Below the pieces are notes generated by a model. It worked only from the letters and a program-made list of their open reading frames with translations. It was not told where the DNA came from and searched no databases. 64,000 bases of DNA from Takakia lepidozioides. Taxonomy: Eukaryota; Plantae; Bryophyta. The position numbers were made by a program, and so were the translations under genes. Shown here in pieces: positions 1-64,000 of the stretch (within the stretch, counting starts at the first letter, position 1; every line of letters begins with the position of its first letter). Where the stretch lies: positions 8,804,001 through 8,868,000 of the forward strand of contig CM060732.1 of NCBI GenBank assembly GCA_030704615.1, read 5' to 3'.

Positions 1-1915
1 TGGCTATTGCCCTCCAAGAGCTCATCACCCCAAGCCACCACCCCTGAGAATACAGCCAATGTGGGCATCATGTTCCTATGATCCACCGCTACATTCCCAA
101 TAAACCTCACTAGGAGCAGTCCACGTCGACCATCCCCTGACTGCCACTCCGGCCTATAGAACGTCGTTTCTTCCAAAAAATCCCGAATAAATTCCATGGG
201 GTACAACACCGCCCCATCGACAAGCACATCATATGACATCGCGTTCGTAACAATGGCTTTGGCTCTCATGACTGAGCCATTCGTAAGATGATCTGGCTGC
301 AATCGAATGAAGAGCTCATGGCGTGTGATCTATCGCACTTTCTCTGAACCACCCAAAGATGTCCGAATTTGGAAAGGGCAAGGGTCTAAATCCACTTCTG
401 TAAGGCCAAGCCTGCAACTGTTGCTCTCCCCAACATCAATAGCTGTGCTTCCGAATCCAACAAGACTCGCAATGGACTATATCTCCTCCCAGCTGGGCCA
501 CTCAATTGAAACACTCTATGATGATTGTCCACCAGGACTACTCCAGGAGTCACCATGCTACGCTCAATGGCTGGCCTAGCTGGCAACTCATTCAGCCATG
601 GCAAGCTCACCCTCGAATACAAGGCATCCATAGACTGCATCTTATCTGTTATCCCCCGCAGATAGTGCCGATGCATCACCACTCTCACAGAGTCTAGCTA
701 CTAGTCTGAACACAGCAGCTGGCCGAATCCCCGACATTGCAATGGTCATTGCAGAAAACAATGGAGCTTGCACTTCTTGAGGGGCATGCCTGCTGAGGTC
801 AAGGCCTGGGGACAGAGGTGTACTTTCAGAGACAGTGATGAGATGTTGCCTGAATTCTCTTTCTAGTTACTACATCAGAAATATTTTCAGTAGCTGCAGC
901 TCTCAAGTCTAAGAAATACTGCCAAATAGATTCTCCCTCTTTGTAAGGCCTATCACATAATTTGTCAAAACTGTCCAAAGGCTTCTCTGCAGGTTTGAAA
1001 ATCATAAAAACCTTCTCCCAAGTCAGATCAGGCTCCGCACTCAAGGCCACATGAAGAAGGTCACTGGCTTCCCCTTCGCATGCTCATGCAAAAGGTTCCC
1101 ATTTTAACTTCTTCAGAAGCCTTGTTCATGTTGGCACTAATTTCAAATAGCTCCAGAAAATTTTCAATTTTCTTTCCCATGTGGTATTCAGGTTATGGGT
1201 GAGTGACAACCTGAGCAACATTTCATATTTGACCAGCATTCATGTTATGATGGGAACCCACAAGCTGAACATCATAATTTTCAAAATCTGACCTTTTAAT
1301 TCTCCCATCATGTATTGTCATTTTCCCCATGGCACGGAAGAGACATGGCAGTACAATGGGTTGAGTGGACCAAGACTGAGGGGCCAGCTGCCCCTTGGTG
1401 AGCACTTGGCTACACACAGGGTCAGGCCATGTCGACTCTCTATCTACACTCAAGAAATGAGGGGTGTGGGGAGTGTACCTTGGAACACCCCACAAACCAG
1501 AATTACTAGTCATGGAAGCAGTTCGTGAATCCCCAACAACTGTGGCCATGAGAATTGAATGGTCTGGCAGCCCTGCAGGTAATTCCCCCATTTGGCTCGG
1601 TCTACTCATCTCCTGAGTACTGACCGTAGTGGCATATAGGTTGTTCCTGGTAGCAGCTGTATTTCCCACAAACCCACGAGGCCTATTTCCTACAAAGGGC
1701 TGATCAACAGCAGCAGGTACAGTGCCATGCACGTTCATGCTTCCCGTAACATTAGTACGAGAATTGCTGAGCCCTTCCTCCATGGAGACCAAATCAGCCT
1801 CCTCAAACACTCTACTCCTATGCATGACGACTGGAGATAACATGGGAGCAGAGACAAGTCCAGAAATCCTATTTCTACCATATCGTAACCAGTGTCCAGG
1901 GGGCGAACTTGACAT
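1..1915 (-). mobile_element. Degenerate Ty3/gypsy-like gag-aspartic protease remnant (runs off the window edge)
   Basis: Gag-like segments (KKIENFLELFEISAN near 1130-1180; RPYKEGESIWQYFLDLR in ORF 826-1050). Retropepsin-like RVLLDSEAQLLMLG (degenerate DSGA) in ORF 386-688, followed by YDVLVDGAVLYP near 200-235. Several stops and frameshifts. Confidence 0.6.
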
Positions 1916-2239
1916 GGAAAGGTCAGAGAGTACCTTTACAACTCCTCCACTTCCACCCCACCGGCACACTACCAAGCTTGGGACGAAACGATTCACAAAA
2001 GGCTTGTGGGTGAGCTGGTCGTGTTCAAAGACGGCCAACCAATTCCACCCCCTTGAATTTTTGAACCAGAAACCCACACACAGAGTACGATTCGACCCTA
2101 AAAAACGATTTCCTTTCCAAGTCCGAGATAACACGGTGTTGTCTGGTCAGTGCCCAATCAAGTCAAAAACCCTCAATTTCCGAATTGTGCGTAGGGAAAA
2201 CTGTTCATGAGGCAGAATAACCAAGTCGCCCTGGTATGC

Positions 2240-4218
2240 TCATTCACTGGTGCCCGTGGGGGCTTCAAGTAAATCACGAGAAGATGGAGTGAACACGGCG
2301 AAGGCACCAAATCTTAGCAGCCGTAAAAGCACAGAACCCACGCCACTAGTAAACAATATTGCCAAGAGCCAAGGATCCAACAAATCGCAGGAAACAAAAG
2401 GGACAGGCAGTGAATGAATGGAGATCGCCTCACAGAGACCCAGCTGTCTCAGCTCAATGCCCTCAAAACTCAGACCCCGACGCTTGAGTTCAGTGATGTG
2501 TAGCTTGAACAATCTCTTGAGCTTAAGTTCTTCCTCAATCACACGGTGAACCTCATGAACAAGAGATGCAGGGTCACTGATCCAACACGAAATTCGTTCT
2601 TTCTCGGCGAGAGAGAATTTGGAAATGTCAGCGAAAAATCAGGTCTCAAATCTATCATACCATTCCAAATCCTCACAAGTGAGTTCAAGCTGCTCGTTTT
2701 CAAAGGCAATGGACTCCTCTATCTGTGAATTCACATCAGCAAGGTCATTCGGCCAGCAATACTTAGGTGGTTCATACCTAGTGTAGTCGTACTTATCTGG
2801 ATCGCCGCTAGGGAGAGCCAGAGCTGGGAGAGCTGCGTGCAGAGTACAGAGCCTGCTCCTCCTCTGCCCTAAGTAACTCGGCGTAATCCAAGCTCGACGA
2901 AGCAGCTCGACCGTTCGTAACTGCAGGAACACCCGAAACACACGAAAGCCCTTGTACCACTGGTGCCTCAGACACAGGGAGCCCCTGCGCCACTTGCGAA
3001 TTAGGTGCAGGCATAGGAAAACCCACGACAAGTTGGTTATATCAACAATGGAATTCGAATAAGTCAAAGTAACTCAAAGCTCAAGCTTTATTAACACAGA
3101 GCCACCCTCTCTCTCACTGCTCAAGTCACAAAGCACCACTGAAGCCATTGCACAGGAAGGTAAAAGGATAATGCAAGCAAAGTAGAGAATCAGAGAGTGA
3201 TAGAATCGCCGCCAAAAGGTCTCTGATTTTCCTGAGAAGCAGGTCAACTTCCTTCCCTTCCCGCAAAGCATGGACATCATGCTCCTTGACCCAAGAACTT
3301 AAAAACCCAGCTGTCCCAGCAGAAAGCAGAAGATTAGGCACATCATCATGGATGACATAGATGAGCGGAGTGACCACAATCGAAGCCCTTTTGCGCCTTT
3401 CTCCAATTTCGGAGGGCTAGTTCGATAATGGTAAGTTAGAAACGGAGCACAAGGAGAGAGAGTTGTGAGCAAAGAAAGAGAGTCTTCATGATGAGAATCA
3501 TCAATAGCCAAGAAGGGGAAGGAGGAATGAGAAACCGGAGCATCAATTATACGCAGGGTATGAGGAAGCAAAACCAGTTGACGGGTGTTCTCCATAAGGT
3601 GAGTCGGGGGAACAAGGGGGACGAAGGAGGAGTCGTTGAAGTGCCTGCTTTGAGGAGAGGGGAGTCCGTTTTGGATTTTTTATAGGAGTGCAGAGTAGAA
3701 ACACGAGGACCCCTGATGACATTGTTGACGAGATAAGAAGGGAGGAGTTTGCAGCCGAGTACAGCGGGGAATTGAGGGGTGCTGGAGAAGAGTGCTGGAT
3801 GGGGCCCCTTGGAGGGACCGAGAAGAACCTAAGTCATCAAGTTCACTAGCAGACTTAGGCTGCTTCGTACGTGGGCAGTCTGCCTTGACATATCCCTCCC
3901 CATTACACAGGAAATAGATGACCGTGAGAATATCTTCATGAACAGAGACAACCATGTAAGAACCATCAAGAGTGGGGGGCTTAATTGAGTCCCCAATCCA
4001 CGCATCCTCAAGCATCATAACAACAATATATTAGGGACTCCATTATTTTTGCCATGGTCAAAAAGCCCTGCTTCAGAATCCACACTGTAAACTGTGTTCT
4101 CTTTAGGTTCGTAAATGTTGATACTATCAATATACGAGCCAAAGTGCGGACCTATCTTAGGAAGGGATCTGAGATACTTGCTGGGGAGAAAAGTCGCGCA
4201 ATCATTCGTGGCCTGCAA
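2240..4218 (-). pseudogene. Degenerate TE ORF with a CCHC-like zinc knuckle, possibly LINE ORF1
   Basis: Chain of broken minus-strand ORFs. YFLCNGEGYVKADCP resembles a decayed CxxCxxxGHxxxxCP knuckle and is followed by Ser/Pro-rich sequence. No RT seen. Confidence 0.35.
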
Positions 4219-5798
4219 GTGACACCTTGCTTGTGACCCCAGTCTGGGGTCAAGGGAAGATATTGACCCTAGCTTTAGTTTTAGAAGGATTATAGCTAAG
4301 GCCTTGATAGCATCTTCCTAGAGACACAAAATAAACAAAGAATAAACCCCTTCCCATGGCATTGCAAATATGACGTTTCAGTCCACCTTACGCAGCAAGG
4401 TGCTCGATTATCCAATTACAAGCCCGCACAGGCTACCCTAGAGGTCGTACTTGGGCCTCGACATAGGAGATGCACTGGGATACATAGGAGATCTTGCACT
4501 TGGGCGTCTATGTTCGCAGAGAGCGGAGAAAGAGAAGGTGGACCAATGCCTAGAATCGAATAACTATCCGCATTGCCCCACGACGACTAGACCAGTTACG
4601 CGCGCGATTAGAGAAACCAAAGCGCTTTCTACGGGAGGGGATCTCCTCTATAGACATGACAATAGAAAGCAAGCAGACTCAAGGACAGAAAAGAAGGCCA
4701 CAAAAGACCCGAGTGGAAAGATGGATGGAGAGGAGAGAGAGAGAGAGGGAAACTTACTCTTCTAGAAAGAGAAGTTGCCGTCACTCGAAAAGTCACTAAA
4801 GAGAGGCGATCGATGCCCTGTAAGATAGTCAATGGGTAGCCGCAACTTTCTCCCCAAGAATGCGCCAATGTCAGGAAAGAGATCTAGCCAAGGCGCAGAT
4901 CATAAGGGAGAACTAAGAGGAGAAAGCTGTTTTTCGGACTGTCCTGCATTGGTTTCCCTCTCTAACAATGGCGGCGCCATGACAGCGACACGCGTGTTTG
5001 TGTCCCTCACAGTTTGTGCTGGCTCCCTGCATGCTGCTTTGGCTTTACTCCTCTTCTCCTTCTGCTGTCATGAGATGACACTTCTCTCCCTCCGCTCTCC
5101 CTCCTCTTTCACTGCATTGCACTTGTGGACAAGCTGGGTGGATTCCCCATGCTTCACAATCAAAGGCAGCTGAAGAAGGCATTGATGCCTCCTCCCTCTT
5201 CCCCCCAAATTCTTCCTAAGTCCTACAACCAAAGTGCGGACAGCGCGGAGCTACACCACTTCAAAAGTTCATAGTTGAAGTGTACCTTTTTCCATTTGTG
5301 ATACAAATTCAAACCCCAGCTCTACATGACATAACAATGTCTTCTGAAGAGTTTTTTGTGTCATGCAATGATAGATGGGAAAAATATTTGTGACATAAGG
5401 CCTTCAAATTAACGGGCCCAGAGATCCTGCAGCACAGGAACTTATAAGTAACAGCCATATAACAAACAAAAAAGAAAACTAGACAAAGAAAAAGGGGGCC
5501 AATCCAGCTGGCTGGGAGAAGACAATGCTGGGAGGGGGCCTCTGATAGAAGCCACCATTGATGAGCAAGGACACCTAAACCTTGACAAAAAATGGAGGAC
5601 TGTCAAGGTGTCAACAAAGAGCGAGAGGGAGGCAATTTGACCAGGCGCCAACATTACATGAAGCCTGGAGAAATTATGATTAAAATTCGTTTCGCTTTAC
5701 TGTTAATCTTTTGGAACTGAGAAGGTCATTTGCATGAACTACATTTTCTGAACAGTGAACTAATTGATGAGTAGAGAACCATTGCCCATTAAACTGTC

Positions 5799-8700
5799 TC
5801 AAAGAATCTCAAGGGTCAAATCATCTTGTTCAGGGACTCTGTCTGGTTGGGATGTAAGCTGACGTAAATTGTACTTTGCCAATTCCTTGAAGTCTCGAAC
5901 CACTCCCAAGGCACAGGTTGTCTGTCAGACATAAACCCCACATCCTTCAGCTTTACAAGATACTTTAAAAAATGAGATACTGCAAATAGAAAATGAGGAA
6001 AGAGAGGAAGACTGCACCGAGGTGAGTCACAGCACCAACAATCTACAAGACAGACAGTTTGACCCACCTAGATTTTGGTATAGGCAAGACTCCCTGTTCA
6101 AATGTAGCTGAGCCAAATTACGCTAAACTCATGACAGCAGACAATGTGATGTCTGAGACATTTTCCAAACCAGTCGTGGACAGATAGTGACACTACCAAC
6201 AGTTGTTGCACATGAAGAACTAAATTATAGCTAATAAGCCCAGCACTATGTGCATGGTCAAGCCTTAGGCGACGATTGTGTGGCTCAGAGTCCACAAATC
6301 ACAACATTCCTTTGTTTGTCATACATAGTCAAATCACAGAGACTTTGACAGCTTAGGTCAAGGACCACACCTTCACTATTTGAACAAGAATTGTCTTGTC
6401 GGGAGTCTTTAGATCAACAGTGTGGGGCTTAGGGACTAGCTTGGCCACTGCATCTATGAGCTCCTTCTTCTCCACAGTGGTATTTGCTCGAGCCTCACAC
6501 ACCACTGCAAACTGCAGATTCAAATCCACTTTTCAGTGACACTTGTTTGGATTTCACCCTTAATCACAAGTGCACAAAATTTGCTAGGTTTGAGTCATGA
6601 ACTCCTAGGAGACATTCCCCTTATGGCCTATTTGCACAGATTAAGAGAGTTGGAAGTTGAGTATCAGGTGCACAGTGATACTGAGGTCGAAGGTAAGATA
6701 GCTTGTCGGGACAAATCATGTCAGCTCCCTTTGTATTTCTTCATATGTGTAAGTTGAAGTTAGAACTAATAGGTGTAGGGTGAATAGGCATCAGTGTGCT
6801 GCTTAGGCTTTTTGAATTGTCATGCACTGAAAGGAGAAGCAGCAGGCAGAGAGCAGATCAAACCTTGAAAGATGAGCAGCCTTGTCCTGTTGGAAAGTGA
6901 CGGGCCACTATAGGCTTTGCAGCTCTTCCCACCTCTGCTGCTGATGCATAGCATGTGTCCTCCACCGGCAGCAAGCGCATACTGTACCTGCATCCCAACA
7001 GCATCTTTCCGCCGTCGTTGGCTCAAGAGTCTTTACTATCAAGCTGATTTGACCACTCACTTTATCCTCCACCTAGGTCTGCTGTCCACCGTGGGCTAAA
7101 CCTGTTTGGCATCAATCAAATTTTAGGTGCTGCAGGCTAGAACTTCTCCGGTTGACAGCCTTCCTGTCTGTAATTTGGACAAACACGGATAAGAAATGAG
7201 TCCTTTCCAACACAAAGGGCAGTGCACTTCAGCATTAAACTCTAGTGTGCCAAACAACCACTTCCTGCATGTCAGATGTGATGGGGCCCATGGCCAGAAT
7301 GTTGAAAGCCAACCAATCGATGCCTTTGGCTGTCACTCCAACTCTCAATCCATCAGACATTGAATCTGCTGATGCCATGTCAGCACATGCCAATGTTCTA
7401 TACTATATTTTGCATACCCATGACAGACAATCTTGCTGTGATGCCTCTTTGGCAAAGTTTCAAACAAACCTTGTTCTTGACTTCTTTGACATTGCTGTGC
7501 TGCGGACAATGGCCTCCACAAAATCCATAGGACCCTTGTCTTCCACTACACCAGTGTTGTTCTTTGGCATGTGCACAAACACCACACCATGACACCCTGT
7601 TTCAAATCCTGCAAAGCGAGCCTGCACATTTTCTTCCCGTCACCCACCATCTCAGTAAGTTGGCAAAGGGTTGAGTACTCTAAATGAAGCAGCTTCCTCC
7701 TCCACTTAGGCATATTGTCTAACAAACTTCACAAACACAAAGCACAACCTGGTCAGATAAACGTTCAACTTCATCAACCAACCAGTCCCTTCCATATAGA
7801 AATGTGTTCAAGATTGCAGAAGGAACACAACAAGCAATTCTTGAATCTACAGGAGAAAGAATGATCCTGATAGTATAGCTGTCTTACATCTCCTTCTTGG
7901 CCACTGAGCAAAGGCAGGCTAATCTATCATGATACCCACCTTCTTTGGGTCACGAAGCTCATTCATTTCTGCAGCAAGAAGTTCATCAATGCCTCCCCCT
8001 CTGCTGCTCTCTACCCGCGAAATAGTAGTCACAGGAACTCTGTCAGTCTCAGTTGAGTGGGTTGACTTAATTTGCTTCTTGCGTGTCCCATCCTCCCTCT
8101 CCTCATCATCCTCATCATCATCAGGGTGCTCAGCGGCTTCAATGTCGACAGTGCAGTCCTCTGTTGTAGCAATGCCATCACCACCTTCATTTGCTTGGTC
8201 CTGAATCTGTTCCTCAGGTCGAATAAAATCCCCATTCTTCACGGCATCCATTGTAACTATGGCCTTCGTTAGATCTTCTGAATGCATGGGAGCAGTAGAG
8301 GAGGCAGCCAGCCCATTGCTCTCCAATGGAAAATGAGGTTGTGCAGGGCTTTCAAAAAACTGCAGCCACCAACTCCTGCTTTAGTGCGGGTTACTCAGCT
8401 AGGATCAATGGCGCATGCAGTCTTAATGTGGGCACTAGGGCAGAGGTGCGTGAGATTCACCAAAAACAGCCTAATAGGGAAGGATCCCTCGATACTGAGG
8501 TTTGTAACGACATTGACAGTACGGTTCCCAAGAAGCAACACGGTCTCCCCAGCCAGCATGCAGCCCTTAACGGTATGCCACACACAAAAGAAACCATCGC
8601 AGGCTTATTGAAGAGGGAAAATGGCAGGACTGCGAGGGTTAGGGATTGCCTCATCCAGAACATTGATGATCTCCTTTATGCTGGAACGCTCCTTCCCACC

Positions 8701-8948
8701 AACACAGGTGATCAAAAACCCCCGCAGACCATGCGAAATGACCGCCTTTCTCTGATTCTGCACAAGGATAACTGCTCAGGAGGACATTACGGCAATCCAG
8801 CGATTGTCCATCTATGTACACAAGGATAAATCCTGTATCGTGAATAAAAGTGAGTGAAGGCAAGGGAACATACATGCGGAAGATATTTGGCACGACGCCG
8901 CTTCCTATCACTGCCACCCGTGCTCTCATTGCCCCGGTCTGAAGGCAT
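5799..8948 (-). CDS. THUMPD1: THUMP domain-containing protein 1 homolog (Tan1/THUMPD1-like tRNA ac4C adaptor), 7 exons
   Basis: Spliced by hand: exons 8948-8874, ~8758-8650, 8359-7940, 7621-7470, 6987-6864, 6511-6371, 5921-5799. Motifs: RKRRRAKYLPH, GLRGFLITCVGGKER, ETGCHGVVFV, MRLLPVEDTCYAS, FAVVCEARAN, HTVDLKTPDKTILVQIVK, FKELAKYNLRQL. Confidence 0.9.
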
Positions 8949-9386
8949 GGCGCTGCCTGCTTTAGACCTCAAGCTCCCAGATTATCGCCACAGATCAACC
9001 AACCCACTCCTCCAAACACGTAGAGAAAAAAATTCTGGGAGCACGGCGAGAGCACATGTACATACAGAGATGGAAATCGAAGAGAAGCCGCTGCTCTGCA
9101 TCCCTCTCGTGAGATCTTTGAAATTCAGGACCGCGGTTGTCGAGGTCTAGGCTTCACCTACAGCAGCGGGTCGCCCATGACCGCTTCAACCGGATCATGA
9201 CGGCGATGGATAGAGGCGACTGTTAGTCATGGATTCTCTGTCCGATTGTTTCTTGTAAACATGGATGAGAGAGTAGAGTGTCAGATCGTCATTACGATGT
9301 TACCGGATACTCCTCCGCGGCGGATGGAGAGCAGCCGGCGGTGGGTGCAGGGTTTTAGCAGAGGAGCACCCATCTGCGAGTGCGCG

Positions 9387-12300
9387 ATGGCTATGGCGCT
9401 GTGGTGTTCCCACCGCGCCGGCCTGCCTGCATTTGCCACTAGTCCTCCCCCGTACGCTCATGCCCAGCACGACCGTGCCTGCCAGCTTCAGCTTCAGCAG
9501 CAGACTCGCCACCAAGCCGTCGCTCTCGGGGCAGTGGAGAATTTCACAACAGGCAACTGCGTAAGTCATCGCTGTTTTTCTGTTACAGCTGGTTTTGCGG
9601 ACTTTGCAGGTGTTTGTCAGAAGGGAGCAGGGCGCTTGGTGCAGTGTGGGGCTGGTCCAAGAAATACACAGGATTTTGATGACTTCATTGATCCTGCAAG
9701 AGCGGAGCCTTTGGAGGTGGATGACGAGGACGAGGAAGACCTTACCAAATTTGACAGAGTTGTGAGAGAGGCTAAGCGTGTGCGCAAGCAGCAGGAGGAG
9801 GACTACAAACGGACAAAACCCATATTTATGAGGGCCGTTGGCCTCGATCCAGATGGGGAACAAGCTGATGGAGAGGAAGGTGGTCAGGATGAGGATGATG
9901 AATTTTCCTTGATAACACAGGCCGTTGCTGATAAAAAGAAACAAGCACGAGCTGCACGGAAATCCGACGCTGGAACAGTACCCAAGCCCGCTGCAACCTC
10001 GGCCAAGTATTTGAAAGCTGATGATGAAGGTGTTGGGCCAACATTGGCCGGGGATGAGGATACAGCGGCTGCATTTGAGGATGAAATTGAGGAGGAGGTG
10101 GGGTTGGAGGAGGGAGAGAACGATGATGAAGAAACTGTCGATGCATCCATTGAAGACCATGCTTTCGACATCGAGGATGCAGATGAGGAAGAGGTGAGAG
10201 AGCCCAGTTACAGGATGACCCTTGGTGAGCTCCTGGACGAAGCACGCGTAACCCCGATCTCTGTTGAAGGTGATCTCGACGTGGAGATAACAGGCGTTCA
10301 ACATGACTCGCGGCAGGTGAGCCCTGGCGACATGTTTGTTTGTTGTAAGGGCTTGTCTGCAGATGGCCATGCGTTCTGCTCTCAGGCAATGGAGAGAGGA
10401 GCCGTGGTAGTAGTGGCCAGCAACGAGGTGGCTGTGGGCGACGGTTTGAAGGCCGTGGTCGTGGTGGAGGATACCACTGAAATTCTGTCAGCGCTTGCAG
10501 GGGCCTTTTATGGGCATCCCTCACGGAGCCTGGCTGTTGTTGGGATTACTGGCACGAACGGGAAGACTACGACGTCTTACCTTTTGCGTAGCATGTATGA
10601 GGCGATGGGGCTCCGCACTGGGCTGCTGGGCACCATCAATTACTTTATCAACAGCAAGAAGAAACTGGAAGCTCCGAATACTACCCCTGATGCGGTCTAT
10701 CTGCAGAAGCTGATGGCAAGCATGGTGCACAATGGGACTGATTCATGCATCATGGAAGTGTCTTCGCACGCCATGGTGCTCGAACGCTGCAAAGAAATTG
10801 ATTTTGACATTGCTGTGTTCACCAACCTAACCCGGGACCATATGGACTTTCATGAGACAGAAGAAGACTACAAAGCAGCGAAAGGGAAGCTGTTTGCAAA
10901 AATGGTGGACCCTGAGCGTCATCGAAAAGTGGTGAACATCGATGATCCACATGCTCAGTACTTTGTTGCTCAGGGTAACTCGGCGGTGCCTGTTGTAACC
11001 TTTGGCATGGACAACATGGAGGCAGACGTCTATCCCTTGGAGGTTCAGCTGTCTCTGTTTGAGACACAGTTGTTGGTTAGGACACCCAAGGGCAATGTGG
11101 AGATATCATCTGGGCTGCTGGGCCGGCACAATGTGTTCAACATTCTGGCTGCTGTGGCTGTTGGTCAGCATCTCTAGTTCTCGATGTTGTTATGGATTGT
11201 AATTAGTTTACATTAGATACTTCTGAGCCACTACGGAGGTTGCATTGGCTTCTATGAGCGGGCTCATGCTTAGCAGGCATCTTGGCAATGCCAACATGAG
11301 GCTGAGTGACCAAGTCTGACATCTTTATGAACTATGAATTCACACAAACCTAGATGTTGTATCCATCCACAGATTGAAAGTGGGCCCTTAATACTCGAGT
11401 GCTTGTGAACAGGTGTTAATGCTTAAAAGAGTAGAAAATTGGTGGGGGTAGGTGTGGCGGCGGAGGCTCCTTTGGAGGACATAGTCGGGGGTATTGAGGA
11501 GGTGGATGCGGTCCCAGGGCGGTGTGAGCTGATTGATGAGGAACAGGCATTTGCAGTGATTGTGGACTATGCACATTCACCTGATGCACTGTCCCGGCTT
11601 CTTGACACTGTCCGTGAGTGTGGCCCACGGCGAGTCATCACTGGTACTGCGTTCACTTTGTGCTGCAGTTCTGCCTTGGATTTCAATTTCGAATCATGGC
11701 CCAGTCAGTCTATGATAGTAATGGGTCAACTCTCGTCTCAGGGAGTTGTGAGTAGCCATTGAATGGTGGAGCTAGAGGTAAGAGTAGTTCATCAAGGTTG
11801 GGTAAAGAAACCAACTCACTGGATCAATTTTAATGTTTCATCCAAGACTGATCGTAGGTTTCTTAAACTGTGGGATACACTTGAGGATGGCTGAAGTTTT
11901 CTCCATTTTCACACTGCTTTTCTGTTTTCTGTTATTGTAAAAAAACTTCCAACTCCTACTTTTGTGCCATCCTTCTGGAAAGATGGAAGGAGCATGTAGG
12001 TTTGCTGTAGAATTGACGCACACTATATATATATATATATATAATCATTCCCATGGGATATGGTCCGTCTTACCTTCAATTGGTGACCTTCAAAATATAA
12101 GCCCGCCTGGAGTTCTCCTAGGCTGTTACAAGATATGTTATTGTCATGCCACAGTCGCCATCTAGAGTTGTCAGGAGCAGGTAGCCACTAAATAGGACTG
12201 CAGTGGTGGGATGTGGAGGAGACCGGGATAGAGGGAAGCGACCAATCATGGCCAAGATTGCAACAGATAAGAGCGATGTCTGCATTTTCACCTCCGACAA

Positions 12301-13871
12301 TCCCAGAAATGAAGATCCCTGTAAGCCCCCTTGTATTTTATGAGGAGATAAAAGTTCCTACCATATTTATCTACACCGTTAGACACGCCATGTGGTAGTT
12401 TCGTTATCCTACAGTGTGGTTAATTAGGTTATGTTACAGTGCGTATGCACAATATGTTACTGGGGTGCACTCTTGGGAGTTCCTGTGAAAGGCTCAGTAT
12501 CTGGGTGTCCTGTAGAAATGGAGGGGAGATGCTTCAAAGGGCTGCCAAGATTGTACTTGACTTGTGGAGCATAATGGGTGGCTGTAGCTAGGGCCTGTGC
12601 ATGCCTTTGTACTTAGGTAGATGGAACTAGCTTGGAATTTGTTGAAAGAGTCAGTGGGGCATGTAGTGATGCTATTGTAGTTAAGTAAAGGGGGATATTT
12701 GCCCCCCTGGATTCCACTCCTGAATAGCCCCTCCACTCTGCATGTCCTACTTGCTTGGATTGGCTTTCCCCCACAATGCCACTATTTGAGTCTTGTATGC
12801 TACGATACAGTCTGCATCATTTATCTCTGGCCGTGGTTTCGAGGTTGATCCAAACGGAGTTTTGTTTGCTCCTTCTCTTGTTTCCATTCCAGTTTATACT
12901 CGTACATTCTCTATCCGTGTGTTTTGTGAAGTCTCGGGCCGGATAAATCCGGTGCCACTTGATCAGCTTCACCACTATATTATAACCTTCAGATGGCTCC
13001 TAAACGCACTCTTTAAAGAGCTGCAATTTGATCCTGGTCATTGCGAGAGCCCTTGTTGTTGAAAGAGGATCCTTAGAAGTTTGGGACATGATATTTGCAA
13101 CACAGCTATAAATTATTTGTCCTGTTGCCATGGTGATTATTTTGTTGTGGCAGTGGACATACTGGATGATATGTTATCTGGGGTGGGCTGGTCCATGGAG
13201 GAGTATTTGAAGTGGGGCGAGGAAGACTACTATCCACCCCTTCCTAACGGTCATCGCCTCTTTGTGTATGATATTCGCACCATAGCTGTGCGGGCAGCTG
13301 TGGCTATGGGGGAGGAAGGCGATGCTGTAGTGAGCGACCACAAGCTTTTCAAGCTTTTCTGGTTTCTATTGCGCAACAATTTCATAACATGCATCCTATC
13401 TGCCCACCTAGTCACTAGACCTTGCTTGCTGATTACCCCTGGGGGCTGTAGTACACGGCACTTCAACTAGCAGAAATATGGCATGCAGGTAGTGGCTGGC
13501 AAAGGACATGAGACTCATCAGATTGTTGGCAAAACCAAGGAGTACTTCGATGATAGGGAGGAGTGTAGGGAGGCTCTGCAGCATGTCGATGCTCTTCATG
13601 CTGCTGGTGTTGACACTAGTGAGTTTCCCTGGAGGTATTGTGTGATATATTTCCTCCTCAACTCCTTGGGTTCTCATCGCATGTTTTCATGGTTTTGAGC
13701 CTTCCACAACCCCCTGTAAATTACAACACATTAAACTTCCTTTTTTGGGTGTACTGAGGTATTTAAGTCTGTTTCTCTAATGCTGGACTTGTTACAAGAT
13801 GTTTATGGAGATACTGCAGGCTTCAAGTGACAGAAAGCAAGCTTTGTCATTGCAGAGTTCCAGAAAGTTGA
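9387..13871 (+). CDS. MurE: Plastid MurE homolog (Mur ligase fold; long acidic N-terminus, MurE2/PAP11 type), 6 exons
   Basis: Exons 9387(start uncertain)-11163, 11452-11643, 12204-12320, 13154-13329, 13489-13634, 13856-13871 with GT-AG borders. Motifs: [98 protein letters not shown]. Confidence 0.93.
12025..12043. repeat. (TA)n microsatellite in MurE intron
   Basis: tatatatatatatatata run. Confidence 0.8.
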
Positions 13872-16405
13872 GAACATAGCGAGGAAGGGGAGTATTTTTT
13901 CTGTGATGGTCATCGATGGAAGCTCCTTCGTGGAAGATAGTTGAGTTGCACAGGTAGGCGTCCTTACCTCTTCCCAGAGGTAGAAGTGAAAGATTCGGAT
14001 CTGCATCTGCCTGCCTAGAGACTGCACATGTAGTTGGAAAGATAGATGTACTTACACTTAGCTTTTCACAAATCTTTTCACCATACCCCAAAAGAATGCA
14101 AGGATTTTACCTTTCTCAAGAGGAATTTTCTTTTCTTTTCTTTTCTTCTGTTTAGCCTCTCAAACCGTGCAAAGAGAGCCACATGTTGATGCTTTTGAAG
14201 AGGGAAATTATGTTCAGAATAATCCATTTGTGCAACATTATGAACTGTACGTCACCCTCACCATCATGTCAACAAGTTGGGCACACGAGTTCCCTTTTTG
14301 CTTTTGTTGGTGGGAAAGAGCAGAGTGGGTTTCTCCTTTGAATGAAGGGAGAGAGGATTTGTCATTTTCTGTTACCTTCATGTGAAATGATTAGGCCCCA
14401 ACTGGCTGATGACAAAGAGTTTGTCAAGATGACCTAGTCTGCGGCTCATATTTGTTTGGGAATCTTCCATATGAACATTGTGGAAATGCAGCTACCTTTT
14501 TCAGGGTTATTGAACTTGTCTGATCCTATGGCTTGATGTACAGGCAAGATCAAAACAAGTATTCAGGCGCCAGTGCAAGTCTGCAGTCATTGTGGCTATA
14601 GGCTGGACGCCCTCATGCTGACTGAGTTCCTTGGTCTTGTGATGCCTCCATTCAAGCTTGAGTTTAGGTTGGTTGTGTAGCCATGCGACCAAGGAGAGCA
14701 CTGTTCACTAGCTCACGTTAGGCACTCAGACGTGCAGGTGCTCTTTGAGTATACTTCTCCACATTGCTGAGTTCGGAAAAGTAAATTCTTGGAGACAAGC
14801 AACTGAGCATAAGGTGGTGAAGTTTGTTTTGTCCCTCATGTGCCTGAAAATGTATGACTGCAGTTAATGTCAGCCAATAAACAGTAGGTTATAGAGAACC
14901 CATCTGTTGGGTTACCCTGACAAGTGTAGGAAACCATTTCGCAGTGCTGTTTGTATCTAGCAGCATTCAACGAAACTGAAATGCCATCAGGATGTTTCTT
15001 TACCTTCGAGGTCTTTTTGGCTGGCTTCTTCAGTTGTGACCATCTTAACTTTATTAAGGACAAAATACAAAATATTTTCCTGAACTTAGTCTCCTGGAGT
15101 ATGTGACGGTTGAATTGGGGCTATTGACTTCCAATTCTGGTTGCAAGGAGCCCACGCCACTAGCTCAGGGCATGGTGGTTAGAGTGCAGCCAGGCCCCCC
15201 ATTTTGGGGTTGTGCTGTATTTTCACATTTCTTTCAGAGATAAAAGAACTCCCACAAGCTGTGTCTACCAAAAGCAGACCTGCAATCTCAGTAATATAAC
15301 TTTTTGGTTCCATCACGCCAGACTGTCACATGGCTTTTTGCTAATGCCTCCTCTGATATGTTGAGCTTCTGCCTGTCGGTGTTTGCATCCAGAGCATGCC
15401 ACTGTAATGCTAGCCTAAAACATGGATGGGAATTTTGTTCAAACACCCGATGATTATGCAGTGGAGGGTTGATGGGATTTTGGAATTGGGGTTCATCTGT
15501 GATACTAAAATCAGCAAAACAAAACAAAGAGTCCATCATAGGTGTGCAAATTGAAGAGCCGGGGTGGTGTGGAGGGCGAATGGAAGTTTCAGGAGAGACA
15601 GCTAAGTGTGGAGAGCCGCAGGGAGAAGGGGGATTCTGAGGGTTGTGATGGCGATCTGACTGTAACAATGGAGCTGAAAGGTTGATAGATCTCAGGAGTA
15701 GTGAAGGTGCAGTAATGTAAGTGACTGAGACAATCGCTGTCGTAAGAACTGTATGTCGAACTCATGGAGCAGGAAATCAGCCATGCGGGTGTTGTTGGCC
15801 ACAAGAATGATAACGATGTGAATACTCCTGAAATATATTGTGTCGGAAGGTTAGGTATTTAGATGACAGCACTCTGAATTACCATCATAAAGGATCTAGG
15901 TAGTGAGACTGTCACCAAAGTAAGTTATGAGGGCAGTCATGGACTTCGAATAAGCTTGGTGGAACTAATCGTGCTTCATGATTTCAGAAGGATAAACGGT
16001 AGTCATGTGAGGCAGGCCGTAAGGGTTATGAAGTGCAAGTATGGAGTGGGAATCTCTGGAAATGTGAATGTGTGGATTTGTGTTAAAACGAAAAGTGACG
16101 TGTGATGAGACATTTTCTCTTCGGCTGCAACATTTTGTTGTATTCTGAACGTTCTAACAGTGTTTGTTGAGATAAGATCGGGTTATCATAACCCATATTT
16201 GTACCTCACACCAACATTCTCATATTTGCCACTTTGACCACGTGAAGCATTGTTGCACCATTTCTGCTTCATGCGTAGTCACAATAAGCACCCACCACAA
16301 TCACCTGTGCCCTTGTTTAGGGTTCACACCAGTTAGGATTTCTTCTCGAAGCTTCATTTAAACATTAGATCACATACATCAAGTTCCGGAGCCATCACGA
16401 CTCCA

Positions 16406-16660
16406 CTACACAGTATTTACACCACCATGTGTCCACACAAATTCTCCAGACCCAGCTCGCACATCTTTTCTCCAGTAGCCTCCATACTTCCTATCTCCAT
16501 CGGGCCATGTGAAGGGGCCTTCCTTTCCTTCGATATTTCTTAAGTCCGGCATCTGCAGGGCACATGAGCCCACCATATATTCTAGGCCAATCAAGAGCCC
16601 CAGGCAGAAAAGGATTACTAGTGCTGTTCTCAGCTTACTCACATCCATCAAGGAATCAGT
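16406..16660 (-). pseudogene. MORN-repeat gene fragment with an upstream hydrophobic segment
   Basis: EGKEGPFTWPDGDRKYGGYWRKDVRAGSGEFVWTHGG matches the MORN consensus (GxGxxxWxDGxxYxGxWxxxxxxGxG). Only about 1.5 repeats are present. Confidence 0.55.
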
Positions 16661-19094
16661 TTTGGGGGGTTGCTCCTGCTGCGTCTTCTTCTTCTTCAAC
16701 CATAAGAATAAAACAACGTTAACGTGGAGCTTCTTAAACAGGTAGAGCTCGCAAGGGTCAACGACCAACGTTTTTCTCTGTTGGTTTATTCCCGGACATG
16801 TAAAAGAAAGAGGAATGGGTTGGGACGAGCGCAGGGAGACCATGGAGTCCATTGTGGATAGATCGATAGAGTGTTCTGTTCAAAAAGCCCATCGTTTAGA
16901 AAGTGCGTCTTGGACAGGTCGGAAATACTGGGAATTGCAGATGAGGACGACTCCGAGCTGTACACTGCTGATGAACTTGTTAGGTCTAAAACACGATAAG
17001 TTACTGCGAAGAAGTTGTAAATGTATAGGGTATGCCTTGAGTGGAGGGCTTTCCTGGCTTTAAGGGCCTGACGCCGAGGGCGATAGCCCGAGGGGAAGGC
17101 CTGAAAATCCGGGAATGCCCCACACAAGGGGCGTTACCCTGCGTAAAGAAGTACCAAATTTTTTTTTTTAAATCTAATGGCCCATGCATTCTGCAGAGTG
17201 GAGCTGATGGGGGTGCATTCCCGCCAGGTGGAATGCACCCCATGAATTCTGCTTCTTAACGGCACGATCAATACAAACAAAATTTTGTGGTAGTGCTTTA
17301 CGGTGAGGTGAGTGCAAGCAAATGTCTACTCTGATCTTAATTAAATAGGAAAAAGTTTGAATTAATTGTAGAGCAGTTTCATTTAAGGGGAATCTGTTGA
17401 AGGCGCAGAAAAAGAGATAGAGGATTCGACGAATGAGGTGGGACGGAGAGAGGTGTGGGTAGGGGTAATTTAGCTTGTGAGGTGTCAAGCAAAGCCATAA
17501 AGAAGGGAGCAGATGGCCAGATGTGGGGTGTGGTCGGTGGGCCCACAAATGTAGGTGTGGCCCATCTGCAGGTAGGTATAGCCATATGCTATAGCCATTT
17601 TCACTAGCTCACTATTATTTGACTTTCTAGATAGTTCTCTAGGTAGGTATAGCCATTTTCACTAGTTCACTAGTTGATTTTCTAGATAGTTCCATCTTTT
17701 AGATAGTTTTACTATGGTCGGTGGGTTGAAAAGTAACTCACTAGTGGGTGTGGCTATTGCAGGAGTATATAGGATCAGTGACAGGGTCCATAGGAGGTTG
17801 GGGCTTGGTGAAAGTCGGGCCAGGTGGGATCGCGGCTTGGGGCTCGTCTTCAAGGTGGAGCGCTTGGGGCTGGTGGAGGGTGGCAGCATTCGAAGGGCAA
17901 CCTCAAAAGCGGAAGAAGCGTTGATGGGGACATCAACCTTAGATGGTGGGGGAGGGAATATATATTTAGTCCGGTTTACCTAGCTCGAGAATCCGATTGC
18001 AAAGACTTGTGTTGTACAAATCTTGTTTATAAAGAGAAACCGTTTCCAAATGTTGTGTTTATTATTTTGTTTGGAATGGTGATATATGGCGTGGTTGGGT
18101 AGTATGTAGAATGCACGCTAGCTTACAAAAGTAAGGAGAGGTAAATTGGACAAGTCGTGTATTTGTGCAGTGCAGAAATCGGGTGACTCCCATCTAAGGA
18201 GCGAGGAAAATTGCGCCTTCTTTTTTAGTTCACGTGCTAGTGCGCACTTGGCGCGCACGCATACTATAACCGTGCGGCCGAGGGGGTTGTCTTGTAGTGT
18301 GGGCTAACGCGGAAGCTACACGCTTCTGTTCACGTACAATAATCGTGTAACCTCGGGACGAAGTCTTAGTGCGACTTCGGCGTGTTCCCGTACCTCAGCC
18401 CAGCATCCCAAAGCAGGCCCAATTGTAGTAATTGGGGTGCACAGGTAGTTCAAGGTTATCTTCCTAGTCAAAGGGGTTCAAGGCGAACCCTTGCTCAAAG
18501 TGATGCCAAAAAACGGCATCATGAGCGGTCGCAAGCAATAGTTGTTGCAGTAAGGCGATTTGATCCTCGATGATGATCATACCTTGGCCAGGGGACAGCG
18601 ACGTGAGCGCGTGAGCGCGTGATGTCATCAGATTGACATGGCGGCAAATGCTGACGTGGCACTGTATCCCCATCTGCCACGTCAACATGAACATGCGGCG
18701 CCTATAACCGAGGATGGTCCTATGACCATGGGATTAATGCAAAGAATCATTACCTGAATAAAAGATGATTGTAGTGCATAACGGCAGGAGAACATGTAGA
18801 CTTCAAAAGGAGCAATGATGCATGTGCTTTTAAAAGTTGCCACTGAGACCTCATTGAGTATAGTTCGAAGCATAATGGAGGGATAAGGGATGTCATATCA
18901 TTGCACCAGCTACGATATTGCAAATGAATTGAATTGAATTGAATTTCCATGACAATGTTGCAAATTGTACAGTTCATAGCATGGTCGTCCACACACCAGA
19001 TTGCATACTCATAGTCCATAAAAAGCACATTTCAGATTGCAGATTCCAGATTGCACATTCACCACATTCCAGATACACGAAGTGATAGTTGATG

Positions 19095-20487
19095 CTACCT
19101 ATGTGTTGAATCCCGCTGCAACAGATTATCGACCTTGTTGAAACTCAGCGTGGCCTGGTGAACGAAATTGTCACGCTTGGGATCGCAAACCATCATCTTC
19201 AAAAATATGTAATACAAATGTTTGCAGGATATGAATTTTCCTCTCTTGCCCAAACTGGTTGATAGCATATTCACAAAATCAGGACATGTGCAATTGGGGA
19301 AATTGGAAACCGTGACGTCATAGGCCCTGTCATGAACAGCAAATGTCGAAGTGATCATTGTGTACACCCAACCATAACCTGGATCGGGTACTTCCGTGGT
19401 GCTTGCAACACGAGCTTGGAGCATTCTTGCGGACTCCACTTTGCCGAAATGTTCAGCGGTTGGAGGGAAACGCCAAACCAGCTTTCCATCTCGTTTGGTT
19501 GGCCACAAGTCAGGATTTGTCGGAGGGACCCGAGAGGACGCAGAATTAGAAGCACATGCATGCAGTTGGGGTTGTCTCGCAAGGGAAAAGCCTACCTCCT
19601 CCACCATCGCAATCTCCTGACTTGTGATATGTGTTCCTATCTTGACGGGCCAAATGGTTGGAGGAGCTGGCTTCATCACCACAGAAGGTCGCACAGTTTT
19701 ATGCACACATCTACCACAATCGTCTGCGCAGAACCAGAACTTGTGGTTCTTGGCTTCTGGTTGGCCGTATGGACGCATCAAATCCGTGAAAGTAGGAGCA
19801 GGAGTCCGGGCACCGCCCCTGGATATAGATGAAGTACATTTCTCGAAATTAGTTGCCCTGATTGCTGTACATTTTACACGAGACCCTGCATTTGTGTGTT
19901 TTATGTGCCAAACGTGGTCAGGGCATGCGGATTCCAGCACATGAAGGGGGTAGTTTCTCTCCTGCACCATTTCAGTGGTATTGTTTGATGCTAGAGCCTG
20001 CCGTCGTGTCGGAGGTTCATCCACAATGGAGATTCCGGAAATGGATTTGTCATGCAGGGGAACACAAGGCTTCGAGAAGTTATCACGGTCTGCCCTGTGC
20101 GAATCGGATTCCGAACCAGGTTGGGTGTTCAATTTCCTCTTATAGTAGCCGAATCTCTCCTCCCCTTCAAGATGTGGAACTCTTGAAACAAGTGGCGTTC
20201 CCTAGGCATACATGCTCACCGCCCGTGCTATCTTGCTTGGATCCCCAGATCTGTTTGCAGCACGCAACATCAACTCCATTTTGTCCGGACCCTTGCCACC
20301 AACCCCACCTCGCAAGAAATCTCGGTATTTGGTTTGTTGTTGCAATGCACGTATCAGACCATCTGTTGTTGCCACATACAAATCCCGACCGCGTTTCCCA
20401 GACTGTTGCAACCATGCGTTGTGCACAGTCTCTTTCAAATTGCAAGATGGCATGTCCGCCATTTCTTCAATGGACATGTTCTACATA
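19095..20487 (-). mobile_element. Mutator-like transposase C-terminal half with SWIM zinc finger (frameshifted)
   Basis: CNLKETVHNAW resembles the third catalytic Glu region. C-terminal YDVTVSNFPNCTCPDF...FISCKHLYYIF is a SWIM finger (CxCxnCxH). Truncated by the repeat array at ~20488. Confidence 0.75.
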
Positions 20488-23400
20488 GTGATCTGATATT
20501 AGTCCGAGACCTGTGAGAGGGTGTCTGGAACGTACTGGCAAAGTTTGGAAGCTAACAAAAATGATTTGGATGGGCAACCATCCGTTCATCCGTTGAATGT
20601 ATTATGTTGGAGCTGCTATTGCTTTGGGACCTGTTAGACTGTGTTTCGCGTGCTCGCGACTTTTTTTTCATTCCGTTTTTGAATGGGGCGTGTAATGTAG
20701 CCATATGCAACGTGCGTGCCAAATTTGGGAGCGATCAAAATTCATTTGGACCCAAAACCACAGTTTCTTCCCTGTTTTGCACTCCAAACTTGATTTGTGT
20801 TCTACTTCATGCACTCTTCATAGAGAGTTCCGCAATAGTGAGCGAAGAGAACACTTTTTTTTGGGGGCATTTTTTATTGGTCCAAATTTTGGCGAGGGAG
20901 TAGCCGTGGGATGCTGGAAGCCGCAAAACAAAATTGAGCCAAAATCGAAATCGATACGTGCCAGAAACCCCCACTGAAAGGCAGCGCAAACCTATTTATT
21001 GGCTTAGAAGAAATTTAGATTCAATTAAATTGTGGAATGGCTTGCGTCGACGGGGAGGCAAATGATTAATTCGTCTGTTGTGTCTCCGCACATGTGTCTA
21101 CATGTTCAAGCACATGACGGGCTTCAACCACATCCGTTCAATAGGTGCAATAGCCGTGCACGCATTGCAAGATTTCTTTTTCGCATTGAACAAAAACCAA
21201 ATGACAAGGGAACGCCTCATTGGACAATCGAATGATTTTTCGATTGATCTCGTATTACACTGGGACGTATCAGAGGGTACATTGAACGCACTGGCCAAGT
21301 TTCAAAGCGAACGAAAATCATTTGGATGGGCAACCATCCGTTGGCCCATTGAACGAATTTCGATTGATCTCATATTACTCTGGGGCCTCTTACATGGCAC
21401 ATTGAACACAGTGGCCAAGTCTCAAAACGAACCAAAATCATTTCGATGGCCAACCATCCGTTGAGCCATCACTTCCCTGTTTTGCACTCCAAACTTGATT
21501 TGTGTTCTACTTCAAGCACTCTTCATAGAGAGTTCTGCAATAGTGAGCGAAGAGAACACTTTTTTTTGGGGGCATTTTTTATTGGTCCAAATTTTGGCGG
21601 GGGAGTAGCCATGGGATGCTGGAAGCCGCACAACAAAATTGAGCCAAAAACAAAATCGATACGTGCCAGAAACCCCCAATGAAAGGCAGCGCAAACCTAT
21701 TTATTGGCTTAAAATAAATTTAGATTCAATTAAATTGTGGAATGGCTTGCGTCGATGGGGAGGCAAATGATTTATTCGTCTGTTGTGTCTCCGCACATGT
21801 TCAAGCACATGAGGGGCTTCAACCACATCCGTTCAATGGGTGCAATAGCCGTGCACGCATTGCACGATTTCTTTTTCGCATTGAACAAAAACCAGATGAC
21901 AAGGGAACGCCTCATTGGACAATCGAACGATTTTTCGATTGATCTTGTATTACACTGGGACGTATCAGAGGGTACATTGAACGCACTGGCCAAGTTTCAA
22001 AGCGAACGAAAATCATTTGGATGGGCAACCATCCGTTGGCTCATTGAACGAATTTCGATTGATCTCATATTACTCTAGGGCCTCTTACATGGCACATTGA
22101 ACACAGTGGCCAAGTCTCAAAACGAACCAAAATTATTTCGATGGCCAACCATCCGTTGAGCCATCACTCCCCTGTTTTGCACTCCAAACTTGATTTGTGT
22201 TCTATTTCATGCACTCTTCATAGAGAGTTCTGCAATAGTGAGCGAAGAGAACACTTTTTTTTGGGGGCATTTTTTATTGGTCCAAATTTTGGCGGGGGAG
22301 TAGCCGTGGGATGCTGGAAGCCGCACAACAAAATTGAGCCAAAAACAAAATCGATACGTGCCAGAAACCCCCAATGAAAGGCAGCGCAAACCTATTTATT
22401 GGCTTAAAATAAATTTAGATTCAATTAAATTGTGGAATGGCTTGCGTTGATGGGGAGGCACATGATTTATTCCTCTGTTGTGTCTCCGCACATGTTCAAG
22501 CACATGAGGGGCTTCAACCACATCCGTTCAATGGGTGCAATAGCCGTGCACACATTGCAAGATTTCTTTTTCACATTGAACAAAAACCACATGACAAGGG
22601 AACGCCTCATTGGACAATCGAAGGATTTTTTGATTGATCTCGTATTACACTGGGACGTATCAGAGGGTACATTGAACGCACTGGCCAAGTTTCAAAGCGA
22701 ACGAAAATCATTTGGATGGGCAACCATCCGTTGGCCCATTGAACGAATTTCGATTGATCTCATATTACTCTGGGGCCTCTTACATGGCACATTGAACACA
22801 GTGGCCAAGTCTCAAAGCGAACCAAAATCATTTCGATGGCCAACCATCCGCCATCGAATAAATTTCGATTGATCTTATATTAGTCCGGGACCTGTGAGAG
22901 GGTGTGTGGAACGTGCTGGCATATGATTTGGATGGGCAACCATTTGTTCACCCGTTGAATGTATTCTGTTGGAGCTGCTATTGCTTTGGGACCTGTTGGA
23001 CTGTGTTTCGCATGCTCACGACTTTTTTTTCATTCCATTTTTGAATGGGCCGTGTAATGTAGCTATATGCAACGTGCGTGCCAAATTTGGGAGCGATCAA
23101 AATTCATTTGGACCCAAAACCACAGTTTCTTCCCTGTTTTGCACTCCAAACTTGATTCGTGTTCTATTTCATGCATTCTTTATAGAGAGTTCTGCAATAG
23201 TGAGCGAAGAGAACACTTTTTTTGGGGGGCATTTTTTATTGGTCCAAATTTTGGCGGGGGAGTAGCCGTGGGATGCTGGAAGCCGCAGAACAAAATTGAG
23301 CCAAAATCAAAATCGATACGTGCCAGAAACCCCCACTGAAAGGCAGCGCAAACCTATTTATTGGCTTAAAATAAATTTAGATTCAATTAAATTGTGGAAT

Positions 23401-23985
23401 GGCTTGCGTCGATGGGGAGGCAAATGATTTATTCGTCTGTTGTGTCTTCGCACATGTGCAAGCACATGAGGGGCTTCAACCACATCCGTTCAATGGGTGC
23501 AATAGCCATGCACGCATTGCAAGATTTCTTTTTCGCATTGAACAAAAACCAGATGACAAGTGAACGCCTCATTGGACAATCGAACAATTTTTCGATTGAT
23601 CTCGTATTACACTGGGATGTATGAGAGGGTACATTGAACACACTGGCCAAGTTTCAAAGCGAACGAAAATCATTTGGATGGGCAACCATCCGTTGGCCCA
23701 TTGAACGAATTTCGATTGATCTCATATTACTCTGGGGCCTCTTACATGGCACATTGAACACAGTGGCCAAGTCTCAAAGCGAACCAAAATCATTTCGATG
23801 GCCAACCATCCGTTGAGCCATCGAATAAATTTCGATTGATCTGATATTAGTCCGGGACCTGTGAGAGGGTGTGTGGAACGTGCTGGCAAAGTTTGGAAGC
23901 TAACAAAAATGATTTGGATGGGCAAGCATGCGTTCACCCGTTGAATGTATTCTGTTGGAGCTGCTATTGCTTTGGGACCTGTTGG
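20488..23985. repeat. Tandem repeat array 1 (units of ~695-705 and ~960 bp built on 120-bp subunits)
   Basis: Marker gtggaatggcttgcgt at 21032, 21737, 22432 and 23394. Subunit gatctc(g/a)tatt recurs at 21246 and 21366. Confidence 0.95.
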
Positions 23986-24770
23986 CGTTGCTTCAACAAG
24001 AATTTCATAATGCTCCCACTGCCTCACCATCAACCATTGCTCTGGTAGCAAGCAAATGCTTCCTGCAAAAACATGTGCTGGGAGAATGAGAGGAGTCCTG
24101 CACAAAATTTGATACTACATCACTTGACTCTGTCATGGACCATTTATCAACATTGGCTTCGCCAAATGTTCGGAATCATATTTACGTCCTTAGGACTGGG
24201 GCAGGCAACACTGGCTACATTGACAGCATTATGGAATTGAAGCGCAAAAGCCAATATGACTTCATCCAGGACAGTATTTTCCCGGGGCAAGAGTCCAGGA
24301 AAGTGTACTTATTCAAGATGTCCACAATTGGGGAGGGTTCGGGAGTTAGCCTGGTGCGTAGAATGCAGGCCGGTGGTGATCTTCACAAATCCTGGATTAT
24401 GTTGGATCATGTGAAGCGAGTGAAAGATTGGACGACAATGGCCTGTCATGTGTACGATCCTACATACCAGCGAGTTATGACTATTGCTCTTTGTGAAATG
24501 CGGTCGGAGGACACAGAGTCGCAAATTCTTATGTGGAAGTCCCTCATTAACATGATGAGAGTTAATGATGTGCCAAATGCTAATTTCACAGGGTTCATGG
24601 CTGACAGCGCACAAGCAAATTGAAATGTTGTGCGAACTGTGTTTGGACTAGATGACCCAAAAATATCAATGGAAGGCCGAGAACGCACTTGCCTCTTTCA
24701 TTGGACCCAGTCTCTGCAACGACACACAAAGAATTCCATAAAAGTGTGGAGTTGCAGGAGGAGCACTTCC
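23986..24770 (+). mobile_element. Mutator-like (MULE) DDE transposase N-terminal/core fragment, pseudogenised
   Basis: WIMLDHVKRVKDWTTMACHVYD (D1 region), FMADSAQAN*NVV (D2; the stop falls where Trp is expected) and RERTCLFHW (CxxH motif). Confidence 0.75.
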
Positions 24771-24839
24771 GTACAGGAAATGAGCTGAAAAGCTCACAAG
24801 GGTTCAGTAGGCTGACCCTGGGACCTACATGGACTAGGA

Positions 24840-25940
24840 CTAGTCATCCTCATCCTCATCCTCAGTGGAGGACTCAGAGCTATCCGATGAGCCTGATGAC
24901 TCCGCGCCCTTTGCCAGAGCACCTAAATGAGGCGGCGTTCCTCTAAGTCCCGCAGAGCTCTCATCCAATCCCTGGCCATGACCCCCGACCTCATCCATAC
25001 TAGTGCCCTGTAGTGCACTCATCCCCTCCGTGTTGGCCATGTTCTTCATGAGGGATTGCCAACCATGCTCCTTGGCGTAGTTGTACTCTACCGGAGATGG
25101 CTTCCTCTCAAACGCGCGTTGCTACACATGCCACAAATTAAAGTCAGTTCTTCGTGATGATGGAGCCAGAAAGAAGACATAATAAAATCCATAGGAAAGT
25201 ACGACTTACAAATCGCAAGATAAAACCCTTGGATCCGCCGGCGCCCCACTTGTGTGTGGATTCGTGCTTGTCAAGGCGGACTGTTGTTGCTTCGCGTGCC
25301 CGGTCAAATTTGGCCTTGTTTGCGGCATCAGTCTCTCCTGCAATGAGTGCATCCCACGATACCTATGCCCCCCTCCCCCCCCCCAATAATTAGTGAATTA
25401 CACACATACGTTGCATCGAATCCACCTCATTAATGCACATGCGACAAATGGAAGGTGACATGATTCAAGATTTGCCAACCTGTGTAATTCCATAAGGTGG
25501 TTTGGGTATGGCCCCCTTTTCCATTGCCCTCCTAATGATCTGTCTGGCATGGTACCTCTTATCCTTCAAGTTTCGCCCCACCATCTCCATCACCCTTGTG
25601 TCACTCCAATTGCTCGGAAACCGGCGGTCTAACTCACGGGCATACGCCCGCTTCGCGCCAAAGTGCTGATCAGCCCACTCGATGTGCAAAGGGAACCACC
25701 TCAATGCAAGTTCGAAGGCTGGCTTCTTCATAGCCTCCCAGAACGCACCGCAGGGGTCACCATGGCGATTCACCTCCACCGGTGGCACCACGATCTTTGC
25801 CAACTCCACGTCCTGTATCGCCAAGGCCATGTTCTTCTTCCCACCCTCTCCCTTCTTTGTAGCCTCCTTCCCCTGCTCCTTTGTTACCCCACTGCCCTCC
25901 CCCGCATGCACACTCACCCCTTCCTCTCCATGGGACTTCG
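24840..25940 (-). mobile_element. Spliced Ptta/En-Spm (Transposase_24)-like TE accessory gene, 5'-truncated
   Basis: Exons ~25940-25480, ~25361-25209, ~25122-24840 with GT-AG borders, reading in frame. Contains LDRRF...MVGRNLKDKRY...PPYGITQ|VSWDALI...THKWGAGG, similar to the helical and HxxGxGG pattern of this family. Acidic tail. Confidence 0.5.
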
Positions 25941-25941
25941 T

Positions 25942-28900
25942 CTTTTTATTGGTCCAAATTTTGGCGGGGGAGTAGCCGTGGGATGCTGGAAGCCGCAGAA
26001 TAAAATTGAGCCAAAAACAAAATCGATACGTGCCAGAAACCCCCACTGAAAGGCTGCGCAAACCTATTTATTGGCTTAAAATAAATTTAGATTCAATTAA
26101 ATTGTGGAATGGCTTGCGTCGATGGGGAGGCACATGATTTATTCGTCTATTGTGTTTCCACACATGTTCAAGCACATGAGGGGCTTCAACCACATCCGTT
26201 CAATGGGTGCAATAGCCATTGCAAGATTTCTTTTTCGCATTGAACAAAAATCAGATGACAAGGGAACGCCTCATTGGACAATCGAACGATTTTTTGATTA
26301 ATCTCGTATTACACTGGGACGTATCAGAGGGTACATTGAACGCACTGGCCAAGTTTCAAAGCGAACGAAAATCATTTGGATGGGCAACCATCCGTTGGCC
26401 CATTGAACGAATTTCGATTGATCTCATATTACTCTGGGGCCTCTTACATGGCACATTGAACACAGTGGCCAAGTCTCAAAACGAACCAAAATCATTTTGA
26501 TGGCCAACCATCCGCTGAGCCATCACTTCCCTGTTTTGCACTCCAAACTTGATTTGTGTTCTACTTCATGCACTCTTCATAAAGAGTTCTGCAATAATGA
26601 GCGAAGAGAACACTTTTTTTTTGGGGCATTTTTTATTGGTCCAAATTTTGGCAGGGGAGTAGCCGTGGGATGCTGGAAGCCGCAAAACAAAATTGAGCCA
26701 AAAACAAAATCGATACGTGCCAGAAACCCCCACTGAAAGGCTGCGCAAACCTATTTATTGTCTTAAAATAAATTTAAATTCAATTAAATTGTGGAATGGC
26801 TTGCGTCGATGGGGAGGCAAATGATTTATTCGTCTGTTGTGTCTCCGCACATGTTCAAGCACATGAGGGGCTTCAACCACATCCGTTCAATGGGTGCAAT
26901 AGCCGTGCACGCATTGCAAGATTTCTTTTTCGCATTGAACAAAAACCAGATGACAAGGGAACGCCTCATTGGACAATCGAACGATTTTTTGATTGATCTC
27001 GTACTACACTGGGACGTATCAGAGGGTACATTGAACACACTGGCCAAAGTTTCAAATCGAACGAAAATCATTTGGGTGGGCAACCATCCGTTGGCCCATT
27101 AAACGAATTTCGATTGATCTCTTATTACTCTAGGGCCTCTTACATGGCACATTGAACACAGTGGCCAAGTCTCAAAACGAACCAAAATCATTTCGATGGC
27201 CAACCATCCGTTGAGCCATGACTTCCTTGGTTTGCATTCCAAACTTGATTTGTGTTCTGCTTCATGCACTCTTCATAGAGAGTTCTGCAATAGTGAGCGA
27301 AGAGAACACGTTTTTTTTGGGTCATTTTTGATTGATCCAAATTTTGGCGGGGATTAGCCGTGGGATGCTGGAAGCCGCAGAACAAAATTGAGCCAAAAAC
27401 AAAATCGATACGTACCAGAAACCCCCACTGAAAGGGAGCGCAAACCTATTTATTGGCTTAAAAGAAATTTAAATTCAATTAGTGGAATGGCTTGCGTCGA
27501 CGGGGAGGCAAATGATTTATTCGTATGTTGTGTCTCCGCACATGTGTCGCACAAATGTTCAAGCACATGAGGGGCTTCAACCACATCCGTTCAATGGGTG
27601 CAATAGCCGTGCATGCATTGCAAGATTTCTTTTTCGCATTGAACAAAAACCATATGACAAGGGAACGCCTCATTGGACAATCGAACGATTTTTCGATTGA
27701 TCTCGTATTACACTGGGACGTATCAGAGGGTACATTGAACACACTGGCCAAGTTTCAAAGCGAATGAAAATCATTTGGATGGGCAACCATCCGTTGGCCA
27801 ATTGAACGAATTTCGATTGATCTCATATTACTCTGGGGCCTCTTACGTGGCACATTGAACACAGTGGCCAAGTCTCAAAGCGAACCAAAATCATTTCGAT
27901 GGCCAACCATCCGTTGAGCCATCGAATAAATTTCGATTGATCTGATATTAGTCCGGGACCTGTGAGAGGGTGTCTGGAACGTGCTGGCAAAGTTTGGAAG
28001 CTAACAGAAATGATTTGGATGGGCAACCATCCGTTCACCCGTTGAATGTATTCTGTTGGAGCTACTATTGCTTTGGGACCTGTTGGACTGTGTTTCACGT
28101 GCTCACGACTTTTTTTTCATTCCCTTTTTTAATGGGGCTTGTAATGTAGCCATATGCAACGTGCGTGCCAAATTTGGGAGCGATTAAAATTCATTTGGAC
28201 CCAAAACCACAGTTTCTTCCCTGTTTTGCACTCCAAACTTGATTCGTGTTCTACTTCATGCATTCTTTATAGAGAGTTCTGCAATAGTGAGCGAAGAGAA
28301 CACTTTTTTTTGGGGGCCATTTTTGATTGGTCCAAAATTTTGCCTGGGGAGTAGCCGTGGGATGCTGGAAGCCGCAGAACAAAATTGAGCCAAAATCAAA
28401 ATCGATACGTGCCAGAAACCCCCACTGAAAGGCTGCGCAAACCTATTTATTGGCTTAAAGAAACGTAAATTCAATTAAATTGTGGAATGGCTTGCGTCGA
28501 CGGGGAGGCAAATGATTTATTCCTCTGTTGTGTCTCCGCACATGTTGAAGCACATGAGGGGCTTCAACCACATCCGTTCAATGGGTGCAATAGCCGTGCA
28601 CGCATTGCAAGATTTCTTTTTCGCATTGAACAAAAACCAGATGACAAGGGAACGCCTCATTGGACAATTGAAAGATTTTTCGATTGATCTCGTATTACAC
28701 TGGGACGTATCAGAGGGTACATTAAACTCACTGGCCAAGTTTCAAAGCGAACGAAAATCATTTGGATGGGCAACCATCCGTTGGCCCATTGAACGAATTT
28801 CGATTGATCTCATATTACTCTGGGGCCTCTTACATGGCACATTGAACACAGTGGCCAAGTCTCAAAGCGAACCAAAATCATTTCGATGGCCAACCATCTG

Positions 28901-29460
28901 TTGAGCCATCGAATGAATTTCGATTGATCTGATATTATTCCGGGACCTGTGAGAGGATGTCTGGAACGTGCTGGCACAGTTTGGAAGCTAACTGAAATTA
29001 TTTGGATGGGCAAGCATGCGTTCACCCGTTGAATGTATTCTGTTGGAGCTGGTATTGCTTTGGGACCTGTTGGACTGTGTTTCGCGTGCTCACAACTTTT
29101 TCTTCATTCCGATTTTGAATAGGGCGTGTAATGTAGCCATATGCAACGTGCGTGCCAAATTTGGGAGTGATCAAAATTCATTTGGACCCAAAACCACAGT
29201 TTCTTCCCTGTTTTGCACTTCAAACTTGATTTGTGTTCTATTTCATGCATTCTTTATAGAGAGTTCTGCAATAGTGAGCGAACAGAACACTTTTTTTTTG
29301 GGGAATTTTTGATTGGTCCAAATTTTGGCGGATGAGTAGCCGTGGGATGCTGGAAGCCGCAGAACAAAATTGAGCCAAAATCAAAATCGATACGTGCCAG
29401 AAACCCCCACTGAAAGGCAGCGCAAACCTATTTATTGGCTTTAAATAAATTTAGATTCCC
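25942..29460. repeat. Tandem repeat array 2 (same family as array 1)
   Basis: Marker at 26104, 26791, 27482 and 28482. The last unit breaks off at ~29460. Confidence 0.95.
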
Positions 29461-29486
29461 ATGTAAGTGAGGGACGCACAGAGACG

Positions 29487-31626
29487 GTGGATCCCTCCAA
29501 GACACCACAAAGAGGCAGCAACACACCGGTTAGACCATCGCGGGCAAGAGCAGCCCCTGCAATTACCCATACGGTGGAGAGTGGAGGAGAGGAAAGAACA
29601 CCAGAAAGAGCACGGATTGTGCAAGTTCGAGGTGAAGCCAGGGAGAGGGCAGTAGAGACGGGGAGAGTGCTGGAGGTGGTTTCGCAGGTGGCTGACCCTG
29701 TTGAGGAGGACAACAGGGAGCTTTCTGACCAGGATGACATCCTCCCGGACATCCCCAGGCCCCAAACCCGGAGCATACAGGCTGGATTTGGCGGTCCTGG
29801 TGGGCTGCCGGAAAACCCCTCTGCAGCAGACGTCATGTCGGAGGTGGATATGAAGTTGGCCGCTGCCAAGATGTTGGAGGCAACCCACAGCAACATTGGC
29901 AGGGTGCTGGGGGGCATGGTGTACCCGGCCAAGCTTCGAATTCCCCTTTGCCGCTTGGTGTCATTGCAGGTGGTGAGACCTGCCCTCCCATGCGATATCG
30001 ACAAGCTGAAATTCTCTTTCCGGGATGGATATCGAATGGGGTCTGCTGCGTTTTACGTTTCCATTGAGAACGACCACGGAGCTTCCCGTGCCCACACTTC
30101 CGATGAGGTGGACAAATGGGGTCCCCATTGGCAAACGCGAAATGAGGAGTTCGAGAGATCGATTGCTAGTGATCCTCTCTTCCAGCACTTGTCTGGTAAG
30201 ATGTTCTACGTGTGGGACGACAATCATCGCCTCCTGGCATGGATGGAGCACATTGCCCAAGCCCACCCCAACGACCTCGATTGGCATTTCGCCGTGGAGT
30301 GTGTTGTGCTGAAGGTTGCGGGGCCCAAAGATCGCAGTCTTCTCAAAGCTGCAATGGCGGACATCAACTCGTAAGTTACAACGCCTCTCACTTTTGGACT
30401 CTGAATTTGGAAGTCATTTCATTGCGAATCTATGATGAAAATTCCCATTTCAGTATTGTTTGATGGAAATGTGGCACTGCAGGGTGACTGAGAATGCCTT
30501 CATCGCCACCAACTTGTCCCATATGCTCTTCCGAGTGAAGGATGTGGGGAAGCACGGGGTGCAAGAGTTTGCCAATTCCCTCAGTGCCGACCTCCTATGC
30601 AAGTCGGAGGCAAAGGCAGACAGAACCTGGTATAGGCTGAGCGTCGACGCCATGGTGGACTACATATTTCGGGTAAAGCTCCTGACAGTTTTGTTGAGCT
30701 AATCTGTCTCTCCTCCCCCAATAGAAGAAAAGGTCTTCACCGTGATTTCTAATCTCCTCCCCCAATAGAAGAAATTGTGTTGAGCAGGATCTCTAATCTT
30801 ATGTGCGCATTCTTGACAGACGAAAATACAGCAGGATTTGGCACATGCGCGGAGGTTCTACATGGAGTCAGAGGAGAAGAATCCAACCCTCCCGGCACTC
30901 GAATCGTATGTCAAAGCTGCGGAGGTGAGGGCCCGCATAAAGTACAAGTCGCGGATGGTAAAGTACGTGGCCATAGCTGATCCCGCCCTTGGTGCCGACT
31001 TTCTGGTGGAGGTGGGGAAGCACTACTCTCGCGCTCTGAAGCCCACGATGACATTGGAGAAGCTCCATCATCTAGCCACATCCTGTGTGGATGCAACAGA
31101 AAAGGTGATACATTCTTAACCAAATTGTGGTGGCAACAACTCCTTTTTGTGGTGTTTGGCGCTTACGAATATGCTGGGTGGTTGGACAGACCCGGTGGCT
31201 CCAAATCTGGAATGGTTCCCAAAGTACCAGGGACATGTGGAGCTTCCCCAAACCGGACAAACTCTCTGACCCCACATTCGACTTGTGGATGAACCGCATG
31301 ACATGGTGGTTTCAGGTACTTCCCCACGCTTCGTTTGGGGCTTCTACTCTAGTAGGGGGTGGATTCATTGTATTTTTTTCAGGAAAGCGATCTGATGGAG
31401 AATCTCCACAGGTGACGACGAATGCGCAAGAGCAGCTGGACACACAAGCACATCAGTTCAAGATGGAGATATCTCCTGCAGCAGAGAGCCTACGCGACTA
31501 TGTGATGAGGTACTTTATGCTCTGCAAAACCAACCTATTCTTTCGGGAGATAGCAGATGCTCGCCGGAGCCACGAGTTCACCGACCAGCCGAACGCGGAC
31601 AAAGCAGCAATTCGCCTTCTGTACAG
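29487..31626 (+). CDS. Spliced gene with an N-terminal ParB/Sulfiredoxin-like domain, TE-associated, probably truncated at both ends
   Basis: Exons ~29487-30370, 30483-30672, 30820-31104, 31190-31315, 31412-~31626 with GT-AG borders and continuous frame. Motifs IPLCRL..VRP...IDKLKFSF..GY and FYVWDDNHRLLAW resemble the ParB/Srx DGxHR signature. Confidence 0.6.
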
Positions 31627-31695
31627 GTACATACGCGCTGCCTTTATTTCAAGTCCTTGCATTTCAGGATGTTAGAGGCCTCATGTGGTGTTAGG

Positions 31696-31785
31696 GAAAA
31701 TGGCGCCGAATTTCCAGTCAGGGCTCCGAAAATGGCTAAGTCCCTAGACTGGCTGGCCCTGAACTGGAAATTCGGCGCCATTTTC
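31696..31785. repeat. 29/30-bp inverted repeat (hairpin)
   Basis: gaaaatggcgccgaatttccagtcagggc (31696-31724) pairs with gccctgaactggaaattcggcgccattttc (31756-31785), with one indel. Confidence 0.9.
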
Positions 31786-32588
31786 TAGTTCTAGGCCCTA
31801 TTGCCGTTCAGGGACTTGGCCATTTGCCACGTGCTTGTATTGCAGCCGCGGCCCGCCAGGCGACCGCACGTGGCGGTCGCCCTCTTCTCCCGCCTGCGAC
31901 CTGCACGTGGCGGTCGTCCCGCCCGCCCCTCCGGGCACCCCCATGCCGCCTGACCGCCACCTCACCGGAGGCGACCGGCGCTTGAGGATGCCCTGTCGCC
32001 ACCTCACAAGAGGCGACCGCCACTATGGCGGTCGTCTGCATGGCCACCTCAGGCGCCTCAAAGGCGACAGCCATGGTGGCGGCCGCCAAGATCGCCACCA
32101 CGTCCGACAGAGTGGCGACCACCACTAAGGCGGGCACTTGCCTCGCCACCTCATCCGGCTCCGGGGCGACCGATGCCAGCTCACTGGCTTCAAGGTGACC
32201 GCCACTTTGGCGTCACACTTGCCACCTCCTTGGACTCGCTGGAAATTGTGCCATGTTGTCTAAGGACATGGCAATGTTTTACCCATGTCTTTACCTACTG
32301 ACGTGACATGTGATCCAAATCCCGTCAGTGTCGCTGACGCCGACGTGACGTCGGCCTGCAACTGGGGATCGGTCGCACCCCTTTTTGTGACCTTCCTATG
32401 TTGCATCCTGTGTTCTATCTCCACTAAGTGAATTTGCTCGACCACATCACATAGTCATTGCAAAGGTATGTCTGAATGGCTACCTGTCTTGGACTGGATT
32501 AAGATGGCGTTGACGCCAGCTTAATCTCCACCCCCTCTAAGCTCAAGGAAATTGAAAAACAGAAAAGAAGCAACCACACTGAAGTCCT

Positions 32589-34189
32589 TGTAGAATAAAA
32601 CTATAATCAACCCTAAAAAAAAAGATAAACAAGTCTAGAGTTCGTTCGCTGGGGAAAGCACTATATGACTGCAAAATAATGATGCTATTCTACTCTATTT
32701 CTCCTCATTCCCTCAACAGAGAGTTTTCTACCACTACTTGCCTCAATCTAAAGCAACTAAGACCCTTCCAGTTTCAATGATATTCCCTCCATCCTCTATC
32801 ATCTCTATTCCATTGACTGAAATTAAATACCATTGTTTATCTAATTCTCTCCTCCAGTAATCTGCCTGATACAAGGTCAATAATTCTTTGCACCATCCTT
32901 TACTTAGAAGCCATAGATTGATTATCTCTATGTCACTACATCGTAGTCTTTTAAAGATATCTATCGACAGACTATCAGGTAATCCAATAATTAATTCTAT
33001 AGGGTCCTCCATTACTTCTCCTCACCACACAACACCATTGATTGTGCTTCACCACCAATCTTGTTTCTTCAGTTCCTCCAGGGACTTTCCCTCATCAAAG
33101 GTATTATTCGATTCTCTCATAAGTTTAGGATAGTCTTCAAAAGGTCTATACCATGTCTGCAACCAACTATGCTTCCAATAACAATTTCTTTATAGAATTG
33201 ATAACTCCTTGTACCATCCTCTGTTGACTAATTGTAATGAAAATATCTCTTTATCGCTACAACAAAGCTTCTGAAAGATTATTATCGATAGATGATCTGG
33301 TAATCCGGTGATCAACTCTGATAATTCTTTTATTCCCTCATCATTGCTCTCTGTCATGCAAATGGTTTTACTTCACTGTTATTCTCTTCCAATGAATCCA
33401 ATCAAAGACTTTCTATCTTCAAGTCCTTAATCTACCCCTTCATGAACTCTAGATAACCATCCAAACGACAGCACCACATATTAATCCACTCACGCTCCAA
33501 TTGACGATGTTCATATAGAATTGATAATTCCTTTCTCCAGGCTTTACTCATACTTTCTATTTGAACTAACTCTGCCTCATTGCAGGATAAACTCTTAAAT
33601 ATCCAAATCAAATTTCTCTGGGTAAACCAGGAATTAATTCTCGCTCAGATGCTTTATCCTCTCCATTTGTGCACATTCTCACTATCCCACATAATTATAA
33701 TTCTTCAACCATTACATTCAGAATTGGACTCACATTCAATCATTCTATTCTTCACACAACACAAAGTGGATTGAACTTCTTTTTTCTACTTCTTCTCTTC
33801 TATTCATTCAAAAACACAACATCACAAGAACGCAGTACTAATCTACCACTGAGAAATCACTCCATCTCCTAACTCCTACTCACTCTACTCTGATCTGCTC
33901 TGGTCACAGCTCTCTGGCTCAATTGACACCGTCTGCTTCACATGAACGTAATATATAGCAGAGTGCTCCAACAACTTTAATAACCGCTCAACCTCTTTTA
34001 TCCATCCTCTATAATCATTCATCCATTTCTTATATCATCCAGTCAAGGATAGACTATCGGCTGCATATAAAATATCGAGGAACACTGCTCTATCGCAGCA
34101 ATATGGAAGGTATCACAGAGTATATCGATGGAAAAAACACTAAAAAATGCTAAAATTGTAGTTCAACCAGAAATTCCTATTATTCTGCA
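32589..34189 (-). repeat. 3' LTR (1601 bp)
   Basis: tgtagaataaaac...tattctgca; near-identical to 48455-50057. Confidence 0.95.
32743..33012 (-). CDS. F-box-like mini-ORF 3, 3' LTR copy
   Basis: MEDPIELIIGLPDSLSIDIFKRL...LWLLSKGWCKEL. The copies of ORF1 and ORF2 in this LTR carry a frameshift and a TAA stop respectively. Confidence 0.55.
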   Translation of the reverse strand: MEDPIELIIGLPDSLSIDIFKRLRCSDIEIINLWLLSKGWCKELLTLYQADYWRRELDKQWYLISVNGIEMIEDGGNIIETGRVLVALD

Positions 34190-34192
34190 TAG

Positions 34193-34203
34193 CCCCACTC
34201 CTA
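34193..34203 (-). promoter_or_regulatory. Polypurine tract next to the 3' LTR
   Basis: Minus strand reads aggagtgggg-cta-TG(LTR). Confidence 0.7.
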
Positions 34204-34238
34204 TTTATGGAGCGCCCCGGCAAACACTATCTTTATTG

Positions 34239-37023
34239 CTAAGTCCTAGGCCTCTTAGAAGGATTCCTCGTATCGGGCTCTTGCGACCTGCGATGATCAC
34301 CACGATCAGACCCCTCCTTCTGTTGCTGCTTGAATGCTATGTATGGATAGTATCGCGAAGGGCCCCAATCATCATACACAGCAGGATCACACTGAAGGAA
34401 TCCTGTCAAACACATCAATTCCAACACCCGCATTTCCTTGGCCGGATGATGCAACAACTTGGCCACCATTCCAAACTCCTGGCCTCCCAGCATTGGCCTG
34501 TTGATATCAACAACAACATGATAGAAATGACACCACTTTGCCACTACTCCGCAAAAGATCGATGCCATAAAACACAAATGAGCATAGTGAGTCGATGCAA
34601 TCCCTGGAATTATTTGTATGCTATCTCACAATTTTCTGCAGTGCTGAACTCACCAAGAATCAATGGCCAGTTATAAGGTAATGACGTCAAAAGCTTGCTC
34701 TCACGCCATTGACCACGGCGTGCACAGAGACACACACCAAAACTGCCCCTAATATTTCGAGGCCATGGTCCACTGATTGGTGTTGGCCGTATGCCCAACT
34801 TCGCAATCCATTCTCCTGTTGCACTATGGCCGTAATCTTTCCCCATCCATAGCAACACCTCCCAGCACGGTATCACCTTATCGTCAGAATCCATATAAAC
34901 CTTCTCTGGTTGTCCCAAAAAGTCTTAATACTCCCAGTTAATGGGAAAATGACATCGTTCAAAAATCATAAACCCCACTTGAGAGACTTGGGTGGCACTG
35001 GGCTGATTGATATACAAATCCTCCATCCATTTGGCAGTCAATAGTTCCTGCCATGAGCGAGCCTTCATCCACTGCCCAACTCGTTGCTGAATTGATGCCT
35101 GCGTCCACACATAGGCAACGCCATGCAAACAATCTGGAATGAGCCGATACCTAGTATGGGTTTTCTCCAACATACCATGGAATTGATCTGCCTCCAATAC
35201 TTGAGCCACAAGATGCTTCAACATTTCCAAGTACCTAGGTAACAATTTGTCATCTGGTATTGGGATGGTAGAAAGGAATCCACAAGTAGGTACACGATTC
35301 CATCGCCGATTTTGTAGATGCGATTGACAAAACGCTTCCAGCCTGTCTTCAACTGCTTATAATACAAAAAACAACGATTGGTAGGATCACCAACAGTAAA
35401 CAAGAACTGGTCTGGATGGGCAACCACCAAATCACCTCTTATTACCATCTCCACTACAAGATTATTGCGATAGGAGTACAAAGGTTCCTATTCTTGCTCC
35501 AAGTCAATTGGCTCTTCAGGTCCGCCAATAACCAATGTCAGAATTTCACTATCATATTGATATCCCTGAGTGAGGCTCTGGGCATAGCATATGTTCTGCC
35601 AATCTTGCAGAATCGTACCACCCACCACTTCAGCCGGCTTTGCATGTGATCGGCTCAGCTCCAATTCAGCCATCTGAGCCCTCATTGTCTCCTCCATCAC
35701 ACCCATTTCGCCCTTCTACTCAGCACGAGAAGCCTCAAACTCCTGTTGCAATGCCACATATTGCTCTTCTGAATTTTGGACCACTGGAGGACGTTTCTCC
35801 AATTCGACAATCTGATTAGCAGCTTCTGCCAATCTCTTCTCTAATTCTGCAATTCGACTGTCCTTGGAATTCGATCGTTCAATCGACATGGTAATCAGAG
35901 CGTCCTTATCTGCAGAAGTCTTCTGATGTTGTGCCTCTCGAGTCCGCCATTGCTCATTCGATTTCTGGAGTTCCCTTGCATCTCCCTCCATCCTTTTCTT
36001 GGCATCATCCCAAGAAAGTTGCAACTGTTGATTACGCGACAAAATAGCAGTATGAGTGGTCCTCAAATCGTCCAATTCCCCCTTCACGTCCTTGTGATCA
36101 ATTGCTTCTGCTGCTATGTCTTGAAGACCAGAGACCAATTCACGCAACCTTGCTGTGAAAGAGGTTTGACTCTCCACATCCTTACTTCCTGATACAACAA
36201 TAGCAGTGATAGGAGTAGTTGCTACAGACGTTGTAGTCCTTGGATTCTTCTCCTGGGCCCTACTCGTCTCTGGCCTGTCAATAATCTCAGTGTCATTTGC
36301 ATCGGCAGGAGGTGGTACCTTCAATCGATGTTGCAGAATCATAGACAAATAGGTCGCACAAAACAGAGTGTCAGTCTTACCACTCTTACGCTTCGATATT
36401 ATCTCCTCATGGATCTTCCCACAGACGAATTCTGCCCAATTGATTTGCAGGCCCATGAATGTTGCTACCACCGAATTAAGTTGCGATTGCGCGACATAAG
36501 TAGCGGCGTTCTTCAGGGCTAATCGGCTTACTACAAACTTCATCCATTCCATCAGCTCAGGTCTGATTGCTTTGGCAATTGCCCAACCTCCCGTTCGATT
36601 GAAAGCATTCTCCTTGAAATGGCTTGAAGGAACAAAAGCCTCATCCTTAAAACCATCGACTTCAATTCCTGTTGAGGGCAATAACAAGACCTCTGCGACA
36701 GTGTGAGCATCAACAACTATCCCCGTGCCCTTCACTATTCCACTCTTCGAACCAAGATCGTAAGAATTGTAAAACTACATAACTAATGTCATGCTAGGCT
36801 TTGGCAGACCCTTCAAACAGAGAATAAAAAACTCCAACATCTGTGCCTGCCTCCACAGCGCTTTCTGATCACGGTCACCCAAAATCATAGTAATATCACA
36901 ACTCCGCAATTCCTCTGCTATCATGGAAACCGGCCCCGACAATGGTTGTTGCGCAGATTTCTTCACCATCTTGACTAATTGGCTTGAAATACTACTTTTC
37001 CTCACAACACTCACTTCACCCAA
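34239..37023 (-). pseudogene. Extra sense ORF of the retroelement: Athila env-like/'putative plant transposon protein' domain, coiled coil and an unknown C-terminal region, broken by stops
   Basis: LVM*FYNSY...VDAHTVAEVLLLPSTG...INWAEFV..KIHEEI...LFCATYLSMIL, then a heptad-rich segment, then ORF pieces 35481-34239 in the same orientation. Confidence 0.65.
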
Positions 37024-37869
37024 TGCTCCCTCCTACACACTCTCTCTCACACACTACAACAGACTATCGCTCTGCAAGAAGATAATGACACAACACTACA
37101 ACACACCCTATGTAATTTCGACGATTTAGTTTGACGCTGGCGTTGACTGTTGTCACTTTCGACTGTTCCAACCATTTGCAGTCAAAATTTATATTAAAAT
37201 ATTCGAGGTGTTAGACAACCGCGAAAATTTTGACTGTAGTGAGAGACTTTGACTACCTAAAATGAGCTCACTGAGACAACCAGATAAGCAATGGCACGTG
37301 TCATCACAATATATAAATTATATAATAATATATATATGGATAATAAGAAGTAAAAAAAATAACCATTTTTTCACTGATCCAGCACATTAATAGTAAACTA
37401 ATCGTGTGCTGGTTAAGGTTAGTGAAACAAAACAACTGAATTATATGAACGAATTATAAACGAATGCCTTGCTGGCAGCTATTGGATGAACGTATGAAAT
37501 ATAATTTTTGTGCACTGGATGAACGTATGAACGGATGATAATGCACTTGGCTCGAGTTTAGGGTTGCTAGGTCGCAGTGGGCAGCCTGGCTGGGACTTAG
37601 TGTTTTTTGGGTCGGCGTGGTTCGAGAGCTCCGCAGGCTTAGGGACTTAGCGTTTGTTTGTCTTTGTGCCACCATCTGTGTTTTCTTAAGGTTCGCAAAC
37701 CAGGATAAGCGGTTTCTAAAAGACTAGTATCTTGCTGTGTGCACATGAGAGAGCGGGTGGGCGGGGGGAGGAGAGAATTGAGAGAGAGAAGTGCCGCGCA
37801 ACGAGTGTACTGTTTGTGGGATCGACCTGTATGTTTGCTCTTGTTGTGTCGGCCATTGTCACGACGTGT

Positions 37870-40800
37870 GCTATATGGGAGCTTTAGAGCGGAGACAACA
37901 GGGAGTGTTCAACAGTATGGCTGAATGAGATGTGGTGTCGTGGAGTGCGATGATTGCAGAATATGCACAGCGGGCGCGGGATGGAGGCTTTGCAGACATA
38001 TGAGCACCTTCTTCAACACATTTCAGCCTGTTTTCCCTATTATCAGGATTCAGAGTAATCCCTAAATTTTCAGGTTGAATTCTGCAAGTTAGCTCGACGT
38101 TGGTGCAAAAAGGTGAATGCCTGTTGGAAGCGCAAGTCAGCATAGGAACTAGTGTGAGAAGTAGGGTTAGGGTGTTTGCTGGAACAAATCTAGGCTGTCA
38201 TTGTAAGCTGCTAGCAGCAAAGCAAGGAGGTACTATCATTTATTTGTGCAGAGGTATAGATAGCTGAAGGAGCAGGGATAGAGTGTGGGTCCAGATTCAT
38301 CCAAGAGGACTGGATTTCGACTCTGATAACATGGCAAAACAGGGTGAAATGTATTGAAGAAGGTACCTTCATTAGCAGCGAATTGTTCTATCAATTGGGC
38401 TGCTGCCACTTCTGTTTCCAGGATGACATCTGGTACAATTCCAGCTTTGACAATGTCACTATGGACCTCTTCCCTCTTTTCCAGAGCTCCCAGGCTTGCA
38501 CACGCATTGCAAACACAAACAAACACGATGTGGTTGGGCTTCACCCCTTCACACAACATTTGCTCATAGGTTTCCTAAGCATTCCTACCACACCTACGCT
38601 TGGTAAATCCTGCCAACATAATATTCCACGTGATCAAAGATCATTGAGGCATTCTGTTGAACACTTGGTGAGCATCCATGATGCTCCCGCACTTAAATTA
38701 TATGTTGACAAGGGTGTTGAGTAGAAAAACATTTGGTGTGAATCCACTTTGGATAATGTGAGTGTGCACCTGCTTTCTAGCTTCCAGACCATCCATCTTG
38801 ATGCACTTAAGCAACAGACAGACATATCTGAATCTGCTAAAATGCCTCTTTGGTTTAGAGTCTGTAGAGCCTCTGTCAGTCTGCCTGCCGCACAAAGTAT
38901 CTTCACATGCCCAGAAGTGCCAGAAGAGGCATTGTGGACTCCCTCTCTTGATCCGCCAGTTAGCTCATTCATGATGTGAGCTGGCATGAGTTTTATAAAG
39001 ATCCTTCACGATGGAGGGACAACCGCATTCGCAAGGTGTGGTTTTTCTTAATGTACGATGTGAAGTCCATCCTGCAAAGGTGGGCTCTTGGCTCCTGTTA
39101 GTACCATGATTTGGTGTTCTTCCTGATGTTTACAAGGTTCTTGGGAGAGTCATCTTGGTCTTAGTAGGCCGTGTTTCAATCTCTGCCTGCTCAGCTGCAC
39201 CGTGGTGGTTCTCACAGACACAAACATCACACACTAGAGGTCATTTTGGGTTGATGCTCGGTCAAATCCTCCATGGGTCAAGGACAATGTGGTGAGGGCA
39301 CCTTCTTCTTTGACCTGTTGCAGCCTGTTTTGCCCCCTCATCAGACTTGGCCCTGAGATGCATATTGAATTATGTAAGTTAACTCATTGGGTGGATCTGT
39401 GGTGGTTTGGAGTGACTTTGAACTAGTGTGATAAGTAGGGTTGGGGTGTTTGCTGGAACAATTCTAGGCTGTCATTGTCAGCTGCTAGCAGCAAGGCAAG
39501 GATGTATGCATGATTTGTGCAGAGGTATGGATAGCTGAAGGGGCAGGGATAGAGTGTGGGTCCAGATTCATCCAAGAGGGCTGGATTTCAAGCTCCAGAT
39601 TACCTATGATTCCATGTGGATCAATAGCTACAAGAAACCTGCTGCATGGGTAGATGGTCAAGTAAAGGTAGCAGCTGCAGCGACACAGTTGATAAAATCA
39701 GGCACCTCAACCATGACCACAGCTTCTGAAAGAGGATCAAGAGAGGGAGTCCACAATGCCTCTTCCGCTGGGCATGTGAAGATGCTTTGTGAGGCAGGCA
39801 GACTGACAGAGGCTCTACAACTTTAAGCCAACAAGGCATTTCAGCAGATTCAGATACGTCTGTCTGTCTCTTGCTTAAGTGCATCAAGATGAAAGGTTTG
39901 GAAGCTGAAAACAGGTGCACACTCATATTATCCAAAGTGGATTAACGCCAAATGTTTTTCTACTCAACACCCTTGTCAACATGTATGTTAAGTGTGGGAG
40001 CATCATGGATGCTCACCAGGTTTTCCACAGAGTGCCTCACCGATCTTGATCACGTGGAATATAATGTTGGCAGGATTTACCAAGGATGGGTGTGGTAAGG
40101 GTGAAACCCAACCACATCACATGTGTTTGTGTTTGTCATGCGTGTGCAAGGCTGGGAGCTCTGGAAAAGGGGAAAGAGGTCCATGGTGACATCGTCAAAG
40201 ATGGATTTGTACGAGATGTCATTCTGAACACTGCCCTGGTGGACATGTATGCCAAATGTGGGTGCATTAAGGATGCGAAGGGAGTTTTTAACACTATGGC
40301 TGAACGAGATGTGGTGTCATGGAATGTGGGGGGAATGTGATGCTTGCAGGGTACGCACAGCAGGGACATGGTATGAAGGCTTTGGAGACCTATGATCAAA
40401 TATTGATGGGGGAAGGGGTGAAGCCCAACCACATCACGTTGCAGCATACTGGTACTTCATAGCCATGGCGGCTCTTTCAGCCCCTCCATTTTTTTTTCTT
40501 TTGGTTTTTTTGGCGTTGGGAGAGAGCAGCAGCTCTGCTGTCTCCTTCCCCTTGCTTATGCCGATCGTTAAAGGGGAAATTGTCATTCTGAACTCTGCCT
40601 TGGTGGACATGTATGCCAAATATGGGTGCAGCAAGCCTGATGTGAAGGGAGAGTTTGACAATATGGCTGAACGAGATGTGGTAGTTTGGAATGCCATGAT
40701 TGCAAGGTATGTGCAGCATGGGTATGGGATTAAGGCTTTGGAAACATAAGAGCAATTGATGTGGGAAGGGATGAAGCCAGACCAGGCCGTCATGTTCATT

Positions 40801-41040
40801 TGTTTTTGTAATATGCAAATGCGAGCCTAGCAGCCCTAGGAAGGGGCAAAGAGGTTTATGGTGACATTATCCAAGCTGGAATTGTACCAGATGTCATTCT
40901 GAACATTCCCCTGCTGTACATCTACGTCAAATGTGAGCCTGGCAGCCCTCAAAAGGGCACAAAGGTCCATGATGACATCGTCAAAGCTGGAGTTGTCAGT
41001 CTAAACACTGCCTTGGTGGATATGTATGTCAAGGCAGCCC
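37870..41040. pseudogene. Cluster of PLS-class PPR gene fragments (mostly +, one inverted block) inside the LTR element
   Basis: GVKPNHITCVCVCHACARLGALEKGKEVH, DVILNTALVDMYAKCG, VFNTMAERDVVSWN, PNVFLLNTLVN. Many frameshifts and stops. 38400-38990 is inverted relative to 39700-40230. Confidence 0.9.
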
Positions 41041-41492
41041 TGGAAGTGGATGTCACTTTGGGTGACAAGGTAGTTGGCACCACCATTCTCTGGAACTCAT
41101 TCTCAAAATGATTTCTAATGTTCTCTTGACATGTCCACGATAGTGTTGGACCTAGCTGCACAACAGATAATCCTTACTCAATGACTTCAGTTGGGCAGTG
41201 ATCTATGGATATGGCAACATGGCCGTCATGTTGGTCATTTGTAGAATGTGGCCAAAACTTGTTTTGCAAAACACTCTTGATATAAACCAGTTTTGAGCCA
41301 TCCAAATGTTTTTGGTTCCGACCTGTATTTGTATTCTATGTTTTGTAATATATTTTCAATGCAGTGCAGCGAATCAAAAAATTTAAATACAATATCCACT
41401 AATTCACATACGTATAGATATAAACTAAAAGTAAATAAAAAAAGAAATATCAGTAATAAAAAAACAAATATTAAATAAAAAGCCTCCCAATT

Positions 41493-41494
41493 CA

Positions 41495-41526
<32 letters not shown>
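41493..41526. repeat. (TA)n microsatellite
   Basis: Long tatatata run. Confidence 0.85.
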
Positions 41527-42300
41527 CATCCCCAGAATGAAACATATTTACTAAAATGTGTCCTCTTTTACTGCTTCACAGTAAACACACTATACAAAGT
41601 CAAGCAAACTCACTATCACTGATTTACAGTCAAACCGTATACTAAACATCATGGAACATAGTCAATATGTTCCACTTCAGTTAAACCACTTTACTACACG
41701 TCATGCATCCATGTCACTCTGCCCTTAACACTTACTACACGTCATGCATCCACCTTATAATTCAGTTAAACCATTTTACTACACGTCATAGCCATGTCAT
41801 AGCCACATCGCATCCACGTCATACTGTGTTGCCTACACGTCACCCCCTAGGTTTTACTGTCACATTTCACTGTCAGAACCTGGCATCTGGATTCGACTGC
41901 TTGACTGAAACGACTTGACCTTTGTCACACATGTTCGACTATGGAGGCTGGGAGTAAAAATGTCGCAAACGACTAAAAAATGAGTCAAATACAGAGTCGA
42001 AAAGCCCAGCTTGTATTGTAGTGCAACAATGGAAATGAGAGCGGAAAAGACGGCCCCACTCCTATGTATTGACCAGGGTGGCATAACCTAACAGCAGCCA
42101 CTTGGCTCTACAATTGTCTTGCAATAATCAATGAAACTAACTGTCGGTCATAACTGATTCGATATGGCGGCTACTACAAACGGCGACGACGGCTCCCTAT
42201 CAACCTAATGATAACGCAATTATAAAAAAATTGATTCTTGACCAATAGAATTGTAAAACACCCTCCCCCTCACGTAACCTAGATTCTGCCCACAGAATAC

Positions 42301-45300
42301 TTAAGTATGGTAGAGTTTAAGGCAATCGCCATTAATGCGAGTGTCCAATGGATCGCCGAAAATTGTCAATAATTTCACTGAGCCATTGGGAAAAGCCTCC
42401 ACCACTCGATAAGGGCCAAGCCAACGCATTTTTAATTTGCCAGGAAATTTTTGAAAGCGACTATCATAAAGGAGCACCAAATCATGGGTTTTAAAAGCTT
42501 TGGGCTTAAGGCGGCTGTCATAATAGTCCTTCCGCCGCAACTGGGTGACTTCAATATGTTGTAACGCCTGCCGACGAAGTTCATCCAATTTTACCAATTG
42601 CAACAATCGAGCTGTAAGAGAGTCAGTATCGCCAAGACACTCTTCGATAGCTATGCGGAGAGAGGGTATCTCTAATTCAATAGGCAAAATCGGCTCTTGG
42701 CCATAGACAAGTTGAAACGGTGTAAAACCTGTAGTAACCTTAAAGGCAGTCCGATAGGCCCACAAAGCAGAAAATAGCTTGATATCCCAATCGTTGCCAG
42801 AACCAGAAATTGTTTTGGTCAAGATTACACATAAAAGTCCATTGGTTTTCTCAGTTTGGCCATTCGCCCGAGGATGATAAGGGGTGGTCTTTCGATATAC
42901 GTAGCCGTCATTTGCTCTATAGTGGAGTTTAAGAAATGAGTACCACGATCACTCACCAATTCACGGGGGCAACCAAACCGAGTAATGATATTTTCGTATA
43001 AGAATTGAGCAACTACCTTAGCCGTATCAGTACGAGTGGCCATTGCTTTTGCCCACTTAGTAATGTATTCAGTAGCAACAAGAATATAGCGCTTTTGACC
43101 ATTGCGGGAAGCAAGAGCAATAGGACCAACAAAATCAATTCCCCATTTTTCAAAGGGAGCTTGAGCCAGAATGGGGACAAGCGGCATCGAGCTCGATCGC
43201 ATAGGCTTACCCAAACGCTGACAAGCATCGCAGCGACGCACATAAGCAAAAGCATCCTTGAATAGAGTGGGCCACCAATAACCCGATAATAGAACCTTAC
43301 GACCAGTTGCATCACCGGCAAAATGGCCACCACAAGAATTGGCATGGCACCAGGTTCCAATATTGTAGACACCTCAACTTCCAAGATACATCGACGTAAA
43401 ACTCCATCTTTCCCAAGCCGATAGAGAGTGTCGCCAATAATTGTATAAGGAGCAGAGGTCTCAACCAATCGTTGTTTCTGCTTTTCAGTCGCAGGAAATT
43501 GCTGCAACGATAAATAATTGAAGATAAGGGCATACTCACCCGTCATGACATCAATGACAAATAACTTAGCATCAGGGAAAGAGTCATCTATCGGCTCAGA
43601 GCCTACTTCCTTTGATAATCGACTCAAATGATCCGCATTGGCATGTTTGTGATATTTCAGAGCATCATGGTCGACATGAAAAACAAAAGGGTATCCCAAT
43701 AAATAATGGCGAAATTTCTAAATAGAATAAATCATGCCCAAACCCTCTCGTTAAGTGGTGGTATAATTAATCTCAGCTACAGCCAATTGCCGGCTAGAAA
43801 AATAAATCGGATGATCAAAAGACTTATCATCATTTTGACTTAAAACGCTACCAATAGCATAATTCGAGGCATCGACATAAACCTGGAATTCCTTTGTCCA
43901 ATCAGGTGAAACCAAAATAGGCGCCTTTATCAATCGGCCCTTTAATTCATGAAATGAATGTTGACATTCTTTTGTTCATTGTGGCTCGACATCATGCTTC
44001 AATAATTGCGTCAAAGGTAAGGCAATCTCGGTATATCGACGGATAAAGCGACGATAATAACCCACATACCCCAAAAATGCACGTACCTCCGTCACTGTCG
44101 TGGGGGTAGGTAATTGGACAATAATCTCAATCTTGGTGGGGTCAGTTGATATGCCTCGAATCGATACAATATGGCCCAAGAGTTTCCCCTTGGTAACCAA
44201 AAATTGGCATTTGCCTACATTTAGGGAGATTCCATACTCCTTACATTTGTGAAAACACAGCTCCAACATCTCAGCATGTGTTGCTTTACTGCTATAGACA
44301 CAAAAATCATCCAAAAATATCTCCATTATTAACCGCAATTAGTCCTGGAAGGCTGCAGTCATCACTCGTTGAAATGTAGCAGGAGCATTGCAAAGTCCGA
44401 AAGACATAACTTTGTAGGCATAAGTACCCCAATCAGTAGTAAAAGTAGTCTTTGGCCGATGTTCCTCTGCAATCGTGATCTGATTGTAACCAGAAAACCC
44501 ATCGAGGAAAGAATAGCACTCATGGCCCGCTACTGCATCCAAGATAGTATCGGTATGGGAAATAGTCCTTCCTGGTCATAGCATTAAGCTTCCGGAAGTC
44601 CTGACAGATCCGCACTTTGCCCGATTGCTTTTTGGGGACAACCACTATTGGCGTTACCCAATCGCTATAAGGTACAGGATAAATGAAACCAGCAACTAAC
44701 AATTTATCCAACTCTTCTTTAACCAACAGAGAATATTTAGGATTCAATCGATGTTGACATTGCCGCACTGGCATTGCTCCTTCCTCCAATATAATGCGAT
44801 GCTGGCAAATTTCTGGGGGTACACCCCGAAGATCAGTATAAGTCCATGCAAAAGCCGCACGATGTTTCTGGAAACAATTCATTTGAGGGAATATCCGCAG
44901 AGATTATAATTTCATTGGGTTCAGCAGCCGTATTCAAATTCAGGGTTTGATAGGGGTCCTTCTTCACCAATGGAGCACGATTATCATCAGCCGAATCGTA
45001 CCACGCGATATCTTCTGACGTGGAGGCCAATTCCCACTCAGATTCATGCTGCACCATGTAGGATGGACGAGCTCCCTCCCATCGCAAAATAACATCATCA
45101 GAGTCACTATCAAAATCACCATGCCACAGATACTCCCCTAGATTAGCACATCGGTAAATCCGTTGGCTACGTGTATGCTTAGGCGACAGTGGAATGACTT
45201 GAGAATCACTATCGGCGTCAGATGTCCCTCCTTCAGCTTCGGAAGTAAACTCACATTCCATCTCCTGAGTTTCCCCATGATAAGCTACTGGGTACATTTG

Positions 45301-47830
45301 CAAGACCATTTTTTGTTGGCCTTTACCCAAAGTCAAGGTGCCTTTTCCCCAGTCATTTTTAGCTTTAGACTGGAATAACCATGGTCTCCCCAATAAAATG
45401 GGATAAGAATAGGCAGAGACGTTTAGTCGGAAAACAACATAATCAATGGAATATTCAATAGCAGCAATTATCGTTGGGACTGCAGTTAAAACACCCATTG
45501 GTTTAACGCGACTTTGATCGGCCATCCTCAACACCAATCGAGTGGTCTGTAAACCACCAAGTCCTAACTCCTCCATCGTGTCTGAACTCATCAAATTGAC
45601 ACTAGAGCCACCGTCAATCTGTACTCCAGTATTGACAACACCATCTATCGTCACATCAAGCACAAAGGCACCCGGATCCAGATTGAGTGTCGATATACTC
45701 ACTTCATGGACGTCATTGTTTGATGATTGTCTTCGAACCAGAGACGACTGCAAAAAATATCGACATTGAGGTGCGATAGCCAACAACTACCGCAAGGAAA
45801 TAGTAGGTTGCAAATAATCCAGATCCTTCAAAATATCATAATGGACCAAGCCTTTAGTCATCGCCATAACCCGCCTCCCACGCGATCCCTTGACATGTCC
45901 TATCTTGCCATTACCCATTTTCGGACCAGTATACTTCTCTCGATTTCTCCGCTGGACTGGCTCCGTTCTAGGTTGGGGTATAGCAACCGGTATTACAGGA
46001 TCAGGGTCGATAGGGTCCACGATAGTTCAAGGTGGATGGACTACCAAACTAGGCGATATCATCGGTGGTATCGGATGAATATCGGGTATGGTCGGCAACG
46101 ATTTGCATCTCATCAGTTTGCTTGGAGTTCACACTATCGGGATTCTTTAGGGCAGATTCCTCTACAATAGGGTCCATCGGCAATAGCTTACGACCTCTGG
46201 TAGTCACTGCTTTGACCATGGGAACATTGGACTCAGCATTGGAATAATATGATTGCAAGGGGGTATCAGCTGCTTCCATCTTGCCTTTGCCTTTCAGGGT
46301 GGTTCTTTTATCAGCCATTAACGTATTCATATCACCCGTCCTATCCTCCACACATTCTTGTACTGTTACTCAATTTACAACTCGATTGGTATTAGTATTT
46401 CCAAAAGAATGTGATGGCCCTGCAGTTGATGGAGCTGTACCCAAAATTGGAGGCATAGGAGTTGATGAAGATTGCTGATGGATAGGCTTTTGGGGGTATG
46501 GACTCTCACATTGTTCGGCAATATGGCCCTAACCACCACAACGTCCACACAACGGTATGTAATTGACCGGAGCCTTTGGATAGGACATTTGCTTGCAATA
46601 TGTCCAAGTTCATGACAACGAAAGCAAACAGGGTATTGCCCATTTCTCAATCGCCGTGTATTAGGCCGATTGGGAGAGTTAGATTGTTGAAGATACCCTT
46701 GTTGTTGACCGCCTCCAAAGGATTGCCCGTAAGCACCCTGGGGCGGTATTCCCCTCCATGCTGGCGATTTGGCTGATTAGTTGGCTGATACTAGCTTTGT
46801 GGCCCTCGGGCACGTCTCCAAGGCTGCCGACTCTTGGGAGGTGACCCTGACCATTGAGCAGGCATCGCTTACACCACATGTGCCATTAGGGACTCAACCT
46901 GATTGACGCCCCACCCTCCTGGCTTTTGATTGGTCTTGGCCGGGGTTAACCCCATAGCAGTTTGGAGATGCCAATGCTGCAAAATAACATGACCTGATTT
47001 ACCACAATATCCATACTTGGCAACATTGATGGGGTTTGATGCTGGTGTCAATGGGCATTCATGGGCTAAATGACCATGAACCTAACAGATAGAACACCAC
47101 ATGTTGGCCCGTTGATTATTTGGCTTTGATCTCCCTTCTCTCTTAGAAGCCAATTGCACGGAGAGTTCCTCCATCCGCTTAGTTAATGCAGCAATGTGCC
47201 CTTCCTGGGGGTCAATTGTCATGCCAGCTGATAATTGGTTTTGTAAGGATACAGGGGCATACATTCCCATAGTAGTTTGAGGAGATGAAACTATGGTTGA
47301 GGGCATCATTGTTGGTGAAATTTGTGAAGCCCAAGAATTAGTATCAAACATCGTGGGCGCCACTGAATAGATGGAAACATTAATAGTCTCCCATAATTTA
47401 GCTCAATTGAGGGCTGTTTGGAGATTGGCTGGTGTCCCCTCTTTTACAAATCTCTTCAATTCCTGCGGCATCAATCCTTCCACAAAGAGGCCCATTTGCA
47501 TATGGTTAGGGATATTGTGGTTATTCCATCGCCGGAGGATATCTTCCAATCGTCCTGCAAAGGAACCAACTGATTCTCCTTCTACCATATGGAGCTTGGT
47601 CAATTGCTCACGCAACCGGTCGGTAAAACCCAAGGGCCTGAATTGAATAAAAAAGGCTGTCTTTAGGGCATTCCAATTAGCAAAGCTACCATGAGGTTGA
47701 CGATCATACCATTGAAAAGCTAATTCATGCAATGTAGCAGGGAACATCTACTGCTTCTGTTCTAGCATTATTAGCAATACACGCCGTTATAAATTGGGCT
47801 AAGTGCCGGCAAGGTTCCTCCACCTGACTT
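42301..47830 (-). pseudogene. gag-pol polyprotein (gag, zinc knuckles, protease, RT, RNase H, integrase), frameshifted
   Basis: Gag FPATLHELAFQWY. Protease VQIDGGSSVNLM. RT KVRICQDFRKLN, FLDGFSGYNQI, FGLCNAPATFQR, IFLDDF. RNase H VYVDASNYAIGSVL. Integrase PFEKWGIDFVGP, LVSDRGTHF, ALWAYRT, GKLKMRWLGPY. No chromodomain. Confidence 0.95.
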
Positions 47831-48430
47831 AAAACTATGCCATTTTTGCAATTCAAATAATCAGCATAAGAGGGCAAAAATCCCTGAATGCTTTTGGAAT
47901 AAGAAGAATGAGGGTAAGACAATTGAACTTCCGGGTGCTCAGCCAACGAAAAGCGGAGATGCTAGCTTTGGCGATAGCTCAGGAGGAACAGATTCAATTA
48001 TTACCCAAAAAGGAGGCAACGGCAAAGACAATTGAACTATCTATCGCACGAAATAAGGGACATCGTCTGGTAGTCTCCATAAGGAGAAAAGGGTTATGGG
48101 GAATGAAGGAATCTCCCATGCAAACGGAGCATCAGGCTAAGGCAAGGGCCGATCGATTGGCAGTGCGCATAGCACGACGTGCATTATTAGCTGCACAGCT
48201 AGCTGCATCGGCACCGCCTAATTTACCCCCTATTGTACTTCCTAACGTACCTATTGTACCGCCTATTGTACCAGCACCAATGGCTGCAGTACCAATTGGA
48301 GTTAATTTACAGTCGATACCGGTGGTGGTGAATGTCCTCCGCCGTCATCTCATCTGCTTTCAACAATCGCAATAATAAAAGAAATAGTGAAGGTGTATTA
48401 AAGCATCATTATCTCAAACCGCATTGTCTT

Positions 48431-48448
48431 TCCCCGGTAGCGGCGCCA
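48431..48448 (-). promoter_or_regulatory. Primer-binding site (Athila-type)
   Basis: Minus strand TGGCGCCGCTACCGGGGA, a few nt inside the 5' LTR edge, close to the typical Athila PBS TGGCGCCGTTGCCGGGGA. Confidence 0.85.
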
Positions 48449-48609
48449 AAAAGATGTACAATAAAACTATAATCAACCCTAAAAGAAAAGGATCAACCAG
48501 TCTTGAGTTTGTTCGCTGGGGAAAGCACTATACGACTGCAAAATAATGATGCTATACTACTCTATTTCTCCTCATTCCCTCTACATAGAGTTTTCTACCA
48601 CTACTTGCC

Positions 48610-48879
48610 TCAATCTAAAGCAACTAAGACCCTTCCAGTTTCACTGATATTCCCTCCATCCTCTATCATCTCTATTCCATTGACTGAAATTAAATACCAT
48701 TGTTCATCTAATTCTCTCCTCCAGTAATCTGCCTGATACAGGGTCAATAATTCTTTGCACCATCCTTTACTCAGAAGCCATAGATTGATTATTTCTATGT
48801 CACTACATCGTAGTCTTTTAAAGATATCTATCGACAGACTATCAGGTAATCCAGTAATTAATTCTATAGGGTCCTCCAT
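48610..48879 (-). CDS. F-box-like mini-ORF 3 in the 5' LTR
   Basis: MEDPIELITGLPDSLSIDIFKRLRCSDIEIINLWLLSKGWCKELLTLY. Confidence 0.6.
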   Translation of the reverse strand: MEDPIELITGLPDSLSIDIFKRLRCSDIEIINLWLLSKGWCKELLTLYQADYWRRELDEQWYLISVNGIEMIEDGGNISETGRVLVALD

Positions 48880-48915
48880 TCCTTCTCCTCTCCACACATC
48901 ACCATTGATTGTGCT

Positions 48916-49224
48916 TCACCACCAATCTTGTTTCTTCAGTTCCTCCAGGGACTTTCCCTCACCAAAGGTATTATTCGATTCTCTCATAAGTTCAGGATAG
49001 TCTTCAAAAGGTCTATACCATGTCTGCAACCAACTGTGCTTCCAATAACAATTTATGTATAGAATTGATAACTCCTTGTACCATCCTCTATTGACTAATT
49101 GTAATGAAAATCTCTCTTTATCGCTATAACAAAGCTTCTGAAAGATTATTTTCGATAGATGATCTGGTAATCCGGTGATCAACTCTGATAATTCTTTTAT
49201 TCCCTCATCATTGTTCTCTGTCAT
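48916..49224 (-). CDS. F-box-like mini-ORF 2 in the 5' LTR
   Basis: ELSELITGLPDHLSKIIFQKLCYSDKERFSLQLVNRGWYKELSILY. Confidence 0.6.
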   Translation of the reverse strand: MTENNDEGIKELSELITGLPDHLSKIIFQKLCYSDKERFSLQLVNRGWYKELSILYINCYWKHSWLQTWYRPFEDYPELMRESNNTFGEGKSLEELKKQDWW

Positions 49225-49268
49225 GCAAATGGTTTTACTTCACTGTTATTTTCTTCCAATTAATCCAA

Positions 49269-49544
49269 TCAAAGACTTTCTATCTTCAAGTCCTTAATCT
49301 GCCCCTTCATGAACTCTGGATAACCATCCAAAGGACAACACCACATATTAATCCACTCACGCCCCAATTGACGATGTTTATATAGAATTGATAATTCATT
49401 TCTCCAGGCTTTACTCATACTTTCTATTCGAACTAACTCTGCCTCATTGCAGGATAAACTCTTAAATATCCGAATCGATATTTCTCTGGGTAAACCATGA
49501 ATTAATTCTCGCTCAAAATCTTTATCCTCTCCATTTGTGCACAT
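49269..49544 (-). CDS. F-box-like mini-ORF 1 in the 5' LTR
   Basis: ERELIHGLPREISIRIFKSLSCNEAELVRIESMSKAWRNELSILY. Confidence 0.6.
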   Translation of the reverse strand: MCTNGEDKDFERELIHGLPREISIRIFKSLSCNEAELVRIESMSKAWRNELSILYKHRQLGREWINMWCCPLDGYPEFMKGQIKDLKIESL

Positions 49545-49816
49545 TCTCACTATCCCACATAATTATAATTCTTCAACCATTACATTCAGAATTGGACTCA
49601 CATTCAATCATTCTATTCTTCACACAACACAAAGTGGATTGAACTTCTTTTTTCTACTTCTTCTCTTCTATTCATTCAAAAACACAACATCACAAGAACG
49701 TAGTACTAATCTACCACTGAGAAATCACTCCATCTCCTAACTCCTACTCACTCTACTCTAGTCTGCTCTGGTCACAACTCTCTGGCTCAATTGACACTGT
49801 CTGCTTCACATGAACG

Positions 49817-49826
49817 TAATATATAG
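49817..49826 (-). promoter_or_regulatory. Candidate LTR TATA box
   Basis: Minus strand CTATATATTA about 230 nt into the 5' LTR; conserved in the 3' LTR (~33949-33958). Confidence 0.5.
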
Positions 49827-50057
49827 CAGAGTGCTCCAACAACTTTAATAACCGCTCAACCTCTTTTATCCATCCTCTATAATCATTCATCCATTTCTTC
49901 TATCATCCAGTCAAGGATAGACTATCGGCTGCATATAAAATATCGAGGAACACTGCTCTATCGCAACAATATCGAAGGTATCATAGAGTATATCGATGGA
50001 AAAAGCACTAAAAAGAGTTAAAATTGTAGCTCAACCAGAAATTAATATTATTCTACA

Positions 50058-50400
50058 GTCCTACCGTCTGTTTGTGTATTTGTCTGTCTGTCTGTCTGTT
50101 TGTTTGTGTACCCGTCTGTCTATCTACCTATCTTACTGGGTCTCTGTCTACCTGTCTTACTGGGTCTGGATTAAGATGGCGTTGACGCTAGCTTAATCTC
50201 CACCCCTCTAAGCATAAGAAAATTGACAAACAGAAAAGCACAAACCACTCAAGAACCCTGTCTGTCTGTCTACCTACCTGTTTGTCTGTCTGGGTCTGGA
50301 TTAAGATGGCGTTGACGCCAACTTAATCTCCACCCCTCTAAGCATAAGGATATTGAAAAACAGAAAAACAATAATAAAAAAAACAAAAAAAAAGTTTTTT
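50058..50400. repeat. Hairpin plus (GTCT)n tandem units, continuing the unit at 32470-32588 that the LTR element interrupted
   Basis: gattaagatggcgttgacgccagcttaatc near-palindrome at 32497, 50169 and 50299, each followed by tccacccctctaagc and separated by gtct-rich microsatellite. Confidence 0.85.
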
Positions 50401-51159
50401 TTTTGTTTTTTTTGTTTTCCGAATGTGCCAGATTAAGGTGTCTTCCGGGCTGGAAGTAAGCTTCTGCCAAATTAAAATACACTTATTTAAACTCAACAAC
50501 ACATACAATTTCTGTTGAGCTTCTTTATGACACTTGAATTTTTTCCACCTATTCTTTTAAGTTTAAGCCTCCTTTCGCTTCGCTTCTCCACCTCTTCTAC
50601 ATTGTCGCTGGTTGGGATTTATTCTATAAGATACCCTTTCACGAATTAGGGTTACCGTTCTGGGTTTGTGGTTTCCGTTTATTCTTTGGGGTTTGGGGTT
50701 TGGGATTTATCAGTGTGGGCTTGGGTTTTAGGCTTATGGTTTGCCTTGGGGGTTCGGAGTTTGGGTTGCGGGATTAGTGTTTGTGGTTAGGGTTTCCCGT
50801 GTTTCCCTGGGTTTAGAATTTGCCATGTTTGCCGTACAATCACTCTTATTTCAGTCCATCCATGCTCCATTAATCAGTGCGGATTTTCATTCCACATTCA
50901 TCCATCATTCATCCCTTCACTTCTTTCATTCATCCATGCTTCTTTCATTCGCATATTCATCCCACATTGCATGCATGGAGCACGACATCTTTAGTCCCTA
51001 GCCGTCTATGTGAATTTCCATTAAGAAGTGTTTGCGTTCACGGCAATAGGCCCTGTATTACCTCGATTGTAGGCTCCGCTTTTCTAATCTGCTCATGCTT
51101 ACAATGTGCTCACGCTTAAGGGATTCTGCTCACGATTAGTGTGCAAAGCATGAGCATGC

Positions 51160-51520
51160 TCACACGGTAGCTACCCTCTGAATCTTGGGGCATGGATAAA
51201 GGCAAATGCTCCAAGGACTCAAGATAATTACTAGTACAAAGAGAGCAAGGGGGTCAGCTTGGTCCGAGATAGTTTTAATTGCGAGAATTCTGCGTGCGAT
51301 CTTCCAAAGGAAGGCAAAGACCTTAGAAGATCTGTCTTTTCTCCAAATATCCTTCCAAATGTGTCCCCAAGAGTCGTTTGTCTGTAGACTGTTGGCCCAT
51401 TTACTTTGCCATTTGTTGGCAAAGGATTGGGCGGGGGACAATAGTGAGTAGCCTAGCTTCACTGAATAAGCAAGGAAGGGGGAGCGATCCGGATTCATCC
51501 AACGCCACTCCCTGGATCGA
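51160..51520 (-). mobile_element. LINE (L1-like) 3' fragment, zf-RVT domain
   Basis: YSVKLGYSLL...WKDIWRK...KVFAFLWKIARRIL, followed by a decayed CxxC...EH region. Confidence 0.7.
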
Positions 51521-53056
51521 ATTGTAGTCCTGCCAAAGGATGCATTCGCTTCTTACTAAACCTTTGATTTTCTAATCCTTTATTCTACAATACAGGCTCA
51601 CATGTGACAGGGGAGCGGGGGGGGGGGGGGGGGGGATTTTGACAGCGTGCCTCCGCCGGAACATAGTCGGGGTATGGCCATCCCCGGTGATCGTACCGGC
51701 AAGGCTGCATTCAACTCGTTGGGTAAGAGCATCCCCACCCTACACAGAACCCCCACCGGAATATGATGATATGGTGGGCGGGAAAACGTCCCCACCCATG
51801 CACTGAACCCTATATCCCATGAAAAGCGGGCACTGAATATCGTTCTGTGCATTGAATCCGAGCGCCGTATTCAATGCACTGAATACGTCCCTGATTCCAA
51901 GTCAGTGTGACCAAGCGCGTGCTTGTCAGCATCTCGGCGGAGACCTCGCCCTTTCCTGCCAATGTGAGGCGAGGTGTGCGGGGATAGCATGGGCGATTCA
52001 GGGACAAGGGTGTACGCGAGTGGGGCTGCCGCGCCACAGAACCCAACAGGCCCTGAATTGATGACACTATCTTTGGCGTTACAAGGAGTTTTTCGGGCTC
52101 AAGGGTGGGGATGCTCTAGGCGTGTAGTCTTCTCGCTGGTGCGGCCGGGGCCTAACTGTCAATGTGTTAGCCCTGTCTAAATGTTACTTTTTTTCTACTC
52201 CCAACCGTTAACATTTATCCAGGGCAGACTGTAGTGCGTGAAACAAACGAACATAGTTAGCCGGCACATGGCTCTGCGCTTTGACATGTGGGAGCATTTT
52301 GTGATGCAATCAGCACGCCAGACAGACAAAACGCACGCCTGTGGCACAGTCGACAGCTTCCACATACCAACAATTAACAAGTTTACGCAAGCAACACAAC
52401 GGCACCAAGACCGTGCGCGCGCACCAATTTTTTTGATATGGCTTGGTCACAGACCTCCACAATTTCCACGAAGCTCCCTCGCAACTTTAACGATGTTCTT
52501 TGTCAGTTCTTGTAGGCAACTGTTTGGTTTAGGGCCATTTGTACAGACTACAGACCCAGGATAAGGATAGTGGGCTGATGCCATTGCACTGTTTTCGCTG
52601 TGATCGTCTCTGATGAGAGCCAGATTTGCATCGATTCTTAAGGGGGTGAGAGGGGAAGGGCCTAGGAGGAGGGAGAACCAGTACTACTACGGCACTCGTG
52701 CAATGCTCATTGCAGTAGTATGTCTGGCATCCCTGGTATACTTCAGAAAGGTCTTAAGCAGACCATCCATATGATGCAAGCTTTCACCCAACAATCAGAC
52801 CCAAGCAGATGGCACAACCTCTCAAACCAAGCAAAAAGAGCTGGAGTGGAAGTCTTGGTTATCCTTAATGCCCACAAATCAGGCACATGGATTGCTTTAT
52901 TGGCAGACGTGTTGAAGTCAAATTACAGGGGTAGGGCACGGAGTCCTTCACATTTTCATCAAAGGCTGCGAAGGCTTCAGCACGCTTACTTTTGCATTTC
53001 CCTGTGGTCTTATTATCTGCGCCTCAATCTTCCCCACTGGATTATATAGAATGTAC

Positions 53057-53560
53057 TCATAAGACGTTGTTTGCCGTAGCCTTGTGGCCATTGACCCCGC
53101 GCCCAGTTTGAGCGGAACACAAAGGGACAGAACCTACCTTTGTCAGGGGCTGACGCCGGTAGTAAGACTTACCTTGGAATAAACAAGTGATCCGGGTTTT
53201 CCAGATATCCACTAGAAATCCCTTCACACAAGCATCAATCTGCTGTATGTGGTTTGCCCAATAACTAGGCCCCAAAAGGGCCTGGGCTTTTGGCTCAGCC
53301 TGGAGACTTTCAAAGTTGGTAACCAGAGGTACAGGCACAATTCCCTTGATAGATTTGAGGAGAGTGTCTCCCTGGTGAGAGAACCCCGGACAATGAATCA
53401 GAAAATGAATATTGTCTTCAGGTTGCCCACACAACAGGCAATTGCACTCTCCCTTTCCTCTCTGCTTCTGTTTGCTGTTCAAAGGTAGGCTTCCCGCCCT
53501 GAGTTTAAATTTCAGTCTAGTGCCGAGAGTGGGTAGACCCTTGAGGTCATCCATGATGTC
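53057..53560 (-). mobile_element. Non-LTR retrotransposon ORF2 C-terminal fragment (5'-truncated)
   Basis: LKFKLRAGSLPL...CLLCGQPEDNIHFLIHCP is the CCHC-type C-terminus typical of LINE ORF2. Confidence 0.7.
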
Positions 53561-53927
53561 CTCAAATACAAAGAGTGCTGTTAAGCTAGGCAGCCTCTAA
53601 CCCCCAACTAGATTCAGACGCTCAACTGCAGCCTACTGTCCGGAAGCACCTGCCTGCACAATCATGTGATTGAGATAGCACACTTTCCAATGACAAAAGA
53701 CAACCACATCCAGACAAATAACTTCTGAGTCAAATGAACTGCACACCATACCCATATGTACACGTTTCAAAGCTCGAGGTCCTTGGAACAGAAGGGCATA
53801 GACAACATGTTGTGCAATTCAGCAACAGAGGTAGCTTGTATCCCTAATGAAGTGTCCCATGACTCCTTCCAAATCTGGCATCATCACAATAGCTGCAACT
53901 GTCAAGGGCTTGCCGAACAGAATCCAT

Positions 53928-55391
53928 TCAAGAAGCTGGTGGGGAGCACCAGAAGGCAAAATGCTCGTCTTTGCGCATGTTGCTGACAACACCGCCACAC
54001 TGCTGACACACAAAGCTGCTGCCATCAGCTGAAGCATCCATCACCACTTGTAGCCGGCCACTCTCTGCTAAGATAGGGGCTCTGCTTGTTCCACTGCTAT
54101 CCATCATCTCCCCGTGCTCTCTATCCATCATCTCCACTTGCTCTGATGTCACTGGAGCAGCCTGTGCTTGGGGAGCACCTGCAGGTGAGGCAGGTGACGG
54201 AAGGGTAGCAATTGCACATTCTGCAAACAAGGCTGACAACTCATCAGTGGCAGCATTCGCCTGCATGCCACTGTGGTAGATTTCTTGAGCTTTTCCCAGT
54301 GCTGCCACCACTGCCTGCTCGCCCCCAGTGGCTCGCAGTGCAAGCACCACCTGCCTCACATCCAACCACACAGTAATGCTACTCTATTAAACTGCCTTCC
54401 TGTACTCGTTACAAACATCAAGACTCCTCATCCCTGACCATCCATACACCTTCCCGCACCTCCTTACAATAATTCCTCAAGATTTCCACAGCTTGTTTCC
54501 TCACCTCCCAGAAGGAATAGCCTGTTTTAAGAAAGAAAGGTGGGGAAGCAACATCTTGAATATGGCGAGTGCTGTAGGAGATAGGGGATGACAAGGAGCA
54601 ACCCTTACCTACCCACCCCCAGCCAGGGACTGAATCACGTATTGCTTACCCTAACTTACACGATTGGGGTCATTCCTGTGAGTCATCCTATGGAGCACAC
54701 TGAGGCCGGGCATGGCAAAGACCCAGTGAACTCATGTAAAACAACTGAGCAATAGGCTAAACCTACGGTACTGTGGCACATTACTACCACCTATTTCACC
54801 TCAAGGAACCCCAACTAATGTATTCTGCCTCCAGGGATCAGTGAAACATACCCAATTACATACAAAGACATACGTTGGTCCAGCCATCCTGATTTGCATC
54901 TAGGCAATCAGACCTCCGCCTGGTGTGGGAGAGAGGAGTCAGTGTCTCTGCTAAAGTGTTCATAATCTGTCAAACAGGAAACCTGCAGAGCTTGCAGGTT
55001 CTGGCTTAGATCCACCCCGCCAAGGCTAGCTTGCAGGTCCCACTTGCAGAATTGATATGTGATAGCTAATGTCCTGATGTTTACCAATCCTATGTAAAGC
55101 TGTTCTGTATTTTTGTCGAAGTACCAAGCAATCAGAAACTGAAAACTACATAACTCGTAATTCCACGCCAATTGAGAGGAGGCGTTGACAAATTACTCCG
55201 CCGCCTTCGGCCATCACTCACTCCCCTCCACCCCTTTCTCCCTACTTTTCCTCGGTACTTACAGCTTGCAAAGCTTGTAAAGGATCTCCTTCGCTGATCC
55301 GTTGCCGGGCAATTGAAAGAAGAGATGCGATGCCGTCAGCGCTTAGCTCCTCCCCTGCAGGCTGTCCCCCTGCAGCCCCAGATGTATCCAT
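53928..55391 (-). CDS. Conserved plant protein with a C-terminal C2HC zinc finger, 2 exons
   Basis: Exon 1 55391-55263 (MDTSG...LLSIARQRISEGDPLQALQA|gtaagt). Exon 2 54350-53928 (VVLALRATGG...DGSSFVCQQCGGVVSNMRKDEHFAFWC). Confidence 0.85.
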
Positions 55392-56327
55392 GGTAGCAAT
55401 ATGAGTGGCTATAACAATGGCAAATCAATCACCCAAGATGAGAATGGTGGGAGTTTTTTCACACACAATCCCAATAAAGGATTTACAAATCCTCAAATAG
55501 ATGTGGCAGAAGAAATCCAACACCATTTGCTCAAGGCTGGAAGCTTCTCTGTTCCTGGCTGCCTGGCTGGGCAGAGTATCTAATGGGTTGTGGACATGAG
55601 GGCACAGCAAGCAGGGCTTTAGGGGTTTTAGTCTCCTCCTGTACCCGCCTCTAACCAACCCACCTGCGAGCTTCAAGCCGCAAGTCAAGATATTCATTGA
55701 TCACCTTTGTAATGTTAAGTTGGATCCTAGATAGAGGGTATGGGGTGATTTTTCGATCCTAGTCCACATGGGCGGTATTGGGGAAGGATCACTGTGGAGT
55801 CACATGGATGACAGTCGGGTGCTGGATGAACGACAAAGACCTTGCAAATGAGCAATAGTCCCCTGGTCTCTCTTCAGGATAGGATTCTTTTTTCCCTTTG
55901 TAACAAGAATACAAAGGGACAACCCTTGTTGAATGGAGGCCCTGGAGTTCTTCAAAACCTGGAATGTGACGTTGTGGACCAGTGTAAGATTTTCTGCAAA
56001 TTATGATGTTTGGTAGTTGAGTGAAGACATGCCCAACAACTATTTCACATTTATGCAATTGCAACTGTATCTTCAACTATTCAGTTGTGACTGTTATGAT
56101 GACTCGGCAGCTTCAAAAGCATCACTTGTTGTTTGGCATGTGTTGGATCCCAGTTTATAAAAACATGCTGCAAGTGCAAGACAATATGATGAAATGGGGG
56201 TGGGATGAAACCCTCTAACCGCAATGCATGGACCACACTGCAAATGTTGCCTGTTTCAAAACCTAGGTTCAAATTGACATTCCACATCTCCAACAAGAGT
56301 GTTCACTCTTCCACCATTCAATCAAAG

Positions 56328-58128
56328 CTACAGCTCAGATCCTCTGCCTCCTGAAGGCGTAGGAGCAAAGAACCCTTCTAACACCTCCATGGACATGCGC
56401 ACCAAACTTTGCACATTGGTGGGCCTCAATTGCAACAGGTCACAGAAAAGGTCCCCCTCCAAGACCTCACGCCGAATCGCCATCACACAATTCCGCAATG
56501 CACCCTGTATCGCACCAAAAGTTGTACAAGACTTCTAAGTTTTCCTTCTTTAAAAAGAGATGATAGCACTGGTTTCGACTCATGGCTTCCACACATCATG
56601 CAGTATATACTCTTCAACCTCTTTTTTCTTTTTAAATCCAGCACTTTAATTGTAATAGATGCAGACTTCATTAGTTCACAATTAGAGAAAACAGTTTGAT
56701 CTCATATAATCTGCAGTAACTCGGTCATCTTCCACAAGGGCAAAGTTGAGCATTGTGACGCTTGCATAGATTACAGACAAGTTTCATACTTAGAGATTCC
56801 AGCTTTGTGCTATTCAATTCACTGCTTCCCAAATTTAGACTTGGCAACCACGACAGGGTCTTCCACAGTAGGCCTCATGAAAATGCTCAAAACACACGTG
56901 AGGCACCATCTGGGACATTTAGTCTCTAAATAGGCTACCATTAGCTTCCTATAATAATAATTTACAATGTGGAGGAAAACAAGGCATAATGTATATCAGA
57001 CCACCATAGTGACAGAAAGAAAGGCCGGGAGGGGACGCTAGAGACTTACAGATTGATCAAAAACCGACAAAAGGTTGTGCAGAAGTGTTTTAGTAACACT
57101 CAAAACTCTTGAATAGTTGTCTGCAATCCACTGTAGCTGCTCGCCTTCTGAATTGAGCCGCACTACTTCTGCAACAATTGCTGAAAGGTCACTAAGGTGC
57201 AGCAAGGCCTGAGATAGACCCGCACCCCTGGACACTGATTGCGTAAAATAGTAGTGCGCCAAGTAATCCCAGCTCAGTGACCCCACACCCATCCACCACT
57301 GCAGGCCACTTCCCAAGGTAGCAGCCATGGCCCTGGCCCTATCGGCCCCTGATTCCACAGTGCACCCACTAAGACCATCACCTCCACACACATTTTGCGC
57401 ATAGGTCATTGCCTACGTAAGTCTGCCTTCCCAATTCGATCATTACTGATAATCAAACTTTCTCTTGTCTTTCATCCTGTACTGCGGTTTCCAGAAGTTC
57501 ATATACAGACAGAACAATACCTCTGTAGCTAAATACCTCTTGCCAGTACAACCATCCTCACTGCGTAACCATGTTTTAGATCACATCTAAAACAGGGGGA
57601 CACACATGGTGTGATAGAGACATGGTGGAAGGTTCCGAGTAGTTTGAAATTGAATGCACACACAAACTTGAGCACTTGCCGATTGTCAAGCTTCTTGTAC
57701 AAAAGCCAATATATTTGCACAATGGCCAATAAGGATTTAAGGAACAACGTTCCTGGTCTTTTCAATAGAGTGGCGCAAATTTACTACATGGTCCAATTGA
57801 GATGTGTACCGGCCTCTACCCATTTCTCCACTGACAATCCACATCGACTTCGCCTGGAAGGACTTACTAAATTGTTGGAAGACTCGTCTTTATTCAAACA
57901 TATAGCAGAGAGGATAATACCAGAAAGATCACCGCGCTCGGACCTAAGAGAAGCAACGTTCTGAAACAAGGATTGCAACGCCATTGAGAACCCCCGCAAG
58001 CTGCTGAAGATAGCCGTGGTCGATCCCCACATCGGCTGAGCCCCTGCCATATTAGTTGTAGCCCCGCTCGGCGGCATCATGCTCACTACCAGCATCAGCA
58101 GCAGTACCACGCCCGCCCTCGTCACCAT
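56328..58128 (-). CDS. Conserved uncharacterised plant protein with a signal peptide, 3 exons
   Basis: Exons 58128-57921, 57348-57050, 56504-56328 with GT-AG borders. Hydrophobic N-terminus, VASLRSERGDLSGADRARA, SWDYLAHY, WIADNYSRVL, VFDQSGALR, ending GSEL*. Confidence 0.82.
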
Positions 58129-59634
58129 CTCCCACTATTCATCAATCTCTCTCTCCCAGTGCCTGTTTGAGAAAGCATGCAATTGGGCAGCAATTGGGTA
58201 GCTTGAATATTTCGCAAATCCTCCGCAAGATTTGCCTGCAAAATGGCTGGCGCCTTCTCTGTCTGTCACCCTCCGTTACGGACTAGGTGACCGGCTCGAT
58301 GCCACGGGTTACCCCATGTAGCTGAGGCGCGGTAGTGCCCAAGCGACCCATTCTGGGTCGGTTGGGTTTGCTTAACCAGCCATAACTTCATGTGGTTAAG
58401 GCTGATTGGGCCTTTTTTGGGCTCAATCGATAGAAAATCGGGTCCCCCTTCATATGGCATTGGCCAATTGGTCAATGCCTGAAAGGGTATGGGTCTGGAC
58501 CAATTGGAAGGGGGCACACTCAGCTTTTTGAGGCCAAATTGGCCCCCCTAACCTGCCCAAGTTGCTGACATGGAAACTGCGGTCAGGTTAGGGTGACTGA
58601 AAGATATCCCATAAAGGTTAGGGCGGCACGCTCCCCCAAACCCCTTGATTGCCCGGCAGGGGCATGGCGCCCGGCGCAGGTCTGGGCATTCCCAGGCCTG
58701 AGCCCTAGCCTGAATCGACGGCGATGGCAGCTCCGGCCAACGCCACTCAGGACGGGCTGGAGGGAGTGCAGCCGCGATGGCGGCAGAGCTCGGGGCTCGA
58801 GAAAAACGCCACGAGGAGTGGGCCAAACCTAGGGCGGGGGTTTGAGTGGCCCCCATGAAAGCAGGGCCGAGTAAGCCAGAGGAGCTCCCAAACCCCGTGC
58901 CCTTCTGGGCTATGGCTCCAAATATCCTAGGCCTGCAGGCTATTGCCTAGGTGTGCCATTTGAAGTCTTGGGCAGGGAACCTAAAGATGTGAGGGCAATT
59001 ACCGATTGGTCCCAAACTTTTTTGGGATCTCATATGGATGTTCATGACACTTCAACCGGAGGGATTAGGAATTGAACGGCTGAATTTGTTTGTATAATTT
59101 TAGGAAGAGATATTTTGGCCTGCCCAAAGAAAATGGCATATTTTGACCCCCCAATTTGTCACTACAAAGGAGCCCACTTGAGAACATTTCAGAAAAAACT
59201 AAAAAATTATGAGGATGTGTGTTATCAGGTATGGTATAACATTCTTGAGACTCTCAAAAAAAGAGAAATTAAAACTGCGCAAAAAAACTGCTTTTTTTGG
59301 CACCTATTTCTTAGTGAAGAGTTCTTTTTTGTCACCACTCTACACTTTATAATCTTCTGATCTGGCAGTTGGAATTTGATGAAACTTTTGTGGCAGGAGG
59401 TGGGGTAGGTGGGAAGTAATTCCAACGGTCAGTTTTACAGGGACACAGAGATTTTCCAGATAAAAATGTTTTTGTGGGCCAGGGTCATGTTTTTCCACGA
59501 GAGGGTGAAAATGAGTCTGGGCACTTAAGGGTTAAACTGGGTTTTCGAAACATCGAGAGTGACAGTCATGCATGCGCAGCCAGGTTATCGATACTTGTGA
59601 GGGTCGCAGGTTACCGCCAGTCGTTAGTAGATAC

Positions 59635-60466
59635 CAGTGTTGGGCGGTTCTTGCATTTGTGAAGGAACCTTCGGTTCCGGTTCCAAAATTATTTCAAGAG
59701 ACGGTTCCGGATCCGGTTCCGGTTTTTTTTTATTGAGCCGGTTCCGGTCCGGTTCCGGATCCAACTTTTAAACATGGGGGCGGTTCCGGTTACCGGTTAG
59801 TTGCTGATAAAAACCATCGGTTCCGGTTAGGTTCCGGTTCTATTTTAAAAATATATTTGTTTAATTTAATTAGATTTAAAATATTTTATCAGTCCGGTAG
59901 ATTAAATAGCAGTGTATTCACATATTTGAACTAAAATCCAACGATTTTGTTAGTTTTCACTAACACAAAAAAACAAACAAAAATACTCTAAATAAACTGG
60001 TAGAAGAAAATGGGTAAAATTTTATGGGTTGAAAGTACTATTCAGCTACCTGGCAAGTATTGGCATCTTCAAACATTTTATTAATGAACTTAGCCAGGAT
60101 ATCATGGAGCTGGAGATTGAACCCAAGATCTCATGGCGCTGAAGCATTGAACATAGAATCTCATGGCCTTCAAGCATTGAACCCAGGATCTCAGGAGCTT
60201 AAGAGCATTAAATAAGTTTTTCCCTGGGCCCACCAGCCCCACCAAGGGGTCAAGAACCAAGAACCGGAACCGCTTTGGGAGCTGGAACCGCCGGTTCCCA
60301 CACATGTGGTCGTAGCTGGAACCGCCGATTCCGGTTCCCACACAATCCCCAATGAGCGGTTCCGGTTCCGGTTCTGCACAGGCGGGTCCGGTTCCGGTCC
60401 GGTTCCACATAACCGGAACCGGAACCGGCGGTTACCCGGGGCCAGGCGGGTAACCGCCCAACACTG
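59635..60466. mobile_element. Non-autonomous hAT-type element (MITE), 832 bp
   Basis: 15-bp TIR cagtgttgggcggtt / aaccgcccaacactg, 8-bp TSD gtagatac on both sides, many subterminal ccggtt/ggttccgg motifs. Confidence 0.92.
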
Positions 60467-61820
60467 GTAGATACGTACTCGAGACGCTTCGAAAAACCGG
60501 TTATGACAAGGATTTACGGATGTTCTCGAGATGTCAAGTTTGGTAACGGTACAGACTAAGTGCTAAAGGAAGCCATTCCGTTAGTTTGCCGGATCATTTG
60601 CTCCAGAATTCATGTTACTGTGTCACTAATCATCTGATGCTTGCTTGCTCAGGGGCAAGAAAGAGAGAGAGAGAGAATGTACTCATACAAGGGCGTGAAT
60701 CAGACCACAACTGGGCCAGGGCATGGGGCTCAGACTGGAGATTTGCAAAGTTGATGGACTATGTTCTTAATAGTCGTGAAGAGGGTCGCTCTCATGAGAA
60801 TACTTGAGACATTTAGTTTCCGTCTAGGTAGGCCCTTCAGATCATCCTCGAGGTCCTCACCCATTTCACAAACTGGAAATAGCTTCAGGGAAGTTTTATG
60901 CCTAGCTTTGGAGAGAGATACTCATGCCATGCCTGCAAATGTTGACTTGCCATAGCCTTAAGGCCACTGACCCCATGGGAAAGTAACGCTCCCGGAGCCT
61001 TTTGAGGGGTTCACAACCTCCAGGGTTTAGAGAGAGAGAGAGAGAGAGAATATGGGCGGATAGAAGGCAAGTTCCAGTGAAGCAACACACACATGATAAC
61101 ATATAACAATGTGCTCAGCCAGGTGTGTTATTTTTGTTTACAATAATGACTGCTGTTCACCTTCGCCGCAAAAAGATGCCTCTCAGATCGATAACACTAA
61201 GGACCAGACAAATGCATTACTTTTTGACAATCCACATAATACAATGGTATCACACTACACTACCACTTTTCTGGCTCCACACCTGCATTCTACCTTGTAG
61301 CTTACAATGTCCCTGATCACCTGCAAGATGGGTGGCTATTGATGGAAATTTTTGTCCCAAAGCAGCTTTCCAGCTGTCCTTGATATGCTACTCCAAGAGG
61401 TAACAAGCATATCAAAGCTGCAAGACATAAAATATGAAGAACAGCTCTGCACAATCCTGTCGCAAACTAACTGATGCCTCTGTAGGTTGAAAGGTGGTTG
61501 AGTAAAAGATCCTCCCTTGTCATCCTCAAGCTGCTACTTGCGTAACTGTATTCTCGAGTCCCACTCCCCAGAGCATAGTGATTCTCCAGGAGTGAGTTAC
61601 ATGGGTCCTTCTCATTTGTGAGGAAGTTGGGAATGAACAAGCTTCTCAGCATGATAGCGGGGAGGTAACCTTCAGGACAACAATATCGAACAGCATTTGT
61701 CCTGCTTTCTAGCCACCCACCCAGATGCCCCATGGTACATCTGATTTAGCAGGGAAATCAGTGCACTCATTTCAGCTACTGTGCCTGAGATATTAAAGCT
61801 TGAAATCATCCTGAGGCTTG

Positions 61821-64000
61821 TTAGGCAAATGGGGATGATGACATAGCAGCCCCTGCTGCAGCATCTGACCGTCGGACAGTTCCCATACCACAGATGGTAC
61901 AGCCAAGGGAGGCTAATGCTGAAAATTTTGCACTACAAACCTCACAGCTGTCGTGGCCAATTGTGGGAAGCCAGCCAAGTGTGGCTGCACAGAATTGTGA
62001 TGGATCTTCCTCACCATCAATTGTCCGGTCGTTCAACCCCCGTTGAATGCACACATTAATAAGGGCCCTCAGTTCATCCTGCTTGTTTGCAGGTGCCTTA
62101 GAAAGTAAGAGGTTGAGCATTCGCTTGGAGAAGCCATAATTTTGCACATCCATGTTACGTTTAATAGCCGTCCGGATGCATACTATGTGATGCTTGGCTT
62201 GGAGAGGGAGAGAACTGAGGTGACGTGCAAGCCGTGCTATCTCTTCCCTCGCACTCCCTGAGCCCTGTCCTTCCAGCCTTTGTAACCGCACTATTTCCTG
62301 GAAGACGCAACATTTTTAACACCTAAGCTGCCATCCCTGTATAATAACTGTGGAAGTAAACTTATGTTCCACAGAACCTTCAACCTTCACCAACCACAGA
62401 AAGCCAAAGATAAGAGAGGAAAAGAAACCAAAAGTGCAGACCTCGATGCAGGGCTTCTTACAGTAAGCTTAGACCTCAAAGCGAATATTGATTATATGAT
62501 GAATTCCATGACTGGAGGTGGAGGATACTTGTTTGTACCTAATGTGACAGATACAAATTTGACTGATGAAGACCACCTTGAAGCCTAAATGAAGTCCAGA
62601 CTGTACAGTGCATTCTGCTCAAGGAGCAGTCAATTGTAGCGACGACCAAAACAGAACCAGAGACAAATGGATAGACACGTTACCTGAAGGAGGAGTACAG
62701 CCAACTTATACTGTGCACAAATTCGAGCCTGAGGTTTGATATCGGTGCCAAGGGAGAGATCTTTGGCCATGGCTAAGAAGGCTTCATCCAAACAGGACAT
62801 GGCATCCTTGAGTTGATTTTGCTCTATGTGAACCATCCCGATCTTAAAGCAAGTGGAGGCTGGTGCTCCTCTCGGAATCTGTCAAGAGAAATCACAAAGT
62901 TGACTGAAAAGGATGCAATAGTATATTACTGAAACCAGTCCGACAAAGATTACTTTGACCTTATCAATCAGAATATAGAAGTATTTAAAGAGGTCCATAA
63001 GATTCTTTACTGGTTATGACATCAAGCTAGCGCCTTTCTGATGAAACCGAAGGTCCTGGTCAAAGGATTCTGGATGGGGGTATGTTGGGGTTTAATGTGG
63101 TATATATGAGTGCTCACTTAGCCTCCACACAGGACTGCCAGTGCCAGTATGTAAAAGATCTGCATAGCAAATCTGAGAAGTAATTCCCATGTTGGATAGA
63201 GAGGCATGACTAACTAGTAAGACTCTGCACCAAGCAACAGCACACATGACTGGTTGAGAAGTTTCTGCTTCAAAGCAACAGCATTGCACGAGGAACATAC
63301 CTGCCCAGGCTTAACTGGGCCACTGGTTTGTGAACTAGGACGTGCAGGACCTCTGTTTTGCCTGTCAAAGAGCACCCTTCCTGTTCCATTGGCATGGGCC
63401 CTGCCAACACCCTCAAAGCTACCAAGATCTGCCTCAGAGGATGGGGCCTGGGCATTAACTTGGGGTGGCACACCACCATCTGGCAGACCTAAGCCAGAAT
63501 TAGATGCCTCCTGTGATACCTTCCCTGATTGGTACACCGTCGTTTGAGGAGCAATGACTCCCGCTACATAATTTCCCTGTTGTGGTGGAATCCCACCTCC
63601 AGGGGGAACAAAATTCCCTTGGGCAGGTACCCCGCCTCCTTGAGCCACAAACACAGCTTCAAAAGTAGGCCCTCCTGCGCCTGGGTAACCATACATTCCC
63701 TGCCGTTGTCCACCTCCAGGAAAAGCCACAAAACCAGGTGCTGGAAATGCCTGCTGTCCAGGAAAACCCATTGCAGCAGCCCCTGGTACCTGTCCATAAG
63801 TCTGTGGCTGCTGAGAAGCGGCAAACCGGGTGTCTCCATGGAAAGGAACAATTGCCCCAGGCCCTGGTGTTGTTTCTTTCCAGAAGTCCTCTGGAATCGG
63901 TCCTGCTGCAACTCCCATACCCATCATCACAGGAAGAGAGGGTGCAGATGTGATGGGTGGAGGAAATGCTCCAACAGGCTCAACCACCATGTCCTGGGAA
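61821..64000 (-). CDS. TWD40-1: 3' exons of a TWD40-1-like WD40 protein (TPLATE/TSET complex); the gene continues beyond the window
   Basis: Exons >64000-63301, 62878-62684, 62297-61821. Pro/Gly-rich linker with GPIPEDFW, CFKIGMVHIEQNQL..DEAFLA..ICAQYK, LPLQAKH..CIRTAIKRNMDVQNY, EDPSQFCAATL, CEVC..CTICGMG. Symbol assigned from recall of the Arabidopsis protein. Confidence 0.85.

Follow-up and report, generated by a model that had tools for sequence, protein, structure and literature searches.

Long terminal repeats (LTRs) of retrotransposons are usually treated as non-coding regulatory sequence. Within a 64-kb window of the genome of the bryophyte Takakia lepidozioides (the window being the whole stretch of DNA that was analysed, with positions counted from its first letter), one LTR holds three closely spaced open reading frames (ORFs) that resemble the F-box, the domain by which proteins are linked to the ubiquitination apparatus of the cell. 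We know of no plant retrotransposon that carries ubiquitin-ligase adaptors. Are these frames genes, where did they come from, and what would a retrotransposon do with them? An earlier note on this DNA had drawn attention to the three frames, and its claims are taken up below together with the evidence that bears on them.

The host element

The LTR belongs to a degenerate Ty3/gypsy LTR retrotransposon of 17.5 kb, which lies on the minus strand at 32589..50057 and is delimited by its LTR pair, target-site duplication (TSD), primer-binding site (PBS), purine-rich tract (PPT) and domain order. The 5' LTR (48455..50057, minus strand, 1603 bp), inside which the three intact F-box-like ORFs are found, and the 3' LTR (32589..34189, minus strand, 1601 bp) both have TG..CA ends and are 96.0% identical, with 64 differences between them. 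By direct reading, a TSD of 5 bp, AGGAC, stands just outside the element (32584-32588 and 50058-50062), a PBS starting with TGGCGCC is located 6 nt past the end of the 5' LTR (48432..48448, minus strand), and a PPT lies directly 5' of the 3' LTR (34190..34206, minus strand). The interior, on the same strand, contains a gag fragment (Retrotrans_gag, 47406..47747; PF03732, E 2e-12), a zf-CCHC zinc knuckle detected with Pfam at 46.4-46.8 kb, and a fragmented pol, also detected with Pfam, at 42825..44575. The pieces of pol are reverse transcriptase (RT; RVT_1, 43979-44575; PF00078, E 2e-11 and 2.3e-7), RNase H (RT_RNaseH, about 43.7 kb, at the start of the 43016-43717 piece; PF17917, E 3.3e-3) and the integrase core (rve, 42825-43241; PF00665, E 5.7e-11). 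The order gag, zf-CCHC, RT, RNase H, integrase is the Ty3/gypsy order and, together with the TG..CA LTRs, the 5-bp TSD, the PBS and the PPT, it places the element among the Ty3/gypsy LTR retrotransposons. No protease was matched by Pfam in the element interior, and an Rfam search of the element gave no match. Gag-pol had been described as full of stops, and every one of its domains is indeed split by stops and frameshifts. With LTRs that are 4% diverged and a broken gag-pol, the present copy is an old, dead insertion.

Other parts of the element and its surroundings also deserve description. About 8 kb between the integrase and the 3' LTR are without explanation. A 352-aa stop-free stretch in the element's sense lies in this interval (35719-36774, minus strand), with no Pfam match and no homologue among 5.8 billion proteins; a further accessory ORF is conceivable, as is a piece of a nested insertion. 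Two further open stretches (38239-38574 and 38637-39005, minus strand) have a translation that looks PPR-like by eye; no Pfam match was obtained over 38239-39005, and a fragment of a host gene within the element would be our guess. The LTR at 48455-50057 is strand-asymmetric in composition, its sense strand being 33% A, 30% T, 25% G and only 11% C, and the GC skew on the plus strand is about -0.29 in both of the 2-kb bins that bear an LTR. The insertion site at 50058-50360 is (CAGA)n-like low-complexity sequence, on which contigs of many sequencing runs pile up, runs guessed to be RNA included. Farther away, at 20489-29502, the window contains a large array of tandem repeats whose higher-order unit measures about 695 bp (spacings of 695-705, some of 962-987). 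Its copies are 96-98% identical and have a 120-bp sub-repeat inside, and the array looks like a satellite or a complex repeat block.

Three reading frames in one LTR

The three ORFs, here called F1, F2 and F3, all start with ATG and run in the sense direction of the element, on the minus strand. F1 (49269..49544) encodes 91 aa from ATG to TGA, with the F-box-like domain at about residues 16-49; F2 (48916..49224) encodes 102 aa, with the domain at residues 17-50; and F3 (48610..48879) encodes 89 aa, with the domain at about residues 9-41. The earlier note had placed the frames at these positions and about 40 bp apart, which is borne out by spacers of 44 and 36 nt and start-to-start distances of 320 and 345 nt; between F2 and F3, which are read in the same frame, there are one TGA and 12 codons. 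It had also assigned three ORFs to each LTR, and this holds for the 5' LTR, where F1, F2 and F3 are intact, but not for the 3' LTR, where a 1-bp deletion and a premature TAG disrupt F1, a TAA at codon 56 (33190-33192) cuts F2 short, and only the F3 copy (32743-33012, minus strand) is intact. When a family HMM was run against the six-frame translation of the 64-kb window, no further copies of the F-box unit were found outside the two LTRs.

The shared motif ELIxGLP..LS..IF..L....E........W..EL..LY that had been read from the three translations is confirmed by their alignment, in which 22 columns are invariant across F1, F2 and F3. The F-box-like part is followed in each protein by a tail of 40-50 residues with a shared pattern rich in Trp and Tyr, and no recognised domain, a substrate-binding domain included, was found in the tails.

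Short frames of this kind might open by chance in an AT-rich LTR and match a motif spuriously, and the small size of the domain, the weak E-values reported below and the lack of homologues would fit such an origin. Chance is effectively refuted, and we regard it as highly improbable. In 20,000 mononucleotide shuffles of the LTR, two or more ATG-initiated ORFs of at least 85 aa never appeared on the sense strand (0/20,000), and one appeared in 1.6% of them, so F1-F3 are not chance ORFs. Frames that were open by accident would also not be expected to resemble one another as proteins in the way that these do, with E-values down to 2e-17 without similarity in their DNA, or to differ unevenly across codon positions.

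Past evolution as coding sequence

Blastn with a word size of 7 detects no DNA similarity among F1, F2 and F3, while tblastn among the three gives E-values from 1e-9 to 2e-17. Their pairwise protein identity is 33-38%, and the description of the ORFs as diverged paralogous coding units therefore stands. Aligned codon by codon, the units have an identity of 0.53-0.60 at the first two positions and of 0.37-0.48 at the third, the expectation from base composition being about 0.28. Nei-Gojobori estimates of dN/dS are 0.55 for F1/F2 and 0.37 for F1/F3, and synonymous sites are saturated for F2/F3. When a single ORF was allowed to diverge neutrally in simulation to the same nucleotide identity, both descendants were still open in at most 2 of 10,000 trials, and the simulated neutral amino-acid identity was 22-30%, against the 33-38% observed.

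With divergence highest at third positions, a dN/dS no higher than about 0.55, and frames that hardly ever stay open in neutral simulation, the units must have evolved as coding sequence. There is good evidence, judged from these comparisons, that the units diverged under purifying selection acting at the protein level, and the triplication is much older than the present insertion.

Resemblance to the F-box

All three proteins match Pfam F-box or F-box-like profiles over the same profile positions, 2-33. For F1, the match to PF12937 has E 2e-4 (21.5 bits, cut-off 24.3) and that to PF00646 has E 6.4e-3 (16.8 bits, cut-off 20.5); F2 matches PF00646 with E 4e-4 (20.6 bits, curated cut-off 20.5), and F3 matches it with E 0.014 (15.7 bits, cut-off 20.5), so that only F2 reaches the curated cut-off, and narrowly. 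No Pfam family besides F-box and F-box-like gave F1, F2 or F3 a match better than E 0.1. The hallmarks used here to recognise the domain are a Leu-Pro with which helix 1 begins, a ladder of hydrophobic residues and, some 27 residues beyond the Pro, a Trp in helix 3. They are present as G-L-P, the I-F..L ladder and W..EL, which are invariant in F1-F3 and in the copies of the 3' LTR. Among PDB sequences, the F-box of yeast Cdc4 is the best or second-best match of the paralogue profile (E 0.029-0.062), its hallmark residues align residue for residue with those of F1-F3, and the F-box of Dia2 is matched with E 0.21. A language-model search of the ESM Atlas points the same way, an F-box cluster being the top match of F2 (score 0.95) and F-box clusters making up 27 of the best 30 named matches of F3, mostly small streptophyte proteins; the nearest clusters are streptophyte F-box proteins of 118-146 aa.

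Structure prediction is less decisive. The AlphaFold2 model of the full-length protein has a mean pLDDT of 48.6, and Foldseek returned noise for it, while the model of the 51-residue core places helices at 10-20, 24-33 and 35-49 with a mean pLDDT of only 63.5. The best VIA alignment of the core model is to the Skp2 F-box (1fs2_A, residues 106-151), and it is weak (Z 2.5, rmsd 3.6 over 46 residues); the Foldseek match of the core is non-significant, with E 5.9. The F-box resemblance that had been claimed from the motif is thus upheld by Pfam matches at the same place in all three proteins, by the F-box clusters of the ESM Atlas and by the matches to Cdc4 and Dia2, and it is tempered by the single match at the cut-off and by PDB E-values above 0.01. 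The comparison with F-box profiles and structures that had been suggested as a check gives profile matches (E 2e-4 to 0.014), of which that of F2 alone reaches its cut-off, and no significant match among the folds.

Searches for closer relatives were negative. With F2 and a 6-sequence alignment as queries, no homologue was found among 5.8 billion proteins, and when 1.84 billion representatives were searched exhaustively with an HMMER profile, the one sequence returned was a spurious repeat protein and no true homologue. The exact sequences of F1-F3 are absent from the protein collection and from the assembly records.

A gene that is real can still carry a motif that misleads, and the units might encode helical proteins that serve the cycle of the element, for instance with Gag, with RNA, as an integrase cofactor or as a regulator, and that look like F-boxes only superficially, without any dealings with SKP1 or the SCF ligase. 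In favour of this reading, coding constraint is solid, whereas none of the F-box tests gives more than a marginal result (F1 and F3 below the Pfam cut-offs, PDB E-values of at least 0.03, non-significant folds), and plant Ty3/gypsy lineages are known to have accessory ORFs without known function ahead of gag. We nevertheless consider it decidedly unlikely, for paralogues at about 35% identity have retained exactly the F-box hallmark positions, and profile HMMs and language-model features, which draw on different information, both indicate the F-box alone. On these comparisons, F1-F3 are quite likely to be homologous to the F-box.

Neutral drift of the present copy and its relatives in the host

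Differences between the 5' and 3' LTRs are equally dense within the ORFs (31 in 855 bp) and outside them (33 in 748 bp), and those within the ORFs comprise 6 synonymous and 22 non-synonymous changes, 2 nonsense changes and 1 indel. At a decay of about 2% per LTR, no stop arises in any of the three ORFs in 32% of neutral simulations, and for this reason the open set in the 5' LTR carries no weight for selection. The earlier note had stressed that the frames all stay open in the 5' LTR; an argument from intactness to selection is contradicted by the neutral simulation and by the counts of synonymous and non-synonymous changes. The ORFs of the present copy drift neutrally, and the set in the 5' LTR is open by luck. 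What speaks for constraint is how the three units diverged from one another long ago, not their intactness in this LTR.

The family to which the LTR belongs is highly repeated in the host, since 698 contigs from one DNA run of the same organism fall on the 3.5 kb around the LTR with identities of 85-100%. According to the contig variant tables, most family contigs differ from the present copy at 13 well-supported sites within the ORFs. At 5 of the 13 the 3' LTR agrees with the majority, which marks these changes as private to the 5' LTR, and at the remaining 8 both LTRs depart from the majority; of these changes 4 are synonymous, 3 are non-synonymous and 1, at the stop codon of F1, is between stop and Arg. 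The synonymous share at these 8 sites is above the roughly 25% expected in what is a tiny sample, and it hints at constraint, the sample being far too small for a test. As for the stop codon of F1 (49269-49271), most family contigs differ at its first base and read CGA (Arg), with a TAA three codons later.

Beyond the host, no other copies of the family were found in metagenome, viral or prokaryotic-genome contigs, no metagenome contig contained a 26-nt exact pattern of the family, and megablast found none in plasmids.

Promoter and expression

A TATATAT motif, read directly from the sequence at 49819..49825 on the minus strand, precedes the ATG of F1 by about 275 nt and is a candidate TATA box that may act as the promoter. 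The ORFs had been said to lie 3' of a candidate TATA box, and their position relative to this motif agrees with that; TATA-like strings also occur within F1, however. Nine ATG triplets stand between the TATATAT motif and F1, and the sole AATAAA is found inside F2. Judged by its sequence, a polycistronic layout preceded by nine upstream ATGs would be unfavourable for scanning ribosomes. F2 and F3 might conceivably be translated from alternative starts or by reinitiation, or ribosomes might read through the one TGA that separates them; these routes are named here purely as possibilities.

In two small runs guessed to be RNA, which together amount to very little data, no contig covers the ORFs. 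Apart from the low-complexity flank, the contigs of these two runs match only 48396-48548, about 150 nt that stretch from the LTR end across the PBS into the leader. With 17 mismatches, 6 gaps and dissimilar sequence to either side of the match, they were rejected as evidence of expression, being a diverged match that derives from another element family. A different family shares the module at 48396-48548 and may be transcribed.

Origin and possible function of the cassette

On balance, and with a slight preference, we read the locus as one copy of an LTR family that carries a lineage-maintained, triplicated accessory gene for F-box mini-proteins, kept under purifying selection during transposition. 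According to this reading, one unit of about 320-345 bp, encoding a protein of about 90-100 aa, would have been duplicated twice long before the present insertion, and each of the resulting proteins would consist of an F-box-like three-helix domain followed by the Trp/Tyr-rich tail of 40-50 residues. All three units would have been held as coding sequence by purifying selection while the family transposed, and only later would this insertion have died and its F-box ORFs begun to drift neutrally.

The units could instead be passengers. An LTR may have taken up host DNA with small F-box genes or fragments of them, in which case the coding signature would date from before the capture and the element would draw no benefit. 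Retrotransposons do capture host gene fragments, an example being the telomeric elements of Drosophila, which have captured fragments of an F-box gene, a homologue of CG12520 (PMC13534243). Capture would also suit the small streptophyte F-box proteins that are the ESM Atlas neighbours of F1-F3, the neutral drift of the present copy, and the lack of visible expression in the two small runs guessed to be RNA. It accounts poorly, however, for the arrangement of the units, which are intronless, have their own ATG and stop, and follow each other in one orientation at 36-44 nt, F2 and F3 in frame; such a tight array of one orientation resembles the internal duplication of a single unit and not a cluster of host genes. 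The units moreover share a tail motif besides the F-box despite the loss of DNA similarity, and the protein databases searched yielded no host-like relative. We consider a passenger origin unlikely.

If the units are a maintained accessory gene, the likeliest biochemical activity, to judge from the domain, would be binding of host SKP1 through the F-box. An F-box mini-protein might then act as a minimal SCF adaptor, with the short tail recruiting a target, or alternatively as a decoy that titrates SKP1, either of which could benefit the element, provided that the proteins are expressed. It is doubtful, though conceivable by analogy, that a Ty3/gypsy clade of this genome encodes in its LTR F-box mini-proteins that bind SKP1 and redirect or jam host SCF ligases so as to counter a restriction or silencing factor; a full scenario of SCF hijack or suppression of silencing seems improbable to us.

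Relation to known systems

F1-F3 share with cellular F-box proteins (PF00646/PF12937; Cdc4, Skp2 and streptophyte F-box-only proteins) the signature of about 45 residues, with its Leu-Pro, ladder and Trp, and, in the low-confidence core model, the three predicted helices. They differ from these proteins in sitting in an LTR as three tandem copies, and in having no LRR, WD40, kelch or FBA substrate domain, the tail being only 40-50 aa long.

In concept, the nearest systems are the F-box proteins that parasites of plants encode themselves and with which they redirect the SCF ligases of the host, namely polerovirus P0, nanovirus Clink and Agrobacterium VirF. P0 degrades AGO1 and in this way suppresses silencing, and binding to SKP1 has been demonstrated experimentally for P0, Clink and VirF. 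The likeness is one of analogy only, for these proteins belong to viruses and bacteria and not to retrotransposons, and no sequence similarity between them and F1-F3 was detected. As regards location, the superantigen gene (sag) of mouse mammary tumour virus (MMTV) is likewise an ORF inside the LTR of a retroelement. MMTV is a vertebrate retrovirus, however, sag is the single ORF in its U3, and the protein and function of sag are unrelated to F1-F3.

Plant LTR retrotransposons of the Tat/Retand/Grande group have accessory ORFs (aORFs), in sense or antisense orientation between pol and the 3' LTR, which, like F1-F3, add coding capacity beyond gag-pol, are conserved within a lineage and have unknown functions. 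ORF1 of Ogre is reportedly an aORF located between the 5' LTR and gag. In contrast to such aORFs, F1-F3 lie wholly inside the LTR, are triplicated, occur twice per element and would be present on solo LTRs as well. A review of plant aORFs places them between pol and the 3' LTR in its headings and in passages on the subject, and its main text contains neither "in the LTR" nor "within the LTR" nor F-box (PMC7264820).

The Drosophila telomeric elements mentioned above resemble the present LTR in that F-box-derived sequence has come to reside on a retrotransposon. In that case, however, the sequences are fragments of a host gene on non-LTR elements, whereas F1-F3 are complete ORFs with a long coding constraint, inside an LTR. 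The earlier note knew of no described example of an F-box cassette in an LTR, and a full-text literature search (F-box with retrotransposon, LTR-encoded, anti-silencing) agrees, having found no such cassette, the nearest case being these F-box gene fragments of Drosophila (PMC13534243). The feature is real and non-random, and it appears to combine retrotransposon accessory ORFs with parasite-borne F-box proteins in an unusual place, the F-box identity being probable.

Implications

Should the proteins prove to be expressed and to bind SKP1, the retrotransposon would have in them a tool for counter-defence or for manipulation of the host, and the element would offer a retrotransposon counterpart of the strategy of viral P0 and Clink, with two cassettes in each full element and one in each solo LTR. 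Placement in the LTR would then also be an unusual means of gene amplification, as each insertion and each solo LTR would add copies. Genome annotators should be aware, even if the units are passengers, that small F-box ORFs could arise from hundreds of LTR copies. Should the reading as SKP1-binding proteins be correct, the path from F-box to SKP1 to target would give a direct experimental route into the ways in which bryophyte transposons handle host control.
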